Positions 1 to 64,000 of a stretch of DNA of 64,000 nucleotides are shown piece by piece; within the stretch, counting starts at the first letter, position 1, and each line of letters opens with the position of its first letter. A program made the translations under genes and the position numbers. The DNA comes from an uncultured beta proteobacterium (lineage in GTDB: Bacteria; Pseudomonadota; Gammaproteobacteria; Burkholderiales; Burkholderiaceae). The stretch is taken from contig CAIPQU010000012.1 of NCBI GenBank assembly GCA_903867305.1, positions 5,377 to 69,376 on the forward strand, given 5' to 3'. The notes under the pieces are model-generated. The model was given only the letters and a program-made list of their open reading frames with translations, was not told the DNA's origin and ran no database searches.

Positions 1-208
1 GGAGCTTTTTGAAATGCTCTGGATCTTTACGTAAGTAGGTACCTGATTCTTGAATGTTACCAATTAATAAATATGGAATCGCCATCCGCGAATATGGTGG
101 TTCTGGCTCAGCGCCAATGATGAGAATTTGATCATGTGGAGAACGTTTTCGAATGGTCTCTGCTGCAACAATTCCAGCAGGACCATTGCCGATAATGATG
201 TGTTTCAT
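1..208 (-). CDS. aorC: FAD/NAD(P)-dependent oxidoreductase, AorC-like (5' part only, runs off the window)
   Basis: Not in the ORF track. Read by hand on the minus strand from ATG at 208: MKHIIIGNGPAGIVAAETIRKRSPHDQILIIGAEPEPPYSRMAIPYLL. It has a Rossmann GxGxxG and a PYSR motif and starts 4 nt after the aorB stop. Confidence 0.85.
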   Translation of the reverse strand, partial: MKHIIIGNGPAGIVAAETIRKRSPHDQILIIGAEPEPPYSRMAIPYLLIGNIQESGTYLRKDPEHFKKL

Positions 209-212
209 CAAA

Positions 213-2060
213 TTACAAACCCAAACGAGTTCGCGTATCCGACTTTAATTGCCCATCATGATCCCAACCACGCAAATCATAATACTCAGGCAACATCTTA
301 TCTAAACCGCTAATAGAACCTTTACCTGGGCCAGTTTTAGCTGCCTCTGTCATGAGTCGTTTTGGTAGCTTGTCATCTTTACTTGTAAATCCAGCACGAT
401 TATTAAAGTCACGCTCCATATTCCAAATACGCTCGCCAATGGTCGTTAAATTCTCAACAGTAAATTCATCTCCACATGCCGCCTGAAGTTGCGGTGCGAC
501 ATCAGCAAGTGTCCAAGCAAAACTCGTGAAGATACATATCCCAGCAGAGTCAAATGCTGCAGTAGCGTCTTGGAAAGCCTTCACTAATCCAGGTTTACCA
601 ACGGTATCTGCTGGTTCTGTTTTGACAGGAATGCCTAATACCTCTGAGGCAATGGTATATCCACGAAGATGGCAAGCTCCACGATTCGAGGTTGCATAGG
701 CTAAACCAATACCCTGAATCACACGCCCGTCATAAGCTGGAAACTCTTGTCCTTTAACACTCATCGACAAATCAGGCTGTCCATATTTAGCCGTCAATCT
801 AGCCGATCCTAAAGCGATTTCTTTACCAAAACCTTCACCTTTCGCCGTAATGTCCACAAAATGACAAAGTGCCTGCGCTGAACCAAACTTCGCATCGATA
901 CCGAGTTGTTCTTTGGTGAGAAGACCCATTTCATATAATTCCATTACGGCACCGATCGTTGCACCAAAGGTGATCGGATCAAAACCATCTTCATTACAAA
1001 TCATATTGGCATATTGCAAGGCTTCCAAATCATTGACGCCATTCGCAGCTCCAAGGGCCCAAGCAGCTTCATACTCAAGCCCCCCAGAGGCGCCAAAATA
1101 CTGAGGTTTATTTTGAATAGAAAAATGCGTCTGGTCAATTTTAGAAACTCTACCGCAAGCAATCGTACAACCAAAGCAGGCCTGATTAGTCACCAATTGT
1201 GCCTTACCATCACTAGCTCTTGGGGTTGCCATCGCTTCAGCCGAAATATCTTTTGCACCTTCAAATTGAACATCACGATGATTACGAGTTGGGAGTGCCC
1301 CCACTTCATTAATTACATTCATGAGCACCTGAGTACCATAGGTAGGTAATCCTTGACCCGTGACTGCGTTTCCAGCAAGGACCGCTTTAGCTGCTTTAGA
1401 TGCCGCCATGAAAGCCTTAGGATCTTTAAAGTTTCCAACACCTTTAGTACCCCTTACCGCAATCGCTTTAAGGTTCTTACTACCCATGACGGCTCCAACG
1501 CCTGAGCGTCCGGCTGCACGGTGTAAGTCGTTGACAACAGCGGCAAATAAAACCTGATTCTCACCAGCACGGCCAATACATGAGACACGAATTTGTGGAT
1601 CTTGGTGTTTCGCCTTAATCGCTGGCTCAGTATCCCAAACCGACTTACCCCATAAATCCGTTGCATCTAACAATTGAACTTCATCATCTTGAATCAATAG
1701 ATAGACAGGCTTAGGTGATTTACCTTCAAAAATGACCATATCCCAACCAGCCATTTTCAACTCCGCCCCCCAATACCCTCCGGAATTTGAACAAGCTATT
1801 GCGCCAGTGAGCGGTCCTTTAGTAATTACTGTGTAACGACCACCAGTGGATGCCATAGTTCCGGTTAAAGGCCCAGTAGCCCAAATAATTTTATTTTCTG
1901 GTGAAAGTGGATCTACTTTTGCATCCATTTCTTCCACTAAATATTTAGTCCCCAAACCTCTGGAGCCTAAATAATCTTTTGCCCACTGCATATTGAGCGC
2001 TTCAGATTGACAAATACCTTTAGTAAGGTTAACGCGTAGTAGTTTTCCGGCCCATGACAT
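213..2060 (-). CDS. aorB: Aldehyde:ferredoxin oxidoreductase (tungstopterin AOR family) catalytic subunit
   Basis: 615 aa with AOR motifs GPLTG, AAGRSGVGAVMGSKNLKAI, CFGCTIAC, NRGACH and GICIF. Confidence 0.95.
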   Translation of the reverse strand: MSWAGKLLRVNLTKGICQSEALNMQWAKDYLGSRGLGTKYLVEEMDAKVDPLSPENKIIWATGPLTGTMASTGGRYTVITKGPLTGAIACSNSGGYWGAELKMAGWDMVIFEGKSPKPVYLLIQDDEVQLLDATDLWGKSVWDTEPAIKAKHQDPQIRVSCIGRAGENQVLFAAVVNDLHRAAGRSGVGAVMGSKNLKAIAVRGTKGVGNFKDPKAFMAASKAAKAVLAGNAVTGQGLPTYGTQVLMNVINEVGALPTRNHRDVQFEGAKDISAEAMATPRASDGKAQLVTNQACFGCTIACGRVSKIDQTHFSIQNKPQYFGASGGLEYEAAWALGAANGVNDLEALQYANMICNEDGFDPITFGATIGAVMELYEMGLLTKEQLGIDAKFGSAQALCHFVDITAKGEGFGKEIALGSARLTAKYGQPDLSMSVKGQEFPAYDGRVIQGIGLAYATSNRGACHLRGYTIASEVLGIPVKTEPADTVGKPGLVKAFQDATAAFDSAGICIFTSFAWTLADVAPQLQAACGDEFTVENLTTIGERIWNMERDFNNRAGFTSKDDKLPKRLMTEAAKTGPGKGSISGLDKMLPEYYDLRGWDHDGQLKSDTRTRLGL

Positions 2061-2083
2061 AGTATATTTCCTCGATGAATTCG

Positions 2084-2557
2084 TTAAGCGTTCGTTTGAT
2101 TACCTAATTTATCTGCCCATGCACGCATTTTGTCTAAACCAGTCCAATCTGCATCAATATATGTAATAGCACCTGTTGGGCATGCATCAGCGCAGGCAGG
2201 ATCTCCTCCACATAAATCACATTTTTGTACTTTGCCGGTTTCTTGGACATAGTTAACTGTCCCAAATGGGCAAGAGATCGTGCAAACCTTACAGCCCACA
2301 CAAACATCTTCAATGACCACTTTGGCGCCAGTTGCAGCATCAATTCGAATAGCATCAACTGGACATGCTTTTAAACACCATGCTTCGTCACACTGAGTAC
2401 ATGTATAGGGAACTTTTTTTCCAGTTTCATGAAAATCAAATACTTTGATTCTAGATTTTGAAGGGTTAAAGACCCCATAGTTTTCAAAACTACAAGCCAT
2501 CTCGCACTGTAAACAACCAGTACATTTATCTGCATTAATATGGAGTGATTTTTGCAT
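2084..2557 (-). CDS. aorA: 4x[4Fe-4S] electron-transfer subunit (DmsB/HybA-like)
   Basis: Cys motifs CTGCLQCEMAC, CTQCDEAWCLKAC, CVGCKVCTISC and CDLCGGDPACADAC; directly upstream of AOR. Confidence 0.92.
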   Translation of the reverse strand: MQKSLHINADKCTGCLQCEMACSFENYGVFNPSKSRIKVFDFHETGKKVPYTCTQCDEAWCLKACPVDAIRIDAATGAKVVIEDVCVGCKVCTISCPFGTVNYVQETGKVQKCDLCGGDPACADACPTGAITYIDADWTGLDKMRAWADKLGNQTNA

Positions 2558-2620
2558 GAAAAGTCCCTGAAAATAAAAAGGTTATTCGATTTATTCTACT
2601 ATTTTCTAACTATACAATGA

Positions 2621-2680
2621 TTAGGGTTTTCCCTTGAGATTATCAATCTCAATTCTCAATTGCGATTAATTACATTAATC
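2621..2680. promoter_or_regulatory. Cluster of three inverted repeats in the divergent aor/bug intergenic region (putative operators)
   Basis: aggg-tttt-ccct (2623-2634), ttgagatt-atc-aatctcaa (2634-2652, perfect 8-3-8) and gattaat-tac-attaatc (2664-2680, perfect 7-3-7). Confidence 0.5.
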
Positions 2681-2818
2681 TAGGCGCTGGTTTCAATACA
2701 ATACCTTTTAAAGCATAAAATTTAAACTAAAAAAATCACCCTCAAAAGTGTGTTTAAGAGAATCTATCAGCATAAAAGAATAAATTCTTTGAAATTGAAA
2801 ATATCTCTAGGAGAAAAA

Positions 2819-3784
2819 ATGACACGTTATTTGTTCATTATCGGAATGTGCATCGCTCAGGTTTTAGCAGTAAATGCTCAAGCGCAAAATACTTACCCTT
2901 CTCGAGCTATCAAATTTATTGTTCCCATCACACCAGGGGGTAGTAATGATGTCGTAGCTCGTGTTATTGCCCAAAAACTAAGCGAGCAATGGAATCAGTC
3001 CGTAACGGTAGATAACCGTCCCGGTGCTGGTATGAATTTAGGTGCCGATCTTGTCGCCAAGAGCCCTGCTGATGGATATACCTGGTTACTTGGAGCCAAC
3101 AATATTTTTGTAACCAATCCTCACATGGGGAAAATGCCATTTGATGTTTTCAAAGACTTTACGCCAATCAGTCAAGTGGCCTTAGTTCCATTTGTATTAG
3201 TCGTTCACCCCTCAGTTCCAGCTAAAAACGTTACTGAACTCGTGGCTTATGCGAAGGCCAACCCAGATAAACTCAATTTTGGTTCATCCGGAAATGGATC
3301 TCCTCAACAACTCGCTACCGAAATGTTAAATCACGCTGCAGGTATTCAAATGCAACACGTACCTTATAAAGGTGCTTTACCAGTCATTACAGATTTAATC
3401 GGAGGTCGGCTGCAGGTCTTTATTGGGGCAGTTAATTCTTTATTACCTCACATAAAAGATGGAAAGCTGCGTTTAATTGCCAGCGCTGGTGGTAAACGGA
3501 TTTCTTCTTTTCCAGACCTACCAACCATTGCCGAAACAATCCCAGGTGTGGAGTTAGATGTTTGGCTTGGTGTATTTATGCCCGCCGGAGTTCCTAAAGA
3601 TATTATCAATAAAGTAAATGGCGATATCGTTCGAGTTCTTCAACTTCCTGAGGTGAAAGCAAATCTGAATGGACAAGGTATCGAAGCAGCGCCAAGTTCT
3701 CCAGAAGCATTAACGAATACTATTAAAGAAGACTATGCCCGTTGGGGTAAAGTCATTAAAGAAGCCAACATCAAAGCAGACTAA
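2819..3784 (+). CDS. Bug/TctC tripartite tricarboxylate transporter substrate-binding protein
   Basis: Signal peptide plus YPSRAIKFIVP..PGG, ENRPGAG-like and HVPYKG motifs. Start moved to ATG 2819 behind a GGAG RBS (track start 2750). Confidence 0.93.
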   Translation: MTRYLFIIGMCIAQVLAVNAQAQNTYPSRAIKFIVPITPGGSNDVVARVIAQKLSEQWNQSVTVDNRPGAGMNLGADLVAKSPADGYTWLLGANNIFVTNPHMGKMPFDVFKDFTPISQVALVPFVLVVHPSVPAKNVTELVAYAKANPDKLNFGSSGNGSPQQLATEMLNHAAGIQMQHVPYKGALPVITDLIGGRLQVFIGAVNSLLPHIKDGKLRLIASAGGKRISSFPDLPTIAETIPGVELDVWLGVFMPAGVPKDIINKVNGDIVRVLQLPEVKANLNGQGIEAAPSSPEALTNTIKEDYARWGKVIKEANIKAD

Positions 3785-3786
3785 AT

Positions 3787-5565
3787 ATGATTAATCACGA
3801 CAAACCAACTCCTAACGATCAGCCAGCCACTTATTGGGGTAGCGACTCCATTGCTGATTGTCTGCATGCTATGCAAGTACCCTATATAGCTCTCAATCCT
3901 GGTGCAAGTTATCGGGGTTTACATGACAGCCTAGTAAACCACTTAGGTAACCAAGCGCCGCAAATGTTGCTGTGCTTACATGAAGAGGTGGCAATCGCAA
4001 TTGCTCAAGGATTTGCTAAGGCTTCTGGCAAGATGATGGGAGCTCTAGTCCACTCTAACGTTGGTTTAATGCATGCCACCATGGCAGTCTTCAATGCTTG
4101 GTGTGATCGAATGCCAGTTTTAATGCTAGGTGCAACGGGGCCTTGGGATGCTGCACGCCGTCGACCATGGATTGACTGGATTCACACCGCTAGCGACCAA
4201 GGATCTTTAGTTCGTGACTTTACCAAATGGGATAACCAACCAGGCTCAATCCCAGCAGCAATCGAGGCACTTCTGCGTGGCGGACAAATCGCTCAAACCG
4301 CGCCCCGAGGTCCGGTTTATATTAACCTCGACGCCGCTCTCCAAGAGAGCAAAACCGAAGGCTTAATTCCCGTTCCTGATCCAATGCGGTTTAAAGCACC
4401 TCAATCACCACCCCCTGCACCAAGTGACGTTGAGCAAGCGGCTCAATTACTCTCAACAGCAAAAAATCCTGTCATATTGATGGGACGAATGTCTCGTAAC
4501 ATTTCAGATTGGGATCAGCGTATTCAATTTGCCGAAAAAATTCAGGCAGCAGTGATTACTGATCTTAAAAATGCTTCAAGTTTTCCTACAGATCATCCTC
4601 AACACGTTGGCTCTCCAGCGTATTTTATGACTCCAGAAGCCTGCGCTGCAGTACGTGATGCAGATGTGATCCTAATGTTGGACTGGGTTGATCCAGGAGG
4701 TGTATTTAAACAAGCTTTTCAAAATAATCCATGCCATGCAAAAATCATTCATGTCTCTTTGGATATTCATAGCCATCGTGGTTGGAGTATGGATGGTGGA
4801 AGTTTGCCACCAGTAGACATTTATATGCTCTGTGAACCTGACGATGCAATTGCAGCGCTCAATCAAACTGCTGCAACACAAGCGCTGAAGTCTTGGCCAA
4901 TAAAATCTTCCCTTTCAGCAATGCCCAATGATGATGTAGTTAGTCTACGTGCACTTGCTGAAGTTCTTCAAGAATCTACCAAAGATCTCAACATTTGTCT
5001 TGCTCGATTACCTCTAGGTTGGAATGGTGCTTACCGTCACTTCCATCACCCGATGGATTATCTTGGTGCTGATGGTGGCGGTGGTGTGGGTGCGGGGCCA
5101 GGGAATACTGTTGGGGTTGCTCTTGCGCTTCGAGATGCTAAATCTGATCGAATCCCCATTGCTCTCATCGGTGATGGTGACTTTTTAATGAGCAATACCG
5201 CTGTATGGACAGCCGTACATTACGGGATTCCATTATTGATCATTGTGTGTAATAACCATTCCTATTTTAATGATGAACTTCATCAAGAGCGCGTGGCGAA
5301 AGAACGTCAACGTCCCACAGAGAATAAATGGATTGGTCAACGCATGAGTGATCCAGAAATTGACATTGCACAAATGTCACGAGCTATGGGTGCAGAAGGT
5401 ATTGGTCCTGTGCGTCGAGCACAAGATCTTCCAGCAGCAATTGCTGAGGGACTGGCATTTGTTAAGGCAGGAAAAGTCTGCATTATTGATGCCTGTGTTG
5501 CTCCTGGATACGATGCCAACATGAGTGGCAACGCTGGCAATAACTCTGCCGTTCACAAACGTTAA
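3787..5565 (+). CDS. ThDP-dependent enzyme (acetolactate synthase/benzoylformate decarboxylase superfamily)
   Basis: LHEE catalytic Glu region and GDGDF...NN ThDP/Mg motif; 592 aa. Confidence 0.9.
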   Translation: MINHDKPTPNDQPATYWGSDSIADCLHAMQVPYIALNPGASYRGLHDSLVNHLGNQAPQMLLCLHEEVAIAIAQGFAKASGKMMGALVHSNVGLMHATMAVFNAWCDRMPVLMLGATGPWDAARRRPWIDWIHTASDQGSLVRDFTKWDNQPGSIPAAIEALLRGGQIAQTAPRGPVYINLDAALQESKTEGLIPVPDPMRFKAPQSPPPAPSDVEQAAQLLSTAKNPVILMGRMSRNISDWDQRIQFAEKIQAAVITDLKNASSFPTDHPQHVGSPAYFMTPEACAAVRDADVILMLDWVDPGGVFKQAFQNNPCHAKIIHVSLDIHSHRGWSMDGGSLPPVDIYMLCEPDDAIAALNQTAATQALKSWPIKSSLSAMPNDDVVSLRALAEVLQESTKDLNICLARLPLGWNGAYRHFHHPMDYLGADGGGGVGAGPGNTVGVALALRDAKSDRIPIALIGDGDFLMSNTAVWTAVHYGIPLLIIVCNNHSYFNDELHQERVAKERQRPTENKWIGQRMSDPEIDIAQMSRAMGAEGIGPVRRAQDLPAAIAEGLAFVKAGKVCIIDACVAPGYDANMSGNAGNNSAVHKR

Positions 5566-5585
5566 TTTTTATAAAAGAACTCGAT

Positions 5586-7049
5586 ATGTCAGATACTACA
5601 AACTATTTAAAAATATTACCGCAACATCGCGATCTTTATTATGGTGGCTCTTGGCATCAACCTAAGGGCGGTTATCAAGAAACGATGAATCCTGCCACAG
5701 GCGAATCTTTAGGACTCTGTGCTGAAGCCAATGCTGAAGATGTTGACGCCGCAGTTCAGGCTGCACACGAAGGTTTTTTAGTATGGAAAAAAATTAAACC
5801 TTTAGAACGCGCTAACCTCCTCAAAAAGGTTGCAGCTGTGCTTCGTGAAAACGCCTTTGAACTGGCCATGATTGATGCGGCAAACTGCGGGAACCCTATT
5901 AGCGAAATGCAACGTGACGCACTAATCGCTGCAGCACAAATCGATTTTTATGCTGGTTTAGCCACCGAAATCAAAGGCGAAACTTTGCCTATGGGAGATG
6001 ATATTTTGAATTATTCCGTGCGAGAACCCTATGGTGTTTGTGCACGAATCGTTGCTTATAACCACCCAATTATGTTTACTGCAGCAAAGATGGCTCCGCC
6101 ATTAATTGCAGGTAACACGGTCATCATGAAACCGCCCTATCAAGCTCCTCTGTCAAGCTATCGCATGATGGAGTTAATTGATGGCATTCTCCCCCCAGGT
6201 GTGCTGAACATTATTAGCTCTGGCGCGGTTGGTGGACAAGCACTTGTAAACCATCCCCTAGTCCCTCGACTCTCTCTGATTGGGAGCGTTCCTACTGGAC
6301 GAGCCATTGCAAAAGCAGCGGCAGATCAACTGAAACACGTGACACTAGAATTAGGTGGTAAAAATGCGTGCATTATTTATCCTGATGCTGATTTAAATAA
6401 AGCCATTACAGGTGCTATAAATGGCATGAACTTTACTTGGTGCGGTCAGAGCTGTGGTTCCACATCACGTTTATTCGTTCATTCCTCTATATACCAACAA
6501 GTCATAGACGGTCTTCTCAAAGCTGTTCAGCACTATAAACCAGGAATACCAACGGACATGTCAACCACAATGGGATCCATTGTTTCTAAAATACAGTGGG
6601 AAAAAATCATGCGATATGTTGAGATTGCCAAGGAAGATGGAGCACAACTCATCTATGGTGGGAATGTACCAAAGGACCCTACTCTTGCAAAAGGTTGGTT
6701 TATTGAGCCGACTATTTTTACTGGTGTTACTCAGAATATGCGCATCGCTAATGAAGAAGTTTTTGGTCCCATATTATCTGTCATCAAGTGGGAAGATGAG
6801 GATCAAATGTTTAACCAAGTTAATGCTGTTGAATATGGTTTAACGGCTTCTATTTGGACGACCAATCTTTCCAAAGCGCACCGAGCGGCAAGTCGAGTCC
6901 AAGCAGGATATGTCTGGGTCAACCATTCCAGTAGTCATTTTATTGGAGCATCTTTTGGAGGCTACAAACAATCTGGTATCGGTCGTGAAGAAGGCTTTGA
7001 TGAACTATTTAGCTACTCTCAACACAAAAACGTCCATGTAGTTTTGTAA
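5586..7049 (+). CDS. NAD(P)-dependent aldehyde dehydrogenase
   Basis: LELGGK, GQSC (catalytic Cys) and EEVFGP motifs. Confidence 0.95.
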   Translation: MSDTTNYLKILPQHRDLYYGGSWHQPKGGYQETMNPATGESLGLCAEANAEDVDAAVQAAHEGFLVWKKIKPLERANLLKKVAAVLRENAFELAMIDAANCGNPISEMQRDALIAAAQIDFYAGLATEIKGETLPMGDDILNYSVREPYGVCARIVAYNHPIMFTAAKMAPPLIAGNTVIMKPPYQAPLSSYRMMELIDGILPPGVLNIISSGAVGGQALVNHPLVPRLSLIGSVPTGRAIAKAAADQLKHVTLELGGKNACIIYPDADLNKAITGAINGMNFTWCGQSCGSTSRLFVHSSIYQQVIDGLLKAVQHYKPGIPTDMSTTMGSIVSKIQWEKIMRYVEIAKEDGAQLIYGGNVPKDPTLAKGWFIEPTIFTGVTQNMRIANEEVFGPILSVIKWEDEDQMFNQVNAVEYGLTASIWTTNLSKAHRAASRVQAGYVWVNHSSSHFIGASFGGYKQSGIGREEGFDELFSYSQHKNVHVVL

Positions 7050-7067
7050 TTTATCTTCTCTTACTCA

Positions 7068-8462
7068 TTAAAAAAAAGAATTGATCCACGCGTTGGTTTT
7101 AATGGGTGAGGAAGGATTACTGACAATTTGTTCTCGCAAAGAAACTACCGCATCTTGCAGATGAGGCGCATATTGCATGGCTAAGGTTTGTATTTTTTCT
7201 AACACAGTATGGGCTTCTAGTGGCCTCGCAGAGCTACCCAAAGCGGCCTCACAAGACTCAGAAAATTGTTGGCCATTATTTAACTGGATAGTCACTTTTG
7301 CAGGCCGATCATATGGCCAAGGACGAACATCCTTCATTTCTTGCATCACCACCTTATTTCTAATTTTAGCAATATGGGTGTTAGACATACTTTGATGTAA
7401 GAAATTTTCTGTGGCATGAGCTCCGTTAATGATGGTGGCAGCCGCTGCATGAGGAATCGAAAACTTTGCTGCAAGGGTTGTCGAAGGATTGGCATTATTA
7501 AAGTTCATCCCCATTTTGGATACTTCAATCACGATCGAAGAAATGGGTTCACCACCACGAAGGTTAGGATGTTGATCTAATATTTTTTCAATCGCCTCCA
7601 TCGAAGCATGGGCATGGTGGCAAGAGCCATAAAGCTTATGATAGCCAGCGGTAATAGTCCAATCAGAACCTAAATCCATACTAAGATGTTCAGGTTTTGA
7701 TGTTGCACCAAAACCCATTTGGTACACGTCATATGCCCCTGATGGCGTACCAAAAATATTGGCTTGTGCCATCTCACAGGCAAAATGACCTAACCAAGCC
7801 CCCGCAGCAGGCCAGGCATTTCTGATTAAGGCCCCTTGGATAGGGTGACTATAAGGACCCGGGGAAACCATAGTGCAAGCACCAGTGAGCGCATTCATAA
7901 AAAGGGTTTGATCAAAGCGCATCAAACTTGCATATCCTGCGGCAGAACATACGGCATTAAACACACCGTGCGGATGAAGTCTCGGCAATGTTTCTGGCCA
8001 AGACCTAGCAAACCTCGTGCCTATCTCATAGGCAACTACCACTGCTCTTAACATTTCTTGAATAGATAGATCATTGGCTTGCGCTGCAGCCAAGATTAGG
8101 GGTTGACTTAATGCGCCTGGATGAACTGCGGTTCTTGTATAACCATCATCTAGCTCGTTCCAAGTAATCGCCAAACCGTTTGCTAGTGCAGCGTCCATCA
8201 TCGATGTCTTTGGTCCATTCTTACGAAAAACAGTTGCTGAAGAAGATGATGATTTATGCAGTAGCTGATCGTGATACGTTTGTACCTCTGGCTCGTCAGA
8301 TGCAGATAGTGTAGCCGCAATGTTGTCACCTAAAATCAGAACGGCATTTTGCAAAACATGAGTAGGTATGTCTTCAAAACGAAGACGAGTAGCCCACTCG
8401 GATAGTTTTAATAAATGATCTGCAACACTATTTTTTAACTCGGTTTGGTTCACTGTATTCAT
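7068..8462 (-). CDS. MmgE/PrpD family protein (#1)
   Basis: ELDDG..HPG, HKLYGSCHHAH and AKFSIP motifs. Start set at ATG 8462, which overlaps the CoxL-like stop (ATGA). Confidence 0.88.
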   Translation of the reverse strand: MNTVNQTELKNSVADHLLKLSEWATRLRFEDIPTHVLQNAVLILGDNIAATLSASDEPEVQTYHDQLLHKSSSSSATVFRKNGPKTSMMDAALANGLAITWNELDDGYTRTAVHPGALSQPLILAAAQANDLSIQEMLRAVVVAYEIGTRFARSWPETLPRLHPHGVFNAVCSAAGYASLMRFDQTLFMNALTGACTMVSPGPYSHPIQGALIRNAWPAAGAWLGHFACEMAQANIFGTPSGAYDVYQMGFGATSKPEHLSMDLGSDWTITAGYHKLYGSCHHAHASMEAIEKILDQHPNLRGGEPISSIVIEVSKMGMNFNNANPSTTLAAKFSIPHAAAATIINGAHATENFLHQSMSNTHIAKIRNKVVMQEMKDVRPWPYDRPAKVTIQLNNGQQFSESCEAALGSSARPLEAHTVLEKIQTLAMQYAPHLQDAVVSLREQIVSNPSSPIKTNAWINSFF

Positions 8463-10849
8463 GATGGAGATTTTTGTAAAGCATGCCATATTTTATTGGA
8501 TGTGAAAGGCATTTCTATACCTCGTACCCCAACAGATCCTAAGGCATCCATCATCGCACTGGTGATTGCTGCAGGAGCACCTATAGTTCCTGACTCACCG
8601 CATCCTTTAACCCCCAAAGGATTATGTGTACAAGGTTGAGTTTCATCGGCCTCTGAAAGAAAGTCGGGCAATATATCAGCCCGTGGCATTGCATAATCCA
8701 TAAAAGAACCCGTCATTATCTGACCTGAGTCTGGCTCATAAACAGCACTCTCAAATAAAGCCTGCCCAATACCTTGGGCAATAGCACCGTGCACTTGTCC
8801 TTCAACAATCATCGGATTAATCACTGTACCGACATCATCTATGGCAATGTAAGAAAGCAACTTGGTGACACCAGTTTGAGGATTGATTTCAATCTCACAT
8901 GCTTGCGCACCATTGGACCAAGTCAGATTTGGTGGGTCAAAGAATGCATTTTCGTGAAGCACTGGCTCCATTCCAGGAGGTAAATTATGTGCATAGGTAG
9001 CTGCACGTGCAACTTGGTACCAGTCCAATTTTTCGTTTGATTTGTGAGATATAAAATAACCTAATCCATCATTGACTTGATGCTCAACATCGACCACATC
9101 ACAGCCAAGCAAGTGCGCAGCTAATAACTTCGCTTTATCAATAATTTTTTTACAAGCCATTGTCATCGCTCCACCTGCAATAACCATTGACCTCGATCCA
9201 AAGGTTCCTGTTCCATAAGGAACTCGACCGGTATCACCTTCTACTAATTCAATCATCGATAAAGGCAATCCAATTTTTGAAGCAATCACCTGTGGGAATG
9301 TCGTCGCATGTGCTTGACCATGACTATGCGTACCACACATTAACAAAATGCTTCCATCTGCAGATACACGAATATCTGCAGAATCAAAAAAGCCAGCTCT
9401 AGCACCAAACATCCCTGCATACTTTGAAGGTGCTACACCAGAACTTTCTAGAAAATAACAAATGCCAAACCCACGTATCATGCCATTTTCTTTTGAAATA
9501 GCACGGCGTTTTTCAAATCCAGCAAAGTCAGATGCAACTAGAGCCCGATCGAAAAGACGTTGAAAGTCACCACTGTCATAAATAGGACCTAATGGAGTTG
9601 CATAGGGCATCTCACTCGATTTAATGAAATTTTTACTGCGCAGTTCCATACGATCTATACCAGTTTGTATGGCGGCTTCTTCTATTAATCTCTCTAAAAC
9701 GAAACATGCTTCAGGTCGTCCCGCGCCACGATAGGCGTCTGTTGGAACCGTATTGGTAAACATCGCATCGACTTCTGCAAATACCGCAGGAATTTTATAA
9801 GGTCCTGACAAAACTGCGGTATAGACGGTTGTTGGTACTGCAGCCCCAACCGTAGAAATATAAGCCCCAACAGCGGCATAAGTTTTTACACGAACGCCAA
9901 GGATGTGACCTTTTTCATCTAAGGCCATTTCAGCAGAAGTCATATGATCTCGAGCTTGGTAGTCGCTAATAAATGCTTCACTTCGTGTCGAAGTCCACTT
10001 TAAGGTTAACTTCAATTTTTTACAGGCCCAGGCCAGAATAGTTTCTTCGGGATATAACTTTCCTTTAGTGCCAAAACCACCACCCACATCTGGCGCAATC
10101 ACCCGTATTGAATTTTCCGGAAGATTTAATTGCTCTGAAGTTAATTTACGGATGTGATGTGGTACTTGTGTTGCAGACCAAATCGTGAGCTCATGTCCAT
10201 CGTCTCCTAAAGATGGTGAAACTTGGGCAAGAACAGCTCTTGGTTCAATAGCAGCACAAACAATACGATGATTTTTAATTTCGACACGCACATGATGTTT
10301 AGCTTTAGCAAAAGCCGCATCCACAGGCTCTTTCGCTCCGCGGTGAAATTTCACACAAAGATTATTCGGCGCTTGTGAATGCAATTGTGGGGCAGATTCT
10401 TTTGCCGCGTCTCGAACATTCACAACAGCATCAAGGACTTCATAATCTACTATGATGAGTTCCGTAGCGTCCAATGCCTGATGGGCTGTTTTTGCAACCA
10501 CCATCGCAACAATTTCACCAACGTGGCGAACGCGATCAATCGTGATGGAATACCGAGGGGGCTCATTCATTTGAGAACCCTCTGCGCCAGGAATGATCCA
10601 CAGTGGCGTCATTTTACCAACGCCATCATTGAACATATCCTGTCCAGTCAGTACCGCATATACACCAAGCGCTTTTTGTGCGTCTGAGACATTGATGCTC
10701 TTAATAAGTGCATGTGCATGTGGCGACCGTAAGAAAGCACAGTAATATGTATTTTCAGGAAGAAGATCTGCAACAAATTGCCCCTTACCCTTTAATAATC
10801 GATTATCTTCCCGACGTAAGACCGTTTGACCAATTCCTTGAGGATGCAT
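8459..10849 (-). CDS. Molybdenum hydroxylase large subunit (xanthine dehydrogenase family, CoxL form II-like)
   Basis: 796 aa with DVGGGFGTK, AYRGAGRPE (form II signature, not AYXCSFR), HGQAHAT, GSRS and GVKGCGE. Confidence 0.92.
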   Translation of the reverse strand: MHPQGIGQTVLRREDNRLLKGKGQFVADLLPENTYYCAFLRSPHAHALIKSINVSDAQKALGVYAVLTGQDMFNDGVGKMTPLWIIPGAEGSQMNEPPRYSITIDRVRHVGEIVAMVVAKTAHQALDATELIIVDYEVLDAVVNVRDAAKESAPQLHSQAPNNLCVKFHRGAKEPVDAAFAKAKHHVRVEIKNHRIVCAAIEPRAVLAQVSPSLGDDGHELTIWSATQVPHHIRKLTSEQLNLPENSIRVIAPDVGGGFGTKGKLYPEETILAWACKKLKLTLKWTSTRSEAFISDYQARDHMTSAEMALDEKGHILGVRVKTYAAVGAYISTVGAAVPTTVYTAVLSGPYKIPAVFAEVDAMFTNTVPTDAYRGAGRPEACFVLERLIEEAAIQTGIDRMELRSKNFIKSSEMPYATPLGPIYDSGDFQRLFDRALVASDFAGFEKRRAISKENGMIRGFGICYFLESSGVAPSKYAGMFGARAGFFDSADIRVSADGSILLMCGTHSHGQAHATTFPQVIASKIGLPLSMIELVEGDTGRVPYGTGTFGSRSMVIAGGAMTMACKKIIDKAKLLAAHLLGCDVVDVEHQVNDGLGYFISHKSNEKLDWYQVARAATYAHNLPPGMEPVLHENAFFDPPNLTWSNGAQACEIEINPQTGVTKLLSYIAIDDVGTVINPMIVEGQVHGAIAQGIGQALFESAVYEPDSGQIMTGSFMDYAMPRADILPDFLSEADETQPCTHNPLGVKGCGESGTIGAPAAITSAMMDALGSVGVRGIEMPFTSNKIWHALQKSPS

Positions 10850-10979
10850 GTAATTCCTTAAATATAAAAAAGGTGCTATATATGTTAATTTATTAAAAAA
10901 TAATTAAATCAAAAAATAATGTTATCTTAGTTTTAAATACATCACAAGAAAGTCAAAAAAAATACCACTTGGAGCCTTT

Positions 10980-11948
10980 ATGAATCTCATGAAAAATTGT
11001 TTGATCTCGTTAATGATTTTGTTATTTGGTACATTCTCAGCGTTGAGCATTGCCCAGCAAAAAATGAAAATGGGATTGTTTATCGCATCTTCTGCACTTC
11101 CCTACTTTATCGCTAAAGAAAGGGGTTATTTTGCAGCAGAGGGTTTAGATGTTGAAGGAGTTCCCCTAGCAACTCAACCACTAGTCGTTCAGGGTATAGT
11201 CACAGGTGATTTAGATGCGGGATCGAATTTATTATCTCTTGAGGGTGCAAATATTAATGCTATTCGACCCGATACGTTGAAATATATTTCATTAAATTGC
11301 CAAAACGTCAAATATCAACTTGAGGCTTATGTGGTTCCTGTAAACAGCCCTATTAAGACTATAGCTGAATTGAAGGGTAAAAGAATCATGTCTGCGCCTG
11401 GACCTGGAAATCTTTTCGTAGCTAAAGGGGTTCTTAAAGCTGTTGGCTTAGATGAAAAAGATTATCAAATGCAAGAACAACAAATGAGCGTTCACATTGG
11501 TGCGTTGCAGTCTGGCCAATATGATGCGGTTTACACCCTTGAACCGATCGTCAGCATGATGGTTTCTCAAGGTATTGGCCGTAAGCTTGAGAGCGGTGTG
11601 ATTGCAAAATATATGCTCGGAAAACCTGATGCTTGCGCAGTCCTTGGTGGCGGAGTTCTCAGTTCTAAATTTATTAAAGAGTATCCACAAGCTGCGGAAA
11701 GATTTGCAAGAGCGTGGGCAAAAGCGTTGAACGATGGCAACAATGATCCTAAAGCACGTGATTTACTTGTCAAATACATGAACACGTCAGCAAGTATTGC
11801 TCAGACGGTTCCTTTATCACACTACAATATGATTAAAGACTTAAAACCTCAGGATCTTGCAGATTTTCAGAATTTAATTGATCAAGCAACTGCATATGGA
11901 CTCGTCAAAGAGAAAATAGATGCTAAATCCTTCATCAAAGTATATTAA
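10980..11948 (+). CDS. NitT/TauT (NMT1/SsuA-like) ABC transporter substrate-binding protein
   Basis: Signal peptide, ALPYFIAKERGYFAAEGLDVE and IKTIAELKGKRI motifs; first gene of an ABC trio. Confidence 0.88.
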   Translation: MNLMKNCLISLMILLFGTFSALSIAQQKMKMGLFIASSALPYFIAKERGYFAAEGLDVEGVPLATQPLVVQGIVTGDLDAGSNLLSLEGANINAIRPDTLKYISLNCQNVKYQLEAYVVPVNSPIKTIAELKGKRIMSAPGPGNLFVAKGVLKAVGLDEKDYQMQEQQMSVHIGALQSGQYDAVYTLEPIVSMMVSQGIGRKLESGVIAKYMLGKPDACAVLGGGVLSSKFIKEYPQAAERFARAWAKALNDGNNDPKARDLLVKYMNTSASIAQTVPLSHYNMIKDLKPQDLADFQNLIDQATAYGLVKEKIDAKSFIKVY

Positions 11949-11953
11949 ATTTT

Positions 11954-12718
11954 ATGACATTGAAAAAATCACTAGAGCCTCTAGAACCATTAACTGGGGC
12001 TTTAGTTTTTATCTTTATTTGGTGGCTTTGCACTTCGCTAAAGTTGGTTGATCCCATCTTATTACCATCCCCGCAAGCATCAGCTAAAGCCATGTGGACT
12101 GGCCTTACTACTGGCACTTTAATGCACGACATGATCATCACGATTCGGCGCACCATTTATGCTTTTTTAATTGCTGTTGTGATTTGTGTGCCTCTTGGAC
12201 TTGTTTTAGGTAGTTCAGCTCGAATTTATCGATCTTGTGAATTTGTGATTGATTTTTTTCGCTCAACACCAGCTTCCGCCCTATTCCCCCTATTTTTAGT
12301 TATTTTAGGCGTAGGTGAAAATACTAAAGTCGCTGTTGCTGCTTTCGGTGCGGGATTATTAATTCTTTTTAATACTGCCTATGGTGTGATGAATGCGAGA
12401 AAAGTCCGACAAGCTGCTGCTAGAGTCATGGGAGCGTCAAGTTTGAAAATACTTGGTGGAGTAACACTACTTGAATCACTCCCACAAACTTTCGTTGGTA
12501 TGCGCTCTGGAATATCCTTTTCTTTAGTGATTGTCATCGTTGCTGAGATGTTCATTGGCTCCACAGATGGTCTTGGCCAAAGGGTCATCAATGCACAAAT
12601 GATTTTTAATATGCCGGAAATGTATGCGACGATTTTTAGCGCTGGAGCATTAGGCTATGGATTAAATCTGCTCTTTATTCTTGCAGAAAGACACTTCGTT
12701 CATTGGGGTGGTAAATAA
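11954..12718 (+). CDS. NitT/TauT ABC transporter permease
   Basis: Hydrophobic; LLPSP, EAA-loop-like QAAARVMGAS and AEMF..GLG. Confidence 0.92.
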   Translation: MTLKKSLEPLEPLTGALVFIFIWWLCTSLKLVDPILLPSPQASAKAMWTGLTTGTLMHDMIITIRRTIYAFLIAVVICVPLGLVLGSSARIYRSCEFVIDFFRSTPASALFPLFLVILGVGENTKVAVAAFGAGLLILFNTAYGVMNARKVRQAAARVMGASSLKILGGVTLLESLPQTFVGMRSGISFSLVIVIVAEMFIGSTDGLGQRVINAQMIFNMPEMYATIFSAGALGYGLNLLFILAERHFVHWGGK

Positions 12719-12748
12719 TCGTGCGTTTCTTAAAACAATAAAGACATC

Positions 12749-13510
12749 ATGCCTGCCCATATCCAAATCCGTGGTTTAAATAAATCTTTTGCTGGACAAA
12801 CGCTGTATTCCAATTTCGACCTAGACCTTCCTCACGGCAAAATTACTTCTATCTTTGGTCCAAATGGTTGTGGAAAATCCACACTGATTAACATGGTTTC
12901 AGGTTTGACTCCCATGGATAGCGGTCAAGTTCTTTTTGATGGAAAAACACTAGCTCAAACTGTGATTGGCTATGTCTTTCAAAATTACCGCGACGCTCTT
13001 TTCCCTTGGAAAAAAGCCATCGATAATATTAAATATCCACTTCAAATAGCGAAGAAGCCTTCTGGTGAGATTGAAGCAAGAACACAAGAACTGATTCAAT
13101 CTTTTGATGTTCGATTTGATTTAAATCGTTATCCCTACGAATTATCTGGTGGTCAGCAACAGTTGATTTCGATTATGAGAGCCCTAGCACCTCATCCAGA
13201 AGTACTCTTTTTAGATGAGCCTTTTTCTGCGCTGGATTATGAAATGACACTATTTATGCGAGATAAACTTCAGGCGATTTTTGAAGCAACAAAAACCACC
13301 ATGATTCTTGTCTCTCATGATCTCGATGAGGCTGTTTATTTATCTGATCACATTCTCATGCTGACACGGCGTCCTACGAGAATTGCACGCGAAATAGAAT
13401 TTACAGCACCAAGACCTCGTCAACCCATTACGCTGACTTCTGAATTGTTCAATCAAGTTAAAGGGCAATGCCTAGAAATCTTCCAAAAAGAGATTAAAGT
13501 AATAGATTAG
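12749..13510 (+). CDS. ABC transporter ATP-binding protein
   Basis: Walker A GPNGCGKS, signature LSGGQQQ, Walker B LFLDEPF and H-loop VSHD. Confidence 0.96.
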   Translation: MPAHIQIRGLNKSFAGQTLYSNFDLDLPHGKITSIFGPNGCGKSTLINMVSGLTPMDSGQVLFDGKTLAQTVIGYVFQNYRDALFPWKKAIDNIKYPLQIAKKPSGEIEARTQELIQSFDVRFDLNRYPYELSGGQQQLISIMRALAPHPEVLFLDEPFSALDYEMTLFMRDKLQAIFEATKTTMILVSHDLDEAVYLSDHILMLTRRPTRIAREIEFTAPRPRQPITLTSELFNQVKGQCLEIFQKEIKVID

Positions 13511-13543
13511 AATCATGAAACATTATAAAAAAGGAGATATCCT

Positions 13544-14020
13544 ATGAGCATCCAAGTCTCGATGACCATCAATGGCCAAGCCATTTCACATGAGGTCGAA
13601 GAGCGCACGCTATTAGTGAACTTCATTCGTGATCATTGCCGCCTGACAGGGACTCATGTGGGTTGTGATACTGCTCAATGTGGTGCCTGCACGATTCATC
13701 TTAACGGTCGCGCCATTAAAAGTTGTAGCATTTTGGCGATGCAGGCACAGGGTGCTGCAATTACGACTATTGAAGGTGTATCAATCGATGACCAATTGCA
13801 TCCAATGCAAGAAGCATTTAAAACCCATCACGGTTTGCAATGTGGTTATTGCACACCCGGAATGATTATGAGCGCGATTGATCTGGTAAACAATTTCCCT
13901 AACCCAAGTAAAGAACTGATTCGTGAACAACTCGATGGGAATTTGTGTAGATGTACTGGTTATCACAATATTGTTGTAGCGATTCAAGAAGCCGCAAAAG
14001 TAATGAGTCCTTCTAACTAA
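13544..14020 (+). CDS. Molybdenum hydroxylase small [2Fe-2S] subunit (CoxS-like)
   Basis: [19 protein letters not shown] and CRCTGY motifs. Confidence 0.95.
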
Positions 14021-14039
14021 GATTATTTCGGAGCATTTT

Positions 14040-14834
14040 ATGTATCCTTTTTCGTTTCATCATACAAAATCGATTCCTGAGTCGGTATCGTTAAAAAAAG
14101 AACTTTCAGAGGCCAAATATATTGCTGGTGGTCAAAGTTTAGTTGGGGTTCTGAAACTCAGGCTTGATAAACCTTCGGAACTAATCAACCTAGGATCAAT
14201 ACGTGAACTTTCAGGTATTTGTATCGAAGGTAAAACTCTGACGATTGGAGCAATGACTAGACATGCTGAAGTTGCTGCTTCATCTGATGTGAAATCTTGT
14301 ATTCCTGGAGTAGCTCAATTAGCAGGTCTGATAGCAGATCGAATGGTTCGTAATATGGGTACGATTGGTGGATCTGTTGCAAATAATGATCCTTCGGCTG
14401 ATTATCCCGCTGCTGTATTAGGATTAAATGCCACCATTATTACCAATCAACGCGAAATACAAGCGGATGATTTCTTTATTGGTATGTTTGAAACAGCTCT
14501 TGAACCAAGTGAATTAATTCAATCAATTCGCTTTACTGCGCCAATTAAATCAGCCTACGCAAAATTCAAACACCCTGCATCAAGGTATGCCGTAGTCGGA
14601 GTTTTTGTTGCCCAATTTCCAAATGAAGTTCGAGTTGCTGTTACCGGTGCAGGAGCTTCCGTTTTCCGTCATACAGAAATGGAAAAAGCTCTTTCTAAAG
14701 ATTTTTCTACAAGTGCTATTGAACCCATTCAGATTTCTGCTCAAGGTCTTAACTCTGACTTTTTTGCGGATTCACAATACAGAGCCCATTTAATGAAATC
14801 AATGGCAATACAAGCCGTGAATAACGCAAAATAA
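14040..14834 (+). CDS. Molybdenum hydroxylase FAD subunit (CoxM-like)
   Basis: [21 protein letters not shown] and KHPASRYA motifs. Confidence 0.94.
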
Positions 14835-14851
14835 CATTACTAGGAATTAAT

Positions 14852-15946
14852 ATGGCAATTGACGTCGTTAAAGTTGAAATTAAAAGTGTCTCAGATGCAT
14901 CGGGTCTGATACATCATATTGAATCTGGCAGGTTCAAGGCTGATGAAGTTATTGCTGTTATTGGAAAAACCGAAGGTAATGGCGGCGTGAATGATTTCAC
15001 AAGAATCTTATCCGATCAAGCTTTTCGGGAGGTTCTGTTAAAACATGGTACTAGAACAGCGGCCCAGATTCGTGAAATCCCCATGGTTTGGTCAGGTGGT
15101 TGTGATGGTGTCATCACTCCCCATGCAACCATCTTTGCTCAAGTTCAAGATTCAACTACTTCTCAAGAAAGTAGATTAGTCATTGGGACTGCCCTCAGCC
15201 CACGCATTTATCCAGAAGATATTGGACGACTTTCAATGGTAGAAAAAGTCAAGCAAGGTGTTTTACTTGCGATGAAACAGGCAGGGATTGATGACCCTAA
15301 AGATGTTCATTATGTACAAACGAAAACACCACTATTGACTATCGAAACTGTCCTCGACGCTAAATCTCGCGGTAAAACATTAGCTTGTGAAGTACATGAC
15401 TCGATGGGAGTCTCTAATGGTACTACTGCACTAGGGATTGCCGTTGCTCTTGGCGAAATTGCTATGCCTACTGAAGATGATATATGTGAGAATCTGGATT
15501 TATATTCTTCCGTATCTTCTTGCTCTTCAGGAGTTGAATTAGATTTTGCACAAATTGTTCTTCTTGGAAATAAATCGGGTGCTGGCGGAAACTTTAAGAT
15601 AGGTCATAGTGTGATGCGAGATGCGATTGACATCGACGGTATCTATGATGCTATTCGCTCAGCCGGTTTAGATCTTCCTGAACGTCCTAGATCAACAGAC
15701 TTAAAAGGAAAACTCGTCAATTGCTTCATCAAGTGTGAAGCGGACCATACTGGCAAACTTCGTGGTCGCCGTCAAATCATGTTAGATGACTCTGATGTAC
15801 ATCATCACCGACATTCTAAAGCAGCTGTTGGAGGCGTTGCTGCTGCTGCGATTGGTGATCCCGCTGTATTTGTCTCTGTGGATGCGATGCATCAAGGTCC
15901 ACGCGGTGGTGGCCCTGTGATTGCTATTGTCGATTTAGGAAATTAA
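14852..15946 (+). CDS. Ring-opening cyclic amide hydrolase (AtzD/barbiturase family), barbiturase-type
   Basis: [63 protein letters not shown] and [11 protein letters not shown] motifs. Confidence 0.9.
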
Positions 15947-15971
15947 CAGCTTATTTCATTAACAGCTGATT

Positions 15972-16451
15972 TTATGAATAGGAATTAGGGTCAAAAAAAC
16001 TTGTTCCTGCAATATAACGTTTTCCATCAGACATATCTGGAAGCGGCCCTTTTTCAATTTTTCCTTCAAAGGTTAATTCGAGTTGCACGCCGCTGGGATC
16101 ATAGACAAATAATTGCCATATGGTCGTGTTAGGAACTAAGAACTCTCGATATGGCAATCCCATCTCGATAAATTTTTCTCTAAATTCATGATACCCAGAA
16201 CATGAAAAAGATATATGATCAATTGCAGCAGTACCTAATGGAGTCTTACCATCCGCCCCCAAAGCAGGACCTCCAGCATAACAATGAAGTATCGCTTGCC
16301 CCCCAGGGATCGGAGCTGCAAGCCAAGCACCAGGAAAGCCAAAATCAGGGCGATAAATATCTATCAAACCTAAAACCTTGGTATAAAACTCTTTCGTTGC
16401 CTCTAAATTATTTGTTTTTACAGCGATATGAAATAAACCATTCGTTATCAT
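15972..16451 (-). CDS. VOC (glyoxalase/bleomycin-resistance-like) protein
   Basis: FHIAVKT, LHCY, IDHISF and DPSGVQLEL paired beta-alpha-beta-beta-beta metal-ligand pattern. Confidence 0.85.
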   Translation of the reverse strand: MITNGLFHIAVKTNNLEATKEFYTKVLGLIDIYRPDFGFPGAWLAAPIPGGQAILHCYAGGPALGADGKTPLGTAAIDHISFSCSGYHEFREKFIEMGLPYREFLVPNTTIWQLFVYDPSGVQLELTFEGKIEKGPLPDMSDGKRYIAGTSFFDPNSYS

Positions 16452-16464
16452 GAACTACCCCTAT

Positions 16465-16848
16465 TTAAACTTTATCGATCAAACTAACATGGGCTGAAAC
16501 AATTCGCCAACCATCCGCAGTTCTTACCCAGGTTTGCGATTGACGTCCAATTTTTCCAGGAACAGTTTCTCTTTCAAATAAGGTATTAGCAGTTGCTAGA
16601 TCATTTCCAAAAGTTGTAATAACAGTTTTACTGAGACTTCTTAATAATCCTTTTGATGGTCTAGCCGCTCTAAAAGCAGCAATTTCGCCAAAGCCATAAA
16701 GATTTTCATTCATTCCATAACGGATCACTAGGGGGTTATTCCAAAAGGAATCATCTAAGATATTAATCTTATTGTGAATCAAAGCGTCCTCATATTGATC
16801 AAATAACGCTTGAACTTCAGCTACTACATTAGGGATGTTAATTTGCAT
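16465..16848 (-). CDS. AtzH-like / HpxZ (DUF3225, NTF2-like) protein
   Basis: 127 aa with FDQYEDAL, IRYGMNENLYGFGEIAAFR and GRQSQTWVR..GWRIVSAHVS. Confidence 0.9.
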   Translation of the reverse strand: MQINIPNVVAEVQALFDQYEDALIHNKINILDDSFWNNPLVIRYGMNENLYGFGEIAAFRAARPSKGLLRSLSKTVITTFGNDLATANTLFERETVPGKIGRQSQTWVRTADGWRIVSAHVSLIDKV

Positions 16849-17055
16849 TGATAGATCTCAAATTCATAAGTGGTAAAGTTTCATTCTAGTATAAGCCAAG
16901 CAGAAACATGATAGCCTGACTAAGAATAATCCTGAATTGATTTTGTCGGCAAAAGATACTAAGCTTACGATCATCAATTTAATGATTGAGTAGTTTTTAT
17001 CAAGGCTGGTAGACTATTCACAAATTATATCTTTTAAAAAGAAACGAGACGATCT

Positions 17056-18090
17056 ATGAAACAAATAATGAAAAGCCTAATTCTCTTATTCGGTTTTTTT
17101 ATCTTGGGTACTGCTACTGCCCAAACAAAACCACTTGATCTTAATATTTCTCAAGTTGGATCATTCCATATTGGAGGAAGATTTGTTGAAGTTTCTGGCA
17201 AACCAACGAAAGAGGTAGTCTTTAGTCCGGGAAGTGCTCCAGCAAAAATAGATCCTAATGGTAAATATCTTGTGGAGCAAATGTATGTGCAGTACTTTAT
17301 TCCCAAAGATGTTAAACATCAATTGCCAATATTGCTTTGGCATGGCGGTGGCCTATCAGGGGTGACTTATGAAACCACTCCTGATGGAAGGCCCGGATGG
17401 CAGCAATATTTTATCAGTCAAGGTTGGAAGACTTATGTCTCTGATGCGGTTGAAAGAGGACGCTCGGGTTGGGCGTCGCCTGATATTTGGCCTTCTGATC
17501 CTCAATTTTTAACGATTGATAACCCATGGCATCGATTCCGAATTGGTGCTAATGCTTGGAATGATGACCCTGTCAAAAGAGCACAATACCCCGGTAGCCA
17601 ATTCCCTCCAGAAGGCTATTTAAACTTTATGCGTCAAGTCGTTCCCCGTTGGACTACCACCGATGAGGCAACGATTGCAGCCTATACAGAATTAGTGGAT
17701 AAGGTATGTCCATGTATCGTTCTCGTTCATAGTCAGGGTGGGCAATTTGGTCAAAAAGTAGCTCAAGCACGACCAGATAAAGTCAAAGCGCTGATTTTAG
17801 TTGAACCTGCGGGATTTGGTGATCCTAATAAGGCGAGCGCACTGAAGAATATTCCCATTCTCACCATCTATGGAGACTATATTGATATCGATTCACGTTG
17901 GCCAAAGATTCGGCAAACACAGATGGAGTTGAATCAAAAATATATCGCCGCAGGGGCTAGTGTCGAGGTGATCAACCTGCCTGAAATAGGCATCAAGGGC
18001 AACTCCCACATGATGATGATGGACCGTAATAACCTTCAAATTGCAGGGATCATAGAAGACTGGCTAAAGAAAAAAGGTTTTAGAGATTAG
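17056..18090 (+). CDS. Exported alpha/beta hydrolase (esterase-like)
   Basis: Signal peptide, HGGG oxyanion motif, nucleophile elbow VHSQGG and C-terminal GNSHMMM His. Confidence 0.85.
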   Translation: MKQIMKSLILLFGFFILGTATAQTKPLDLNISQVGSFHIGGRFVEVSGKPTKEVVFSPGSAPAKIDPNGKYLVEQMYVQYFIPKDVKHQLPILLWHGGGLSGVTYETTPDGRPGWQQYFISQGWKTYVSDAVERGRSGWASPDIWPSDPQFLTIDNPWHRFRIGANAWNDDPVKRAQYPGSQFPPEGYLNFMRQVVPRWTTTDEATIAAYTELVDKVCPCIVLVHSQGGQFGQKVAQARPDKVKALILVEPAGFGDPNKASALKNIPILTIYGDYIDIDSRWPKIRQTQMELNQKYIAAGASVEVINLPEIGIKGNSHMMMMDRNNLQIAGIIEDWLKKKGFRD

Positions 18091-18119
18091 CATTTAAATT
18101 AGAAAAGTATCAAGATGAA

Positions 18120-18995
18120 TTATTTAAATAATCCGTCGAGATACTTTTCATAATCGTAATAATTAATACTTTCGTATAACTCATTTCTAGTTTGCATTTG
18201 AGCAATTAAATCTTTCTGCGTTCCTTTAGAACGGATCGTTTGATAGACATTCTCGGCAGCTTTATTCATTGCTCTAAAAGCAGATAATGGATACAGCGCA
18301 ATACTAACGCCAACCGATCTTAGCTCTTCAATCGTAAACATTGGAGTAGAACCAAACTCAGTAATATTAGCCAAAATGGGTACTTTTGTTTTTTTTACAA
18401 ATTGTTGATATTGATTGAGTTCTGTAATCGCTTCTGGAAAAAGCATATCAGCACCAGCTTCAACATAAGCCAAAGATCGATCAATTGCAGCATTTAATCC
18501 CTCAGCGGCTAATGAGTCCGTTCTAGCCATAATGACAAAATCGTCATTTGACTTTGCATCCACAGCAGCCTTGATGCGGTCGACCATTTCTTCGCAACTC
18601 ACAATTTGCTTATTTGGACGATGTCCACAACGCTTAGCTCCAACCTGATCTTCAATATGAATAGCAGCTACTCCAGCTTTTTCTAGCGAACGTACTGTTC
18701 TTGCAACATTAAATGCAGAAGAACCAAATCCAGTATCCACATCGACAAGTAATGGCAAAGGACATACATCGGTAATTCTTCTCGCATCAATGAGTACATC
18801 CTCTAAGTTGGAAATACCCAGGTCTGGCATACCTAAAGACCCTGCAGATACACCTCCTCCAGAGAGATAGATCGCTTTGTAACCAGCGCGTTGCGCCAAT
18901 AAGGCATGATTTGCATTAATGGCACCAATCACTTGTAATGGGGACTCTGCCTGTATAGCTTGACGAAAAGCGCTTCCTGAACTGATACGACTCAT
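18120..18995 (-). CDS. prpB: 2-methylisocitrate lyase
   Basis: [33 protein letters not shown] and MARTD motifs. Confidence 0.92.
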
Positions 18996-19022
18996 AGACT
19001 GACCTTTATAAAAAATGAAGCT

Positions 19023-19985
19023 TTAATCTTCTTTCATATTCGATTTTTTAATAATGGGCTCAAGTCGTCCTTTTTCTTCTGTCAAAAATTTCACAAAATC
19101 TGCTCTAGAACCAGGTGATGGCTCAATACCTTGTGGAACTAAACGATTCGTGACGGCTTCTGTTTTCAATCCCGCATTAATAGCTTGATTCATTTTTTCT
19201 AAAACATCATCTGGCGTACCTTTAGGTGCGTACAAACCAGCCCAGTGACCAATAAAAACGTCTGAAAAACCTAACTCTTTCGTGGTTGGAACATTCGGTA
19301 ATGCAGATATTCTTTTATTCCAAGTCGATGCAATCGCTTTTAATTTTCCACCCTGAATCTGTGGTATCACCACGGGACTTGCCTCTGAGGTTGCATCCAC
19401 TTGACTTGAGATCACCGCCAGCATACCCTCTGAGCCACTCTTATAAGGAATTATTTCATATTTACCCCCAGTACTCAATTTCAGCATTTCAGCCACGAAA
19501 TGAGGCGTGCTTCCAGTTCCTGCGGTAGAAAAATTAATCCCTTTAGGCTCTTTGGATACGGCAATTAAATCTTTTAATTGATTAATCTTTGAATTAGCGG
19601 CAACTACAATAATTGATGGACTAACCGCTAAGAAACTTACAGGAATTAAATCACCCTCTTTATAAGGCATGGTTGACTTGATGAGAGCATTGGTTAAAGT
19701 ACCACTAGCACCAACAAAAAAGGTATAACCATCATTCGCACTTTTCGCAACATAATCGGCACCTAAAACAGATCCCGCCCCAGGCTTATTTTCAACAATA
19801 ATGGTTTGTCCAAGTTGTTTTGACGCAGACTCTGCAGCAACTCTAGCAACTAAATCATTTGCCCCACCAGGTCCAAAGCCAACAACAAATTTAATTGTTC
19901 GGTTAGGCCAAGGATCTGCAGCATACGAGAGCTGAAAAAGTGTCATACCTAACATTAGGCTAATTAAAGATATTCGTAATTTCAT
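19023..19985 (-). CDS. Bug/TctC substrate-binding protein
   Basis: WPNRTIKFVVGFGPGG, ENKPGAG and IPYKSG motifs with signal peptide. Confidence 0.93.
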   Translation of the reverse strand: MKLRISLISLMLGMTLFQLSYAADPWPNRTIKFVVGFGPGGANDLVARVAAESASKQLGQTIIVENKPGAGSVLGADYVAKSANDGYTFFVGASGTLTNALIKSTMPYKEGDLIPVSFLAVSPSIIVVAANSKINQLKDLIAVSKEPKGINFSTAGTGSTPHFVAEMLKLSTGGKYEIIPYKSGSEGMLAVISSQVDATSEASPVVIPQIQGGKLKAIASTWNKRISALPNVPTTKELGFSDVFIGHWAGLYAPKGTPDDVLEKMNQAINAGLKTEAVTNRLVPQGIEPSPGSRADFVKFLTEEKGRLEPIIKKSNMKED

Positions 19986-20079
19986 TTTTACACTCTCAAA
20001 GGGCTATGCATAACAAATTGTAAACGTGATTCCACTTTTAATAAGGGCTTACTTATTTCCTTCTTAATACAAACTTTAA

Positions 20080-22401
20080 TCATCTTTTTAATGGCCCAAA
20101 GTGAGGCGGAGAAACCCTTCTTTTTGAGGATGCTTCATACGCTGAGGCTACCCGTATTAATCGGTCTTCCATTCCGGGCTCTACACGGAATACCAAGGAG
20201 AATGGCAAGCCGGCTCCTTCAATCTTCGTGGGCTCTTGACTCGCTTTAGCAACGTATTTTTGTCGATCCTCTGATAACTCAAACCTAGCATCGTAAGCCG
20301 TGTCAACAAATCCAGCTGGAACCAATATCTCGGTGAGACCTGCATTCGGGCCATACAACAACTCGTTCCGAAGATCATTGATTTCTCCTGGCTCATCGGG
20401 CCATCCAATTTTTGCTGGAGGAAGTGGCGTATGCAGACGAACTAAAACATCCAACTTATTCTCCAGTATGACCATCATATCCACTCGTCGTAATAACTCT
20501 CTGAGCATAATCCGTTCATCAATCCCCTGCCGACCACCTAAAGGATTTCTAGGATCCGTAGTCTCTTCCCAGTTTTTAAATGCGGAGCGTTGATCATCTC
20601 CCCAAAACTTTGATCGCTGATTTAATGTAGGCCAATCAATCATCGATTCATTAAAACCAAGGGCTTTCCAATCTTGAGCTCGACGACTCAAATATTGCTT
20701 GATATGAAATCGAAATGAATTCGCTAAAATTTGATGCTGAATAGTCGCAATGGTTAAATTCTTTGGAGGTTCAATATTTAAATCAGCGAGCTCCACAAAA
20801 TAATCAATGGATGTCATTTTTCCTGTACCAAATACTTTTCCTGGAGCAAATTCTGTTGGCTGTATTTGTGCAGCAAATTCAGGAAATAATGGCTGACCAG
20901 TATCATTTAAGCGAAATAATATATCTGGCATAAATACAGGAAGCAGTCTTGCTAATGCCTTTGTAAAATCAATATCCATCTGCTCCATCGAGCTATCTTT
21001 TTTCCAAAGATAATGCGAAGACTCGACTAAAGTTGCACCTAAGTGCTCTCCAAGAACTGTTTTAATCTCCTGAGTTGCCTTCGTAATGATGGGCTCAACT
21101 GATTGAATACCGGGATTGACCATTGATTCACGAATCACACCGATGCGCGTACCTTTGAGAAACCCTGCCGTATTACTTTGAATGATATGGTCTTGGTATC
21201 GTGTCTGTAATACGGATGAACGTGGAACGGTGGTATACGGATCTCGAGGATCGTAATAACCCTTTTCTTCGTCCTTGAGTGCATCTAGGATACGAGCACA
21301 GTCATCTAGACTCCGTCCTAGAATACCCGTACGATCACAATAAATATCTGCACCAATTGCTCCTCCATCAAATCCTAACATTGCCTTATGAGGCAATATC
21401 AATGCTAAAGAATTATGGTTAGCGGGCCCACGTGTCGACATCCGTGTCTCTTCACCAAGACTTGCCATTACCAAATTAGCACTGACGGATACACCCGATC
21501 CTGAACTTGAGCCTAGTGAAGCAGAACGAGTTGTATCATAAGGATTCGATGGATTACCACCCCAGGTAGAGCGTTGATAACCTAGAACAGAAGGCAATAT
21601 TTGCTGAGGATAATTTTTGCCGCCTGGATCACCTGCACGGCCATTGTATTCAGTCATAACAGCCTTCGCTAAAATAATCGCACCTTTTTTACGAAGTTGA
21701 TCAACCAAAATATGGTCTCTCGCTGGAAAATCAATATCATAAGCAGCATCTGCGCCACCCGTTGATCTCATATCCTTCGTATCAAAAGCATCTTTAAAGG
21801 AAAAAGTAACGCCATAAAGGGGCATTAAATCTAGATCAGGTTGATTACCATATTGCTGATCTAATGCTGCTGCCTGTTCGAGAGCATCGGGATAATGCCG
21901 AAACATTTCACACATGGGAGGTGCTCCAATAGGCAAAGGACCTTTTGAGGGATGTAAGTCGTAATCACCTCGGCAGGTAACCGATCGCTCACCACGCAGG
22001 TTAATGGTTGATAAAGCATTTAATTGTCCAGCATTGGGTTTACCCACGATCATGCCAAACTGCTGTTTCACAGAGGGATCAGAGGCTGTCGCTTCCATTC
22101 GGCCAAACTCAAGTTCAGGTCCCATATAAGCATCTAAATTAGGAAATAAATCACTTGCTTTAAGCGTTTGCTGATCAAACTGAATCGCTTGCCCTCCCCG
22201 AACAACTCCATGCTCAGCTGGAAGATTACTCCCATCTCTGGTTACTAATAAGCTCGAAGGACCATTAAAGTGACGAATTCGCTCTAAATATTGTTGAACA
22301 ATCTCAACACATGTCGTTCGGCCCTCTTGAATAGCAAGATGCAATTGAGCAATAGTAGATTCTTCTACCTGAAAATGTTGATTTGACTGACTTTGTGACA
22401 A
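20080..22401 (-). CDS. Large amidase-signature family protein with atypical motif
   Basis: FSFKDAFD (Lys), NPYDTTRSASLGSSSGSG and EETRMSTRGPA in place of TDTGGSIRxPA; 773 aa. Confidence 0.8.
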   Translation of the reverse strand: MSQSQSNQHFQVEESTIAQLHLAIQEGRTTCVEIVQQYLERIRHFNGPSSLLVTRDGSNLPAEHGVVRGGQAIQFDQQTLKASDLFPNLDAYMGPELEFGRMEATASDPSVKQQFGMIVGKPNAGQLNALSTINLRGERSVTCRGDYDLHPSKGPLPIGAPPMCEMFRHYPDALEQAAALDQQYGNQPDLDLMPLYGVTFSFKDAFDTKDMRSTGGADAAYDIDFPARDHILVDQLRKKGAIILAKAVMTEYNGRAGDPGGKNYPQQILPSVLGYQRSTWGGNPSNPYDTTRSASLGSSSGSGVSVSANLVMASLGEETRMSTRGPANHNSLALILPHKAMLGFDGGAIGADIYCDRTGILGRSLDDCARILDALKDEEKGYYDPRDPYTTVPRSSVLQTRYQDHIIQSNTAGFLKGTRIGVIRESMVNPGIQSVEPIITKATQEIKTVLGEHLGATLVESSHYLWKKDSSMEQMDIDFTKALARLLPVFMPDILFRLNDTGQPLFPEFAAQIQPTEFAPGKVFGTGKMTSIDYFVELADLNIEPPKNLTIATIQHQILANSFRFHIKQYLSRRAQDWKALGFNESMIDWPTLNQRSKFWGDDQRSAFKNWEETTDPRNPLGGRQGIDERIMLRELLRRVDMMVILENKLDVLVRLHTPLPPAKIGWPDEPGEINDLRNELLYGPNAGLTEILVPAGFVDTAYDARFELSEDRQKYVAKASQEPTKIEGAGLPFSLVFRVEPGMEDRLIRVASAYEASSKRRVSPPHFGPLKR

Positions 22402-22719
22402 GATTTCACTCCCTTAGAATAGATTGCTTCCTCAATAAATAAGCCTAATTCATTGTTTTATTATTTAAATAATGACAGCAAAACCTATTGAAGATGTTCG
22501 TCTATCAGTATAAAACTAATCTTTTTATTTTTTAAAAACATCGATCAATCTCATTGGAGGATTACCTAGAATGAATTCGGAGTTATTTGTCATCAAATAA
22601 CAGATCAATATATAGGCTCGAACGTGATTTTATGCTACGCAATTCCTAAACTTGATCAGAAGACACTAATGACTTGACAGATATCATGAATAAAGAAATT
22701 TTATTCGAATAAGCATATC

Positions 22720-22742
22720 AGGGACCTCTTTAAGAGATCCCT
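22720..22742 (-). terminator. Stem-loop downstream of the MFS gene (possible terminator)
   Basis: Minus strand AGGGATCTCT-TAA-AGAGGTCCCT, a 10-bp stem with one G-U pair, 12 nt after the stop. The U-tract is weak. Confidence 0.4.
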
Positions 22743-22754
22743 AAATGAAAAGAA

Positions 22755-24398
22755 TTAACTAAACAACTTTAATGCACTGAGAACTGTTCGATAGACTCCC
22801 CATGCTAGTGGCAATCCAACAAAACTCCAAGATAAAATAACTCGTAAAGAGCTTGAGTTTGAATTCATGGATGGGTTTTGACTACCTATTTCAATTGATA
22901 AGGCTTTTTCATGTGCAAGGCGTTTCTCTTCAGCAAGCTCTGCGTCAGTCATAAACCAATGATCAGCAACTGGTTTAATGAACCAATTACAGATCAGACC
23001 AATTAACAACATACCAACCAAAATATACATTGTTTGGTTATATACCTGACTTTTCGGTAATCCAAGGCTCAATTGATAATCACGCATATAGTTCACAACG
23101 ACAGGCCCCAATATACCTGCAGTGGCCCATGCAGTAAGCAATCGGCCATGAATCGCACCAACCATTTGTGTTCCAAATAAATCGGCCAAATATGCCGGCA
23201 CTGTTGCAAAACCACCGCCATACATACTTAAGATAATACAAAAAGCAAGAACAAAAAAGACTAAATTACCAGCGTTTGAACTTGATGGAACACTAAAGTA
23301 TAAGAGGCCGCCAAGAATAAAGAAAATCGTATACGTGAGCTTACGACCAAATTTATCAGACAAACTTGCCCAGAAAAAACGTCCCGCAATATTAAATAAA
23401 CTCAGTAATGCAGTAAACCCTGCGGCAACAGCAGCGATCGAAGTTAACTGAGCTTTATCTAATTCATTAAACTTCAGATCTACACCAATCAAGCTTCCAG
23501 CAAAGACCTCTTGCAGCATCGGTGATGCCATACCAATCACACCAATTCCGGCTGATACATTCATCATTAAAACCATCCAGACTAACCAAAATTGCGGAAT
23601 TCCCCAGATCTTTTTGACATGAACACTTTTTTTGGTAATCATAGAATTGCTTTGTGCAACAGGTGAAGGATTCCATCCTTCTGGCTTCCAATCACTACTT
23701 GGAATCCGGTAACTCATTGCTCCAACTAACATATAGATGATGTAAATCACCCCCATTACTAAAAAGGTTTGAGCAACACCAACACTCGTCTCAGATGAGA
23801 AGTTTTTCATGAGTAATGCAGCCAATGGCGAACCAATCATCGCTCCACCACCAAAACCCATAATAGCCATGCCAGTTGCCATACCCCGACGATCAGGGAA
23901 CCATTTAATCAAAGTAGAAACGGGAGAAATATAACCCAACCCAAGCCCAACTCCACCAATGACCCCAGACCCGACAATCATTAACCAAAATTGGTGGGTA
24001 TAAACACCCAATGCAGAAATGAGCATTCCTCCACCCCAACAAATGGCAGCAACTACACCCGCTTTTCTTGGGCCTTCTCTTTCTAACCAACCACCCCAAA
24101 TAGCGGCTGAAACACCTAAAAACACGAAGAACAAGGTATACATCCAACCTAAAGTAGATATTTTCCAGTCACAACTAGTGGTAAATAACTCTTGAAAGAA
24201 TCCAACATCAGGGCCGCATTTAATTGCTTCTGTAAGGCCTTGAGAGACGCCTAAGGATTTAGACAGCGGAATCCAAAATACTGAAAATCCATAAGCCATA
24301 CCAATGCAAAGATGAATAGCTAAGGCTGCTGGCGGAACTAACCAACGATTAAAGCCCTTGCCTGCAATGATGTGTTCTTTATTTAAAAAATCAAACAT
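22755..24398 (-). CDS. MFS transporter, OFA (oxalate:formate antiporter)-like
   Basis: More than 12 TM segments; YAFSVF-like YGFSVF, WFPDRRGMATG and YGGGFATVPAYLADLFG motifs. Confidence 0.9.
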   Translation of the reverse strand: MFDFLNKEHIIAGKGFNRWLVPPAALAIHLCIGMAYGFSVFWIPLSKSLGVSQGLTEAIKCGPDVGFFQELFTTSCDWKISTLGWMYTLFFVFLGVSAAIWGGWLEREGPRKAGVVAAICWGGGMLISALGVYTHQFWLMIVGSGVIGGVGLGLGYISPVSTLIKWFPDRRGMATGMAIMGFGGGAMIGSPLAALLMKNFSSETSVGVAQTFLVMGVIYIIYMLVGAMSYRIPSSDWKPEGWNPSPVAQSNSMITKKSVHVKKIWGIPQFWLVWMVLMMNVSAGIGVIGMASPMLQEVFAGSLIGVDLKFNELDKAQLTSIAAVAAGFTALLSLFNIAGRFFWASLSDKFGRKLTYTIFFILGGLLYFSVPSSSNAGNLVFFVLAFCIILSMYGGGFATVPAYLADLFGTQMVGAIHGRLLTAWATAGILGPVVVNYMRDYQLSLGLPKSQVYNQTMYILVGMLLIGLICNWFIKPVADHWFMTDAELAEEKRLAHEKALSIEIGSQNPSMNSNSSSLRVILSWSFVGLPLAWGVYRTVLSALKLFS

Positions 24399-24460
24399 GG
24401 TTTACTCTCAATCTAGATAGAGAATTACAAAATAATGATATGAAAATTGATTGATCAGTT

Positions 24461-24856
24461 TTATTGATCATTAAATGGACTGGTAATAACAAGAAAAACT
24501 AAACTTTCTAAACCTGTATTATGCAACTCGTGAACAACCCCCGGAGGTATATAAGCAACATCATGCTCTCGCATGAGATGTTTCTTATTATCCAAAATAA
24601 GTAGGCCTTGACCACTTAAAAAATGATAGATTTGTTCTTGAACTTGATGAACATGACTCTCTACATAGGCACCTGGCTGATAGGTAGAGATTCGATAATC
24701 AAAAATGGCACTATCAGTCGTCTTTGGAGAGACGATTTCCTTTGAAAGAGCGCGGTCATGATGTCCAGGATATTGTATCCATGGTAATTCAGAAATATTT
24801 CTGACAACAGCTTCACGTTTTTTAGAATTTTTTTTCATGGAATAATCTTTTTTCAT
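24461..24856 (-). CDS. Cupin_2 domain protein
   Basis: HVHQVQEQIYHFLSG and IPPGVVHELHN cupin motifs. Start moved to ATG 24856, just after the ThDP-gene stop. Confidence 0.88.
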   Translation of the reverse strand: MKKDYSMKKNSKKREAVVRNISELPWIQYPGHHDRALSKEIVSPKTTDSAIFDYRISTYQPGAYVESHVHQVQEQIYHFLSGQGLLILDNKKHLMREHDVAYIPPGVVHELHNTGLESLVFLVITSPFNDQ

Positions 24857-24869
24857 TGAAATCTCTTTA

Positions 24870-26657
24870 CTAAGGTTGCCATGGTTTGCCAAAAACTGGC
24901 TCGCGATAAGGTATTGGTGGCAATTGCCAAGTACCTGTTGATGGAGGTTTGATTTCTGCACTAACGTGGACATCAATCACTGTTGGACGACGATTTTGAA
25001 TCGCTTGAGCTAATACACCACGAAAATCTTCACTACGAGTGACTGTAAATCCATCAGCACCACATGCTTTAGCCCACATCGCAAAATCTGGGTTATAACG
25101 TTCTCCACCAGGCCCTTGTGTCCCTTTGTAAAAAGCTGTACCAATTTCACGACCTTCAAACATTCCTATTTGAATATCACGAATAGCAGACCATGCAAAA
25201 TTATTCCAAACAACCCAAATACAAGGTAAGTCGTATTCAACAGCGGTTGCCACCACATACGGAGCCATCATAAAACCGCCATCACCGACGACTGCAATAC
25301 AGGTTCTCTCAGGCGCCGCTAATTGCGCGCCGAGTACGCCACACACTCCAAACCCCATTGATGAATAGCCCCAACTATTGAGCATACTTTGGGGTCTCTT
25401 GGGCTTCCAAAACTGCATGAACCAATTATGATGAACACCCGAGTCTAAAAGTAAAATAACATCATCGGGTACGACATCTTCGATTCCACGCACAACATAT
25501 TCAGGGCGTATCGGTGTCTCTATCTTAGTAAATTGAGGACTGATGAAATTTTGCCACTCATCTTGCCAAGCTTTAATTTCTGAGCGCCACTGTGCAAAAG
25601 TAGATAGATTCATTTCACCTTGTTGCGACAGACCAGTTAATAATTGTTGTGCAAAAATTTTCGCATCAGCAATCAGACCAATCGTAGGTAAATAATTTCT
25701 ACCAAGTTCAGCCGGATCAATATCCACTTGAATCAATTTGGTCGTTGGGAAGTTCCAAGAATATCCTGGATACCAAGAAGAGGAAGATCGATCATCAAAA
25801 CGCGTTCCAACACAGATTACTAAATCAGCATGACGACCAGCTTGATTGGCAGGATAAGCGCCATTTCGTCCAATGAAACCTAGAGTCAAATCATCTGATG
25901 ACGGAACACATCCCATCCCATTCGGTGATGTAATAACAGGAATACCATAATCTTTTGATAACTGAGTAATTTCGGGGCCAGCTTCAGCAAGACTGACACC
26001 TTGACCAATAAAGAATATTGGTCTTTGCGAGCTCTGCAAAAGTTGCATTACCTTCTCAATATCTTGCTGATTCGCACCTGGACGATACTCTCCTAATCGA
26101 TGAGAAATCGGCGGCACTTCAACGTCATCGGATTCCTGAAAAACGTTATAAGGAATATCGATGTTGACTGGACCTGGACGACCGGTCAACATCGTATCAA
26201 AGGACTGACGCAGTGCTAACGGCAACATATCAACCCGAGAAGGCTGAAAAGTTCTTTTCACAACAGGTCGTAAGACTTGTGCAAAATCGGCTTGATTATG
26301 CGCGTACAGTTCTTGGAACGGTGCACGATTGGCCTGAGATGTTGGAACGTTTGCAGTAATCGCTAAAAATGCTGAGGAATCCGATAGTGCAGTTGCTAAT
26401 GACATCACAATATTCGCTGAACCAGGTCCCGTAGAAGTAAGGGTAGCAACGGCTTCGTGCTTTACCCGAAAATAAGCATCCGCCATGTGACCAGCACACT
26501 GCTCATGACGAGGTGAAATCAACGTAATTTTATCTTTAAGCTGATATAAGGCATCTAATATGCCGACATTACCGTGACCACAAACTCCAAAAATATAAGG
26601 CACTTTTTGCTTAACTAAATACTCAGCAATCAGTTCCCCACCTTTCATCTTAGGCAT
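24870..26657 (-). CDS. ThDP-dependent enzyme (#2), CGHGN N-terminal motif
   Basis: FGVCGHGNV, RHEQ, TGPG and GDGGF...WNN motifs; 595 aa. Confidence 0.9.
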   Translation of the reverse strand: MPKMKGGELIAEYLVKQKVPYIFGVCGHGNVGILDALYQLKDKITLISPRHEQCAGHMADAYFRVKHEAVATLTSTGPGSANIVMSLATALSDSSAFLAITANVPTSQANRAPFQELYAHNQADFAQVLRPVVKRTFQPSRVDMLPLALRQSFDTMLTGRPGPVNIDIPYNVFQESDDVEVPPISHRLGEYRPGANQQDIEKVMQLLQSSQRPIFFIGQGVSLAEAGPEITQLSKDYGIPVITSPNGMGCVPSSDDLTLGFIGRNGAYPANQAGRHADLVICVGTRFDDRSSSSWYPGYSWNFPTTKLIQVDIDPAELGRNYLPTIGLIADAKIFAQQLLTGLSQQGEMNLSTFAQWRSEIKAWQDEWQNFISPQFTKIETPIRPEYVVRGIEDVVPDDVILLLDSGVHHNWFMQFWKPKRPQSMLNSWGYSSMGFGVCGVLGAQLAAPERTCIAVVGDGGFMMAPYVVATAVEYDLPCIWVVWNNFAWSAIRDIQIGMFEGREIGTAFYKGTQGPGGERYNPDFAMWAKACGADGFTVTRSEDFRGVLAQAIQNRRPTVIDVHVSAEIKPPSTGTWQLPPIPYREPVFGKPWQP

Positions 26658-26777
26658 AAGATCTCCAAATCAATATTTTTCTTTCACATAGGATAACTGA
26701 TTTGAGTTCCATACAAATAATTACAACCCTCTATTCATGAACTTTTACACCTAAATTGTGCTAACCTTTAAGAAAAA

Positions 26778-27761
26778 ATGGAGACATCTATGCATCGTTA
26801 TTGGTTAAATCAAATAGTCTTGCTATTTTTAGTTTCGCTTTCATCCTCATGGTGTATCGCCCAAGAATTTCCGACAAAACCCATTCGTATCATTGTTCCA
26901 TTCGCACCCGGTGGATCAAATGATGTTGTCATGCGCCAACTGGCGCCATTACTCACCGAAGAACTGGGTCAAACTGTCATTGTCGAAAACCGTCCTGGTG
27001 GAGGGGCAACGATCGGCATGGATTTAGTAGCCAAATCAAAACCTGATGGCTATACCCTAGGAGTTGCCAATACTTCTTTTGGCGCCAATCCTTTTGTCAT
27101 GAGCAAAATGCCCTTTGATACTATGAAGGATTTTTCTCCAGTTTGTCTGGTCGGAAAAGTTCCATTGGTAGTCGTGATTAATCCTGCCGTCCCTGTTAAG
27201 AATATTAAAGAACTCATCGACTATGCAAAAAAGAATCCCGATCTGATCAATTATGGTTCTGCTGGTAATGCTAGCGCTCCCCATTTAGCTGGAGCTTTAT
27301 TTGAATATATGACGGGTGTCAAAATGACGCATATTCCTTATAAAAGTGGTGGTGAAGCAACTGCTGCACTGTTAGGGAATGTTACCCAATTACAATTTGC
27401 GGCAGTACCTTCTGCCATCCAACAAATTCGGTCCAACCGATTAAATCCGCTTGCTGTAACAACGCTGGATCGCGATGAAAGTTTGCCCGATGTGCCAACA
27501 ATTGATCAATCAGGCGTAAAAGATTTTGATATGGCGGACTGGATCGGAATTGTTGTGCCAATCGGAACTCCGGAACCAGTCATCAAACGATTGAATGATG
27601 CCTTTATCAAAGTTCTCAACAAACCTGAAACTCGAATGAATCTTTCAAAAGCTGGAGCACGAACCATTGGAGGATCCGCAGAAGAGTTGAAAAATTTTAT
27701 TAATAAAGAACTCAATACGTGGCAAAAAGTTGTTAAGGCAGCAAATATTAAAATTAATTAA
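26778..27761 (+). CDS. Bug/TctC substrate-binding protein
   Basis: FPTKPIRIIVPFAPGG, ENRPGGG and HIPYKSG motifs. Confidence 0.93.
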   Translation: METSMHRYWLNQIVLLFLVSLSSSWCIAQEFPTKPIRIIVPFAPGGSNDVVMRQLAPLLTEELGQTVIVENRPGGGATIGMDLVAKSKPDGYTLGVANTSFGANPFVMSKMPFDTMKDFSPVCLVGKVPLVVVINPAVPVKNIKELIDYAKKNPDLINYGSAGNASAPHLAGALFEYMTGVKMTHIPYKSGGEATAALLGNVTQLQFAAVPSAIQQIRSNRLNPLAVTTLDRDESLPDVPTIDQSGVKDFDMADWIGIVVPIGTPEPVIKRLNDAFIKVLNKPETRMNLSKAGARTIGGSAEELKNFINKELNTWQKVVKAANIKIN

Positions 27762-27773
27762 GAAAGAAGAAAA

Positions 27774-28487
27774 ATGCATCGAATTGGCATGTTATTACCA
27801 GCAACCAATATTGCTGTTGAAATCGAACTTAATCGTGTACTACCAGATAATTATCAGTTATTTATTTCAAGGCTGAAAGTAAGCTCAGTCGATGAGATTG
27901 GTTGGAAGGAGCACGATGCAGATATGGATTATCAAACCGAACTCATCGCTACGATTCGCCCAGAAGTAATCATCATGCTGCAAACGGCCGCCAGTTTTTA
28001 TGGCGATGGCAATTATGATGCTGATGTTGTGAAACGCATTTCTGCTATTGCGAAAATTCCGGCAATTACGACAGCACATTCTATCGGTCGAGCTCTCAAA
28101 GCCTTAGGCGCCAAAAAAATTGCGATGCTATCTCCCTATAACGCAAACATCGCTGTACGTGCCAAAGAATATTATCAACGGATCCATCAGTTAGATCTTG
28201 TCAACACAGAGTTTTTTAATCTAACAGATGTGAAAAAGATTATCGAATTAGGTCCTGAGCCAGCGGCAAAGGCAATCGAAAAATTAGTAGCAACCAAACC
28301 CGATGCCATCATCTTAGCGGGTGGTGCCTATCAAGTGATGAACAATATTGAAGGCTGGGAAAAGAAATTTGATTGCACGATTGTTTCAACCAATCAAGCT
28401 GCTATTTGGGGAGCGATTCAAGCTACCGGAGGAAATGAAAAGATTACTGGATTTGGAAAAGTTTTAGAAATCATGCCAAAAGGTTAG
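27774..28487 (+). CDS. Asp/Glu racemase-fold protein (maleate isomerase/arylmalonate decarboxylase-like)
   Basis: RIGMLLPATNIAVEIEL, LKALGAKKIAMLSPY and VSTNQAAIW motifs; catalytic Cys residues absent. Confidence 0.82.
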   Translation: MHRIGMLLPATNIAVEIELNRVLPDNYQLFISRLKVSSVDEIGWKEHDADMDYQTELIATIRPEVIIMLQTAASFYGDGNYDADVVKRISAIAKIPAITTAHSIGRALKALGAKKIAMLSPYNANIAVRAKEYYQRIHQLDLVNTEFFNLTDVKKIIELGPEPAAKAIEKLVATKPDAIILAGGAYQVMNNIEGWEKKFDCTIVSTNQAAIWGAIQATGGNEKITGFGKVLEIMPKG

Positions 28488-29263
28488 GCTAAATAAGCTC
28501 CGCCATTGGCATGAAGTGTTTGACCAGTAATATACCGTGCTTGATCACTGCAGAGGAACTCGACGAACTGTGCTACTTCGTCAATCGTTCCTCTTCTCCC
28601 AATGAGCGTGGTATTTTTTTTATGATGCTCTGGGCTGCCTACCCCAGCTGAGTCTCCTCGAACCGTTTCAATTAAGCCCGGAACGACACAATTCACGTTA
28701 ATACCATACTGACTTAAATCATGGGCAAGTGCCTTGGTTAAACCTACCAAACCCATTTTGGCAGTTACCACATGAGCGCGATCTTTTGAACCCGTATGCG
28801 CTGACATTCCCCCCATAAAAATGATGGAGCCCATCTTTGATTGCCTTAAAAAAGGTAGTGCGGCAGAAGAACATAAATAAGCACCATCCAAGATGGTTTG
28901 TAGGACTTCACGCCAAGCCAAATAATCCATCTCAGCAAAAGATATATTTCTTCTAAGAGCAGCATTATTGATCAATATATCTATTTTTCCAAAATGATCA
29001 ATCGCCGTCTGAATTAGTTGTTTCGAACCTTTTTCAGTACTGATATCAGCAATACAAATAGCAGACTTTCCACCCAAGTCTTGAATTTCTTGATGCAGTG
29101 AATCTAGTTCCTCACTTTTTGTGCGTCCATTGATGACCACATGCTTACCCTTGTCTGCCAATCGCAGTGCAATAGCGCGTCCAATATTTCTAGCGGACCC
29201 GGTCACAATAGCAACTTGAGGCTCAAAAGTAGTTACTTGATTTTGGTTCAACATATCGTTCAC
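28484..29263 (-). CDS. SDR family oxidoreductase (atypical catalytic motif)
   Basis: TGSARNIG, NNAA and VNCVVPG motifs; HVVTAK where YxxxK is expected. Confidence 0.9.
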   Translation of the reverse strand: MNDMLNQNQVTTFEPQVAIVTGSARNIGRAIALRLADKGKHVVINGRTKSEELDSLHQEIQDLGGKSAICIADISTEKGSKQLIQTAIDHFGKIDILINNAALRRNISFAEMDYLAWREVLQTILDGAYLCSSAALPFLRQSKMGSIIFMGGMSAHTGSKDRAHVVTAKMGLVGLTKALAHDLSQYGINVNCVVPGLIETVRGDSAGVGSPEHHKKNTTLIGRRGTIDEVAQFVEFLCSDQARYITGQTLHANGGAYLA

Positions 29264-30630
29264 ACTCTTAACAGTTCTAGATCAACCTTTGGCATTGACC
29301 TTAATTGACGAAGACTTTTTAAAGATTTTTCAGCTTGTGCTTGATCCCATCCGCCATAGATGCAATTCGCAATATATTTTTGCTCTAAAGCCTCAATACT
29401 CATGGGAGCATCACGACCTCCTCGAAAAAAACCTTGGCGATGCTCAAACACTTGACCATCTTGCAGGATGACTCGAATATGACCTGTAAATTGATTTGGG
29501 TACGGATTGTTAGGGTCAACAATATATTGAATCTTATTCGTAATCGCTCGAATCTTCGGATCATGAACAATCTGCTCTTGGTAATCATTGAGGCCTGCAT
29601 CACCGCGCACCATCGCAACAGCAATAGCAAACGGAATACTGAATTTTGCAGCATAACCATTTGGTGGGTTTTGCTTTTGATGCAAAGGTTCCCACAAACG
29701 ATGTAATATGCCTTCGGCAGTTTCACATTCGATTCTCTCAATTTTTGTGATATCAAGTCCTGCTTTGATTAAATGCAAAGCGCAATCAATATAAGGGTGC
29801 GCCATGGTGCCACAAGCAAAAGGTTTAAATGCCATTTCAGCAGACATCCAATCCTGACCAACGCCAGTAATCATTTTCGTAAAATCACAATCATCTTTAT
29901 TAGCAAAAGCATGAAAAAATCCATGTTCTCCTTCAAATAAGGTTCTTGGTCCAGTAAAGCCTTCTTGTGCCATTCTGGCTGCTCGATAACCAGACTGTGC
30001 TGCCCAACCAGGATGCATGCGTTTTGTCCAAGTTCCTTCAGCTAGATATTCAATAATGCCAGAAGCCATACTGCCAGCAATTCCTAATGCATTGACCCAC
30101 TGTGATTCATTCAGTCTTAGAGCGGTTGCAACGCCTGCTGCCGCGGCGATAGCACCAAATACTGCGGTCGGATGAAAGCCGGCTAAATGAACTTTCTTGG
30201 GTGCTACTGTGCACATTCTGCACATGAGCTCTGATCCAACACTGATACCAGCTAAAACATCTGCACCAGATAATTGATGTTGTTCTGCCGCGGCTAATAA
30301 TGCAGGAACAATAACTGCTCCAGCATGAATCGGTCCACCTTCAAAAGTATCATCAAAGTCTTCTCCATGTATTGCCGTTCCATTGACCAAACATGCAGAA
30401 GCAACATTGACCTTATGTGAATGTCCCATGATCGTGCAATTCCCATCTTCAGCACTTGCTCTATAAGTTGCCATTAAGTAATCTTGATGCCGTGCTGCTA
30501 TACACAAGCCCACGGTGTCAATCAATAATGAATCACACAATGTTTGCATCGAAGTGGGGATAGAAGAGATACTTCTCGCAAAAGATGATGCAAGTTCTTC
30601 TGATACAGTGACAGCTGGTATAGATTTCAT
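29260..30630 (-). CDS. MmgE/PrpD family protein (#2)
   Basis: HGEDFDD...HAG, GFHPT, KRMHPGWAA and KPFACG motifs. Confidence 0.92.
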   Translation of the reverse strand: MKSIPAVTVSEELASSFARSISSIPTSMQTLCDSLLIDTVGLCIAARHQDYLMATYRASAEDGNCTIMGHSHKVNVASACLVNGTAIHGEDFDDTFEGGPIHAGAVIVPALLAAAEQHQLSGADVLAGISVGSELMCRMCTVAPKKVHLAGFHPTAVFGAIAAAAGVATALRLNESQWVNALGIAGSMASGIIEYLAEGTWTKRMHPGWAAQSGYRAARMAQEGFTGPRTLFEGEHGFFHAFANKDDCDFTKMITGVGQDWMSAEMAFKPFACGTMAHPYIDCALHLIKAGLDITKIERIECETAEGILHRLWEPLHQKQNPPNGYAAKFSIPFAIAVAMVRGDAGLNDYQEQIVHDPKIRAITNKIQYIVDPNNPYPNQFTGHIRVILQDGQVFEHRQGFFRGGRDAPMSIEALEQKYIANCIYGGWDQAQAEKSLKSLRQLRSMPKVDLELLRV

Positions 30631-30634
30631 CGAT

Positions 30635-31633
30635 TTATTCCGCGGTAATATTGCTTGCTTTAGCCACCTTGGACCAATGCATCACTTCTTGGTTAATGTA
30701 ATTTTCAAACTGTATGGGAGTCATCGGCATTGGCTTTAAGGCTTGCTCAACAAAAAAGCGTTTTACTTCAGGCTTTTCTAATGAAATATTGACCGCTTGA
30801 TTAATTTTTTGAACAATTGAATTGGATAATTTAGCAGGCCCTACAAGTCCGTACCAAGTTAAACCATCAAACCCATTAAATCCAGACTCTTTAAAAGTAG
30901 GAACATCTGGCACCAAAGGACTTCTTTGCTCCCCAGTAACAGCTAATGGTTTCAAAGCACCAGATCGAAGATGTGGCAAAGCAGCTGACAATCCAGGAAA
31001 AATCACTTGAATTTGGCCAGCCATAGAATCAGTAAATGCAAGACCTATACTGCGATAAGGCACCATCATACTTTTTACACCAGAATCAAATTTAAACTGT
31101 TCCATCAGCAAATGATTTAATGTGCCAATTCCAGAAGTACCATAGTTCACTTTATTGGGATTCGCTTTTGCATAGGCGATAAACTCTTTTAAATTATTTA
31201 CCGGCACATCCTTTGCAACGACTAAAATATTGGGTGTCCCACCAAACATTGCAATCGCAGTAAAGTCTTTCACAGGATCATAAATATTTTTTTTCACCGC
31301 AGGAGTCGTAGCGTGGGTCGCAACATAACCGATCATCAAGGTATAACCATCAGGAGCTGCATTTGCAGTTACTTTTGCCGCAATTGCACCACCCGCTCCC
31401 GCTTGATTATCAATAATAAAAGTTTGTTTTAATTCTTTATGGAGTTGTTCTGCCATAAAACGCCCCACGATATCGACTCCTCCACCAGTTGCCTGAGGGG
31501 CAATAATTTTCACAGGGTGATTCGGATAAGCATCCTGAGCATCTGCTGGTGGCATCACTAAGTAGATGCAACAAAACCATAACAATGTTTGAATTAGATA
31601 TTTCACGTTTGTCTTTAATTCTGATTCGGTCAA
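30635..31633 (-). CDS. Bug/TctC substrate-binding protein
   Basis: YPNHPVKIIAP..GGG, DNQAGAG and VPYRS motifs; exact start uncertain (TTG or a downstream GTG). Confidence 0.9.
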   Translation of the reverse strand: MTESELKTNVKYLIQTLLWFCCIYLVMPPADAQDAYPNHPVKIIAPQATGGGVDIVGRFMAEQLHKELKQTFIIDNQAGAGGAIAAKVTANAAPDGYTLMIGYVATHATTPAVKKNIYDPVKDFTAIAMFGGTPNILVVAKDVPVNNLKEFIAYAKANPNKVNYGTSGIGTLNHLLMEQFKFDSGVKSMMVPYRSIGLAFTDSMAGQIQVIFPGLSAALPHLRSGALKPLAVTGEQRSPLVPDVPTFKESGFNGFDGLTWYGLVGPAKLSNSIVQKINQAVNISLEKPEVKRFFVEQALKPMPMTPIQFENYINQEVMHWSKVAKASNITAE

Positions 31634-32706
31634 AGGGGTAAACGAACAGAATTTCCAGTGGCTACTGCTTTTTCAATCGCCAAGGTTGTCTCTAGATTTT
31701 TTCTAGCCTGTACCGGTGTGCAATGCACAGTCTTTTTACCGGTGACTAATTGATCTAACCAAGATCTTGTTTCATTACCCAAGGGCCCCCAAAAATCACC
31801 GCACGCCCAGTCACCAGCAGTATTACTACCTAAAAAAGCCATATTCACGGCATGATCTGGTACATAAGCATGCGGGATCCCACGGTCAGAAAACAAAATA
31901 TGGTCCATATGATCATCATCAATAATCATCGTCCCTTCAAGACCTAATAATTCGAGGCGGTCTGATTGCCCGAGCGTTGGATATGTAGCAGGTAATGCAT
32001 AACTAATACCTAAATTGATCACCGCGCCATCTGAAAACGTAATAATTGCCCAAGTTACATCGTCCGAACCAAAACCAGACGCCTTAAATATTCCAGCCTG
32101 CCCACGGGCAACAATTTCTACTGGATAACATTGATCCTCGAGCAACCAACACATTAAATCAACGTAATAGGTTAATACATCAACTACTGGAGTAGCATGT
32201 GGATCTCTCTTTAAAATCGAAAATGCCTGTGATCTTGAGTTATAAACACGGGCTGTTCCACCAACCACTTTTCCGAGCCGTTGATGAAGCATTTGTTCTT
32301 TGGCACGTAAGTAGCACTCTTTAAATCTTCGACTGTAACCAATATGTAAACTGCCATTCGTCTCCTGCAAAACCTTCAATACCCGATCTGCATCTTGCAG
32401 ATTCATAGCTAGTGGTTTTTCGACAAGAACCGGCTTACCTAATTCCAAAGCTTTAATAATTGGTTCAACATGATAATTTTCAGGAGTAGAAACAAATACT
32501 GCAGATACTTGAGGATGCGAAATAATTTCGTCATTATTGGTCGAAAAATAATGTGCCCCAGAAAGATCTGCTAGTTTTTTTGCCTGTGATGCGTCTTGAT
32601 CTGATACCGCCAAAAAATCAACCGATGGATGTTGAGATGCTAAACGGGCACGTAATGTTCCAATCCGCCCTGATCCAATGACCCCAATTCCTAATGATTT
32701 ACCCAT
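31630..32706 (-). CDS. Gfo/Idh/MocA family oxidoreductase
   Basis: GVIGSGRIG, VSTPENYH, VLVEKPLA and GYSRRF motifs; AGGAGG RBS 6 nt before ATG 32706. Confidence 0.92.
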   Translation of the reverse strand: MGKSLGIGVIGSGRIGTLRARLASQHPSVDFLAVSDQDASQAKKLADLSGAHYFSTNNDEIISHPQVSAVFVSTPENYHVEPIIKALELGKPVLVEKPLAMNLQDADRVLKVLQETNGSLHIGYSRRFKECYLRAKEQMLHQRLGKVVGGTARVYNSRSQAFSILKRDPHATPVVDVLTYYVDLMCWLLEDQCYPVEIVARGQAGIFKASGFGSDDVTWAIITFSDGAVINLGISYALPATYPTLGQSDRLELLGLEGTMIIDDDHMDHILFSDRGIPHAYVPDHAVNMAFLGSNTAGDWACGDFWGPLGNETRSWLDQLVTGKKTVHCTPVQARKNLETTLAIEKAVATGNSVRLPL

Positions 32707-32892
32707 CACCTACCTCCTATTAATTCCTTGCATATTACCACTTCAAATATAATTTCCATGATCCAAAAGAATCTTTACTTAATTTTTTATATAATCAACA
32801 AATATAAAAAAATTAAATGGAGGCATTCAATATTCACACTAAAAAGTGTTTATTCAATGTTGTTACTGACCGACCAATCTACAAGGCGCATT

Positions 32893-33858
32893 ATGAAATG
32901 GATCATTAGTATTCTGCTTGTTCTACAAGGCCTTTTTTTTCAACTTAGTTTTGCAGCTGAGCCATTCCCCAATAAACCTATTCGTATTATTGTTCCCTTA
33001 GCTCCTGGGGCTACTGCAGACTATTTAGCTAGGTCTCTAGCAGTTGAATTAAGTAAATCAATTGGGCAATCTGTGATTGTTGAAAACAAGGCTGGCGGCA
33101 ATCAAATTATCGGTACGAGTGAATTAGCAAAATCAAATCCCGATGGTTATACCATCGGTTTAGCAATTAGTTCTCTAGTTATCAACCCTTACGTATCAAA
33201 AAATATTCCTTATGACGCCTTAAAAGACTTTATTCCACTTGCCATGTTGGGCATCATGCCTGGATTAATGACGGTTCATCCCAGTATTCCAGTAAAGACC
33301 TTCCCAGAATTCATTGCCTATGCAAAAGCTCATCCCGGAGAACTTGCCTATGGACAACCTGGCGGTTTATCCTCTGGGCATCTGACGATGGAGTTCTTGA
33401 AAAAAGAAGCAGGTATCGACCTTTTAAGTGTACCTTATAAAGGTGGTGGTCCAGCTTTGACAGATATGCTTGCAGGCCGTTTTCAGGTCTTTATTAATAG
33501 CCCCACAGCAACCCTTCCCTATGTCAAATCCGGCAATATAAAAGCGATTGCAACCACTGGTGCAAAACGCCCCATCGCAATGGCTGAGGTTCCAACGATA
33601 GCTGAATCAGGTTACCCAAATGTCATCACCAACGAATGGTATGCTTTATTTTTACCGGCTAAAACGCCAACACCAATTGTCAATCAACTCAATGCTGAGA
33701 TTGTTAAAATCATGAATGGCCCCATCATGCAAAAAAGACTCGTTGACATTGGGGCTGAGACATTTACCGATAACCCCGAACAGTTTGCTAAGTTTATCGC
33801 CAAAGAAGATCAATTTTGGGGTAAGTTGATTAAATCATTAAACATTAAACCGGAATAA
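32893..33858 (+). CDS. Bug/TctC substrate-binding protein
   Basis: FPNKPIRIIVPLAPGA, ENKAGG and VPYKGG motifs; start moved to ATG 32893, where the signal peptide begins. Confidence 0.93.
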   Translation: MKWIISILLVLQGLFFQLSFAAEPFPNKPIRIIVPLAPGATADYLARSLAVELSKSIGQSVIVENKAGGNQIIGTSELAKSNPDGYTIGLAISSLVINPYVSKNIPYDALKDFIPLAMLGIMPGLMTVHPSIPVKTFPEFIAYAKAHPGELAYGQPGGLSSGHLTMEFLKKEAGIDLLSVPYKGGGPALTDMLAGRFQVFINSPTATLPYVKSGNIKAIATTGAKRPIAMAEVPTIAESGYPNVITNEWYALFLPAKTPTPIVNQLNAEIVKIMNGPIMQKRLVDIGAETFTDNPEQFAKFIAKEDQFWGKLIKSLNIKPE

Positions 33859-33871
33859 AAAAAGAATATCT

Positions 33872-34648
33872 ATGACACCTATTTACCCTGATTTAAAAAA
33901 TAAAATTGTTTTAGTTACTGGCGGCTCTAAAGGTATCGGCTTTGCTATTGCCAGCGCTTTTGCAGCACAAGGTTGCGCACTGCGTCTAGTCGCTAGAGAT
34001 CCTGTGTCATTGAAGCAAGCACATGAAAATATCGAAAAAGACTATGGCGTTGAAGTGAAATCCATGGCCGTGAATTTATCAAATGATGAAAACATCGATA
34101 GTTTGGCACCTTTTTATCAAGATGCAGACATCCTGATCAATTCTGCAGGAGCGATGGGACGTGGCAGCCTTCAAGAGATTAACCCTGAAAAATTTCGTGA
34201 TGCCTGGGAAGGTAAGGTGATGTCAACGATCTTCCTAACTAGAAGAATCTATCCCTTTATGAAACAACGTAAAGATGGTGGCGTCATTGTGAATATTATT
34301 GGTATTGCCGCTGACCGATTAAATTTCAAATCCATCGGCACCAGTACCGCTAATGCAGCTTTAGCTGCCTTTACAAAAGCGATGGGCTCTGAAAGCTCTA
34401 ACGATAATATTCGGATCGTGGGAATTAACCCAGGACTCATTCGTACCCCACGAACGGAGGCATTGGTAAACCCTACATCAGAGGCTGATCGAAAGGCTTA
34501 TGAAAATCTAATGAAAAACTTACCCTATGGACGAATGGGAGAAGCATCTGAGATCGCTAGCCTAGCAGTTTTCCTTGCATCGAAACAAGCTGCTTATATT
34601 AGCGGTGATGTGATGACTGTCGATGGTGGATCCCGTTACCGTTATTAA
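33872..34648 (+). CDS. SDR family oxidoreductase (atypical catalytic motif)
   Basis: TGGSKGIG, INSAG and GINPG motifs; TSTAN where YxxxK is expected. Confidence 0.9.
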   Translation: MTPIYPDLKNKIVLVTGGSKGIGFAIASAFAAQGCALRLVARDPVSLKQAHENIEKDYGVEVKSMAVNLSNDENIDSLAPFYQDADILINSAGAMGRGSLQEINPEKFRDAWEGKVMSTIFLTRRIYPFMKQRKDGGVIVNIIGIAADRLNFKSIGTSTANAALAAFTKAMGSESSNDNIRIVGINPGLIRTPRTEALVNPTSEADRKAYENLMKNLPYGRMGEASEIASLAVFLASKQAAYISGDVMTVDGGSRYRY

Positions 34649-34680
34649 ATAATTTAACTTCTATTTGAAAGAATCTTCCC

Positions 34681-35721
34681 ATGAAATATCGTTTATTAGG
34701 CCCAACTGGGTTATATGTTTCAGAACTTTGTCTAGGAACCATGACCTTTGGTAATCAAGGATTTTGGTCAGTCATTGGTGGCTTACAACAACAAGAAGTG
34801 AATTCTCTTGTTCATAGTGCTTATGATCAAGGCATTAATTTTATCGATACAGCCAACGTTTACTCTTTTGGAGAGTCCGAGTCTTTACTCGGACAATCCA
34901 TTAAAGACAATAAGCTGCCTAGAGATAAAATCATCGTCGCCACGAAATCTACTGGGCCAATGGATGAGTCACCGAATGGTCGTGGTCATTCTCGGTACCA
35001 TATTTTTAATGAAGTTGATGCCAGCTTAAAAAGACTCAAACTCGATTATATTGATCTGTATCAATTCCACGGACTTGACCCCTTAACGCCATTAGAGGAG
35101 TCTTTAAGTGCATTAAATGATCTCGTTCGAAGTGGTAAAGTTCGCTATATTGGAATTTGTAATTCGCCCGCTTGGCAAATCATGAAAGCCTTGGGTATTT
35201 CGAGAGAAAAAAACTATAGCGAATTTATTAGCACTCAATCTTATTACACCATCGCAGGACGTGACCTTGAGCGTGAGGTATTCCCCTTATTACGTGATCA
35301 AAAACTAGGTTTGATGGTCTGGAGCCCATTAGCTGGTGGTTTCTTATCCGGTAAATATCAACGTAATGCAAGCTCACCAGAAGGTGCAAGGCGGGCCGGA
35401 GCATTTGATTTTCCTCCGCTGAATAAAGATCGTGCCTATACCTGCATTGAAGCGATGGAACCAATTGCCAAAGCCCATCAAGTCTCGGTAGCCCGAGTTG
35501 CCCTAGCTTGGATTTTGACGAAAAAAGAAGTTTCCAGTGTCATCATTGGTGCTAAAACACCAGCTCAATTAATGGACAACATTGAAGCCTCTGAACTGGT
35601 TCTTACGCCAGAGGAAATCAGCCAACTTGACGCGGTTAGTGCCCTTCCAAAGGAATATCCTGGTTGGATGCTCGATTTTCAATCCGTTTACCGGGCAAAC
35701 CCTCCAGTAAAAGCAAAATAG
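34681..35721 (+). CDS. Aldo/keto reductase
   Basis: LCLGTMTFG, IDTANVY, ATK, DLYQFH and WSPLAGG motifs. Confidence 0.95.
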   Translation: MKYRLLGPTGLYVSELCLGTMTFGNQGFWSVIGGLQQQEVNSLVHSAYDQGINFIDTANVYSFGESESLLGQSIKDNKLPRDKIIVATKSTGPMDESPNGRGHSRYHIFNEVDASLKRLKLDYIDLYQFHGLDPLTPLEESLSALNDLVRSGKVRYIGICNSPAWQIMKALGISREKNYSEFISTQSYYTIAGRDLEREVFPLLRDQKLGLMVWSPLAGGFLSGKYQRNASSPEGARRAGAFDFPPLNKDRAYTCIEAMEPIAKAHQVSVARVALAWILTKKEVSSVIIGAKTPAQLMDNIEASELVLTPEEISQLDAVSALPKEYPGWMLDFQSVYRANPPVKAK

Positions 35722-35749
35722 TTTCAATATTTATGTTAAATTAAGCATT

Positions 35750-35835
35750 GGATGAAACAGGGGTGCTGATAGAGGTCTATTGGCTGAGATATACCCTTCA
35801 CTCGAACCAGATAATGCTGGCGTGGGGAGTTTCGA
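35750..35835 (+). ncRNA. TPP (thi-box) riboswitch
   Basis: GAAAC-AGGGGTGC...GGCTGAGATATACCC...CCAGATAATGCTGGCGTGGGGA-GTTTC; P1 = GAAAC/GTTTC; directly upstream of thiC. Confidence 0.92.
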
Positions 35836-35871
35836 AAATATAGTCTCTGTTCATCCTTCGCTAATGCCTAG

Positions 35872-37752
<1,881 letters not shown>

Positions 37753-37777
37753 TTGTGAATTTTGACGAATTTTTGAT

Positions 37778-38869
37778 ATGAAATCTCAATCGATCGCTAT
37801 TTTAGGGGCTGGCTTATTAGGTCGCTTGCTTGCTCTTGAATTAGCTAAGCTCGGACACCAAATCACGGTATTTGAACGTCAAGCTCCACAAGTCAAGGAG
37901 TCGGCTGCTTATGTAGCCGCCTCCATGCTTGCTCCTTTAGCCGAATCAGTTGCAACCGAAGCGAATATTGTTGAGATGGGTTATTACAGCCTCAATCGAT
38001 GGGCAAGCATCATCGAGACCTTGCAAAAAGAAGTGTATTTCCAACGACAAGGCTCCCTTCTCGTTTGGCATCATCAAGATCAATCGACGGCAAAACATTT
38101 TTCATCTCAGTTACAAAAAATGGGTTTGAAGCTTTCTCATTTACCGAAACCTCAATATCTGAATCAACAACAATTGTCTGCCCTAGAGCCACATCTGAGT
38201 AAGCAGTTTTTAGAAGGCATCTATTTGCCGGAGGAAGGACAGATCGATAACCGAGAATTACTCGATGCACTGCTGTTCGAAACAGAAGAACTCGGGGTTG
38301 TTTACCACTGGCAGACCTTCATTGATTTAAAAACATTTGCTATCGATGATTATGATGAAGTGATTGATTGTCGCGGATTAGGTAGCAAGCCTGATTACGC
38401 TGAATTACGTGGCGTACGTGGCGAGGTTTTACGAGTTTATGCTCCTGAAGTGAATTTAAGTCGACCAACCAGACTCATCCATCCCAAATATCCTCTTTAT
38501 ATTGCTCCAAAGCGTGATCATGTCTATGTGATCGGGGCTACTGAGGTAGAGTCTGAGGACGATTCACCAATCAGTGTTCGATCAACCTTAGAGCTATTAA
38601 GCGCTGCTTACACGGTTCACTCAGGTTTTGCTGAAGCTAGAATTATCGAGGCTAACGCACAATGTCGTCCCAGCTTTAAAAATAATTTACCCAAGATTTG
38701 GCGCAGTCACCCCCACATACTTCATATTAACGGGCTATATAGGCATGGCTTTTTGATTGCACCAGCAATTGTTGATACGGTTCTGGAAATGTTGACGAAC
38801 AATAGCCAATCGTTGGCGCAACAATTTGAAATTCCTCTGTTAGAAATGTCTCATGAAAATATTTGTTAA
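37778..38869 (+). CDS. thiO: Glycine oxidase (thiazole synthesis)
   Basis: GAGLLG FAD motif, AASMLAP and NGLYRHGFL; lies in the thi operon. Confidence 0.9.
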   Translation: MKSQSIAILGAGLLGRLLALELAKLGHQITVFERQAPQVKESAAYVAASMLAPLAESVATEANIVEMGYYSLNRWASIIETLQKEVYFQRQGSLLVWHHQDQSTAKHFSSQLQKMGLKLSHLPKPQYLNQQQLSALEPHLSKQFLEGIYLPEEGQIDNRELLDALLFETEELGVVYHWQTFIDLKTFAIDDYDEVIDCRGLGSKPDYAELRGVRGEVLRVYAPEVNLSRPTRLIHPKYPLYIAPKRDHVYVIGATEVESEDDSPISVRSTLELLSAAYTVHSGFAEARIIEANAQCRPSFKNNLPKIWRSHPHILHINGLYRHGFLIAPAIVDTVLEMLTNNSQSLAQQFEIPLLEMSHENIC

Positions 38870-39050
38870 TCAAATCGAACAAGAACTTGCTCATGTGATG
38901 CATTTAAAAGAGCTATTGCACCTGTTGTCGCCTAAGCAACCCTATGCGATTTCTGTGAATGAAGTTTTCATTCCAAAAACAAAATATCAAGATGTGGCTC
39001 TAAATGAGTTTGATCAGATTGAAATTATTTCACCGGTTACAGGAGGGTAA
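38853..39050 (+). CDS. thiS: Sulfur carrier protein
   Basis: 65 aa ending in GG. Confidence 0.95.
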   Translation: MKIFVNQIEQELAHVMHLKELLHLLSPKQPYAISVNEVFIPKTKYQDVALNEFDQIEIISPVTGG

Positions 39051-39851
39051 ATGAATCATCAACCCACGCAAGATTTAATCCTTTATGGTGAGCATTTTCA
39101 GAGTCGTCTACTCTTAGGAACTGCGCGCTACCCTTCTCCACAAATTTTAGAGGATGCCGTAAAAATTGCACAACCTGCCATGGTGACTGCATCACTGCGC
39201 CGACAAGGTGCAAACCCCTCTGAAATCTCTAGTGGTTTTTGGGATCTTTTAAAAGAACTCAAGGTACCGGTTCTGCCCAATACCGCGGGCTGTCATCGCC
39301 CTGAAGAAGTATTTCAAATTGCACAGATGGCAAGGGAAGTTTTTGAAACGGACTGGATCAAACTCGAACTCATAGGCGATGATTACACCCTCCAACCAGA
39401 TACCCTACATTTAGTGGACACCGCAAAACAATTGATCAAAGACGGTTTTAAAGTACTCCCCTACTGTACTGAGGACCTCGTCGTTTGCCAACGACTAGTT
39501 GATGTTGGATGTCAAGCCATCATGCCTTGGGCAGCACCAATTGGCACCGGTAAAGGTCCTAGTAATCCATATGCTCTTCAAATACTTCGAGAAAGAATCC
39601 AAGTACCAATGATTGTTGATGCAGGCTTAGGCCTACCGTCACATGCCAGCCAAGTAATGGAATGGGGATATGACGGTGTCTTATTAAATACCGCGGTGGC
39701 TCTAGCGCAAAATCCCATCCAAATGGCGCAAGCTTTTGCCTATAGTGTTCAGGCCGGAAGACTTGCTTATTTAGCCGGCGCAATGCCGCCAAATCATGAA
39801 GCACAATCCAGTACACCAACTTTAGGGACACCATTTTGGCATCAATCTTAG
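39051..39851 (+). CDS. thiG: Thiazole synthase
   Basis: LPNTAGC, WIKLE, MPWAAPIGTG and VDAGLG motifs. Confidence 0.97.
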   Translation: MNHQPTQDLILYGEHFQSRLLLGTARYPSPQILEDAVKIAQPAMVTASLRRQGANPSEISSGFWDLLKELKVPVLPNTAGCHRPEEVFQIAQMAREVFETDWIKLELIGDDYTLQPDTLHLVDTAKQLIKDGFKVLPYCTEDLVVCQRLVDVGCQAIMPWAAPIGTGKGPSNPYALQILRERIQVPMIVDAGLGLPSHASQVMEWGYDGVLLNTAVALAQNPIQMAQAFAYSVQAGRLAYLAGAMPPNHEAQSSTPTLGTPFWHQS

Positions 39852-40756
39852 ATATTTCTCTAACTGATCAAGAGCGCACACTTGTCGACGAACTGCGACA
39901 TCGGTATGCAGATCTCCAGATTGAACAAAGAGATTTTCAAGAAAAATTCACCTTTCTAGAAAATGCGTCCGTCTATAAAATTGTCAAACTCGCGTGTTGG
40001 CATCTTGGATTTGTCAATCAAGATGCAGAACTGATTGCTCAAGCTTGGTTGAAAAAATCGCCTAAACTAGCAGATTTCAATCTTCAAGCATGGCCCATCG
40101 AATTATCAGAATTTTCACCTCAAATATCGAATGAACCTGCCTTTTTAAGCTGCCCGAAACAATTAGGTCTGTATGTTGTTGTACCCAATGCCCAGTGGAT
40201 CAGAAAATTGGCCCCAACGGGTGTTGATACCTTACAACTTCGATTTAAATCGGATGATCCACAACTGATTGAACAAGAAGTCATCGCAGCGATTGAGTAT
40301 GCAAAAAATTTTCCGTGCCATTTGTTTATTAACGATCACTGGCAACTAGCGATCAAACACAAAGCCTATGGTGTTCATCTTGGACAGGAGGATTTGGACG
40401 AGGCGAACTTTCAGGAGATCCAACAAGCGGGTCTGCGATTGGGAATCAGCTCACATGGATATGCTGAAATGCTCCGCGCCCTTGCTTATCACCCAAGCTA
40501 TATTGCCATGGGTGCGATCTTTCCAACGACGTTAAAAGATATGGAAACTGCTCCTCAAGGTTTGGGACGTTTAAAAAAATATGCTGCATTACTAAAAGAA
40601 TATTCGACTGTTGGTATTGGTGGTATCGATCAACACTCAATCAAAGATGTTCTTGCAACAGGCGTAGGTTCTGCAGCTGTAGTTCGCGCAGTCACCCAAG
40701 AAGTCGACTATGTTAAAGCGATAAAAGTATTAAAAAATTACTTTTCGTCGAACTGA
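39836..40756 (+). CDS. thiE: Thiamine-phosphate synthase with N-terminal extension
   Basis: QLRFK, INDHW, GVHLGQED and GAIFPTTLK motifs, preceded by about 110 extra N-terminal residues. Confidence 0.92.
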   Translation: MASILDISLTDQERTLVDELRHRYADLQIEQRDFQEKFTFLENASVYKIVKLACWHLGFVNQDAELIAQAWLKKSPKLADFNLQAWPIELSEFSPQISNEPAFLSCPKQLGLYVVVPNAQWIRKLAPTGVDTLQLRFKSDDPQLIEQEVIAAIEYAKNFPCHLFINDHWQLAIKHKAYGVHLGQEDLDEANFQEIQQAGLRLGISSHGYAEMLRALAYHPSYIAMGAIFPTTLKDMETAPQGLGRLKKYAALLKEYSTVGIGGIDQHSIKDVLATGVGSAAVVRAVTQEVDYVKAIKVLKNYFSSN

Positions 40757-41574
40757 GGATACTGCTCATAAGCATGCCATAAAGGCCCAGCACCTTGAGC
40801 AATTTTTAATTGACTACCATGCAAGAGCGCCTGTTGAACATAATCAATACCAACTAAAATGGAGTCAGTTAAAGGCAGGCCAGATCCTAAACCACACGCA
40901 ATTGCCGCAGACAAAGTACAACCAGTGCCATGAGAGTTTTTCGTCTGAATCTTTAGATGTTGATATTCTTTTAATACAACTTGACCATCTTCTTCAAAAG
41001 CCAAAAGATCGGTCAGCTCATCATTTTGCTCTAAATGCCCGCCCTTCAATAAAACAGCAACAGGCCCCATTTTTAATAACTCCGCTGCAGCTTCTTTCAT
41101 ATGCTGCAGCGTTTTTACTTCTCTTCCTAAAAAGATACTTGCTTCATACAAATTCGGTGTAATGAGAGTAGCTAAGGGAAATAGGTGTTTAGCAATCGCA
41201 TTCGCGGTTCCTTTATCTCCTAAAGTAGCGCCAGAGGTGGCAACAAGCACTGGATCCACAACAACGTTTTGCAGAAAATATTTTTGAATTGCCCCTGCTA
41301 CACACTGCACCATGTCCTCACTGCCGAGCATACCTACTTTTACTGACTGAACTCCAAAATCTGCAACTACGGCATGAATTTGAGTATCCACCGATTGAGT
41401 GCTTACGCCTTCAATCCAATGAACACCTAAAGAATTTTGGGATGTTACAGAGGTAATAGCCGTCATACCATAACAACCAAAGGCAGCAATCGTTTTCAGA
41501 TCAGCCTGAATACCAGCTCCTCCACCGCTATCGGAGCCTGCTATAGAGAGTACGTGAGGAATTCGCTGAGGCAT
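40738..41574 (-). CDS. thiD: Hydroxymethylpyrimidine/phosphomethylpyrimidine kinase
   Basis: IAGSDSGGGAGIQADLK, VKVGML, TPN and HGTGCTLS motifs. Confidence 0.97.
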   Translation of the reverse strand: MPQRIPHVLSIAGSDSGGGAGIQADLKTIAAFGCYGMTAITSVTSQNSLGVHWIEGVSTQSVDTQIHAVVADFGVQSVKVGMLGSEDMVQCVAGAIQKYFLQNVVVDPVLVATSGATLGDKGTANAIAKHLFPLATLITPNLYEASIFLGREVKTLQHMKEAAAELLKMGPVAVLLKGGHLEQNDELTDLLAFEEDGQVVLKEYQHLKIQTKNSHGTGCTLSAAIACGLGSGLPLTDSILVGIDYVQQALLHGSQLKIAQGAGPLWHAYEQYPQFDEK

Positions 41575-41616
41575 AATAATCCTTACTAAAGTTATATAAA
41601 GCCCGATACCTTTACA

Positions 41617-42645
41617 ATGATTCTAAAACCAATGTTGCAGAGGATAAAGATGTATATGTCATATTTTAGTCAAAAACGCAAAATCGTAAAGTCAGCTCTA
41701 AGTTTAGCCTTAGCGTTTGTCTGTTATTTCAGCTTTGCCCAAGAGAAATGGCCAAGTCACCCAATTACAATGGTCGTACCCTTTCCACCTGGCGGTGTTG
41801 CCGATACAGTAGGACGCCCCGTCGCAGAAGCGCTTAGTCGTCAATTAGGACAACCCGTCATTATTGAAAATCGTGCAGGTGCAGGCGGTGGTGTTGGTAT
41901 GGCATATGCTGCTAAAGCAAAACCCGACGGATATACCATTTTGATGACGCTTTCTTCAATTTCGATCATTCCAGAAGCTGACAAGATTTTAGGTAAAGAA
42001 GTCTCTTATCAAATTAACCAATTTAAGCCGATCGCACGTTTTACGGCAGATCCAACCGTACTGGTCGTAAGAGCTGATAGCCCATGGAAAAACTATGATC
42101 AGTTTTTAGCCGATATGAAAAAGAATCCTGGTAAATATAACTTTGGTTCTTCGGGGAATTATGGAACGATGCACATTCCAATGGAAATGATCAAACTGAA
42201 TGATCAGTTTGAAATGAAGCATATTCCGTATACGGGAGCTGGCCCTGCCATTATTGGACTGCTAGGTAATCAAGTGGATGCGATTGCGACAGGTCCAGCT
42301 TCGATTGTTCAGCAAATTAAGGCCGGTAAAGTTCGTGCTCTCGCCCATTGGGGGGATGCTCGTTTAGCGAGCATGCCCGAAATTCAGAGTTTTAAAGAAA
42401 TGGGTAAAAAAATTGAATTCGCGCAGTGGTCAGGACTCTTTGTTCCTGCGGGAGTTCCTAACGATGTGATTGAAAAGTTAAGAGAAGTCGCCAAACTTGC
42501 TGCGAATGATGAAAAAGTAAAAACAGTTCTTGAAGGTTCCGGCTCACCGATACAGTATCTAGATGCTCCAGCATTTCAAAGCTATTGGAATTCGGATGCC
42601 AAAAAGATGGAAGAAATTGTGAAAAAAATTGGTAAGGTTGAATAA
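41617..42645 (+). CDS. Bug/TctC substrate-binding protein
   Basis: WPSHPITMVVPFPPGG, ENRAGAG and HIPYTG motifs; the true start may be slightly downstream. Confidence 0.92.
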   Translation: MILKPMLQRIKMYMSYFSQKRKIVKSALSLALAFVCYFSFAQEKWPSHPITMVVPFPPGGVADTVGRPVAEALSRQLGQPVIIENRAGAGGGVGMAYAAKAKPDGYTILMTLSSISIIPEADKILGKEVSYQINQFKPIARFTADPTVLVVRADSPWKNYDQFLADMKKNPGKYNFGSSGNYGTMHIPMEMIKLNDQFEMKHIPYTGAGPAIIGLLGNQVDAIATGPASIVQQIKAGKVRALAHWGDARLASMPEIQSFKEMGKKIEFAQWSGLFVPAGVPNDVIEKLREVAKLAANDEKVKTVLEGSGSPIQYLDAPAFQSYWNSDAKKMEEIVKKIGKVE

Positions 42646-42650
42646 GCTCA

Positions 42651-44147
42651 ATGTCATCTCCATTAGAGGCATTACTACTTCATCCAGACTTCCTTGCCTT
42701 AGGCGAGGATTTTTATACCCATTTACAACCGACTCCTCTGAATAATCCTTCTTGGGTAGCAGTCTCATCGGAACTTGCCAATACGTTAGGATTAAATACT
42801 TCCTTCATCAAGGATGACGAGTCACTCAACATTCTGAGCGGTAATGTAACTCCCTCTTCATTGAAACCCTATGCTGCAGTGTATTCAGGGCATCAATTTG
42901 GCGTTTGGGCCGGTCAACTGGGTGATGGTAGAGCGATTACCTTGGGTCAAATTCAAGGACAAGATCAATCTTGGGAAATCCAACTCAAAGGCGCTGGACT
43001 CACTCCATATTCAAGGATGGGTGATGGTAGAGCCGTGCTTCGTTCTTCCATCCGCGAGTTTTTATGTTCAGAGGCTATGCATGGCCTGGGTATTCCAACA
43101 ACCCGTGCTTTAGCAATCACACAGTCACCTAACCGAGTCATCCGTGAAAGCGTTGAAAACGCCGCAGTCGTTACACGTGTTGCACCAAGCTTTATTCGTT
43201 TTGGTCACTTTGAACACTTTGCCTCGAATGGTCTTCATGCTCAGTTGAAAGAATTAACTGATTTTGTGATTCAACGCTTTTATCCTGATTCTCTTGAGCA
43301 AGATAAACCTTACCTCCATTTTTTTGAGATGGTCTTAAAACGATCAGCCAAACTAGTTGCACAGTGGCAATCTGTCGGCTTTTGTCATGGCGTTTTAAAT
43401 ACTGACAATATGTCCATCTTGGGACTAAGTTTGGATTATGGTCCGTTTGGCTTTATGGATAAATTTGCGCTCAATCATATCTGTAACCATACTGACTCCC
43501 AGGGACGTTACTCCTTTGCCAATCAACCGCAAGTTTTTTATTGGAATTTACTTTGTCTTGCTCAAGCACTCATACCACTAATGGCAATCGATGATAGTGA
43601 TGAAGCTATGGAAAAGGCGGTTGAGGAGATTAAACCAGTTCTGACTAGCTTTTCTTCTATCTATCTCAAAGAGTATCAAGAATTAATGTCACATAAACTC
43701 GGCTTTCAGGGAGATGTTTCAGGAAACTCTCTGCAGATCATTCAAGCAGTGATTCAACTATTGGATAACAATGCCATGGACTATACGTACTTCTTTAGAA
43801 ACTTAAGTCGCTTGGTGAAAGATCCTCATCAATCCTTGTTAAGGGATCATTTTGTCGACACCAGTGCCTTTGATACTTGGATGACATCCTATTTAAACCA
43901 TCTGCAAGTATTGGGACTTGATCAAGAGTCCACGATAGATAAAATGAATCAAGTGAATCCCAAATATATTTTGCGCCAACATTTAGCGCAAATGGCTATT
44001 GCGGAGTCACAAGCAGGTCAGCACGCGATGGTTGAAAGACTTCTACAATGTCTTACACAGCCTTTTGCTGAACAGCCTGAATTTGAAGATTACGCAGCAC
44101 TTCCTCCTGATTGGGCAAGTCATCTTGAAGTCTCTTGCTCCTCATAA
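42651..44147 (+). CDS. selO: Protein adenylyltransferase SelO (YdiU)
   Basis: YSGHQFG..GQLGDGRA, QLKGAG.TPYSR.GDGRAVLRSSIRE, HGVLNTDN and C-terminal SCSS. Confidence 0.97.
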   Translation: MSSPLEALLLHPDFLALGEDFYTHLQPTPLNNPSWVAVSSELANTLGLNTSFIKDDESLNILSGNVTPSSLKPYAAVYSGHQFGVWAGQLGDGRAITLGQIQGQDQSWEIQLKGAGLTPYSRMGDGRAVLRSSIREFLCSEAMHGLGIPTTRALAITQSPNRVIRESVENAAVVTRVAPSFIRFGHFEHFASNGLHAQLKELTDFVIQRFYPDSLEQDKPYLHFFEMVLKRSAKLVAQWQSVGFCHGVLNTDNMSILGLSLDYGPFGFMDKFALNHICNHTDSQGRYSFANQPQVFYWNLLCLAQALIPLMAIDDSDEAMEKAVEEIKPVLTSFSSIYLKEYQELMSHKLGFQGDVSGNSLQIIQAVIQLLDNNAMDYTYFFRNLSRLVKDPHQSLLRDHFVDTSAFDTWMTSYLNHLQVLGLDQESTIDKMNQVNPKYILRQHLAQMAIAESQAGQHAMVERLLQCLTQPFAEQPEFEDYAALPPDWASHLEVSCSS

Positions 44148-44150
44148 ATC

Positions 44151-44666
44151 ATGACATCAAACCATAACGAAGAATTAGAAGAAGACTTTGGTCCGAGCAA
44201 ATCGGAAATCAAGCGTAAAATGCTGGCTCGTCAAGATTTAGCCAAAACACTTTCCGAATTAAGTAGTGATGCAATTAAGTCATTACCTGTTGATGACAAT
44301 TTGAAAGAAAAACTACTACAAACCGAGAAAATTAAAACCTTTGGAGCAATCAAGAGACATACGCTCTATTTAGGCAAATTAATGCGTGGTTATGATGATG
44401 ATGAAATCGCTGCCATCCAAGAGCGTTTAGATGCCTTGCAGGGAGTGAATAAAGCTGAAATCGCAAAGATGCACTTTTTAGAACGTCTGCGAGATGAACT
44501 GTTGGCCCAAGATGCCAGACTGACACAATTCATTGCAGAACATCCAGGCATTGATGTTCAAGAACTACGAACCCTGATTCGTAATGCACGGCGCGAAAAA
44601 GAACTCAACAAACCTCCCAAATCCTTTCGAGAAATTTTTCAATTACTCAAATCCTTGAATTTATAA
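44151..44666 (+). CDS. yjgA: Ribosome biogenesis factor YjgA (DarP)
   Basis: PSKSEIKR, LGKLMR and QELRTLIRNARRE..KPPKSFREIFQ motifs. Confidence 0.92.
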   Translation: MTSNHNEELEEDFGPSKSEIKRKMLARQDLAKTLSELSSDAIKSLPVDDNLKEKLLQTEKIKTFGAIKRHTLYLGKLMRGYDDDEIAAIQERLDALQGVNKAEIAKMHFLERLRDELLAQDARLTQFIAEHPGIDVQELRTLIRNARREKELNKPPKSFREIFQLLKSLNL

Positions 44667-45080
44667 AGCCCCAAAATATATATCGTTATCTTTGATCGTA
44701 ATGGGTAGTGATATGAGTTTTGCACCCTTGGGGCAAGGGCCTTGGATACAACGCCCCGTCTGCGGTTCATATACAGCGTAATGTGTTGCACAGACTAAAT
44801 ATTTTTGTTCTTGATCAAAAATTTGACCAGGATTCCAGTCAAGTTGCATGGCGACATGTGCACAGCGGTTCAGGTAAGCAAAATACTGATTCTCAAATTG
44901 AATCATAAAGGCCGGCAAATGATCATCAGGATCAGCATTCATTCCTGGAAAAGCGACAAGATCTCCACATAAAACATCAAACCGAAAAGCTCTCCCTCCT
45001 GATTGCAAATCAGATATTGAACAAATCATTTGCCCTTTGCGCACAAAAGGATCGGAAGAAGGTAAGCCAGTGCTCATCAA
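44661..45080 (-). CDS. Rieske [2Fe-2S] ferredoxin
   Basis: NRCAH and VCATH ligand boxes. Confidence 0.9.
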   Translation of the reverse strand: MMSTGLPSSDPFVRKGQMICSISDLQSGGRAFRFDVLCGDLVAFPGMNADPDDHLPAFMIQFENQYFAYLNRCAHVAMQLDWNPGQIFDQEQKYLVCATHYAVYEPQTGRCIQGPCPKGAKLISLPITIKDNDIYFGAL

Positions 45081-45131
45081 TTAGATTTAAAATACACAAA
45101 GAAATAATTTATCAACTTAACAAGACAACTT

Positions 45132-45680
45132 ATGACAAAACAAATTATCCCCTATCTCCCGATCGATCTTAAAGAACCTAAAGAAATTGTTGATGCTGTT
45201 CGTCAGCGTCGTGGTGGAACCTTACTCAATCTTGATCGGATGTTGCTCAATAGCCCACATCTGACACGTGGATGGAATGCTTTATTAAAAGAAGTTCGTG
45301 AAAACCTCTCATTAGATGCCCGTTATAAAGAAATTGGTATGTGCGGCGTCGCGATCCTGAACCGTGCAGAATACGAATTTTTTCACCATGCCCCAGAATT
45401 ACTCAAAGCAGGAGGAACTCAAGCTCAGGTGGATGAACTTAGAAAAATCGGTACCGATGCTTTTAATGCCTCCGTTTTTAGTGATGTCGAAAAAGACGTT
45501 GTTGCCTTAACACTCGCAATGACTCGAGATATTGAAGTCCCCACTGATGTCATGGAGCGTGTCGTAAAAGCTCTCGGTAATCAAGCGACAGTAGAAATGA
45601 TCGCCGTAATTGCTACTTACAATATGGTTTCACGGTTTTTAATTGCCACTGGTATTCAACCAGAAAATACAAACCACTAG
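45132..45680 (+). CDS. Carboxymuconolactone decarboxylase (CMD/AhpD-like) family protein
   Basis: RMLLNSP, YEFFHH and IATYNMVSRFL motifs. Confidence 0.85.
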   Translation: MTKQIIPYLPIDLKEPKEIVDAVRQRRGGTLLNLDRMLLNSPHLTRGWNALLKEVRENLSLDARYKEIGMCGVAILNRAEYEFFHHAPELLKAGGTQAQVDELRKIGTDAFNASVFSDVEKDVVALTLAMTRDIEVPTDVMERVVKALGNQATVEMIAVIATYNMVSRFLIATGIQPENTNH

Positions 45681-45691
45681 AATGTCACTCC

Positions 45692-46870
45692 TTGTATAAA
45701 GTTCAGTTGTACTCTGCTATACAAGACATTTCAAGCCAGGCTTGGAATCAGCTGTTAACACATGCTGATTCCTCTCCCTTTATTCGCCATGAATACCTTC
45801 TGGCGATGGAGCAAAGTGAAAGTGCCACGCCAAAATCCGGATGGACACCTTGTCACTTTACAGTTTGGGATGATCGTCAAGAACAACTATTAGCAGCGAT
45901 GCCCTACTATTTGAAAACCCATTCTTATGGCGAATACGTTTTCGATTGGGCTTGGGCAAATGCCTATAAAGAACACGGTTTATCCTACTACCCAAAAATG
46001 CTGTGTGCGATTCCTTTTACTCCCGTTGGTGGTACTAGAATATTGGGTAATGACCCGAAGGCTAAAGAAATGATCCTTCTCGCTGCGCAACAATTTGCGA
46101 GTGATCAGAAATTTTCTAGTATCCATGTGTTATTCCCCATGGATGAGGATGAAAGCCTGCTTAAAAAATTGGGGTTTATGCGCCGTGAATCTGTTCAGTT
46201 TCATTGGCAAAATGAATCCTTAGAGCGTCCTGGAGAGTATTTACAGTCTTTTGATGAGTTCTTATATACCCTCAATAAAAAACGACGGAATAACATCATT
46301 CGTGAAAGGAACTCCGTCAAAGATGCTGGTGTTAGCTTTGAACATGTTCCCGGAGAAATGATGACAGAAGCTGACTGGGATTGTTTTTATGAATGTTATG
46401 CTACCAATTACTTTAATCATGGTAACGCCCCCTATTTACAAAGGTCGTTCTTCTCGCTCATTGGACAATCGATGGGAAATTATCTTCACATCATTTTTGC
46501 TCAGCACTTAGGTAAAAGAATAGCAACGTCTTTGATCTTTAGAAATCGAAGTCAAAACATGAACGAACGGGCGTACGGGAGATATTGGGGAAGTACCCAG
46601 TATGTAAATAACTTACATTTTGAAACGGCTTACTATCAAAATATCGAATTTTGTATTGATCAAAAAATTAAAGTTTTCGAAGGTGGTGCACAAGGAGAAC
46701 ATAAAATTCATCGTGGACTTTTGCCAGTGAATTTATATTCCATGCATTATTTATTAGACGATCGCTTCAATGAAGCTGTTAATCAGTTCTTAAAAAGAGA
46801 GGGGCAATCGATGGTCCAGTACATTAATGAACTGGAAGATCATCGCCCCATCAAACAGCACAGTCATTAA
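45692..46870 (+). CDS. GNAT-fold DUF482 (FemAB-like) protein
   Basis: KTHSYGEYVFDWAWA, PFTPVGG, GRYWG and EGGAQGEHK..RG motifs. Confidence 0.9.
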   Translation: MYKVQLYSAIQDISSQAWNQLLTHADSSPFIRHEYLLAMEQSESATPKSGWTPCHFTVWDDRQEQLLAAMPYYLKTHSYGEYVFDWAWANAYKEHGLSYYPKMLCAIPFTPVGGTRILGNDPKAKEMILLAAQQFASDQKFSSIHVLFPMDEDESLLKKLGFMRRESVQFHWQNESLERPGEYLQSFDEFLYTLNKKRRNNIIRERNSVKDAGVSFEHVPGEMMTEADWDCFYECYATNYFNHGNAPYLQRSFFSLIGQSMGNYLHIIFAQHLGKRIATSLIFRNRSQNMNERAYGRYWGSTQYVNNLHFETAYYQNIEFCIDQKIKVFEGGAQGEHKIHRGLLPVNLYSMHYLLDDRFNEAVNQFLKREGQSMVQYINELEDHRPIKQHSH

Positions 46871-47022
46871 TCTTTATGGCCGTTCAGGGATAAATATTCA
46901 AACATCAACTTTTCAACTTCATACAATGACGTTGGTCTTTGACTATTGATAAAGGCTTCACATGGACTCTTGCTACCAAATTGATCAAATACATTGGAAA
47001 TCAGGTGAATAAATTTACTCAT
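46867..47022 (-). CDS. Small 51-aa protein, below the ORF-track cutoff
   Basis: MSKFIHLISNVFDQFGSKSPCEAFINSQRPTSLYEVEKLMFEYLSLNGHKD; AGGAG RBS 6 nt upstream; its stop overlaps the convergent GNAT stop (ttaa). Confidence 0.7.
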   Translation of the reverse strand: MSKFIHLISNVFDQFGSKSPCEAFINSQRPTSLYEVEKLMFEYLSLNGHKD

Positions 47023-47136
47023 GGCTCACTCCTATTAGGGTTTATACCTAAGTATTATTACCCATAAATGGAAAATTTGCTGAGCGCCTAAATATCTAGG
47101 GAAATGATGCCAAGAGAAGAAGCATAAGCTTTTGAT

Positions 47137-47724
47137 TTATTTATAGTTTTTGTATAAACGGCTACTTTTTGGCAAGTTAGCCGCTAAAAATTCCATCTGA
47201 TCTGTGAGAATATTTCTACCTTTGAGAATCATATCTTCATACAAACTCGGGATATAAGGTGCATAAATCAAGGACATACCTGCTCTTTCGGGCGAGCGAT
47301 TCCCTTTTTTCTGGTTGCATTCACGACAAGAAATAACAAGATTCATCCAAGAGTAACCGCCACCATGACTAGCAGGGGTAATATGCTCAGCCTCTGCCTC
47401 GATTTCCGTAATTTTGGATGCACAATATGCACAAACACCTTGATCCCGACGATACAGCTTGGTTTTGGTAATCGCAGGAGTAACTTCAAACAAATTAATT
47501 CTAGAGGAGCCCCTAGTAGCAATAATCGAGTGGAGTTCGATGATGGATTGTTGGCCAGATTGACGAGAAATTCCTCCCCGCATGACCGCAATTGGTTTAC
47601 CTAATGTCCAAGCAACACTTCCTTCTGCGTAGTGCTTGGTGGCTTCCTCAGCATTCACCCAACTTTGAGGGATACCACCAACGTCTAGCTTCAATATATG
47701 GAGCACGTTTTCCTCAGTTTTCAT
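47137..47724 (-). CDS. HNH endonuclease (McrA-like, Zn-finger type)
   Basis: RDQGVCAYC, EHITP.S.GG..W.NLVISCRECNQKKGN motifs. Confidence 0.9.
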   Translation of the reverse strand: MKTEENVLHILKLDVGGIPQSWVNAEEATKHYAEGSVAWTLGKPIAVMRGGISRQSGQQSIIELHSIIATRGSSRINLFEVTPAITKTKLYRRDQGVCAYCASKITEIEAEAEHITPASHGGGYSWMNLVISCRECNQKKGNRSPERAGMSLIYAPYIPSLYEDMILKGRNILTDQMEFLAANLPKSSRLYKNYK

Positions 47725-47810
47725 TCACATTTTGAATTCAACCACTATTACATATTAACCACTTATTGTTAAAAATGCATAAAAGAATTTAAAGTGTGGC
47801 AAGAAAACCA

Positions 47811-48935
47811 TCAACGACCGCCGATTTTTAATTCCTTAAAGACGTGTTGATGTTCACGTGGTAAGCAACGCCAATACTGTGCAACCGCCTCCACCTGTCC
47901 GCCAAGGGCTGCAGCTGCTTCCCAACCCCAACGCGGTTTATACAAAAAGGCTCTAGCAAAAGCAATTAAATCTGCTTCTTGATTTTCTAAAATCGCTTCT
48001 GCCTGGTGCGGTTCTGTGATCATGCCTACTGTAATGGTCGGCAGACCAGTTTGGGCTTTAACAATTTTTGCGAATGGCACTTGATAATTAGGGCCAACTG
48101 CAATTTTTTGATTCGAAGCTACCCCTCCGCTTGATACATGAATAAAGGAAATTTGATGCTCTTTTAAGCGATTGGCAAAAACGACTGTCTCGTCAGGTGT
48201 AAAGCCACCTTCAACCCAATCTGATGCAGAAACACGAATGCCTAAAACACCATCATAAACAGCTCTTACAGCAGCAAATACTTCGATGGGGAAACGCATA
48301 CGATTCTCTAAAGAACCACCATACTCGTCAGTGCGATGGTTTGCAATGGGGGATAAAAACTGATGTAACAAGTATCCATGAGCACCGTGTAATTCGATAA
48401 AATCAACGCCTGCTCGGTGCGCTCTTTGGGCTGCGGTTGCAAAGGCTTGTTTAATTTCTTCCAGTCCAGCTTTATCGAGGGCAACTGGGGGATGCTCATG
48501 AGGCAAATGTGGCACATTAGACGGCCCAACCGTTTGCCAACCTTCACCCTCATTCGGCGGAATCGATGCGCCACTTTCAGAGGGTATATGACTAGAAGCT
48601 TTACGGCCCGCATGCGCTAACTGAATCCCAACAATGGTTTTAGGGGCAATGGCTCGCGCCCTTTTTAAATGATCAGTAATCGCAGCTTCACAAGCATCAT
48701 TCCAAATACCTAAGCAACGCGGAGTAATCCGGCCAGTTTTGGTCACACCACTAGCTTCAATAATGAAGGCTGCGGCCCCACTATTCATTAAGTTTGCCCA
48801 GTGCATCAGGTGCCAGTCGTTAGCTACTCCATCAATCGCTGAATATTGGCACATGGGTGCTACAACCATCCGATTTGGTAAAGTAATCCCACCGTTAGGG
48901 GCTGGCAAATGAAATTCTGAGAATAAATGGCTCAT
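47811..48935 (-). CDS. NADH:flavin oxidoreductase (Old Yellow Enzyme family)
   Basis: NRMVVAPMCQYSA, QLAHAGRKAS, HGAHGYLLHQFLSP and RTDEYGGS motifs. Confidence 0.95.
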   Translation of the reverse strand: MSHLFSEFHLPAPNGGITLPNRMVVAPMCQYSAIDGVANDWHLMHWANLMNSGAAAFIIEASGVTKTGRITPRCLGIWNDACEAAITDHLKRARAIAPKTIVGIQLAHAGRKASSHIPSESGASIPPNEGEGWQTVGPSNVPHLPHEHPPVALDKAGLEEIKQAFATAAQRAHRAGVDFIELHGAHGYLLHQFLSPIANHRTDEYGGSLENRMRFPIEVFAAVRAVYDGVLGIRVSASDWVEGGFTPDETVVFANRLKEHQISFIHVSSGGVASNQKIAVGPNYQVPFAKIVKAQTGLPTITVGMITEPHQAEAILENQEADLIAFARAFLYKPRWGWEAAAALGGQVEAVAQYWRCLPREHQHVFKELKIGGR

Positions 48936-49028
48936 ATCGATCTAAAAAGTGATGGTGAAGATAGTTATTGTATAACTTTGAGAGAAAACACTAATGCAAT
49001 TGTCGCCCAAAACATTTAGAATCAAATC

Positions 49029-49985
49029 ATGAAACTACACCTACCCAAAATTCTATCCTCAGAAATAACTCCTCAAGCCGTTTTCGAAAAACGTCGCGAG
49101 TTGATGAAAGTTGCTGCCAGCGGAGCTCTGGGGTTAGAGATGAGTTCTTGGTTCGGGCGTGATGTATTTGCTGCCAGCAAATTACAAGTGAAACCAAATC
49201 CAGCATACACCTTGATGGAAAAAGCAACTTCTCTCAAAGACATCACCAGCTATAACAATTTCTATGAATTTGGAACTGATAAAGCAGATCCTATTGCTTA
49301 TGCATCTTCCTTGGTAACGAGTCCTTGGAAAGTCAGCATTGAAGGCCTCGTTGGCAAACCGAAAGTATTTGATATTGATGACCTACGTAAATTAGTGCCT
49401 CTCGAGGAGCGCGTCTACCGTATGCGTTGTGTCGAAGGTTGGTCGATGGTGATTCCTTGGGTTGGTTACTCACTCAGTAACTTACTCAAACTCGTTGATC
49501 CTCTGAGCTCAGCAAAATATGTTGAATTTGTCTCACTTGCAGATAAAAAACAAATGCGTGGCTTGAATAATGGCGTTCTCGACTGGCCCTATGTGGAAGG
49601 ACTTCGTTTAGATGAGGCAAATCACCCTCTCACGCTATTAACTTTAGGACTTTATGGTGACGTTCTGCCCAATCAAAGCGGTGCGCCTGTGAGAGTCGTC
49701 ATTCCATGGAAATACGGATTTAAAAGTGGTAAGTCCATTGTGAAGATCCGTCTTGTCGAAAAACAACCCGCAACGAGTTGGAATGTTGCGAATGCTTCTG
49801 AATACGGCTTTTACTCAAACGTCAATCCTGAAGTCGATCATCCACGCTGGTCACAGGCTAGTGAACGAAGAATCGGTGACGAAAAAGGTTTCTTCGCTCC
49901 AAAAATTAAAACATTGAAATTTAATGGTTATGGCGATCAAGTCGCCTCTCTCTATGCCGGCATGGACCTTACCAAGTTTTATTAA
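49029..49985 (+). CDS. msrP: Protein-methionine-sulfoxide reductase catalytic subunit
   Basis: Tat signal [29 protein letters not shown] and GFYSNVNP motifs. Confidence 0.97.
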
Positions 49986-50577
49986 AAGTAATGGTAAAGC
50001 CATTGTTTTTCTTCTAGCACTATCCCCGTTTATTCGACTGATTTGGTACGGATACCATGGGGATTTAGGGGCTAACCCGATCGAATTTATTACGCGTTTT
50101 ACGGGAACTTGGGGCATTGTCATGCTCTGCTTGACGCTGAGTATTACCCCCTTGAGAGTTACTACTGGATGGAATATCCTGCAACAATATCGGCGCATGC
50201 TGGGCCTATTCTGTTTTTTTTATGCCACTCTACACTTTTTTACATGGGCGGTGATTGATAACCATTTAGATCTCGATGCAATCTACCATGACTTTTATAA
50301 GAGAACGTTTATTACCCTAGGTCTTGCTGCGTTCATTTGCTTAATTCCACTAGCAATGACATCAACTAAAAAAATACAAAAAAAACTAGGTCGCAGATGG
50401 GCAACACTGCATCAGCTCATTTACGTCATTGCCATCCTTGTCCCTTTGCATTACTACTTGCATAAAGCCGGTAAAAACAACTTTGGTGAAGTGCGTATTT
50501 ATATTATTATTCTAGCCATCCTTTTGGCTTGGCGTCTCAAACGTTGGATACAAAGAAGGCTTGTCAAAACGAGCTAG
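49954..50577 (+). CDS. msrQ: Protein-methionine-sulfoxide reductase heme subunit
   Basis: TGTWG, RRMLGL..YATLH and W..LHQLIY...LHY motifs. The start is uncertain; the last in-frame ATG (49954) overlaps the msrP end. Confidence 0.92.
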
Positions 50578-50640
50578 ATCCCCTCCTATCAGATTGAATT
50601 TATGGGCTAAAAGGGATTCGGGATTAAAATAAAAAGATTC

Positions 50641-51408
50641 ATGACGATTACATTCTCTCCCCCTTATACATCTCTTACTAGAAGCGTTCAAACCCTTCAA
50701 GAAAAAGGTTTTGCTTTGCTCAGTAGTGATGACTTTTTTTCTTTAAGCGAACACTCTCGAAGTGATTGGGAAATCCTTGCACAATCTTGGCATCATCTAA
50801 CGGAAGATCAATACCTGAAGGATGGTGGTAAATATCGTCAGCGAAAACACGCTAGCTTGGTAGTAACCGAACAATCGATTGAAATCACCCCCTATCGCCC
50901 TCATTTCCAACCAGTCTCCTATAACGCTTTGCACGGGGGAATGAATCGTATTTTTACGCCCTGTGATGAAACATTTATCAAACACCCAGCGATGTATGAC
51001 TTTTTATTACAACTCAGCGACTTATTTACTCAAGCCATGATGAAGTCTAGACCTGAAGTAACTCCGTGGTATGTTGAAGCTCATCAATTCAGGATCGATA
51101 CTGCTCAAGGAATTGGTCGCCCCACACCTGAAGGTGCCCATCGAGATGGTGTTAATTTTGTCGCGGTCCTGCTCGTGGATCGACATTTAGTCAAAGGGGG
51201 GGAATCTAGAGTCTTCGATGCAACAGGTCCCCACGGGGAACGCTTTACTTTAGAGAACCCATGGACTTTGCTCTTGCTCGACGATACGAAAGTTCTCCAC
51301 GAAACTACTCCAATCCAACCCGAAAATCGTTTACAACCTCAAAACTCTTGGCGAGACACCTTAGTTTTAACCTATCGTCAAGATGGGTTTTTACAAGCCC
51401 AAAACTAA
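50641..51408 (+). CDS. 2OG-Fe(II) dioxygenase family protein (BsmA-like)
   Basis: HQFRI, PTPEGAHRDG (HxD), LHETTPI and RDTLV motifs. Confidence 0.87.
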   Translation: MTITFSPPYTSLTRSVQTLQEKGFALLSSDDFFSLSEHSRSDWEILAQSWHHLTEDQYLKDGGKYRQRKHASLVVTEQSIEITPYRPHFQPVSYNALHGGMNRIFTPCDETFIKHPAMYDFLLQLSDLFTQAMMKSRPEVTPWYVEAHQFRIDTAQGIGRPTPEGAHRDGVNFVAVLLVDRHLVKGGESRVFDATGPHGERFTLENPWTLLLLDDTKVLHETTPIQPENRLQPQNSWRDTLVLTYRQDGFLQAQN

Positions 51409-51410
51409 GC

Positions 51411-52922
51411 ATGGCATATAACCATTCTGCGCCAGGTTTTCGATATTCGATACTCGTTATCTTTTTTGCTGTATTGATTCACCTAGCCTTTGGATTTATT
51501 CTCGGGCTATCTGTGGATGAAGCACACTATGCTTTATACGGCCTCTATCTCGACTGGAGTTATTTTGATCACCCTCCTCTTGTGGGTTGGGTCCAAAGCC
51601 TACCGGTTCATCTGGGCTGGCCTGATGGCTTCATACGGTTAATTCCAGAATTTCTGTGGCTACTGGGTTTATTAATATCTCTAGCGAATGCCAAAATGTT
51701 AGTGCGTCGCTATCAATTATCTTTGCAATACTTAAATATCAAATCGGTCGTTTGGTGGACCTCACTGATTCTAATAACTGGGCCTCTTTTCCATGTTTTA
51801 GCTGTCGGACTCCTACCAGATACCTTGTTACTCTTTTTAGTTCCTTGCATGATGTATCTGACCCTAAGAATTTCCGAATCCCTGTCTGAGAGAAATCCAC
51901 GAGATTTTTGGTTATGGATTTTGATGGGTATCGTTCTAGGCCTGGCAGGTCTATCAAAATACACAGCTTTATTTTTTGCTTTAGCAATTCCAATTTGTTT
52001 AATGTACTGGCATGGTTTAGGTATTTTTACTCGCTTAGGATTGTGGTTTTGCCTAATCATTGCAGGTCTTCTGATTAGTCCAGTGATCTACTGGAACTAT
52101 CAACATGATTGGATATCCTTTGCTTATCAATTTGGACATGGGACTGGAGGCTCTTGGAAATTTAGTCGTGTGTTAGTTTTTCTTTTCAATCAGTTCATCT
52201 GCTATGGAATCTTGATGTTCATGGGCATCATTTGGACCTACCGTCGTCATATGGCTAGCCCCTCTATACTTCTTTATTTTTTCTTCTTACCCCTCATCAT
52301 TTTTGCTTATTTTTCCGGCGGAGGTAGTAGTCTTCCTCACTGGACTGCACCTGCATGGATGGTGCTAGCACCAATGGCTGGCATCGGCATTGCACAAGCC
52401 TGGGAAGCTGGTCGTCGATTTTGGATTGCCTTTGTACTCTTCATCCAAATCAGTATCTGTGTTGTTGGATTTACGCTCTTGTTCTTTGGTGGGGTTCCTG
52501 GTGTTAGCATGAATGAGCCGATGGGCCAGAAAAATCCGATTGCCGACTTATATGGTTGGAATGACGCTGGTCAAAAAATCAAAGATTTATCTGAGCAATA
52601 TGAAGTTAAATTCATCGCTGTACAAAACTGGACTCTTGCGAGCCGATTAGCTTGGTATGCAAAACCTCTTACTACCATTGTTTTAGATCAGCGAGTCGAT
52701 CAATTTGATCTTTGGTATGGTGCGCTTCCCATCGAGAGTGATGCACTTGTTTTAAATTGGTCGAACATGGCCTTTGACCCCCCTGTTTCAGATACAGGAT
52801 TTGAATCTTGTGAAATCGTCGATTCTCAGAGTGTCCATCGTCTCGGTCGTGATATTTCAAAATTTGACTTTTTGTTATGCAAAAATTGGCAAGGTAATTC
52901 AACACCGTCAAGAACCCCTTAA
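51411..52922 (+). CDS. GT-C membrane glycosyltransferase (ArnT/PMT, GT39/GT83-like)
   Basis: DEAHY, YFDHPPL, PD and SKYTA motifs with many TM helices; start moved to ATG 51411. Confidence 0.88.
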   Translation: MAYNHSAPGFRYSILVIFFAVLIHLAFGFILGLSVDEAHYALYGLYLDWSYFDHPPLVGWVQSLPVHLGWPDGFIRLIPEFLWLLGLLISLANAKMLVRRYQLSLQYLNIKSVVWWTSLILITGPLFHVLAVGLLPDTLLLFLVPCMMYLTLRISESLSERNPRDFWLWILMGIVLGLAGLSKYTALFFALAIPICLMYWHGLGIFTRLGLWFCLIIAGLLISPVIYWNYQHDWISFAYQFGHGTGGSWKFSRVLVFLFNQFICYGILMFMGIIWTYRRHMASPSILLYFFFLPLIIFAYFSGGGSSLPHWTAPAWMVLAPMAGIGIAQAWEAGRRFWIAFVLFIQISICVVGFTLLFFGGVPGVSMNEPMGQKNPIADLYGWNDAGQKIKDLSEQYEVKFIAVQNWTLASRLAWYAKPLTTIVLDQRVDQFDLWYGALPIESDALVLNWSNMAFDPPVSDTGFESCEIVDSQSVHRLGRDISKFDFLLCKNWQGNSTPSRTP

Positions 52923-52931
52923 TTTGTTTGT

Positions 52932-53909
52932 ATGACACTAACATTTATATCAAAAGAACCCAAACCTAGTTTCTGGAAACGATATGGTTCCATCATTCGT
53001 TTTTTGATCTCCATCGTCTTATTAGCTCGAGCCATTCGGGCGATTGATTGGGTTCGCGTGCAAGCCGCTGTTCCAACGATCGATTGGAAATGGCTACTAC
53101 TATCCCTCATCATTCTGTTGATCAGTTACTCTATTTGCAGTCAGCGCTGGGCTTACATCATGCAAGCAGCTGGATTTAAAAATTCAGCAATGGATTACCT
53201 GCGACTTTATTTTGCTGGCGGACTGATTAATCAAGGGCTTCCGACCACACTGGGGGGTGATAGCTATCGAGCCATCGCAGCTCACCGTATTCTGCAAAAA
53301 AATCAGGCGGAAATGACTTCCTTACCCTATAGTTTTTTTGGGGTTTTACTTGACCGTTCGATGGGGCTTGCAGGTCTTTGCATTCTGGGTGCAATTGGTA
53401 TCGCAGTCAGTGGCTCAGTTCTAGGAGAATGGGTTCCCCTCCTTGGTCTGGTACTTCTTTTTGTCATGTTGCTAGGTACGATAGTTATCGCTATTTTCCT
53501 CAGATGGCGTCCTAGTCAAAAGATCTATATAAAACTGATGCAAGGTTTAAAAATACAGCACCCACTAGCGGCTACAGAAGCCACCTGGGGATTTGCCAAT
53601 CTTTGGTGGCAGCTCCTCGTTGCCATTTTGATTCATTGCTTTGCTTTGCTAGCATTTTGGGCCTGTCTAAAAGCGTGTCATGTCGATGCTCCCATAGAGG
53701 CCCTCTTAATTGGTATTCCAGCTCTGGGTTTACTGATGCTACTCCCGATTAGTATCTCTGGATGGGGTCTTCGCGAGACCTCCTTAGCAAGTATTCTTGG
53801 ACTCTGGGGACTAGACCCATCACTGGTCATCTTGAGCTCCATTCTCTATGGAATCCTCATCTTGATCTCTTATTTACCCGGATTACCGCGTTTAATACAA
53901 AAGGGGTAG
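52932..53909 (+). CDS. Lysylphosphatidylglycerol synthase TM / flippase-like protein (UPF0104)
   Basis: QRW, INQGLPTTLGGDSYR, DRSMG and LPISISGWGLRE motifs. Confidence 0.85.
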   Translation: MTLTFISKEPKPSFWKRYGSIIRFLISIVLLARAIRAIDWVRVQAAVPTIDWKWLLLSLIILLISYSICSQRWAYIMQAAGFKNSAMDYLRLYFAGGLINQGLPTTLGGDSYRAIAAHRILQKNQAEMTSLPYSFFGVLLDRSMGLAGLCILGAIGIAVSGSVLGEWVPLLGLVLLFVMLLGTIVIAIFLRWRPSQKIYIKLMQGLKIQHPLAATEATWGFANLWWQLLVAILIHCFALLAFWACLKACHVDAPIEALLIGIPALGLLMLLPISISGWGLRETSLASILGLWGLDPSLVILSSILYGILILISYLPGLPRLIQKG

Positions 53910-53931
53910 TTGACCTGTCATAATATGGGTT

Positions 53932-55185
53932 ATGACTATTCGTGTTGACACGATGCGCCGCATCGACCATTTGGCTGGGGTTCCTTTATGTGCCATTTTG
54001 ACCCCTATTGTTTATTTATATGATTTCATTCGTGGTTTATTCCGGCCGGCAATCTCTTCCCCAAAAAAAGTATTATTTATTGAGCTTTCGGAGATGGGAA
54101 GCGCAATCCTCGTGGATCCCGCCATGCGCGAAACTATTCGCCGTGGTGCCGACATTTACTTCCTGATTTTTAAAAGTAATCAAGTAAGCCTCGATTTACT
54201 ACGGACGGTTCCCAAACATCAGATCCTTACCATTGATGCAAGTGGGATTCTTCCTCTCATCAAAACAACCGTTTTAACACTGATTCAAATCCACCGTCTT
54301 GGGATTGATACCGTCATTGACCTTGAACTTTTTTCGCGGTTTACCGCCCTATTGACGGGTTGCTCGGGAGCCTCTCGACGGGTTGGCTATCATATTTTTC
54401 ATGGTGAAGGATTATGGCGAGGCGACCTGTTAACACATCGTGTCCACTACAACCCTCACATTCATATTTCTAAAAACTTTTTATCTCTCGTACATGCTGC
54501 TTTTGCCACTGAAAACGAATTACCTTTTAGTAAAGTGGCCATTCAAGATCAAGATGTTCAACTGGCACAAGCGGTCGTCACATCGGAACAAAAAACCACC
54601 ATCGCAAATCGTATCCAAGATGTTATCAAAGCTCAATTTCCAAATGGTGTCTCACAAATCATTCTGATCAACCCCAATGCAAGTGATCTATTACCACAGC
54701 GTCGATGGGCGCCGGAGCGTTTTGCTGAACTGATCGCCGCAGCCTCTTCCCAATGGCCGCAGGCTGCGCTCTTAATCACTGGATCTGCTGAAGAAAAGTC
54801 CTATGCTCAACGTGTTTTAGACATGTCTAAAACAGCACACGCCTTTAACTTTGCTGGTATGGTTAAATTTGGTGAGCTTCCGACCCTTTATCATTTAGCT
54901 AGCGTCATGGTGACCAATGATTCTGGGCCGGGGCACTTTTCATCCGTAACACCACTGCCCACAGTGGTTTTATTTGGTCCAGAGACACCCGCTCTATATG
55001 GTTCACTAGGTAAGTCAATTCCGATTTTTGCAGGCCTTGCTTGTTCCCCCTGTGTATCCGCCGCAAATCATCGTAAGACGCCATGTAAGAATAATCTCTG
55101 TATGCAAGCCATCGAAGTTCCTCAAGTACTCGATGCGATGCAGCAATGGCTAATGACCGAAGATCATGCCTACCCAAGAGCTTAA
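53932..55185 (+). CDS. Glycosyltransferase family 9 (heptosyltransferase-like)
   Basis: SEMGS, INPNAS..RRW and VTNDSGPGH..VVLFGPE motifs. Confidence 0.9.
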   Translation: MTIRVDTMRRIDHLAGVPLCAILTPIVYLYDFIRGLFRPAISSPKKVLFIELSEMGSAILVDPAMRETIRRGADIYFLIFKSNQVSLDLLRTVPKHQILTIDASGILPLIKTTVLTLIQIHRLGIDTVIDLELFSRFTALLTGCSGASRRVGYHIFHGEGLWRGDLLTHRVHYNPHIHISKNFLSLVHAAFATENELPFSKVAIQDQDVQLAQAVVTSEQKTTIANRIQDVIKAQFPNGVSQIILINPNASDLLPQRRWAPERFAELIAAASSQWPQAALLITGSAEEKSYAQRVLDMSKTAHAFNFAGMVKFGELPTLYHLASVMVTNDSGPGHFSSVTPLPTVVLFGPETPALYGSLGKSIPIFAGLACSPCVSAANHRKTPCKNNLCMQAIEVPQVLDAMQQWLMTEDHAYPRA

Positions 55186-55963
55186 AAATATAGCCATATC
55201 GCCTTGGGTTTGGTCCTTGCCACTCCTACCTCTTGGGGTCTTTGCCTTTGATGCGTTGAACACGTATGATCAATTGTGGTTTTTCAGTATCAACCATCTA
55301 GCGAGCCAACTACCAGATATTGTTTGGACAAGCTTATCTCTTCTCGGGAATGGTTGGTCACTATTTGCCCTATTATTTCCGCTGATGCTAATTTTCAGGA
55401 AACCTTTTTATGCGGCCATTATTTCTGGGGCTTTTACTGGAGTTTTTTCGCATATAGCAAAACAAATCGCAAATACTTCACGCCCAGCTGGGGTCCTCGA
55501 TCAAAGTACATTTCATATCATTGACAGTCCTTTGCTACATTCCGCCATGCCATCGGGTCACACGATGACAGCTTTTAGTATTGCAACCGCCATCTTTTTT
55601 AGTCTCCCCAATCACAATCGCTCGCGCTGGTCTTTTATATTTCTTCTTGCACTTGGAACCGGCATCTCTCGGATTGCGGTTGGCGCTCATTGGCCGCAGG
55701 ACGTGCTTGTTGGAAGTTCTATGGGTATCGCTTCAGGCCTCATTGGAGCTATTTTGATTGAGCGAGTTCCAGAGCACTTATTTTCCATCAGCGCTTGGCC
55801 TTTTAAAATTGTCAGCTTAGCGAGTGCCATCAGTTTGTATATATTAATCACCGAGACCCTCGATTTTCAACTAAACAAACCTATTCAAATGCTATTAGCT
55901 GCCCTCGTTCTGATCACTTGGGCAAAGTTGCTAGTGAACTACTTTCATCGCCAAGAACAATAA
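55166..55963 (+). CDS. PAP2 family membrane phosphatase
   Basis: K...RP, PSGH and SRIAVGAHWPQDV motifs. Confidence 0.92.
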   Translation: MPTQELKNIAISPWVWSLPLLPLGVFAFDALNTYDQLWFFSINHLASQLPDIVWTSLSLLGNGWSLFALLFPLMLIFRKPFYAAIISGAFTGVFSHIAKQIANTSRPAGVLDQSTFHIIDSPLLHSAMPSGHTMTAFSIATAIFFSLPNHNRSRWSFIFLLALGTGISRIAVGAHWPQDVLVGSSMGIASGLIGAILIERVPEHLFSISAWPFKIVSLASAISLYILITETLDFQLNKPIQMLLAALVLITWAKLLVNYFHRQEQ

Positions 55964-55965
55964 TT

Positions 55966-56832
55966 ATGTTTAGTTATCGACACGGCTTTCATGCTGGTAA
56001 TCATGCGGATGTTTTAAAACATATCACCTTACTGACATGCCTTAAACTCTTACATAAAAAAGATACGCCTCTCATGCTGGTCGATACCCATGCTGGCGCC
56101 GGAATCTATGACCTTCATGACCGATTTGCCCAAACCAGCCAAGAAGCTAGTGAAGGTATTTTGCAACTGACCAAGGCTTCTTCGACCATGAGTAATCAAG
56201 ATGTGATCGATTATTTGCAGATCATCTCAAACCTACAAACCTCTCAAAATATACAGATTTATCCAGGATCACCTTACCTGCTTTGGCAAAGTATGCGAGC
56301 ACTCGATAAACTGCGTTTAATGGAACTTCACCCTAGTGATTTTCCAGTATTACAAGACAACATCCATCAATTAAAAACAAAAAGACAAGATATTAAAATG
56401 GATATGGTAGATGGCTTTAATATGCTCAAAGCTTACTTGCCCCCTCCATCACGTCGTGGACTGATCCTCATCGATCCTTCTTATGAGGATAAGGGTGATT
56501 ATTTTTCGGCTCTCAAGGCTCTTGAAGAAGCTATTCATCGTTTTGCCAATGGTGTTTATCTCATTTGGTACCCAGTGCTCTCTCGATTAGATGCAAAAGA
56601 GTTTCCGAGCCGCCTAAAAAAACTCACCCAAGAACACAACTTGCCTTGGCTAAGAGCCGAACTTCGGATTAAACCAATGGGTGAGGATGGTCTATCTGCT
56701 AGCGGTATGTGGATCATAAACCCACCATGGCAATTAAAAGAGTCTTTAGCAACTTCCTTACCGATACTGCAGTCGTCACTACAAATCAATGAAGCCGGTA
56801 GCTATTTGATCGAAGCAGCAGAGTCCGCTTAA
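55966..56832 (+). CDS. rlmJ: 23S rRNA (adenine-2030-N6)-methyltransferase
   Basis: MFSYRHGFHAGNHADVLKH, DTHAGAG, YPGSP and IDPSYE motifs; start moved to ATG 55966. Confidence 0.96.
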   Translation: MFSYRHGFHAGNHADVLKHITLLTCLKLLHKKDTPLMLVDTHAGAGIYDLHDRFAQTSQEASEGILQLTKASSTMSNQDVIDYLQIISNLQTSQNIQIYPGSPYLLWQSMRALDKLRLMELHPSDFPVLQDNIHQLKTKRQDIKMDMVDGFNMLKAYLPPPSRRGLILIDPSYEDKGDYFSALKALEEAIHRFANGVYLIWYPVLSRLDAKEFPSRLKKLTQEHNLPWLRAELRIKPMGEDGLSASGMWIINPPWQLKESLATSLPILQSSLQINEAGSYLIEAAESA

Positions 56833-57548
56833 ACTTCAGCTTTAAAGGGATTAAAGTTGGTATGACGATCGTAGTAATCTTCTGACTCGACTCGTTTTAA
56901 AAAACTGACAATACGATAGGTCAGAGGAACAGCTAGAACCTCCCAACCAGTCTTTAAAATATATTGCACAGAGGCAACTTCGATCACTTGAGAGGTTGGC
57001 CAAATACCATAAAAAGCTAACATGTAAAAGATGGAAGAGTCGACCAACTCTCCCGCAGCAGTGGATACTATTAAACGTAACCAAAGATGCTTACCAGCAG
57101 TAAATATCTTCATTTTGGCCAACACATAGGCATTGACCAAACTACCACACCAAAAGGCAACCATCGAACCCAAGACAATCCGCCATGTATTTCCAAAAAC
57201 TGACTCTAAACCCTCTTGTAAGTGGGTGTTATAGTCGCCAGGTGCTGGTTGCAAATGAATCACCACTTGCGACATGAAGGCAGCAAATATCAACGCACCA
57301 AATCCACACCAAACCGCCCGACGGTCATAAGAATAGCCATACACTTCGGTAAAAATATCTCCAAAGGCATATGAAATCGGGAAAAATAAAATCCCAGCTC
57401 CAAAAATAACGTTTCCGATGATCGGCAGATCAATTTGTGCAGCTTTGCCAGCACCAATCAAATTAGCACAAAGCAATACAGCAACAAAACCCGCTAAAAG
57501 AAAGTCATAGTATTTATAGGTTTTTTTGATCGTGCGGTCTTGTGTCAT
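56829..57548 (-). CDS. yhhQ: Queuosine precursor transporter (YhhQ/VUT, COG1738)
   Basis: FFPISY..GDIFTEVYG, RIVLGS..AF and GELVDS motifs. Confidence 0.88.
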   Translation of the reverse strand: MTQDRTIKKTYKYYDFLLAGFVAVLLCANLIGAGKAAQIDLPIIGNVIFGAGILFFPISYAFGDIFTEVYGYSYDRRAVWCGFGALIFAAFMSQVVIHLQPAPGDYNTHLQEGLESVFGNTWRIVLGSMVAFWCGSLVNAYVLAKMKIFTAGKHLWLRLIVSTAAGELVDSSIFYMLAFYGIWPTSQVIEVASVQYILKTGWEVLAVPLTYRIVSFLKRVESEDYYDRHTNFNPFKAEV

Positions 57549-57649
57549 AGAATTCATTAAAATAGTCAACAACAATCAAATTAGTCTAAACTACTTTCTA
57601 CTGCATTTGTGATAAAAGATCCAAAACCCAAATATCGACATTTAAAACT

Positions 57650-58828
57650 ATGAGCTCAAAAAATCAATTTCAATGGGATGACCCACTTTTACTCCAGTCA
57701 CAACTTACTTCCGAAGAACGGATGGTACAAGAAGCTGCCAGAAAATATGCCCAAGAAAAATTAGCTCCTCGCGTCCTTAAGGCTTTTCGGGAAGAACATA
57801 CCGATATAGCGATATTTAAAGAGATGGGCGACTTAGGTCTTTTAGGGCTAACCCTTCCAAGTCAATATGGCGGCTCTGATTTGAACTATGTTTGTTACGG
57901 TCTCGTGGCTCGTGAAATCGAACGCGTTGACTCTGGTTACCGTTCGATGATGAGCGTGCAATCATCACTTGTCATGTTACCAATTTTTGAATTTGGTAGC
58001 GAAGAACAAAAACAAAAATATTTACCAGGACTTGCTAGCGGTGATCTGATTGGCTGTTTTGGTCTTACTGAACCGGATTTTGGTTCTGATCCAGGAAATA
58101 TGGCATCTCGCGCAAAATCCGTTCCTGGAGGGTTTGAACTGACCGGCTCTAAAATTTGGATCTCTAACTCACCCTTCGCAGATGTTTTTGTGATCTGGGC
58201 GAAAAATGATGATGGCATTATTCGTGGCTATATCCTAGAAAAAGGAATGAAGGGTTTATCCGCTCCAAAGATCCATGGAAAAATGGGCTTACGTGCCTCG
58301 ACAACGGGTGAAGTCGTAATGGATCAAGTATTTGTTCCAGCAGAAAATGAATTACCAAATGTTAGCGGTTTAAAAGGTCCTTTTACCTGCCTAAATTCAG
58401 CACGTTATGGTATCTCTTGGGGAGCCATGGGTGCTGCTGAGTTTTGTTGGCACGCGGCCCGCCAATATACCTTAGATCGAAAGCAATTTGGTCGTCCATT
58501 AGCATCAACCCAATTGATACAGAAAAAACTAGCGGATATGCAAACTGAAATTACTCTTGCTTTACAGGGTTGCTTACGCTTAGGAAGAATGAAAGACGAA
58601 GGAACTGCTACCCCTGAAATGACTTCTATTATGAAGCGTAACTCTTGTGGTAAAGCTCTTGATATTGCTCGAATGGCGCGTGATATGCACGGTGGTAATG
58701 GGATCTCAGATGAGTATGGTGTGATTCGTCATTTACTCAATCTCGAGGTCGTCAATACCTATGAAGGCACACACGATATTCATGCCTTGATTTTGGGTCG
58801 TGCAATTACCGGAATTTCTGCGTTCTAA
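57650..58828 (+). CDS. gcdH: Glutaryl-CoA dehydrogenase
   Basis: [36 protein letters not shown] and [11 protein letters not shown] motifs. Confidence 0.96.
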
Positions 58829-59784
58829 ATCAAGCCTAGCTCACGCTGCGTTTGCAACATGTGAATTAAGGCTTTAATCGTTTCAAGATAAGGCACAGGG
58901 ATATTTTCGCGGTGGGCAGCGGCGATCGTATTATCAATAATCGCCTCGACCTCAATGTCTTGCTTGCGCTCCCAATCAATCGCCATACTGTTTTTATAGG
59001 CGGGCGCCTTATACGTCAATTCAATATAGTGATCCGGTAAATCTGCTGGAATTTCATTACCAGTCGCTTTGGCAATAAGCATAACCTCATTCATGATATG
59101 GCGGATAAGCTGCTCACCACCAGGGGCATTTAGTAAACGTAAAGTATCAATAACGCCACCTAATACTGAAACAGGATTAAACGAAGCGTTCCATAAGACC
59201 TTTTGCCAACGACCTTGGGTAATGTTTTCATTTAATACAACCGGTACTCCACCAATCTCTAAAAGCCTAGCCAACTCTTTACACTCATTACTTACATCAC
59301 CCGGATAATTACCGATTGTCAGCTCACTATAAGCATAGTGCCTAACTACCCCAGGAGCGATTCGACTCACCTGAATAAAGGCTAATGCACTAATAATTTG
59401 ATTATTAGGATAAGCATCATGAATCTCATTTTCGATTTCAACACCATTCTCAATCAACACAATTACGGTATTTGGACCTACTGCAGGGCGCATCATCTCG
59501 ACACGATCAACCCCCTTCACCACTTTCAGGGCCACCACCAAATAATCCGGATAACTCCCTTGATAGCTATGGCAAGAAGGTATTACATCGTGGGGAACAA
59601 ATAGTTGATCACCCAGAGATTCACTTAACATGTTGACGCCATGAACTTTAATGACTGGATAATCGGTTCTAACAACTAAAGTGACATGAGCCCTAGCCTT
59701 CGATAATGCATGACCATAAAAACATCCAATAGCCCCAGAACCTAAAACTAATATGCGAGGGGTATCATCAGGACTTAAGATCAT
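58825..59784 (-). CDS. Ketopantoate reductase family protein
   Basis: GSGAIG, VALK, IENG, WQKVLWN and NSMAID...E motifs. Confidence 0.88.
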
Positions 59785-59869
59785 TTTGGAAAGATTTATA
59801 ATATTTTTGTAGATTGATAATAATGTAGGTTGTAGTGGCCATCATACCTTTTTTCTGGAGACTTTTTCA

Positions 59870-60691
59870 ATGAACGCACCCCACCCTGTATCTGGCATGC
59901 AAGCTAGTCAAGAAAAAATTGGCACAAAAGCTGGCCCTAGCTTACCAATGCCACCTACTTTTACGAATGTGGCTGATGAAAGAATCTACCGGAAGCAGCG
60001 TTTAGCAGCTGGATTTCGATTATTTTCTAAAATGGGATTTGATGAGGGTATTGCTGGTCATATCACCGCAAGGGATCCAGAGTTTCCAGATACTTTTTGG
60101 GTTAACCCTTTCGGTGTCCACTTTAGTCAGGTGAATGTATCGAACTTAATTCGCGTAGATCATCATGGAAATGTGATTGATGGAAAACACCCAGTAAATG
60201 CTGCAGCTTTTGCGATTCATTCACAAATTCATCTAGCTCGCCCAGATGTGGTTGCAGCAGCCCATACACACTCCCCGCAAGGCCGTGCATGGTCTACTCT
60301 GGGCTTGCCTTTAGAGACTCTGACTCAAGATGCCTGTGCGTTTTATCAAGACCATGCCGTCTATCGGGACTACGGTGGCGTTGTGGTGGAAATTGATGAA
60401 GGTGTCCGTGTAGCCGAGTCTCTTGGCTCTTACAAAGCCGCTATTTTGCAGAATCATGGTTTGTTGACGGTAGGTGGAACCGTGGAAGCCGCAGTTTGGT
60501 GGTATATCACCATGGAGCGTTGCTGCCAAGTCCAAATGATCGCCATGTCCACAGGACAAAAGCCAATTCCGATTAAAAAGGAGTCCGCTGAACAGGCTTA
60601 TTCAATTGTGGGCTCACCCTACGCTGGATGGTTCTCGTTTCAACCGCTGTATGACCGGATCATCAAAGAGCAACCCGATCTTTTAGATTAA
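59870..60691 (+). CDS. Class II aldolase/adducin family protein
   Basis: GHITARDP, IHSQIH..RPD..AHTH and LQNHG metal ligands. Confidence 0.92.
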   Translation: MNAPHPVSGMQASQEKIGTKAGPSLPMPPTFTNVADERIYRKQRLAAGFRLFSKMGFDEGIAGHITARDPEFPDTFWVNPFGVHFSQVNVSNLIRVDHHGNVIDGKHPVNAAAFAIHSQIHLARPDVVAAAHTHSPQGRAWSTLGLPLETLTQDACAFYQDHAVYRDYGGVVVEIDEGVRVAESLGSYKAAILQNHGLLTVGGTVEAAVWWYITMERCCQVQMIAMSTGQKPIPIKKESAEQAYSIVGSPYAGWFSFQPLYDRIIKEQPDLLD

Positions 60692-60695
60692 ACCG

Positions 60696-62636
60696 TTAAA
60701 TCTCAATTTTGGCGCCAAGTTCCACCACACGGTTGGTGGGAATTTGGAAAAAATCGGCTGGTTTTGCTGAGTTCTGGAACATCCAAGCAAAAAGCTTTTC
60801 GCGCCAAATAGCCATACCTGGGATGGCTGAAGGTACAACCGTATCTCTCGCCAAGAAAAAAGAAGTCTCCATCAACTCACATTGAATATTAAATTGCTTA
60901 CCAATCATCTCCATGATGCTTAGTACATCGGGCGTTTCCTTAAATCCGTAAATCGCTCTCACCAAATACATTCCAGCCCCTAAATCTTTGAAGGTTAGAC
61001 GCTCCTCATCTTCAACAAAGGGAATGTCCCAGACACTGATTTTTAAGAAAATGACCCGTTCATGCAAGATGCGATTGTGTTTTAAGTTATGCAGCATGGC
61101 CACGGGTACATAGTCAACGTGGGCGGTTAAAAATACGGCAGTTCCTTCTACCCGATGAGGTGGATGCGCAGCCAAGGATTGAACAAAGCTCTCCAGAGGG
61201 ATGCCGTTTTGAATCGCTTTCTCACGTAAGATTCTGCGCCCCTGAAACCACGTCATTAATAGTAAGAAGCAAATCATTCCCAGCAACAAGGGAAACCACC
61301 CACCCTCAGCAACTTTTAATAAGTTGGCGGCAAGGAAGGCAAAGTCAACGATTAAAAATGAACCAATCACTAAAAAGATAAAAATGGGATTCCATTTCCA
61401 AACAAAACTCATCACGATCGCCGCTAAAATGGTGGTGATAATCATGGTCGTCGTAACGGCAATTCCATAGGCAGCAGCAAGGTTTGCGGAGCTTTTAAAA
61501 GCAATCACAATGGCAACAACTACAACCAATAAAAGCCAATTGATAGTTGGTATGTATATTTGTCCAATCTCTTTCGCAGAAGTGTAGGAGACTTTCATTT
61601 TAGGAACAAATCCTAAAAGAATCGCTTGGCTGGTCATCGAATACGCTCCAGAAATCACTGCCTGCGAGGCAATAACGGTGGCAATCGTCGCCAAAATGAC
61701 TAAGCTTAATGTATAGGATTCAGGAACCATCAAGAAAAATGGATTAGTGATAGCTTCGGGATGCGAGATTAAAAAAGCACCCTGTCCAAAATAGTTGAGT
61801 AACAACGACGGCATCGTAATAAAAAACCAAGCTAACCGAATCGGCTTAGCACCAAAATGCCCCATGTCAGCATATAAAGCTTCAGCGCCCGTTAGAACTA
61901 AAAATACCGCACCTAAAACAATAAAAGCCTGTAAGGAATGCTCCATCAAAAACTCAATGGCATAAATTGGCCTCACCGCAATTAACACATGAGGGTTATC
62001 AACAATGTTATAAAAACCCATGACTGCTAAAACAAGAAACCAAATAATCATAATGGGGCCAAACAATGCTCCCACAATGTGCGTACCACTTCGTTGAATT
62101 AAAAACAAACAAATTAAAATGGCCAAAGTAATCGGTATCACAAAGCGCGTGAACTCTTCAGAAACGATCTCGAGACCTTCAACCGCTGATAAGACAGAAA
62201 TCGCTGGAGTAATGACTGCGTCACCATAGAACATACAAGCACCAAAAACCCCCAACATAATAATGGCTAAAGATCTCTTAGAGTTTGGTGGAACCGTTCT
62301 TAAAGCCAAAGCCATGAGAGCCAAAATACCACCCTCACCATTATTGCTGGCACGCATGACAAATAACAAATATTTTAGGGAGACGACGATTAAGAAAGCC
62401 CAAAACACCATTGATAAAATGCCGTAGACACTCTCCTCAGAAAAGGGAATCCCATGTTCGGGACTGAAACATTCTTTTAAGGCGTAGAGTGGGCTAGTTC
62501 CAATATCTCCAAAAACGATACCAGTTGCTGCAATCGTAAGAGCTGCTAGTCCACCTTTTTTTTCATGCGAATTTTGATGCAAAGTGATGGGGCGAAGAAT
62601 CTTGGATTCTGAAAACTCGGGATTGCTTAAAGACAT
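60696..62636 (-). CDS. kup: KUP/HAK/KT potassium uptake protein
   Basis: [26 protein letters not shown] and GQIYIP motifs. Confidence 0.97.
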
Positions 62637-63040
62637 TTTTTACCTAAAATAGATTTCGGTCAAAGTATTGTAATCCTTTCGAATCGAAAAAAAATCTAAA
62701 ATACCAGCTGCCCTTACCAAATTTGCAAGAAGTGTGCATTTAATTCAAGACTTATATGAAATAAATACTTAATTTCGCGTAAATTAACCAACGAAAATGA
62801 TTGCTAAGCCATTGAAAATAAAGATTTAGTAGGTCATTTCGAGATGTTTCACGACGATCAACTAATTTGTCTTACATTTCCAAAATATGCTTTGGGGATG
62901 AACTAATAACGAGTTCTTGTTGAGTAGCATACGTTTGATATGGGCGCATCAAAATCAAAGAGCTGCTAATTTAAGGGATAAAATACGCATTTGCTGAGCA
63001 TCCTGGCAATACTTTCAAGTTGACCTTTTAAAAACCACTT

Positions 63041-63916
63041 ATGAAAACTTCGATGACCCATCTTCTGGAAAAATACGCTCTGAGTGAACTCCTTGAGTGG
63101 GTTGATATTATTTTTATCCTCTTTGAAGTTTGTGTGATTATTTTTTCTTCCTGGCTGATAGCACGTTTGCTCCGCAGTGTTATCACGAGTGTCGAAAATC
63201 GATTAGCCAATCGAGCCTCGGGTGATGATGTCAAACGTATACAAACTCTCTCAAGGGTCATTCGCTATATCGCAACAGTCATCATTGTCATGATTACCCT
63301 GATGACCGTTTTATCGGGCTTTGGGGTTTCTGTAGCGCCTTTTTTAGCGACAGCTGGTGTGGCTGGTATTGCAGTTGGATTCGGGGCTCAAAGTCTAGTG
63401 AAAGACTACTTTACTGGATTTGTAATGCTCATTGAAGATCAAATCCGACAAGGGGATATCGTCGAAATCGCTGGAAAAGTTGGAACTGTTGAAGAAGTAA
63501 CTCTACGTTATATTCGATTACGTGATTATGAAGGAGTCGTACATTTTGTACCGAATAGTGTGATTACGGTAGTCACCAACCGAACCAGAAGCTATGCGTA
63601 CTCGGTGATCGATATTAGCGTTGCCTATAAGGAAAACGTTACGCATGTCAATGAGGTATTAAAACAGGTGGCACTAGAGATGAGAGCCGATCCAGAACTC
63701 GCCGATAAAATACTTGATCATCTTGAAATCGCAGGAGTAGAGAAATTTGCTGACTCTTCAATCATTATTCGATCAAGGATGAAGGTGATGGCGATTCATC
63801 AAGGCTTCATTAGAAGAGAGTTTCAAGCCAGAGTCAAAGTGGCTTTTGAACGTGAAAAAATCAGCATCCCCTACCCTCATTTTGTGATTGATAACATTCC
63901 TGGAACTAATAGATAG
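63041..63916 (+). CDS. mscS: Small-conductance mechanosensitive channel family protein
   Basis: AGVAGIAVGFGAQ and GDIVEI...GTVEEV..R motifs. Confidence 0.9.
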   Translation: MKTSMTHLLEKYALSELLEWVDIIFILFEVCVIIFSSWLIARLLRSVITSVENRLANRASGDDVKRIQTLSRVIRYIATVIIVMITLMTVLSGFGVSVAPFLATAGVAGIAVGFGAQSLVKDYFTGFVMLIEDQIRQGDIVEIAGKVGTVEEVTLRYIRLRDYEGVVHFVPNSVITVVTNRTRSYAYSVIDISVAYKENVTHVNEVLKQVALEMRADPELADKILDHLEIAGVEKFADSSIIIRSRMKVMAIHQGFIRREFQARVKVAFEREKISIPYPHFVIDNIPGTNR

Positions 63917-63918
63917 AC

Positions 63919-63947
63919 TTGCGTATTTTATAGTTAAGTGCTATAGT
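63919..63947 (+). promoter_or_regulatory. Sigma70 promoter of the tRNA gene
   Basis: TTGCGT, 17-nt spacer, TATAGT, ending 22 nt upstream of the tRNA. Confidence 0.75.
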
Positions 63948-63969
63948 AGTCTTCTTATTACCAAACAGA

Positions 63970-64000
63970 CGCGGGGTGGAGCAGTCTGGCAGCTCGTCGG
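63970..64000 (+). tRNA. Initiator tRNA-fMet, 5' part (truncated before the anticodon)
   Basis: CGCGGGGTGGAGCAGTCTGGCAGCTCGTCGG matches the initiator tRNA acceptor and D arms. The CAT anticodon is outside the window. Confidence 0.88.

Follow-up and report, generated by a model that had tools for sequence, protein, structure and literature searches.

Does an oxygen-respiring freshwater bacterium encode a complete tungsten-dependent aldehyde oxidoreductase (AOR), and would such an operon be out of place there? The question is raised by one end of a 64,000-nucleotide stretch of DNA (the window) from an uncultured betaproteobacterium, in which an initial annotation had read a complete AorABC operon of the tungsten family in an apparently aerobic host, from a lineage with which tungsten biochemistry is not usually associated. 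The answer that we consider very probable is that an O2-respiring Polynucleobacter carries an intact aorABCDE operon encoding an orthologue of the tungsten-dependent, NAD-linked aldehyde oxidoreductase.

Gene content and conservation of the aor operon

The gene aorA (2084..2557, minus strand) encodes a polyferredoxin electron-transfer subunit of 157 amino acids, with matches to multiple Fer4 Pfam families and, in the translated reading frame, 16 cysteines arranged in four ferredoxin-type [4Fe-4S] motifs; a Shine-Dalgarno-like motif, AGGGA, lies 9 nt ahead of its ATG. It is followed by aorB (213..2060, minus strand), by homology the AOR-family subunit that holds tungstopterin and performs catalysis (615 aa; Pfam AFOR_N, E = 4e-80, and AFOR_C, E = 2.5e-131), and by the first 69 codons of aorC (1..208, minus strand), which encodes the FAD-containing, NAD-binding subunit (Pyr_redox_2) and reaches past the window start to position 4319 of the contig. 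The ferredoxin-like subunit, AOR and FAD subunit thus lie on the minus strand in the order A-B-C at the positions first assigned to them. For aorC, the first in-frame start is a TTG at 211, and the ATG at 208, 4 nt past the aorB stop codon, yields MKHIIIGNGPAG; because this sequence aligns with residue 1 of AorC from Aromatoleum aromaticum, the ATG at 208 is the correct start, as initially proposed.

On the contig, aorC is whole (421 aa, positions 4319–5584) and is followed by an 84-aa gene of the ThiS family (MoaD/ThiS-like, with a GG end) and then by a 103-aa gene with a GGG end, so that the operon comprises five genes (aorABCDE), not three. That aorC is complete can thus be seen on the contig but not from the window, which shows only the 69 codons. 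All five reading frames are intact, the GC content across the operon (0.40–0.45) is the same as in the remaining window, and aorB, with a dN/dS of ∼0.02 against its nearest relative, is under purifying selection. The locus is a real, intact aorABCDE operon and is probably functional.

The top PDB matches of all three subunits are chains of the A. aromaticum enzyme (8C0Z): chain A for AorB (72% identity, gapless over 615 residues, E = 0), chain C for AorA (76% over 153 gapless residues, E = 1.7e-81), and chain E for the full AorC protein (∼60%, E = 6e-149). E values of this size show that the likeness is not due to chance, and layout and sequences together bear out the earlier observation that the operon matches that of the A. 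aromaticum tungsten enzyme. AorB retains the four FS0 cysteines (C295, C298, C302, and C509), the contacts to the W-bis-pyranopterin and Mg (R75, N92, G94, R181, A182, D361, D504, and I508), and the substrate residues Y468, F511, and F514; position 510 is Ile here and Val510 in the structure paper, a conservative change. The second-shell residues T243, E331, Y443, and H464 correspond, in an alignment with 1AOR, to T243, E313, Y427, and H448 of Pyrococcus furiosus, which are listed as second-shell catalytic residues of AOR sensu stricto (PMC12096430). At position 484 the present AorB has Ala where that of A. aromaticum has His; a catalytic difference was considered and rejected, since the family-conserved His (P. 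furiosus H448) falls at H464 in both AorB proteins; we therefore treat the "His484" of the structure paper as a numbering slip. All 16 AorA cysteines occupy their A. aromaticum positions, and the alignment with 8C0Z chain E shows identity at all four FAD/NAD contacts of AorC (R41, M42, R179, and Q294 in A. aromaticum), while P419, M420, and R424, the last A. aromaticum residues to contact neighboring subunits, fall outside the aligned region. Judged by homology, the locus is orthologous to the tungsten-dependent, NAD-linked AOR of A. aromaticum, classified as type N within clade 87 of the WOR family (PMC12318220).

The C-terminal helical tail of AorA noticed in the initial annotation is present at residues 137–152. 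Its codons (D137–G152, DWTGLDKMRAWADKLG; 2102..2149, minus strand) align with the stretch DWTGLARMQAWAAKAN of 8C0Z chain C, and the segment is kept in all 78 of 78 full-length relatives with the consensus A[ND]WTG[LI]DKMKQWADKLG. Loss of residues 138 to the end of A. aromaticum AorA abolishes filaments (Winiarska 2023, PMC10413684), and the C-terminal helix of ∼20 residues is specific to the AOR_Aa subclade (PMC10413684). By analogy, the enzyme described here would also form filaments, short stacks of AorAB protomers joined through this helix and capped by one AorC.

In the mechanism that we propose, AorB would carry a W-bis-pyranopterin together with a single [4Fe-4S] cluster and would accept widely differing aldehydes, oxidizing them to carboxylic acids. 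The electrons would leave AorB by way of AorA, with its four [4Fe-4S] clusters, reach the FAD of AorC, and reduce NAD+. Tungstate would enter via a TupABC transporter, the pterin would come from the ordinary Moco pathway, and AorD (GG end) and AorE (RGGG end) would presumably help in cofactor maturation. The likely role is aldehyde oxidation or detoxification beside conventional NAD aldehyde dehydrogenases. By analogy we expect aldehyde-oxidizing activity, NAD coupling, and expression under oxic conditions, and the O2 tolerance and H2 use reported for the Aromatoleum enzyme may carry over to this one.

Tungsten supply, maturation genes and genomic context

The initial annotation had named tupABC, moeA paralogues and a downstream moaD as genes to be sought. 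The tupABC genes are present on a separate contig from aor (C7:47246–49504), as a gene set for a TupA-type periplasmic binding protein with adjoining permease and ATPase genes. The best PDB match of TupA is the periplasmic tungstate-binding protein of a tungstate ABC transporter (3LR1, E = 1.9e-70), whose STTTST motif aligns with SSTTST here. NCBIfam models for TupA and TupC ranked first and that for TupB second, after a generic ABC_perm1 subfamily model, with scores for TupA, TupB, and TupC (232.6, 184.0, and 114.3 bits) that fall short of the strict equivalog thresholds (400, 320, and 400). Moco genes occur in two sets (moaA, mobA, moeA and moeA, moaD, moaE) and include two moeA paralogues, a feature that is not specific to tungsten use. 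The MoaD-like aorD follows aorC. The proposed tungsten link thus stands, with tupABC, two moeA genes, and a downstream MoaD-like gene in a host that appears (see below) to respire oxygen and not to denitrify.

An alternative is that AorB carries molybdenum, or accepts either metal, with tup serving other enzymes. TupA occurs in 186 of 201 Polynucleobacter genomes (∼93%), with or without aorB, and the genome encodes FdsA, a TAT formate dehydrogenase, and a Nas-like reductase (Mo/W bis-MGD enzymes) together with a Mo hydroxylase, all of which need the same pathway. We accordingly rejected the co-occurrence of tup and aor in the genus as a sign that tup serves aor: with TupA nearly universal and AorB in only 24% of genomes, tup is not to be taken as dedicated to the AOR, and in Polynucleobacter it may mainly serve formate dehydrogenases. 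Against molybdenum, in the purified A. aromaticum AOR no Mo at all was found, against 1.8 W for each holoenzyme (PMC6365974), AOR-family enzymes are treated in a review titled "Obligately Tungsten-Dependent Enzymes" (PMC12096430), nearly all residues that contact the tungsten cofactor are conserved, and in 21 of the 80 related loci tupBCA homologues are physically linked to aor, lying immediately upstream of aorA. A molybdenum or mixed-metal AorB is, in our view, highly improbable; by analogy with the A. aromaticum enzyme, tungsten would be the metal of this AorB.

Among the 80 relatives, aorA, aorB, aorC, and aorD are syntenic in 80, 80, 79, and 76, respectively, and an aorE-like gene is syntenic in 58, its product always ending in RGGG. 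AorE had no Pfam match in any of 26 members and no PDB sequence match, and its confident AlphaFold model (pLDDT 90) had no Foldseek match in the PDB at E ≤ 0.001. The best Foldseek matches were E2 acyltransferase cores (TM 0.4–0.56); the "MoaD related protein" 1V8C matched only weakly (TM ∼0.5). A MoaD homologue is thus unsupported by Pfam, by PDB sequence search, and by PDB fold search; this protein of ∼100 aa, Pfam-less and with an invariant free RGGG end, could be an uncharacterized carrier or maturation factor specific to the tungsten cofactor of the clade.

The intergenic gap between aorA and the divergent tctC (2558..2749) is, from its position, the presumed site of the operon promoter. 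Promoter-like matches over contig positions 3300–8200, which include this gap, numbered 14 vs. 12.4 ± 3.3 in shuffled sequences and were not in excess, and a terminator scan of the operon stretch gave one site, on the opposite strand within aorA, fewer than the 4.4 in shuffles. No Moco/W-co riboswitch or other Rfam family was found in the gap; a search that covered the window together with the contig end that carries aor, the two moeA loci, and the tup locus returned as its sole match a TPP riboswitch at 35749–35845. Upstream of aorA lie tctC and genes for a TPP enzyme and an NAD aldehyde dehydrogenase (the latter two at 3787–7049), and urtABC lies downstream of the operon. We rejected the tctC/TPP-enzyme/aldehyde-dehydrogenase arrangement as a conserved clue to the substrate, because it was found only in the closest relative (L003), and for the same reason a single pathway uniting these genes with the AOR can be suggested only weakly.

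The same genes bear on whether the enzyme works in the direction assumed here. As side activities, A. aromaticum AOR reduces NAD+ and organic acids with H2 (PMC9295118), and the active-site residues are kept in the present AorB, so that H2-dependent NAD+ reduction or acid reduction might be its role in place of aldehyde detoxification. The TPP enzyme and NAD aldehyde dehydrogenase nearby, in a neighborhood common only to the closest relative, nonetheless suggest aldehyde metabolism, and a primary role in H2 use or acid reduction seems to us very unlikely beside one in aldehyde oxidation.

Genomic position also raises the question of whether the operon serves its host at all. In a typical Polynucleobacter it lies between secA and argJ, and its site in this genome is different; close AOR orthologues are patchily present, in 24% of the species genomes of the genus, and aorB contains in-frame stops in two of them (G146 and G554). 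These observations would fit a recently acquired or decaying passenger, functionless in its host. Such a passenger would, however, hardly be expected to keep five intact reading frames, an aorB dN/dS of ∼0.02, nearly all functional residues, and a GC content equal to that of the remaining window, and we regard this explanation as extremely improbable and the operon as probably functional.

The host and its relation to oxygen

The host is a large-genome, freshwater member of the GTDB genus Polynucleobacter. In support of this placement, the loci of two genomes assigned to the same genus have coordinates identical to those of loci in P. victoriensis and P. yangtzensis. The genome encodes a CtaD (aa3 oxidase) that scores over the NCBIfam threshold, as well as a subunit of cytochrome bd. 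The only molybdopterin-family proteins in the genome are the Nas-like reductase, FdsA, the TAT formate dehydrogenase, and NuoG. Neither NarG nor NapA was found in the assembly, although in 174 contigs a respiratory gene might be missed, despite an estimated completeness of 100%. No NirK was found in the genome, and the lack of a second COX1-family protein indicates that NorB and cbb3 oxidase are also missing. Matches to PF02239 (NirS) were weak (23–30 bits, in proteins of 328–348 aa) and were rejected as cd1 nitrite reductase, being too short and too weak; we interpret them as propeller repeats. The host appears to be oxygen-respiring rather than denitrifying, in agreement with its first description as apparently aerobic.

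The most serious alternative is that the operon works only at low O2 or in anoxic microniches (the hypolimnion, particles), the enzyme being too O2-sensitive for oxic cells and the "aerobic tungsten enzyme" illusory. The cytochrome bd oxidase in the genome is of high affinity, and the name of the metagenome bin that represents the nearest relative (RH-...) may denote a reservoir hypolimnion sample. The A. aromaticum AOR, whose tolerance of O2 is only relative, was studied in cells grown anaerobically (PMC6365974), and a 2025 review gives Brevibacillus massiliensis as the sole aerobe in which production of an AOR has been demonstrated (PMC12096430). On the other side, no anaerobic respiration enzyme among those searched for was found in the genome. 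The operon is moreover widespread, being present in Limnohabitans, Hydrogenophaga, and Polynucleobacter, genera generally held to be aerobic. The A. aromaticum enzyme is also further stabilized in cell extract (Arndt 2019, PMC6365974). Confinement to low oxygen is in our judgment unlikely, though it keeps appreciable weight.

Distribution and comparison with known tungsten enzymes

Relatives of this AOR are encoded at at least 589 loci of species-representative genomes, and of the 176 genera sampled from the order, 25 contain close orthologues. The three-subunit clade had already been placed in aerobic or denitrifying mesophiles (Arndt et al., 2019, PMC6365974). Together with the near-universal TupA of the genus, this contradicts the notion of a lineage not usually linked to tungsten; as the enzyme type is common in such bacteria, the operon is not surprising here. 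Published work already covers this class of enzyme, how it is built, and its occurrence across aerobic and denitrifying Proteobacteria, and this copy shows no structural departure. A full-text literature search, assessed by titles and abstracts only, returned no paper whose title or abstract joins Polynucleobacter to tungsten or to an AorABC-type enzyme.

The value of the locus is modest, ecological and practical. The operon is present in cultured strains, such as P. victoriensis MWH-VicM1 and P. yangtzensis MWH-JaK3, which could be used to test AorABC production and activity in an obligately oxygen-respiring bacterium. Polynucleobacter is among the most abundant groups of freshwater bacterioplankton. 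More speculatively, and with rather less than even confidence, we suggest that tungsten is a routine trace metal of Polynucleobacter, with the AorABCDE nanowire enzyme in about a quarter of its members and perhaps produced and active where the water is fully oxic. In that case AorABC would offer an aerobic means, common in lakes, of removing aldehydes, e.g., photochemically produced ones, and tungsten availability could shape this activity.

Among characterized AORs, the homodimeric P. furiosus enzyme (1AOR) has the same catalytic fold (E = 1.8e-175 vs. AorB), but it consists of one kind of subunit, with no polyferredoxin or FAD partner, is linked to ferredoxin, and is hyperthermophilic and extremely sensitive to O2. 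Closer in lifestyle is the tungsten AOR of the obligate aerobe B. massiliensis, for which aldehyde detoxification has been proposed (Thorgersen 2022, as summarized in PMC12096430); according to that summary it is monomeric, belongs to another subclade, and is so far the one AOR demonstrated biochemically in an aerobe, whereas the Polynucleobacter AOR is a predicted one. The WorABCSL complex of Acetomicrobium mobile (9MQX; PMC12318220), also of clade 87, supplies the second-best PDB matches of AorB (WorL, E = 2.3e-206) and AorA (WorS, E = 1.8e-34) and has the nanowire principle via a C-terminal helix in common with the present enzyme. It bifurcates electrons with a three-subunit Bfu module, however, and the aor locus has one FAD/NAD subunit and no Bfu genes.

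The nearest counterpart is AOR_Aa of A. aromaticum EbN1 (PDB 8C0Z; Arndt 2019, PMC6365974; Winiarska 2022, PMC9295118; Winiarska 2023, PMC10413684). That organism is a denitrifying degrader of aromatic compounds, whereas none of the denitrification enzymes looked for was found in the Polynucleobacter host, and the A. aromaticum enzyme has been characterized biochemically, whereas the present one is predicted. The genomic neighborhood is also unlike that of A. aromaticum, with urtABC downstream and tctC, the TPP enzyme, and aldehyde dehydrogenase upstream, and the C-terminal tail of AorC differs. Nevertheless, the two loci have the same gene order, aorA, aorB, aorC, aorD, aorE, with identical AorB residue numbering and all Fe-S cysteines in common.

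An Aromatoleum-type aorABCDE unit

The window covers positions 5377-69376 of contig C12, and the aor genes lie on the reverse strand at its start. aorA (2084-2557, 157 aa) matches many 4Fe-4S ferredoxin Pfam families, aorB (213-2060, 615 aa) matches AFOR_N (E 4e-80) and AFOR_C (E 2.5e-131), and aorC, a Pyr_redox_2 ORF, starts at either 211 (TTG) or 208 (ATG) and continues past the window start. The product of the ATG at 208 begins MKHIIIGNGPAG and aligns with residue 1 of Aromatoleum aromaticum AorC; the start at 208 proposed in the initial annotation is therefore correct. Read from the contig end (L002), full-length aorC encodes 421 aa and is followed by aorD, an 84-aa ThiS/MoaD-family gene with a C-terminal GG, then by a 103-aa gene with a GGG end and by urea ABC transporter genes. 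With aorC complete and two small genes downstream, the unit is thus aorABCDE, matching the five-gene unit described for Aromatoleum (Arndt et al., 2019; PMC6365974). The annotated A-B-C order of ferredoxin-like, AOR and FAD subunits was retained, and the downstream moaD it had proposed to look for is aorD.

The 103-aa aorE-like gene (L002:3737-4048, reverse strand, 1.3–1.6 kb past the window start) is syntenic with the aor genes. Its homologues share an N-terminal MGCT..E..WLP motif, and all 58 syntenic ones within the best 80 of at least 589 loci end in RGGG. Pfam and PDB sequence searches gave no match for AorE; its AlphaFold model is confident (pLDDT 90) and had no significant match among PDB folds, with a weak resemblance to the Thermus “MoaD related protein” 1V8C (TM about 0.5).

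The top PDB matches for AorB, AorA and AorC were chains A (E 0), C (E 1.7e-81) and E (E 6e-149) of the A. aromaticum AOR solved by cryo-EM (8C0Z; PMC10413684). AorB is identical to its A. aromaticum counterpart at 442 of 615 residues (72%) with zero gaps, and AorA shares 76% identity across 153 residues. Using the cofactor, cluster and pocket residues listed for that structure (PMC10413684), we found that AorB retains all four FS0-cluster cysteines (C295, C298, C302, C509), the residues that contact the cofactor and Mg (R75, N92, G94, R181, A182, D361, D504 and I508), and the substrate-pocket residues Y468, F511 and F514, whereas position 510 is Ile here and Val in A. aromaticum. The second-shell residues of AOR sensu stricto, T243, E313, Y427 and H448 in Pyrococcus furiosus (PMC12096430), correspond in an alignment with 1AOR to T243, E331, Y443 and H464 of AorB, and all four are retained. 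The structure paper names “His484” of A. aromaticum AorB as a conserved catalytic candidate (PMC10413684); residue 484 is Ala here (window about 607-609), and the family-conserved His (P. furiosus H448) maps to H464 in both proteins, so that 484 is probably a numbering slip.

All 16 AorA cysteines occupy positions identical to those of Aromatoleum AorA, and R41, M42, R179 and Q294 of AorC are identical to A. aromaticum in the PDB alignment. The C-terminal helical tail attributed to AorA is present (residues 137-152) and aligns with the A. aromaticum segment needed for filaments, which are abolished when AorA is deleted from residue 138 (PMC10413684); every one of the 78 full-length relatives keeps this segment. 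With a dN/dS of ∼0.02 against the nearest relative among the matches listed, aorB is evolving under strong purifying selection. The 8C0Z matches and the retained residues bear out the operon's identity as a tungsten-type AorABC with the A. aromaticum layout.

Candidate tungsten supply genes and an apparently aerobic host

Tungstate uptake genes, one of the checks proposed at the outset, were found as a tupABC cluster on another contig of the host genome (C7:47246-49504) by profile search and a PDB match of TupA, whose nearest relative of known structure is 3LR1, a tungstate-binding protein from Geobacter (E 1.9e-70). In the NCBIfam ranking the TupA and TupC models came first and the TupB model second, and all three scores were under the strict equivalog cut-offs. 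The anticipated moeA paralogues are also present, one in a moaA-mobA-moeA group and the other in a thrC-moeA-moaD-moaE group. Together, tupABC, the two moeA copies and aorD are in keeping with a link of the operon to tungsten. In 21 of the best 80 of at least 589 relatives, homologues of tupBCA sit immediately upstream of aorA, and this association speaks well for the use of tungsten in the clade. Of the 201 Polynucleobacter species genomes, 186 encode a TupA homologue (65–84% identity) and only 49 an AorB; tungstate uptake therefore seems to be part of the core repertoire of the genus and not bound to aor, perhaps serving formate dehydrogenases.

The genus of the host is Polynucleobacter in the GTDB sense, as the aorB coordinates of two congeneric genomes, G074 and G016, are exactly those of the P. 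victoriensis MWH-VicM1 (L012) and P. yangtzensis MWH-JaK3 (L011) loci. Within it, the host genome (3.14 Mb in 174 contigs; window GC ∼42%) falls into a larger-genome sublineage that also contains genomes G197 and G199 as well as a metagenome bin from freshwater (AorB 96% identical). At 3.1 Mb its genome is ∼1 Mb above most in the genus (1.5–2.4 Mb), and besides G197 and G199 just a few genomes come near it in size; Bug-family receptor genes are numerous in the window. The genome encodes one heme-copper oxidase, an aa3-type CtaD over the NCBIfam cut-off, and a cytochrome bd oxidase. No second COX1-family protein was found in the genome, hence neither NorB nor cbb3. Four members of the Molybdopterin family are encoded, namely a Nas-like assimilatory reductase, FdsA, a formate dehydrogenase with TAT export and NuoG, with neither NarG nor NapA among them; NirK was not found in the genome, and a Cytochrom_D1 search of it returned only weak repeat matches in short proteins. 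This inventory agrees with the apparently aerobic host first described. Among the observations that would speak against the annotation and can be checked in silico, neither a lack of tungsten uptake or cofactor genes nor an anaerobic or denitrifying host was found.

Distribution and genomic setting

A scan of species-representative genomes returned at least 599 candidate stretches, at least 589 of them with an encoded relative. The best 80 of these all share at least 79% identity and include Polynucleobacter, Limnohabitans, Hydrogenophaga, Tepidimonas, Herminiimonas, Methylibium, Rubrivivax, Polaromonas, Rhodoferax and others. Gene order is conserved in these 80 loci (aorA and aorB 80/80, aorC 79/80, aorD 76/80, aorE-like 58/80). 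Of the 201 species genomes in the genus, 49 carry aorB (33 of the 136 of high quality), including P. victoriensis MWH-VicM1 (G074:C3:768050-769894) and P. yangtzensis MWH-JaK3 (G016:C1:458528-460372). The gene also occurs in 2 of 29 genera sampled from the GTDB family and, at the level of the order, in 40 of 401 genomes (25 of 176 genera). Two in-frame TGA codons in the aorB of G146 (C1:120047-121891), and a split gene with in-frame TGA and TAA in G554 (C1:1798507-1800116), suggest that some lineages have lost the operon. With at least 589 relatives, 49 genus genomes carrying aorB and 186 carrying TupA, the claim that such an operon is unusual in this kind of host did not hold.

In small-genome, typical Polynucleobacter (sp. 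31A-FELB, P. yangtzensis) aorABCDE lies between secA and argJ, whereas in the host it is flanked by urtABC and the cluster with tctC; its position has thus shifted within the genus. A 796-aa molybdenum hydroxylase large subunit is encoded at 8459-10849 on the reverse strand; in several of the related loci (L016, L029, L030, L032, L042, L052), some from Hydrogenophaga, a homologue of 47–49% identity lies upstream of aorA, no more than a few kb away. Elsewhere in the window, a TPP riboswitch (Rfam RF00059, 60.6 bits; 35749-35845, forward strand) directly precedes a 625-aa ORF (35875-37752) taken from position and size to be a putative thiC, which would be an ordinary arrangement.

Predicted function and relation to known enzymes

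By homology, AorB would oxidize aldehydes at a W-bis-pyranopterin site, with electrons predicted to pass from FS0 via the clusters of AorA to the AorC-bound FAD and on to NAD+, and AorAB units would stack on an AorC cap via the AorA helix. Divergent from aorA, the products of three genes (2750-7049, forward strand), namely a Bug/TctC receptor, a TPP-dependent enzyme of 592 aa and an NAD aldehyde dehydrogenase of 487 aa, could make and oxidize an aldehyde; with AOR, this set recalls the 2-oxoacid decarboxylase/aldehyde dehydrogenase/AOR trio of Aromatoleum phenylalanine catabolism. Among the matches listed, the neighborhood is common only to the host and its closest relative (L003), and typical Polynucleobacter have the secA/argJ setting; therefore no specific substrate can be assigned.

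A full-text literature search returned no paper linking Polynucleobacter with tungsten or an AorABC-type enzyme by title or abstract. According to a 2025 review (PMC12096430), Brevibacillus massiliensis is the one aerobe for which production of an AOR has been demonstrated. As a genomic pattern, an AOR operon in aerobes is not new: Arndt et al. (2019; PMC6365974) had already assigned the three-subunit clade to mesophiles that are aerobic or denitrifying. The observation of the operon is confirmed: its type and tungsten link were right, and its unusualness was wrong. The class for such enzymes is WOR clade 87 type N (26% of 444 members; 2025 PNAS, PMC12318220), and the locus here is a further example of an already described enzyme type.

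Follow-up and report, generated by a model that had tools for sequence, protein, structure and literature searches.

A barbiturase-clade hydrolase gene beside molybdenum hydroxylase and ABC importer genes in a freshwater betaproteobacterium: a candidate locus for oxidative catabolism of N-heterocycles

The window, a 64,000 nt stretch of DNA from a freshwater betaproteobacterium, contains a divergent locus (Table 1) in which every gene was found where a preliminary description of the same DNA had placed it. The locus is real and conserved: its full gene arrangement, with 81–98% protein identity, is present in three MAGs and three metagenome contigs. The plus-strand gaps from the binding protein gene to the barbiturase gene are 5, 30, 33, 19 and 17 nt, in agreement with the 5–33 nt given previously, and the genes for the FeS and FAD subunits and for barbiturase, separated by the last two of these gaps, lie on one strand with no terminator-like sites between them and keep their order in the six related contigs. 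Consensus-like −35/−10 pairs point outward in both directions from the presumed control region, at 10888–10861 (−) and 10893–10920 (+), with a frequency of such sites in 10850–10979 not above that of shuffled sequence; an Rfam search of the 130-bp region gave no match.

Table 1. Features of the locus, in window coordinates.
Feature	Position	Strand	Domains or basis
MmgE/PrpD-family protein	7068..8489	-	Pfam MmgE_PrpD_N + MmgE_PrpD_C
XDH/CoxL-family hydroxylase, molybdopterin-binding large subunit, clade B	8459..10849	-	Pfam Ald_Xan_dh_C, MoCoBD_1, MoCoBD_2
Divergent intergenic region, 130 bp	10850..10979	.	presumed control region of both transcription units
NitT/TauT-type ABC importer binding protein, periplasmic, NMT1/THI5-SsuA family	10980..11948	+	Pfam NMT1
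ABC permease	11954..12718	+	Pfam BPD_transp_1
ABC ATPase	12749..13510	+	Pfam ABC_tran
Hydroxylase [2Fe-2S] small subunit	13544..14020	+	Pfam Fer2_2 + Fer2
Hydroxylase FAD-binding medium subunit	14040..14834	+	Pfam FAD_binding_5
Barbiturase-clade ring-opening amidohydrolase, Toblerone fold (AtzD/barbiturase family)	14852..15946	+	PDB match, signature, tree
VOC protein (glyoxalase/dioxygenase-fold)	15972..16451	-	Pfam Glyoxalase, E 1.8e-7
AtzH-like/HpxZ NTF2-fold protein	16465..16848	-	Pfam AtzH-like 184 bits; NCBIfam HpxZ 185 bits

The best PDB match of the hydrolase is barbiturase 5HWE from R. erythropolis (495 bits, ~68% identity), 194 bits better than the best cyanuric acid hydrolase (≤301 bits), and in the tree it falls within the barbiturase clade (SH-aLRT 100); outside the lineage, the closest sequences come from Alphaproteobacteria (79–80% identity). 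The key residues are K39/S81, K158/S225-226, K294/S342, R51, N189, H319, K323, V343 and D344, and four of the five specificity residues set out for barbiturase by Peat et al. 2013 (PMC3758960) are present, N189, H319, K323 and V343 being among those reported. Judged by these characters, it is a genuine barbiturase-clade enzyme, which bears out its earlier naming as barbiturase-type; barbiturase has been reported to be substrate-specific (PMC4051656). A cyanuric acid hydrolase was ruled out by the bit scores and by the replaced Arg/Gly signature, whose two defining Arg and two Gly are swapped for Asn, Lys, Val and Asp.

The large subunit of the hydroxylase has the active-site loop AYRGAGR (residues 372–378), of the form-II CoxL type and typical of CoxL homologues that do not oxidise CO, and its catalytic Glu lies in the motif GCGESG near residue 752; the loop of form-I CoxL is AYRCSFR. 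It shares its domain set with CoxL (PDB 8UEM, 513 bits), quinoline 2-oxidoreductase Qor (429 bits) and 6-hydroxypseudooxynicotine dehydrogenase Kdh (KdhL, 400 bits), but it lacks the form-I loop, scores under all the curated NCBIfam equivalog cut-offs and has a neighbourhood that suggests a substrate resembling a pyrimidine or a triazine. Trees place it in a separate and well-supported clade (B), apart from the barbiturase-linked enzymes of Rhodococcus, Embleya and Alphaproteobacteria (clade A), to which it is 33–34% identical. The phylogenetic placing of CoxL proposed in the preliminary description led to clade B, and the large subunit is not an orthologue of the clade-A partner. On this evidence, clade B is paralogous to the Rhodococcus barbiturase-linked enzyme. 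Both clades adjoin barbiturase at one further locus, L060, and they are therefore probably not redundant.

A synteny survey of 80 proteobacterial barbiturase loci, suggested by the preliminary description, showed that the NMT1-type ABC importer family is the commonest neighbour (53/80), so that the combination with an importer, earlier considered unfamiliar, is not unusual. Identity to components encoded at other barbiturase loci is 35–47% for the binding protein, 57–67% for the permease and about 57–67% for the ATPase. The pairing of an XDH-family enzyme with barbiturase also proved to be recurrent, with trios near barbiturase at 22 of the 80 loci as well as in Embleya and R. qingshengii, and thus in many genomes, the Rhodococcus lineage included. 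Genes for Upp and DUF1688 lie beside many barbiturase or XDH-trio loci, and a CoA-transferase III gene is a further neighbour of barbiturase in Rhodococcus and Nocardioides. The usual partners of barbiturase (a 474-aa amidase, HyuAB and Upp) were not found at the locus studied here.

As cited in PMC3758960, the oxidative pyrimidine pathway of R. erythropolis comprises uracil/thymine dehydrogenase (EC 1.17.99.4), barbiturase (EC 3.5.2.1) and ureidomalonase (EC 3.5.1.95) (Soong et al. 2001/2002). Our locus resembles it in having a three-subunit XDH-family enzyme and a barbiturase-clade hydrolase with the same specificity residues; at the R. qingshengii locus, the FAD, FeS and large-subunit genes lie near a barbiturase 99% identical to 5HWE. 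However, the large subunit in the window belongs to another clade (about 33% identical), and the Rhodococcus order FAD-FeS-L is replaced by a split, with the large subunit divergent and the small and medium subunits in the transporter operon. In place of the adjacent amidase, Upp, HyuAB, CoA-transferase with carboxyltransferase, PucR and XdhC, the window has the ABC importer, MmgE/PrpD, VOC and AtzH-like genes. A second arrangement, LysR-HyuA-HyuB-Bar-SBP-ATPase-Perm-amidase, is found in proteobacterial barbiturase operons, and we found no description of it in the literature searched. This arrangement shares with our locus the barbiturase subclade (74–81% identity, signature N-H-K-V-D) and the transporter family, whereas in the window HyuAB, the 474-aa amidase and LysR are missing, the transporter order is SBP-Perm-ATPase, and the hydroxylase is of clade B rather than clade A.

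The clade-B module consists of MmgE/PrpD, the large subunit, the ABC importer, the FeS and FAD subunits and VOC, and barbiturase accompanies it in this lineage as well as in one other MAG. Co-occurrence of the hydrolase with this hydroxylase elsewhere, on which the preliminary description had made its proposal depend, was seen in the six related contigs and in L060. More broadly, a clade-B hydroxylase accompanies a Toblerone-fold hydrolase in three gene orders: that of the window, that of L060 (Bar> <MoL-B SBP>) and that of five genomes of another Burkholderiales family, f61 (AtzD-like, CoA-transferase, <MmgE <MoL-B). Only 26 of the 401 genomes surveyed from the order (6.5%) encode a member of the AtzD family, and a Fisher test of its association with the clade-B hydroxylase gave p = 4e-8, with shared ancestry not corrected for. 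The partner in f61 is not a barbiturase but a cyanuric-acid-hydrolase-like enzyme (signature RRQRGG) together with a flavin monooxygenase. Additionally, two relatives whose large subunit is 84% identical have the module plus the AtzH-like and VOC genes, with no barbiturase gene found; in one of them, the FAD-VOC gap that holds barbiturase in the window is an empty 166 bp. Barbiturase is therefore dispensable for the clade-B module and, since the module is found with it, with another hydrolase or with neither, looks like a recent insertion into an older N-heterocycle module.

The VOC protein belongs to the core of the clade-B module, with 68–72% identity and the synteny FAD> <VOC in f61; a PDB comparison gave no informative relative. 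The MmgE/PrpD protein has syntenic orthologues in f61 (58–59% identity) and shows only distant similarity to IDS-epimerase and cis-aconitate decarboxylase; its identification as PrpD was rejected (34.8 bits against an NCBIfam cut-off of 950). The presence of its gene had been described correctly, with one small correction to its start: this is most likely the ATG at 8462, which overlaps the stop codon of the large-subunit gene as ATGA, because the protein of relatives begins at that Met. The longest ORF, which would overlap the large-subunit gene by 31 nt, is less likely. The AtzH-like protein exceeds the NCBIfam HpxZ cut-off of 135 and matches AtzH of Pseudomonas ADP (PDB 6BJT) over its whole length (138 bits), with the catalytic residues Tyr22, Arg46 and Arg73 conserved as Y19, R43 and R70. 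It may act as a decarboxylating amidohydrolase on an N-carboxylated ureide or amide.

Gene content, operon-like spacing, the clade and specificity residues of the hydrolase and the repeated neighbourhood association were observed directly; from them we infer the substrate and all the reactions at the locus. With moderate confidence, we favour oxidative catabolism of a pyrimidine-type N-heterocycle through import, hydroxylation and ring opening. The ring compound would be taken up by the NMT1-type importer and hydroxylated at a ring C-H by the three-subunit Mo/FeS/FAD enzyme to a 2,4,6-trioxo (barbiturate-type) ring, which barbiturase, encoded right behind the FAD subunit, would open to ureidomalonate or a 5-substituted analogue. 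The ureide would then yield malonate (or methylmalonate) and urea or ammonia, probably through the AtzH-like protein, encoded convergently, and an amidase encoded elsewhere. The end products would feed the urease and the CoA-transferase/malonyl-CoA decarboxylase pair of the genome: it encodes urease, and its malonyl-CoA decarboxylase gene adjoins that for a CoA-transferase III 39% identical to the one of the Rhodococcus locus, so that, by its gene content, it can use urea and malonate. A genome search for RutA and dihydropyrimidinase found neither, that is, no Rut or reductive pathway. The uptake-hydroxylation-ring-opening module proposed previously is thus supported by barbiturase itself, its co-orientation at 17–19 nt with the FeS and FAD genes, the recurring partners and the use of urea and malonate, and is weakened by the hydroxylase clade, the presence of both clades at L060, the f61 partner, the relatives lacking barbiturase, the missing usual partners and the number of XDH-family large subunits in the genome (at least 12); nothing in the data points to cyclic imides, the other substrate then suggested. 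Among single candidates, uracil or thymine ranks first, although tentatively: with a clade-B and not a clade-A enzyme beside barbiturase it is plausible but unproven, and the clade, the f61 partner and the barbiturase-less relatives leave it a candidate rather than a conclusion borne by the data.

Alternatively, the clade-B module might degrade another, non-nucleobase N-heterocycle common to f61 and the barbiturase-less relatives, with candidates such as a hydroxypyrimidine, an azapyrimidine or triazinedione, or a carboxylated heterocycle; the module would include the AtzH-like gene in some lineages, and different lineages would attach different Toblerone-fold hydrolases for the oxidised ring. 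The eight-gene core is 57–82% identical to that of f61, and the binding protein (76–79%) is more conserved than the hydroxylase (large subunit 71–72%); f61 also carries an HpxO-like flavin monooxygenase, the RRQRGG hydrolase, an alpha/beta hydrolase, an amidase and a CoA-transferase. Besides these, a version of the module lacking barbiturase and a hydroxylase outside the Rhodococcus clade speak for this alternative. We nevertheless consider it unlikely: given the barbiturase character of the hydrolase and the reported specificity, the product of the module in this lineage must be barbiturate-like, and the CoA-transferase III genes alongside barbiturase in both Rhodococcus and Nocardioides are in keeping with a malonate-type end product for f61 as well.

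It is rather improbable that the two enzymes function independently, barbiturase having landed in the FAD-VOC gap, where it rides the operon transcript and acts on barbiturate from another source, while the Mo enzyme oxidises an unrelated substrate, possibly an aldehyde. This would fit the presence or absence of barbiturase at exactly that junction in close relatives, its alphaproteobacterial affinity, the glyceraldehyde dehydrogenase subunits that are the best NCBIfam matches (below cut-off) of all three hydroxylase subunits, and the paralogous XDH-family large subunits in the genome (at least 12). However, three independent gene orders tie clade B to a family present in so few genomes of the order, the 17-nt spacing and the conservation in six contigs favour co-expression, and the transporter family is the typical partner of barbiturase.

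Automatic annotation would label these genes a fragment of cyanuric acid or s-triazine catabolism (AtzD plus AtzH). This reading is highly improbable, for although the hydrolase passes the NCBIfam 'cyanuric acid amidohydrolase' equivalog (442 bits, cut-off 360) and the AtzH-like protein retains its catalytic residues, the PDB scores and swapped signature oppose it, atzE, atzG, atzF and biuH were not found nearby, and a genome search gave no allophanate hydrolase above cut-off. The cyanuric acid operon atzDGEHF of Pseudomonas sp. ADP (PMC6219798) combines a Toblerone-fold hydrolase with an AtzH-type NTF2 protein, but the window differs in its barbiturase-type hydrolase, in lacking AtzE, AtzG and AtzF, and in its Mo hydroxylase and importer. 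The name 'cyanuric acid amidohydrolase' is used by public sources for barbiturase-clade proteins.

The genes named in the preliminary description were all recovered in an ORF list and in Pfam and NCBIfam scans (see table), and the gaps within the plus-strand run are 5, 30, 33, 19 and 17 nt. The MmgE/PrpD gene probably starts at position 8462, in an ATGA overlap with the stop codon of the large subunit gene. The host is a Burkholderiales MAG of 3.1 Mb and 41% GC, and the locus was found again, with 81–98% protein identity, in three other MAGs (L001–L003) and three lake-type metagenome contigs (L144–L146). An Rfam scan of positions 6900–18200 gave no match, and promoter and terminator scans of the locus returned sites no more commonly than by chance. 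On balance, we lean towards a reading in which the hydroxylase would convert a pyrimidine-type ring into one of the barbiturate type, which the barbiturase would then open; as its substrate, uracil or thymine ranks first among the single candidates, as a tentative choice.

Features of the locus, its flanks and related genes elsewhere in the host MAG (positions are those of the window unless a contig is named)
Feature	Position	Strand	Remarks
AFOR (aldehyde:ferredoxin oxidoreductase) and 4Fe-4S ferredoxin-like subunit	213–2557	−	Upstream of the locus
MmgE/PrpD-family gene	7068–8489	−	After the large subunit; Pfam/NCBIfam scans
XDH/CoxL-family large subunit	8459–10849	−	Pfam/NCBIfam scans
NMT1-type binding protein, permease, ATPase, [2Fe-2S], FAD, AtzD/barbiturase-family hydrolase	10980–15946	+	Divergent run
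Hydrolase of this run	14852–15946	+	
VOC gene	15972–16451		Convergent to the plus-strand run
AtzH-like/HpxZ gene	16465–16848		Convergent to the plus-strand run
344-aa alpha/beta-hydrolase	17056–18090	+	Divergent from the AtzH-like gene
Unit of PrpB, TctC receptor and 773-aa protein	18120–22401	−	
Methylisocitrate lyase PrpB	18120–18995	−	Part of the preceding unit
Amidase-signature enzyme	C97:256–1650		Contig of 1.9 kb
CoA-transferase III next to malonyl-CoA decarboxylase	C50:4400–6435		

Judged by its sequence, the hydrolase is a barbiturase. It matches PF09663 with 459 bits across residues 5–361, a full-length Toblerone-fold domain, and keeps the three Ser-Lys dyads (K39/S81, K158/S225-226, and K294/S342) as well as R51, the equivalent of the invariant Arg54. 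The nearest solved structure is that of the Rhodococcus barbiturase, 5HWE (495 bits, ~68% identity), while no cyanuric acid hydrolase scores above 301 bits. Five diagnostic positions (195, 321, 325, 345, and 346 in AtzD numbering) are R, T, R, G, G in cyanuric acid hydrolases but N, H, K, V, S/A in barbiturases, which constitute Group VI of the AtzD/Bar family (Peat et al., 2013; PMC3758960). The first four are of the barbiturase type in the hydrolase (N189, H319, K323, and V343), as they are in 5HWE, Embleya, Nonomuraea and all of the 80 related loci described below; at the fifth it has Asp344 instead of the Ser or Ala expected for a barbiturase. This position is occupied by D in all 80 proteobacterial loci, by A in Embleya and Nonomuraea, and by S in 5HWE; since Asp344 is shared by 81/81 proteobacterial-type sequences, it is a trait of the clade and is not private to the window gene. 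In the tree, the hydrolase falls within a 20-row clade that includes 5HWE (SH-aLRT 100, stem of 1.08 substitutions per site) and stands apart from the cyanuric acid hydrolases. An identification as a cyanuric acid hydrolase (AtzD/TrzD) is not supported, Arg195, Thr321, Arg325, Gly345, and Gly346 being replaced by N, H, K, V, and D; nonetheless, it passes the NCBIfam equivalog NF052395, “cyanuric acid amidohydrolase” (442 bits vs. a cut-off of 360). This model scores barbiturase-clade proteins (window 14852–15946, P0003–P0120) over its cut-off, and the same name stands on many of their public records; naming barbiturases as cyanuric acid hydrolases, which we flag here, is probably a systematic error of annotation.

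Scanning species-representative genomes, we obtained 80 barbiturase loci, with 74–91% identity, mainly from Alphaproteobacteria (Xanthobacteraceae, Bradyrhizobium, Pseudolabrys) and Betaproteobacteria, and barbiturase-type proteins amounted to 7,651 protein clusters at E ≤ 1e-100. These genes are thus widespread in both classes, in contrast to the earlier picture of barbiturase as rare and actinobacterial. The commonest gene order was LysR-HyuA-HyuB-Bar-SBP-ATPase-Perm-amidase (Bar, barbiturase; SBP, binding protein); 44 of the loci had HyuAB, 40 had a 474-aa amidase, 22 had XDH-family subunits, and 10 had Upp and/or DUF1688. An ABC transporter was present in 53/80 and is therefore a normal partner of barbiturases in Proteobacteria, so that the architecture, previously described as unrecognized, is not unusual in its importer; it is so in its MmgE/PrpD, VOC and AtzH-like (HpxZ) genes, which among the 80 loci were confined to three close relatives. 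The survey likewise bore out the proposed association of barbiturase with XDH-family subunits as a recurrent one, but with enzymes of a different clade from that of the window.

The R. qingshengii barbiturase is 99% identical to 5HWE, and its locus comprises genes for XdhC, PucR, a carboxyltransferase, a CoA-transferase III, PucR, Upp, Bar, an amidase, an aminotransferase, the FAD, FeS and large subunits, and HyuA. Embleya carries HyuAB, Bar and an XDH-family trio inside 12 kb, and Nocardioides HyuAB, a carbamate-kinase-type gene, Bar, and a CoA-transferase III. Together with the proteobacterial loci, those of R. qingshengii and Embleya indicate that barbiturase is repeatedly accompanied by an XDH-family enzyme of three subunits, also in the very lineage that defined the pathway. 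HyuA/HyuB (ATP-dependent hydantoinase/oxoprolinase family) lie immediately 5′ of Bar in the 44 proteobacterial loci (among L005–L080, e.g., L010, L020, L030); the pair, noted for L082, L140, and L141 too, is also found at the Embleya, Rhodococcus and Nocardioides loci. To our knowledge, the classical three-step pathway has no role for it. In Bradyrhizobium-type genomes (L005, L033, L042, L046, L061, L068, L073, and L075), the Bar operons are bordered by Upp (UPRTase) and DUF1688, which we take to be the family of yeast URC4, from the URC uracil pathway.

The Pfam domains of the window hydroxylase correspond to three subunits: Moco large, FAD medium and 2Fe-2S small. Large-subunit trees grouped the barbiturase-linked enzymes in three clades: clade A contains those from Rhodococcus, Embleya and the alphaproteobacterial loci, and one copy from the betaproteobacterial MAG L060; clade B contains the window enzyme, its close relatives, the second L060 copy (69% identity) and orthologs from another Burkholderiales family, f61; and clade C those of two Pseudolabrys loci. 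Clades A and B each received an SH-aLRT of 100, and the placement of the window enzyme in clade B means that it is not the ortholog of the Rhodococcus barbiturase-linked enzyme, to which it is 33% identical (~34% to the alphaproteobacterial clade-A proteins). In L060, the two clades flank HyuA-HyuB-Bar on opposite sides, which makes redundancy between them unlikely.

Biochemical descriptions of the oxidative pyrimidine pathway date back some 70 years. In the literature searched, a gene was assigned for barbiturase only, uracil/thymine dehydrogenase (EC 1.17.99.4) and ureidomalonase (EC 3.5.1.95) being recorded as activities for which we found no gene-assigning paper; nor did we find one in the literature on barbiturase and molybdenum or on HpxZ. 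Comparison around the locus now yields concrete candidate genes: the classical uracil/thymine dehydrogenase is best sought in clade A and, with the Rhodococcus trio, the stronger candidate for this orphan enzyme sits in other genomes, not in that of the window.

The active-site loop of the window large subunit, AYRGAGR, is of the form-II CoxL type, and the protein scores under every NCBIfam equivalog cut-off. A form-I aerobic CO dehydrogenase was discarded both from this loop and from the TIGR02416 score (545 bits vs. a cut-off of 991). In form I, the loop contains Cys and reads AYRCSFR. The host MAG contains at least 12 XDH/CoxL-family large-subunit genes (contigs C2, C49, C50, C56, C78, C84, C105, C156, C158, and C12), several of which adjoin HyuA/HyuB-like pairs (C49, C78). 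The paralog on C84, sister to clade A, was rejected as the true uracil dehydrogenase, its neighbors being CoxG, enoyl-CoA hydratase, MFS and P450 genes with no pyrimidine link.

Outside the family of the window, clade-B orthologs (71–73% identity) were found only in f61 among 401 genomes of the order; three genomes of the same genus (1.7–2.1 Mb) had neither the clade-B enzyme nor any AtzD-family gene. The f61 loci (L113–L117) read FAD monooxygenase, AtzD-like, CoA-transferase III, <MmgE (58–59%), <large subunit (71–72%), SBP (76–79%), permease (80–82%), ATPase (79–81%), <alpha/beta hydrolase, FeS (69–76%), FAD (57–59%), <VOC (68–72%) and amidase, where < marks reverse orientation. Their AtzD-like protein was rejected as a barbiturase, since a cyanuric acid hydrolase, its best match in the PDB, outscores barbiturase (313 vs. 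231 bits); it has the signature R-Q-R-G-G and forms its own clade in the tree. Proteins of this subclade (L113–L117, L129, and L131), which differ from ordinary cyanuric acid hydrolases (R-T-R-G-G) as well as from barbiturases, have an HpxO-like FAD monooxygenase as partner every time. Two further relatives, L147 and L149 (large subunit 84% identical), show the order HpxZ, VOC, <FAD, <FeS, <ATPase, <Perm, <SBP, large subunit, MmgE; these metagenome contigs contain no barbiturase gene, and FAD and VOC are just 166 bp apart. It therefore seems that the barbiturase gene was inserted into a module that predates it, with no insertion scars seen in an alignment of the FAD-VOC junction. The clade-B module has been combined with Toblerone-fold hydrolases on no fewer than three occasions, as three distinct gene orders show, and its gene content in L147 and L149 suggests that it also works without barbiturase. 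What emerges from the comparison is a second hydroxylase module, which has been combined with one ring-opening hydrolase or another depending on the lineage.

It is conceivable, if somewhat unlikely, that the clade-B hydroxylase, NMT1-type importer, MmgE/PrpD, VOC and AtzH-like proteins constitute a self-standing, undescribed N-heterocycle pathway with interchangeable Toblerone-fold ring openers, which would be barbiturase here and a new RRQRGG subfamily plus a flavin monooxygenase in f61. If so, the clade-B enzyme would either be another uracil/thymine dehydrogenase, not orthologous to the first, or hydroxylate a pyrimidine or azapyrimidine that has yet to be recognized as a growth substrate, and the ureidomalonase step, for which a gene is still lacking, would be taken over by the AtzH-like and MmgE/PrpD proteins. 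Another heterocycle, common to f61, as the substrate of the module is rather unlikely: although the module is shared with f61, the hydrolase joined to it in the window is of the barbiturase type. We consider it unlikely that hydroxylase and hydrolase are functionally independent, as the module of L147 and L149 might suggest: the AtzD family occurs in just 26/401 genomes of the order, and an AtzD-family gene lies 2–5 kb from the clade-B large subunit (≥71% identity) in 6/6 genomes (Fisher p = 4e-8, kinship ignored). Cyanuric acid catabolism, to which the NF052395 match would point, is very improbable given N, H, K, V, and D in place of R, T, R, G, and G in the hydrolase.

For the steps following ring opening by the barbiturase, the AtzH-like protein matches PF11533 (DUF3225/AtzH-like NTF2 fold; 184 bits) and, over its whole length, AtzH (PDB 6BJT; 138 bits); its Y19, R43, and R70 align with Tyr22, Arg46, and Arg73 of 6BJT, and the residues needed for AtzH activity are retained. 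AtzH is a 1,3-dicarboxyurea decarboxylating amidohydrolase that clusters with atzG-atzE homologs (PMC6219798). Neither atzE nor atzG adjoins the AtzH-like gene, and the 207-bp gap beside it has no AtzG-sized ORF. Ureidomalonate is the CH2 analog of 1-carboxybiuret, so that it is chemically plausible for a deamidation of the AtzE kind to precede a decarboxylating step of the AtzH kind, with malonamate as the product; we infer this route purely by analogy. The MmgE/PrpD gene was rejected as the 2-methylcitrate dehydratase PrpD (34.8 bits vs. a cut-off of 950), and PDB sequence searches with its product, the binding protein and the VOC protein returned only remote, uninformative relatives.

Elsewhere in the MAG, the amidase-signature enzyme on C97, 46% identical to the amidase adjacent to the R. 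qingshengii barbiturase, is a candidate ureidomalonase, its genomic context being lost on the short contig. Nothing in the MAG, rated 100% complete, scored above cut-off for RutA, dihydropyrimidinase or UPRTase. The MAG encodes urease, and the CoA-transferase III on C50 (39% identical to the one beside the Rhodococcus barbiturase) and its neighboring malonyl-CoA decarboxylase are likely a route from malonate to acetyl-CoA.

Downstream of the locus, PrpB is bona fide (525 bits vs. a cut-off of 353); a link to thymine-derived methylmalonate was rejected, because the gene belongs to a separate unit with TctC and the 773-aa amidase and no connection was found. The latter is an unusual protein whose amidase-signature match is confined to residues 169–462; a paralog at 82% identity was noted on contig C135. 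The 344-aa alpha/beta-hydrolase, without an NCBIfam match, has an N-terminal signal-peptide-like sequence and is kept in L002 and L003. The AFOR and its ferredoxin-like subunit are of the tungsten-enzyme type.

Follow-up and report, generated by a model that had tools for sequence, protein, structure and literature searches.

Introduction

Cyanuric acid hydrolases (CAHs) and barbiturases open their substrates by Ser-Lys hydrolysis of one ring amide (PMC3758960, PMC4051656), and each of the two enzymes is inhibited by the substrate of the other (PMC3758960, PMC4051656). Only one Ser/Lys dyad, corresponding to S225/K158 in the protein considered here, is invariant across the family (PMC4051656). 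Five discriminating positions, namely AtzD 195, 321, 325, 345 and 346, were proposed by Peat et al. in 2013 (PMC3758960). In CAHs these positions are occupied by R, T, R, G and G, and in the barbiturases of Group VI, at that time containing Actinobacteria only, by N, H, K, V and S/A (PMC3758960). CAHs have also been defined by the Wackett group through two arginines (AtzD R194 and R324) together with the motif SGGxExQGPxGGGP (PMC9118981).

Barbiturase is a constituent of the oxidative pyrimidine pathway, and no gene for the pyrimidine-oxidising molybdenum hydroxylase (uracil dehydrogenase) step is named in the literature searched. Here we consider a hydrolase encoded in a stretch of 64,000 nucleotides of DNA from an uncultured beta proteobacterium, the whole of which is called the window below. 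In our opinion, this protein is probably a cytoplasmic Ser-Lys amidohydrolase of the barbiturase lineage, which would open a barbiturate-type ring in a route of pyrimidine oxidation.

Family, Phylogeny and Fold of the Hydrolase

The hydrolase scored 459 bits with PF09663 (cut-off 25) and 467.7 bits with TIGR02714 (cut-off 153), and these scores place it in the AtzD/TrzD/barbiturase family. Its best match in the PDB was the Rhodococcus barbiturase 5HWE (494.9 bits, 65% identity), and the best CAH match reached 300.9 bits and 45% identity. Among the full-length matches from a library of 50%-identity clusters, one alone exceeded 45%, a representative of the barbiturase type (P0121, 63%); all the remaining ones were at or below 44%.

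A tree was calculated with IQ-TREE (LG+C20, UFBoot/SH-aLRT). The query belongs to a proteobacterial subclade (support 100/99), and 5HWE to an actinobacterial one (100/99). Both subclades join at 97/94, with the CAH references outside. The query is thus found within the joint clade that holds the assayed Rhodococcus enzyme, but on the side of the sister subclade. No assayed member of the proteobacterial subclade was found in the literature searched, and this group is a large, experimentally untouched sister of the characterised actinobacterial barbiturases.

An AF2 model built from a 112-sequence alignment had a pLDDT of 93 and a pTM of 0.92; an earlier one from 27 close homologues (pLDDT 62, third repeat below 50) was discarded. 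The accepted model has the three-repeat Toblerone fold predicted for the hydrolase and can be superimposed on 5HWE with a TM of 0.97 and an rmsd of 1.5 Å, against a TM of 0.91 and 2.1–2.2 Å for CAHs. All 33 top PDB matches of the model were family members (TM 0.82–0.97).

The initial annotation of this DNA, made from the letters alone, had proposed a barbiturase-clade enzyme. Sequence score, phylogeny, the modelled fold and four of the five published specificity positions (PMC3758960) support that proposal, and in the tree the query groups with barbiturases and not with AtzD-type enzymes.

The PDB also contains 5HY0, a Group V member of the family, with an entry title reading 'orotic acid hydrolase' and chains named only 'Ring-opening amidohydrolase'. 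To judge by this title, the family may include a third activity.

Catalytic and Specificity Residues

The three Ser/Lys dyads of the 364-aa hydrolase are K39/S81, K158/S225 and K294/S342, where the second serine is part of an S225/S226 pair. They align with those of 5HWE, 6BUM and 5T13 in alignments to solved structures made with HMMER and MAFFT. Other confirmed residues are N189 in SNG, K323 in HRHSK, V343 after S342 and C84 in SGGC, and the segment SVDAMHQ occupies residues 342–348. The predicted metal-binding loop of repeat C extends from H347 to P355 (HQGPRGGGP), and E296, the equivalent of AtzD Glu298, is conserved.

At four of the five positions of Peat et al., the query matches Group VI (N189, H319, K323 and V343); the fifth is D344, not Ser or Ala. 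The predicted pocket is asymmetric and of the barbiturase type, with Asn189 and Lys323 replacing two of the three CAH arginines, His319 replacing Thr and Val343 replacing Gly. In both alignment procedures N189 and K323 stand opposite Arg of the Moorella and TrzD CAHs, V343-D344 opposite Gly-Gly and M346 opposite Glu. Both CAH-defining arginines are consequently absent, N189 and K323 being found instead, and over the 14 residues of the motif S-G-G-x-E-x-Q-G-P-x-G-G-G-P the query reads otherwise. The AtzD residues corresponding to M346 and N189 are Glu and Arg, respectively, and these two form a pair (PMC3758960). The loss of this Glu is to be expected, because the Arg-to-Asn change at N189 removes its partner.

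Direct checking of the sequence confirmed the reading frame, coordinates and residue positions given in the initial annotation, and its alignment states (N189 and K323 opposite CAH Arg, V343 opposite Gly) were reproduced. The blocks of the Rhodococcus barbiturase that it had cited (40 residues, made up of 33 residues and SVSAAHQ) are all present in PDB 5HWE and had thus been given accurately. It had further regarded C84, D344 and M346 as private substitutions and had thought that the substrate range might be shifted in this particular protein; here the wider comparison led to another conclusion.

The homologue was translated from 196 genome loci, comprising 80 of the proteobacterial, 80 of the actinobacterial and 36 of the CAH type. 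Positions 84, 189, 319, 323, 343, 344 and 346 read C, N, H, K, V, D and M in all 80 proteobacterial loci, T, N, H, K, V, S and A in all 80 actinobacterial loci, and T, R, (T/Q/S), R, G, G and E in 36 out of 36 loci of the CAH type. This three-way split is absolute, and N/H/K/V was found in 160/160 loci of the barbiturase clade. C84, D344 and M346 are also present in 119–120 of the 120 nearest representatives of 90%-identity clusters. Being fixed throughout the proteobacterial loci, these residues are therefore markers of a large sister subclade and not private substitutions. If the substrate range is shifted at all, the shift would have to belong to the proteobacterial subclade as a whole.

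Differences that do belong to narrower groups are few. Lineage-specific ones are A128S, Y248F and L259I, and those of the window protein alone are G102T, A134K, E209D, A222S and R247N; all lie away from catalytic and specificity sites. Between the two barbiturase subclades (80 + 80 loci), 28 positions are fixed differently, including the pocket-flanking positions 84, 186, 187, 318, 321, 344 and 346; at 176 other positions, identity over the two subclades is 95% or more.

In the work of Cho et al. (2014, PMC4051656), the barbiturase subgroup was described as having Gln at the Arg188 position. Our alignments have Asn there in 160/160 loci, as in Peat et al. (2013).

Operon and Source Genome

The features surrounding the gene are collected in Table 1.

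Table 1. Hydrolase gene and neighbouring features, with positions counted along the window.
Feature	Position	Strand	Basis and remarks
MmgE/PrpD-family gene	7068–8489	−	Overlaps the end of the CoxL gene
Molybdopterin-binding CoxL-type large subunit	8459–10849	−	Divergent from the ABC operon; synteny in L001–L003
ABC importer: NMT1/THI5-type binding protein (10980–11948), permease (11954–12718), ATPase (12749–13510)	10980–13510	+	
[2Fe-2S] CoxS-type subunit of molybdenum hydroxylase	13544–14020	+	PF01799, PF00111
FAD-binding CoxM-type subunit of molybdenum hydroxylase	14040–14834	+	PF00941; 17-nt gap to the hydrolase gene
AGGA Shine-Dalgarno/ribosome-binding site	14842–14845	+	6 nt before the ATG; read directly off the sequence
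Barbiturase-type Toblerone-fold ring-opening amidohydrolase (predicted)	14852–15946	+	ORF of 364 codons (ATG at 14852, stop ending at 15946), profile searches, alignments, tree, AF2 model
VOC/glyoxalase-fold protein	15972–16451	−	Convergent on the hydrolase gene; conserved solely in the closest relatives
AtzH/HpxZ-like NTF2-fold protein	16465–16848	−	NF033625 (185 bits), PF11533; PMC6219798
773-aa amidase-signature protein	20080–22401	−	4 kb downstream

The hydrolase gene is the last one of a tight forward-strand operon, in which it follows the ABC genes, CoxS and CoxM with gaps of 5–33 nt. The importer is orthologous to the one adjoining the hydrolase in most proteobacterial loci. The divergent CoxL is presumed to be the partner of the CoxS/CoxM subunits; its gene is parted from theirs by 2.7 kb, with the ABC genes between. 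No riboswitch was found by Rfam in the 130-nt divergent promoter region.

Of the proteins encoded downstream, the AtzH/HpxZ-like one may process the ring-opened ureide; for cleavage of the ureide, a weak candidate is the 773-aa amidase. The latter is no orthologue of the 474-aa amidase that is linked to the hydrolase elsewhere. It has a paralogue, 82% identical, in the same genome (contig C135:1092-3407).

The source assembly (3.14 Mb, 41% GC) contains a single member of the Toblerone family and a urease (971 bits). Neither urea carboxylase nor the alpha subunit of malonate decarboxylase was found in this genome, nor were orthologues of the HyuA/HyuB proteins and of the 474-aa amidase that accompany the hydrolase in other loci. 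The gene is carried by 2 of 37 genomes of the genus and is therefore an accessory trait. Such rarity, and the missing of the usual downstream partners, might be taken as signs of a decaying or non-functional accessory gene, but this explanation is hardly credible. The gene has an intact reading frame with every catalytic residue conserved, the ribosome-binding site is good and the operon is tight. Three freshwater betaproteobacterial MAGs (L001–L003) have the complete arrangement as well, their syntenic copies being 90–91% identical at the protein level, and there are very few lineage-specific changes at conserved sites. On the strength of the frame, the catalytic residues and the syntenic copies, the pseudogene reading was rejected.

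Gene Context in Other Genomes

Neighbours up to 10 kb away on either side of the hydrolase gene were counted with tblastn in those loci that were 15 kb or longer, namely 52 proteobacterial, 66 actinobacterial and 33 of the CAH type. HyuA/HyuB proteins of the hydantoinase/oxoprolinase family adjoin the gene in 31/52 proteobacterial and 39–47 of the 66 actinobacterial loci, and in none of the 33 CAH-type loci. CoxL-type genes were found in 16/52, 14/66 and 1/33 loci, respectively. The 474-aa amidase occurs in 35 of 52 proteobacterial and 14 of 66 actinobacterial loci, and the NMT1-type ABC importer in 35–43 of the former, with none seen among the latter. Partners common to both barbiturase subclades are excluded from CAH loci, which speaks for pathways of the same kind in the two subclades.

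Among the proteobacterial loci, the gene order found most frequently is LysR-HyuA-HyuB-Bar-SBP-ATPase-permease-amidase, and CoxL/S/M often come next. HyuA/HyuB genes lie directly upstream of barbiturase-type genes, for example, in L005, L010, L020, L052 and L065 (proteobacterial) and in L081–L160 (actinobacterial). In the literature searched, neither a role for an enzyme of the HyuA/HyuB type in the oxidative pyrimidine pathway nor a link between HyuAB and barbiturase was found.

In 8 of the 52 proteobacterial loci, uracil phosphoribosyltransferase (Upp) and a 420-aa family are encoded near the HyuAB-Bar-ABC-amidase operon. The 420-aa family may tentatively be assigned, by sequence, to DUF1688 (URC4-like), and if this assignment is true, the HyuAB-Bar cluster is tied to pyrimidine metabolism. 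Loci with Upp and the 420-aa family include L033, L042, L046, L061, L068, L073 and L075. Unlike CAH loci, those of the barbiturase clade carry Cox genes, HyuAB and Upp, which is a genomic tie to pyrimidine oxidation or catabolism.

At least three gene contexts exist inside the proteobacterial subclade: HyuAB-ABC-amidase, CodA-like deaminase and the Cox/AtzH type of the window. In the tree of this subclade, the window lineage forms a long branch (0.24) nested among the Hyu-ABC-amidase types, and the Cox/AtzH arrangement is therefore derived. Among barbiturase-type loci, the pair of AtzH/HpxZ-like and VOC genes was found in this lineage only; AtzH-like genes stand beside 6 of 33 CAH-type genes (57% identity).

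The window CoxL is about 34% identical to other hydrolase-linked CoxLs and no closer to them than to five paralogues in its own genome. Orthology with the other hydrolase-linked CoxLs was rejected on these grounds, and the window CoxL is an independent recruitment. Since it is not orthologous, the substrate of the hydroxylase may differ.

Some alphaproteobacterial genomes have two or three barbiturase-type genes (L004/L006/L027, L013/L014 and L028/L030, one MAG each). The contexts of these copies differ, being HyuAB-ABC-amidase in one case and CodA-like deaminase with another ABC system in the other, and the signature residues are identical in all copies.

The same fold and chemistry might also serve another physiological ring, either in the whole subclade or at least in this lineage: a 5-substituted barbiturate, an isobarbiturate- or dialurate-type ring, or the product of a pyrimidine other than uracil. 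D344 at a published specificity position is consistent with this idea, as are the clustering of subclade-remodelled residues around N189, H319 and K323, the non-orthologous CoxL of the window, the variety of contexts and the presence of several copies in some genomes. We consider it rather unlikely all the same, because four of the five specificity residues and the 176 positions mentioned above are shared by both subclades, HyuAB partners are common to the actinobacterial clade with the assayed enzyme, and the seven signature positions are invariant between context types.

Annotation of Barbiturases as Cyanuric Acid Hydrolases

The NCBIfam equivalog NF052395, 'cyanuric acid amidohydrolase', gives the query 442 bits at a cut-off of 360. 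The crystallised and assayed Rhodococcus barbiturase obtains 478 bits with the same model, and the Moorella CAH 578 bits. NF052395 cannot separate barbiturase from CAH, because a true barbiturase also passes its cut-off. Judged by these three scores, a cut-off between 478 and 578 bits would separate them. No barbiturase-specific profile model responded in the search. The JGI names of close relatives are mixed and include 'cyanuric acid amidohydrolase', 'barbiturase' and 'ring-opening amidohydrolase'. It had been foreseen in the initial annotation that automated pipelines would probably call the protein a cyanuric acid amidohydrolase, and this is what the profile score and the names of relatives indicate; the non-discriminating cut-off of NF052395 is the cause.

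The score with NF052395, together with the AtzH-like gene 0.5 kb off, could suggest a cyanuric acid hydrolase feeding an AtzH-containing s-triazine pathway. Such a function is extremely improbable. The profile passes a genuine barbiturase too, no AtzE/AtzG or allophanate hydrolase is encoded nearby, and the 773-aa amidase obtains 64 bits against a cut-off of 511. Furthermore, barbiturase was reported to be inhibited by cyanurate without acting on it (PMC3758960, PMC4051656). The missing of both CAH-defining arginines, the deviating SGGxExQGPxGGGP motif and the position in the tree outside CAHs led us to reject this reading.

This is a systematic error of annotation. Because of it, s-triazine degradation may be read into hundreds of genomes from soil and freshwater, for which pyrimidine catabolism is more probable.

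Proposed Function

For a hydrolase opening a barbiturate-type ring, the following route may be proposed. The NMT1-type ABC transporter would import a pyrimidine, in the simplest case uracil, thymine or both. The co-transcribed molybdenum hydroxylase, with CoxS/CoxM in the operon and CoxL divergent, would hydroxylate it at C6 to barbiturate or 5-methylbarbiturate, and the hydrolase would cleave one ring amide of barbiturate to give ureidomalonate. The ureide would be broken down further, possibly by the AtzH/HpxZ-like protein, the VOC protein or an amidase, with the ring nitrogen leaving as urea for the urease of the genome. The presence of the ABC importer and molybdenum hydroxylase subunits in the operon fits such a sequence of pyrimidine import, formation of barbiturate and ring opening. 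The operon supplies candidate genes for the pyrimidine-oxidising molybdenum hydroxylase step.

A bolder view may be formulated, according to which the proteobacterial C84/D344/M346 subclade is functionally distinct from plain barbiturase and has been rewired in the present freshwater betaproteobacterial lineage, by a non-orthologous molybdenum hydroxylase and by AtzH/HpxZ-like and VOC proteins replacing HyuAB and the amidase, as an undescribed variant of oxidative N-heterocycle catabolism. We regard this as unlikely. Such a variant would start from another entry substrate, or its ring-opened ureide would have a non-hydrolytic (decarboxylating) fate, or both. The proteobacterial clade, in which one of the proposed specificity positions has undergone a fixed change, is a clean target for structure-function studies.

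Comparison with Known Systems

The closest characterised relative is the barbiturase of Rhodococcus erythropolis JCM 3132 (Bar, EC 3.5.2.1; PDB 5HWE/5HXU/5HXZ/5HY1; Group VI of Peat et al. 2013), to which the query is 65% identical over the full length, with a TM of 0.97. Both proteins have the three Ser/Lys dyads, R51, N189/H319/K323/V343, the S-S pair 225-226, conserved blocks (18 residues and LDDSDVH), the HQGPxGGGP metal loop and E296. In contrast to the Rhodococcus enzyme, the query has C84 for Thr, D344 for Ser at the fifth specificity position, M346 for Ala, H318 for Trp and H321 for Gln. It belongs to the sister subclade, with proteobacterial and not actinobacterial hosts, and its function is predicted.

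The CAHs AtzD, TrzD and that of Moorella (EC 3.5.2.15; PDB 4BVQ, 5T13, 6BUM) have the same Toblerone fold, Ser-Lys chemistry and metal loop as the query, at 43–45% identity. They match the same Pfam and TIGRFAM families, and the NCBIfam equivalog for CAH passes the query as well. Unlike them, the query has two of the three substrate arginines replaced (N189 and K323), Val-Asp in place of Gly-Gly after the third serine and Met in place of the Glu partner of the second arginine, and it stands on the opposite side of the 97/94 branch.

The oxidative pyrimidine pathway consists of uracil/thymine dehydrogenase (EC 1.17.99.4), barbiturase and ureidomalonase (EC 3.5.1.95). The window resembles it in the co-transcription of a molybdenum hydroxylase with a barbiturase-type hydrolase, and a urease for the end product urea is present in the genome. 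It differs from this pathway in having the importer fused into the operon and a divergently encoded large subunit that is no orthologue of the CoxLs linked to the hydrolase elsewhere. AtzH/HpxZ-like and VOC proteins stand in the place of the hydrolase-linked amidase, of which there is no recognisable orthologue.

Follow-up and report, generated by a model that had tools for sequence, protein, structure and literature searches.

A recurrent AtzH-like/VOC gene pair beside a barbiturase-type gene is a candidate finishing module and an unlikely ureidomalonase

The oxidative pyrimidine pathway degrades uracil or thymine through barbiturate and ureidomalonate to urea and malonate. This biochemistry has been known since the 1950s, and to our knowledge barbiturase is the sole step that is genetically defined. 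A ureidomalonase from Rhodococcus erythropolis (Soong et al. 2001, cited in PMC3758960) is the step after barbiturase. The locus described here raises the question of what follows barbiturase in a Gram-negative setting. It lies in a 64,000-nucleotide stretch of DNA from an uncultured beta proteobacterium related to Polynucleobacter, which was analysed as a whole and is called the window below, and it consists of a barbiturase-type gene faced by a pair of genes for an AtzH-like protein and a protein of the VOC (glyoxalase I-like) type. An earlier note on this DNA had suggested that the pair processes the ring-opened product in place of a recognisable ureidomalonase. Does the pair supply the missing ureide-cleaving step, or does it serve the unit in another way? 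The genes concerned are as follows.

7068-8489, minus strand: MmgE/PrpD-family gene (PF03972 and PF19305)
8459-10849, minus strand: Mo-hydroxylase large subunit (NF041018 at 595.8 bits, below the cut-off of 790)
10980-13510, plus strand: NMT1/THI5-type ABC importer with binding protein, permease and ATPase (PF09084, PF00528, PF00005)
13544-14020, plus strand: Mo-hydroxylase [2Fe-2S] subunit (PF01799)
14040-14834, plus strand: Mo-hydroxylase FAD subunit (PF00941)
14852-15946, plus strand: predicted barbiturase-type ring-opening amidohydrolase of the AtzD family, last gene of the plus-strand operon (PF09663, 5HWE)
15972-16451, minus strand: second gene of the pair, coding for a predicted VOC (glyoxalase I-like) metalloprotein of 159 aa (PF00903, AF2, Foldseek)
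16452-16464, minus strand: intergenic spacer of 13 nt with an AGGGG Shine-Dalgarno-like motif before the VOC start (direct sequence reading)
16465-16848, minus strand: AtzH/TrtB/HpxZ-family protein with an NTF2-like fold, 127 aa, first gene of the pair (PF11533, NF033625, 6BJT)
17056-18090, plus strand: alpha/beta-hydrolase-like protein with a hydrophobic N-terminus (weak Pfam alpha/beta-hydrolase matches)

The ORF coordinates bore out the two-gene unit with a 13-nt gap, convergent on the hydrolase, that the earlier note had described, and profile searches of the window agreed with it that hpxW/X/Y, atzG and atzE are absent near the pair. The purine-rich AGGGG motif is located 6-7 nt ahead of the VOC ATG in the spacer as read on the minus strand, an arrangement that appears consistent with co-transcription of the two genes. 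The VOC and barbiturase-type genes converge with their stop codons 25 nt apart, and the end of the AtzH-like gene is 519 nt from the barbiturase-type stop. On the other side, 18 nt separate the barbiturase-type gene from the FAD gene that precedes it in the same operon, and the MmgE/PrpD and Mo large-subunit genes (7068-10849, minus strand) are divergent from this importer operon (10980-15946, plus strand). A promoter and terminator scan of 15700-17200 returned nothing above shuffled expectation. The alpha/beta-hydrolase-like gene is divergent from the pair; it is kept in two related loci (L003, L004), and a 59% identical homologue adjoins the barbiturase cluster in a third (L081), but its membership of the unit is uncertain. 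We conclude that in the window the pair belongs to the Mo-hydroxylase/ABC/barbiturase unit.

The hydrolase matched PF09663 at 459 bits. It scored 494.9 bits against Rhodococcus barbiturase (5HWE) and at most 300.9 bits against any cyanuric acid hydrolase structure, and by these scores it is predicted to be of the barbiturase type, not a cyanuric acid hydrolase. Its close homologues (74-91% identity, mostly from Alpha- and Betaproteobacteria) were collected as 80 loci with one genome per species, on which the window proteins and the commonest neighbours were mapped. ABC importer components (NMT1-type, homologous to the window's) were present in 49-59 of the 80 loci, HyuB in 44, HyuA in 41, a 474-aa amidase-signature amidase in 44, a LysR regulator in 31, Mo-hydroxylase subunits in 15-20, UPRTase in 9 and DUF1688 in 8. 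The VOC and the AtzH-like genes were each found in 3/80. These pair-bearing loci (L002-L004) are of the window's own lineage, ~90% identical and syntenic over the whole region. Among five barbiturase-bearing genomes of other lineages, none carried a VOC orthologue (best match 42-43% identity) and three lacked an AtzH-like gene; in one of the two that have both an AtzH-like and a barbiturase gene, these lie ~1.2 Mb apart. The co-occurrence with barbiturase-type genes to which the earlier note had looked was thus confined to the window's own lineage, and conserved linkage, whose lack that note had named as counting against its claim, was largely missing from the barbiturase clade.

The nearest relatives of the hydrolase are alphaproteobacterial-type (74-81% identity), versus Burkholderiales for the orthologues of the other cluster genes. 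In the window's lineage the layout would be most simply read as an insertion of the barbiturase-type gene between the FAD gene and an older convergent VOC(-AtzH) unit. Another locus (L061) has a barbiturase-type gene on the opposite side, directly next to the orthologous gene for the Mo large subunit.

We asked what each protein of the pair is likely to do. The 127-aa protein matched PF11533 over residues 1-125 (183.7 bits, cut-off 27) and the NCBIfam HpxZ model NF033625 (185.5 bits, cut-off 135), and it aligned without gaps to the AtzH crystal structure 6BJT (138 bits). HpxZ was rejected as a specific name for it, since NF033625 does not separate subtypes and also scores an atzF/atzD-linked member (G280:C9) at 179.9 bits, above its cut-off. 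The Arg-rich pocket of AtzH is formed by Tyr22, Arg46, Arg63, Arg66, Arg73, Phe94, Arg96, Gln106 and Gln108, with Tyr22 and Arg46 catalytic (PMC6219798). All nine residues are kept in the window protein as Y19, R43, R60, R63, R70, F91, R93, Q103 and Q105 (the numbers of PMC6219798 minus 3). The same nine-residue pocket was identical in 51/56 family members, independent of the neighbouring gene, and it therefore supports a family chemistry and does not reveal the particular substrate. What it argues for is the predicted common reaction, CO2 removal from a small carboxylated amide or ureide. Pocket residues were also tried as a marker of VOC-paired versus amidase-paired AtzH-like proteins and were rejected, the residues being invariant. 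A search for longer proteins found AtzH forms fused with CoxG, amidase, OHCU decarboxylase and FmdA domains, and no AtzH-VOC fusion. The AtzH-like gene adds one more member, in a variant context, to a decarboxylase family already known.

The 159-aa protein matched PF00903 at 32 bits (cut-off 20.6). Its AF2 model (pLDDT 88.2, pTM 0.83) has the paired beta-alpha-beta-beta-beta fold. Residues H8, H56, H79 and E125 do not vary among 42 homologues (39-87% identity) and coincide with the positions of the four metal ligands in E. coli glyoxalase I. We conclude that the protein is a predicted divalent-metal enzyme. Foldseek searches with the model returned small single-domain VOC proteins at probability 1.00; these matches were generic and glyoxalase-like and gave no functional lead, so that any reaction assigned to the protein is a guess. 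We know of no characterised relative of the window-type VOC, and a search of a literature library found no paper that names a glyoxalase together with cyanuric acid hydrolase. A VOC paralogue in the window's genome abuts a second Mo-hydroxylase cluster on another contig (C156). The VOC partner is the undescribed element of the pair and the one worth experiment.

Recurrence of the pair was examined in a VOC locus survey of 80 metagenomic loci plus 301 Burkholderiales genomes. Adjacency of AtzH-like and VOC genes was found in at least six gene arrangements. Besides the window type, which includes metagenomic loci L128-131, a sister lineage (L132-136) has AtzH-VOC convergent on the FAD gene of the same Mo-hydroxylase/ABC cluster, with no barbiturase gene. 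In L137, AtzH and VOC are accompanied by an NMT1-ABC importer, a 2OG oxygenase, a PuuE-like gene and a true AtzE (646 bits) preceded by a small ORF, likely AtzG. An NMT1-ABC importer and a ureidoglycolate-lyase-like gene precede AtzH and VOC in L151, L154 and L157; the AtzH-like and VOC genes are convergent in L153; and the order is reversed in genome G280, where an operon consists of LysR, a Bmp-type ABC importer, VOC and the AtzH-like gene. In L155 the two genes share one cluster and are non-adjacent. An AtzH-like gene was found in 44/301 Burkholderiales genomes. Among the 29 best Burkholderiales loci, an amidase directly preceded the AtzH-like gene in 20 (the canonical atzE-atzH order), and a VOC orthologue did so in one (G280). 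A maximum-likelihood tree built from 48 AtzH-like proteins showed VOC adjacency to be polyphyletic, with at least five state changes across well-supported branches, and placed the window clade as sister to an amidase-adjacent clade. An adjacency repeated in different orders is good evidence for functional coupling. Genome G304 lacks an AtzD-family gene, and its VOC gene, next to the AtzH-like gene, has shrunk to a 26-codon remnant.

At the level of whole genomes, the VOC gene followed the AtzD family. With VOC orthologues defined at E <= 1e-30 and the AtzD family as PF09663, VOC orthologues were present in 12 of the 301 Burkholderiales genomes; PF09663 was present in 11/12 of these versus 8/289 others, and all 19 PF09663-positive genomes carried an AtzH-like gene. 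By genus, 6/7 VOC-bearing genera were AtzD-positive versus 10/142 of all genera (hypergeometric P ~1e-7), a P to be read as an upper bound on significance because related genomes are non-independent and the co-occurrence statistics overstate the effect. Three genomes of another family (f61; G242, G157 and G112) carry the orthologous MmgE/PrpD, Mo, ABC, FeS, FAD and VOC cluster in the same arrangement. Identities to the window were 58-59% for MmgE/PrpD, 72% for the Mo large subunit, 76-79% for the ABC binding protein, 80-82% for the permease, 79-81% for the ATPase, 68-76% for the [2Fe-2S] subunit, 57-59% for the FAD subunit and 68-72% for the convergent VOC. The AtzD-family gene at the far end of this cluster is a different one that shares 36-38% identity with the window's; it is accompanied there by a family-III CoA-transferase and alpha/beta hydrolases and, in G242, by a flavin monooxygenase. 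The AtzH-like gene of these genomes is located elsewhere, behind an amidase. The Mo-hydroxylase/ABC/VOC core has thus been joined to AtzD-family genes in three independent ways (window, L061 and G242/G157/G112). In other families, the orthologous Mo-hydroxylase/ABC/MmgE-PrpD cluster has VOC as a constant component.

Could the pair itself replace ureidomalonase, VOC and the AtzH-like enzyme converting ureidomalonate without an amidase? We regard this as distinctly unlikely, and the same holds for one route by which it might proceed, in which VOC would first deamidate or decarboxylate with the help of its metal and the AtzH-like enzyme would then decarboxylate. The window's genome has no orthologue of the barbiturase-linked 474-aa amidase (best 33% identity) and, in the whole genome, no AtzE-family protein at the TIGR02715 cut-off of 425.75 (best 251 bits). 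The G280 operon, with LysR, the importer, VOC and the AtzH-like gene and nothing else, hints that two enzymes may suffice for some substrate, and a VOC metal might be bound by the acyl-urea and malonyl groups. Against this, L137 keeps VOC and the AtzH-like gene alongside true AtzE and likely AtzG, and an amidase stands beside VOC in G157, G015, G073 and L156, which speaks against VOC standing in for the amidase. Other barbiturase-type genomes manage without the pair, and we know of no amide hydrolase in the VOC superfamily. Other contigs of the genome hold genes for at least six amidase-signature amidases, so that ureidomalonase activity in trans is possible. The amidase-signature amidase of barbiturase loci would be a likelier ureidomalonase than the pair, because it lies beside the barbiturase-type gene in 44/80 loci versus 3/80 for the pair; with 224 bits on the AtzE model against a cut-off of 426, it is itself no AtzE-type enzyme. 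A 773-aa amidase encoded in the window (20080-22401) was considered as a local AtzE substitute and set aside; it scored 53 bits on the AtzE model, and its operon is a different one that also contains a Bug-type gene and prpB. The genome encodes a urease (971 bits), which would make urea usable, and no urea carboxylase reaching its cut-off. The suggestion that the pair processes the ring-opened product is therefore retained in one part, as a recurrent module tied to the AtzD family, and in the other, as the missing urea-releasing step, it is unlikely.

A different explanation is that the pair serves a Mo-hydroxylase/ABC branch that bypasses the barbiturase product, acting for instance on an intermediate that the Mo enzyme has carboxylated or oxidised, with the barbiturase-type gene a late and functionally separate insertion. 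Both the branch and this example of its substrate seem to us somewhat unlikely. The sister lineage L132-136, which keeps AtzH-VOC convergent on the FAD gene with the barbiturase gene absent, fits such a branch. So do an AtzH-like gene of G320 (79% identity), heading an operon with a LIV-type ABC importer and another Mo hydroxylase without VOC, the fusion of AtzH-like domains to CoxG, a Mo-hydroxylase accessory domain, in P0241, P0243 and P0244, and the VOC paralogue abutting the second Mo-hydroxylase cluster of the window's genome. However, AtzD-family genes have joined the orthologous cluster in three independent arrangements, VOC orthologues hardly occur outside AtzD-positive genomes, and the barbiturase gene follows the FAD gene by 18 nt within the same operon. 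That the two genes are chance neighbours, an orphan HpxZ-type oxalurate gene next to a generic detoxifying glyoxalase-like gene, is very improbable. The NCBIfam name of the 127-aa protein and the low VOC Pfam score would suit such a coincidence, as would the 77/80 barbiturase-type loci without the pair; but the name is unspecific (179.9 bits for the atzF/atzD member), hpxWXY genes are missing, adjacency is recurrent with strong genome-level co-occurrence, and the VOC gene has decayed to a 26-codon remnant in AtzD-negative G304. The comparative data largely refute this reading.

Taken together, the data lead us to propose, as an explanation that we hold to be evenly balanced between right and wrong, that the AtzH-like and VOC enzymes together form a conserved and mobile module that finishes the breakdown of pyrimidine-like or ureide rings in catabolic clusters linked to an importer. 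The proposal starts from what was observed: the families, the intact pocket and metal residues, the recurrence of the pair and its genome-level co-occurrence with AtzD. In the window, the module would be the old convergent end of a Mo-hydroxylase/NMT1-ABC/MmgE-PrpD cluster into which the barbiturase-type gene was inserted. The Mo enzyme would hydroxylate an imported pyrimidine to a barbiturate-type ring, which the barbiturase-type enzyme would open to an acyl-ureide of the ureidomalonate type. The AtzH-like enzyme might then take CO2 from a derived carboxylated amide or ureide, as AtzH, TrtB and HpxZ do, and VOC, through its His-His-His-Glu site, would make or consume that unstable intermediate. 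The amide cleavage that releases urea or ammonia would be done not by the pair but probably by an amidase-signature amidase encoded elsewhere in the genome. In this flow the substrates, the order of the steps and the VOC reaction are what we infer. Several observations count against the finishing module: the linkage in 3/80 loci with VOC in 0/5 other barbiturase genomes, the lack of any AtzD-family gene within 10 kb of the L132-136 pair, the lack of an AtzE reaching the cut-off that could make a dicarboxylated N-carboxy substrate, and the carboxyl of ureidomalonate, which is a C-carboxyl and not an N-carboxyl.

If VOC does have a defined step, the pathways for cyanuric acid, barbiturate and ureides would gain an enzyme; these pathways matter for nucleobase nitrogen recycling and for s-triazine and biuret biodegradation. 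Should VOC have no defined step, the pair would be an ordinary helper decarboxylase with an accessory gene. We think it rather unlikely that VOC and an AtzH-family decarboxylase together form an amidase-independent route from an oxidised-pyrimidine acyl-ureide to simple products; if they do, the VOC superfamily would gain a new reaction type and the Gram-negative oxidative pyrimidine pathway its missing end. For the complete route in Polynucleobacter, bacteria abundant in fresh water, the locus and its relatives supply a gene set that is concrete and open to test.

How does the pair compare with systems already described? AtzH of Pseudomonas sp. ADP is a 1,3-dicarboxyurea decarboxylating amidohydrolase whose substrate is made by AtzEG (PMC6219798). 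The window protein shares the PF11533 family and the full pocket with AtzH (6BJT/6BJU/6D63). It differs in its setting: AtzH proper stands directly behind atzG-atzE, whereas the window gene has neither, nor any amidase, upstream, and no AtzE-family amidase reaches the cut-off in the genome; its partner is VOC, and the neighbouring hydrolase is of the barbiturase instead of the cyanuric acid type. For the Klebsiella hpxWXYZ oxalurate branch, PMC12625717 describes HpxY, a relative of AtzE, as an amidohydrolase acting on oxalurate, and HpxZ as an amidohydrolase of the decarboxylating kind; the window protein passes the NCBIfam HpxZ model, yet hpxW, hpxX and hpxY are absent from the window. For ureidomalonase (EC 3.5.1.95), the candidate by gene context is the amidase-signature amidase of barbiturase loci, and neither gene of the pair belongs to that family. 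The VOC protein resembles the small single-domain VOC metalloenzymes (1F9Z, FosA/FosX and methylmalonyl-CoA epimerase type) in its fold and in four invariant ligand positions. It is set apart by its His-His-His-Glu ligands in place of the His-Glu-His-Glu of glyoxalase I (1F9Z), by at most 28% identity to any solved VOC structure, by a 30-residue C-terminal extension and by its genomic context in ureide and pyrimidine catabolism.

The closest precedent is TrtB of Herbaspirillum, which PMC7948467 presents as a carboxybiuret decarboxylase acting on the direct product of cyanuric acid hydrolase and co-occurring with AtzD (citing Aukema et al. 2020). According to the legend of Fig. S11 in PMC12625717, TrtB, AtzH and HpxZ are aligned in one 126-position tree. 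The logic of the window is the same, a small decarboxylase beside an AtzD-family hydrolase without AtzEG, and the co-location seen for TrtB recurs here, with an AtzD-family gene nearby and no AtzE-model match reaching the cut-off in the genome. Two differences should be set beside this likeness. A cluster in G280 (C9) contains atzF, an AtzH-family gene, a Bmp-type binding protein, formamidase and atzD; its AtzH-family gene is probably TrtB-type, and that candidate carries Leu at the AtzH Arg66 position, where the window protein keeps Arg, like AtzH. Moreover, the barbiturase product bears a C-carboxyl and not an N-carboxyl. Since TrtB, a homologue of AtzH, works directly on what an AtzD-family enzyme produces (PMC7948467), the AtzH-like gene is credited here with a variant of a role already known, and to call it a new role for the family, as the earlier note had done, was an overstatement. 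An AtzH-family enzyme placed right after AtzD-family ring opening is a known design; what differs in the window is the barbiturase setting and the VOC partner.

At L208, a locus of a genome (G304) from the same genus as the window's source, an AtzH-like gene 87% identical to the window's is followed by the remains of a VOC gene:

L208:6338-6415 (G304, contig C125): truncated VOC gene, first 26 codons left, downstream of the AtzH-like gene

About 1 kb without any ORF follows this remnant, and no AtzD-family gene was found in the G304 genome, which is 99% complete. A VOC remnant in a genome without an AtzD-family gene suggests that the AtzH-like/VOC module decays where ring opening has been lost. 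In another genome of the genus (L209, G320:C80:131000-150900), an AtzH-like gene with 79% identity stands first in an operon that also encodes an ABC importer of the LIV type and a Mo hydroxylase that differs from the window's (large subunit 32% identical); neither a VOC gene nor an AtzD-family gene was found near it.

Among database proteins, the AtzH-like domain is naturally fused to CoxG (PF06240), a Mo-hydroxylase accessory domain, to OHCU decarboxylase (PF09349), to amidase (PF01425) and to FmdA/AmdA (PF03069) (P0241, P0243, P0244, P0248, P0242, P0249 and P0252); the same search gave no AtzH-like/VOC fusion. Large-subunit genes of Mo hydroxylases occur as at least 12 paralogues in the window's own 3.1-Mb genome. 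One further FAD/FeS/large-subunit set, on contig C156 (C156:59900-68100), stands behind a LIV-type ABC importer and is directly adjoined by a PuuE-like gene and a VOC paralogue with 31% identity; in this arrangement, paralogous genes echo the way the window is laid out.

Around barbiturase-type genes of alpha- and betaproteobacteria (L006-L081), the conserved unit consists of LysR, HyuA, HyuB, barbiturase, NMT1-ABC and amidase genes. Genes for UPRTase and for DUF1688, which is the URC4 family of yeast, are frequent neighbours, as is a second Mo hydroxylase that follows an NmrA-like gene. The HyuAB pair adjoining the barbiturase is ATP-dependent hydantoinase-like. Two further features of the window lie next to the AtzH-like/VOC pair and beyond:

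17056-18090, divergent from the pair: alpha/beta-hydrolase-like gene with a hydrophobic N-terminus
18120-24398, minus strand: gene run of MFS transporter, 773-aa amidase-signature protein, Bug-type binding protein and prpB

A 59%-identical homologue of the former's product adjoins a LysR-HyuAB-barbiturase cluster of an alphaproteobacterial MAG (L081), and further alpha/beta hydrolase genes are embedded in the clusters of G242 and G157. In the minus-strand run, the MFS transporter carries a small-subunit tail, the amidase-signature protein has an 82%-identical paralogue on contig C135, and prpB scores high (525 bits) with no other prp gene beside it.

A cluster in the Burkholderiales genome G280 (L125, G280:C9:8000-27900) combines genes for allophanate hydrolase, an AtzH-family protein, a Bmp-type binding protein, formamidase, a GntR regulator and cyanuric acid hydrolase. 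The AtzH-family gene start overlaps the atzF stop, and its product has Leu at the AtzH Arg66 position. The cluster probably encodes a biuret or triuret-like route of the TrtB type; a VOC/AtzH-like operon is encoded separately in the same genome.

The barbiturase gene is missing from L132, a metagenome contig from a sister lineage of the window's locus, which carries, within a LIV-type ABC operon and immediately upstream of AtzH-VOC:

L132:3123-4400: gene for a 425-aa, three-repeat RidA/YjgF (PF01042) protein

Because three concatenated YjgF units are the supposed origin of the AtzD/barbiturase 'Toblerone' fold (PMC3758960), this protein could be a fused trimer analogous to that fold.
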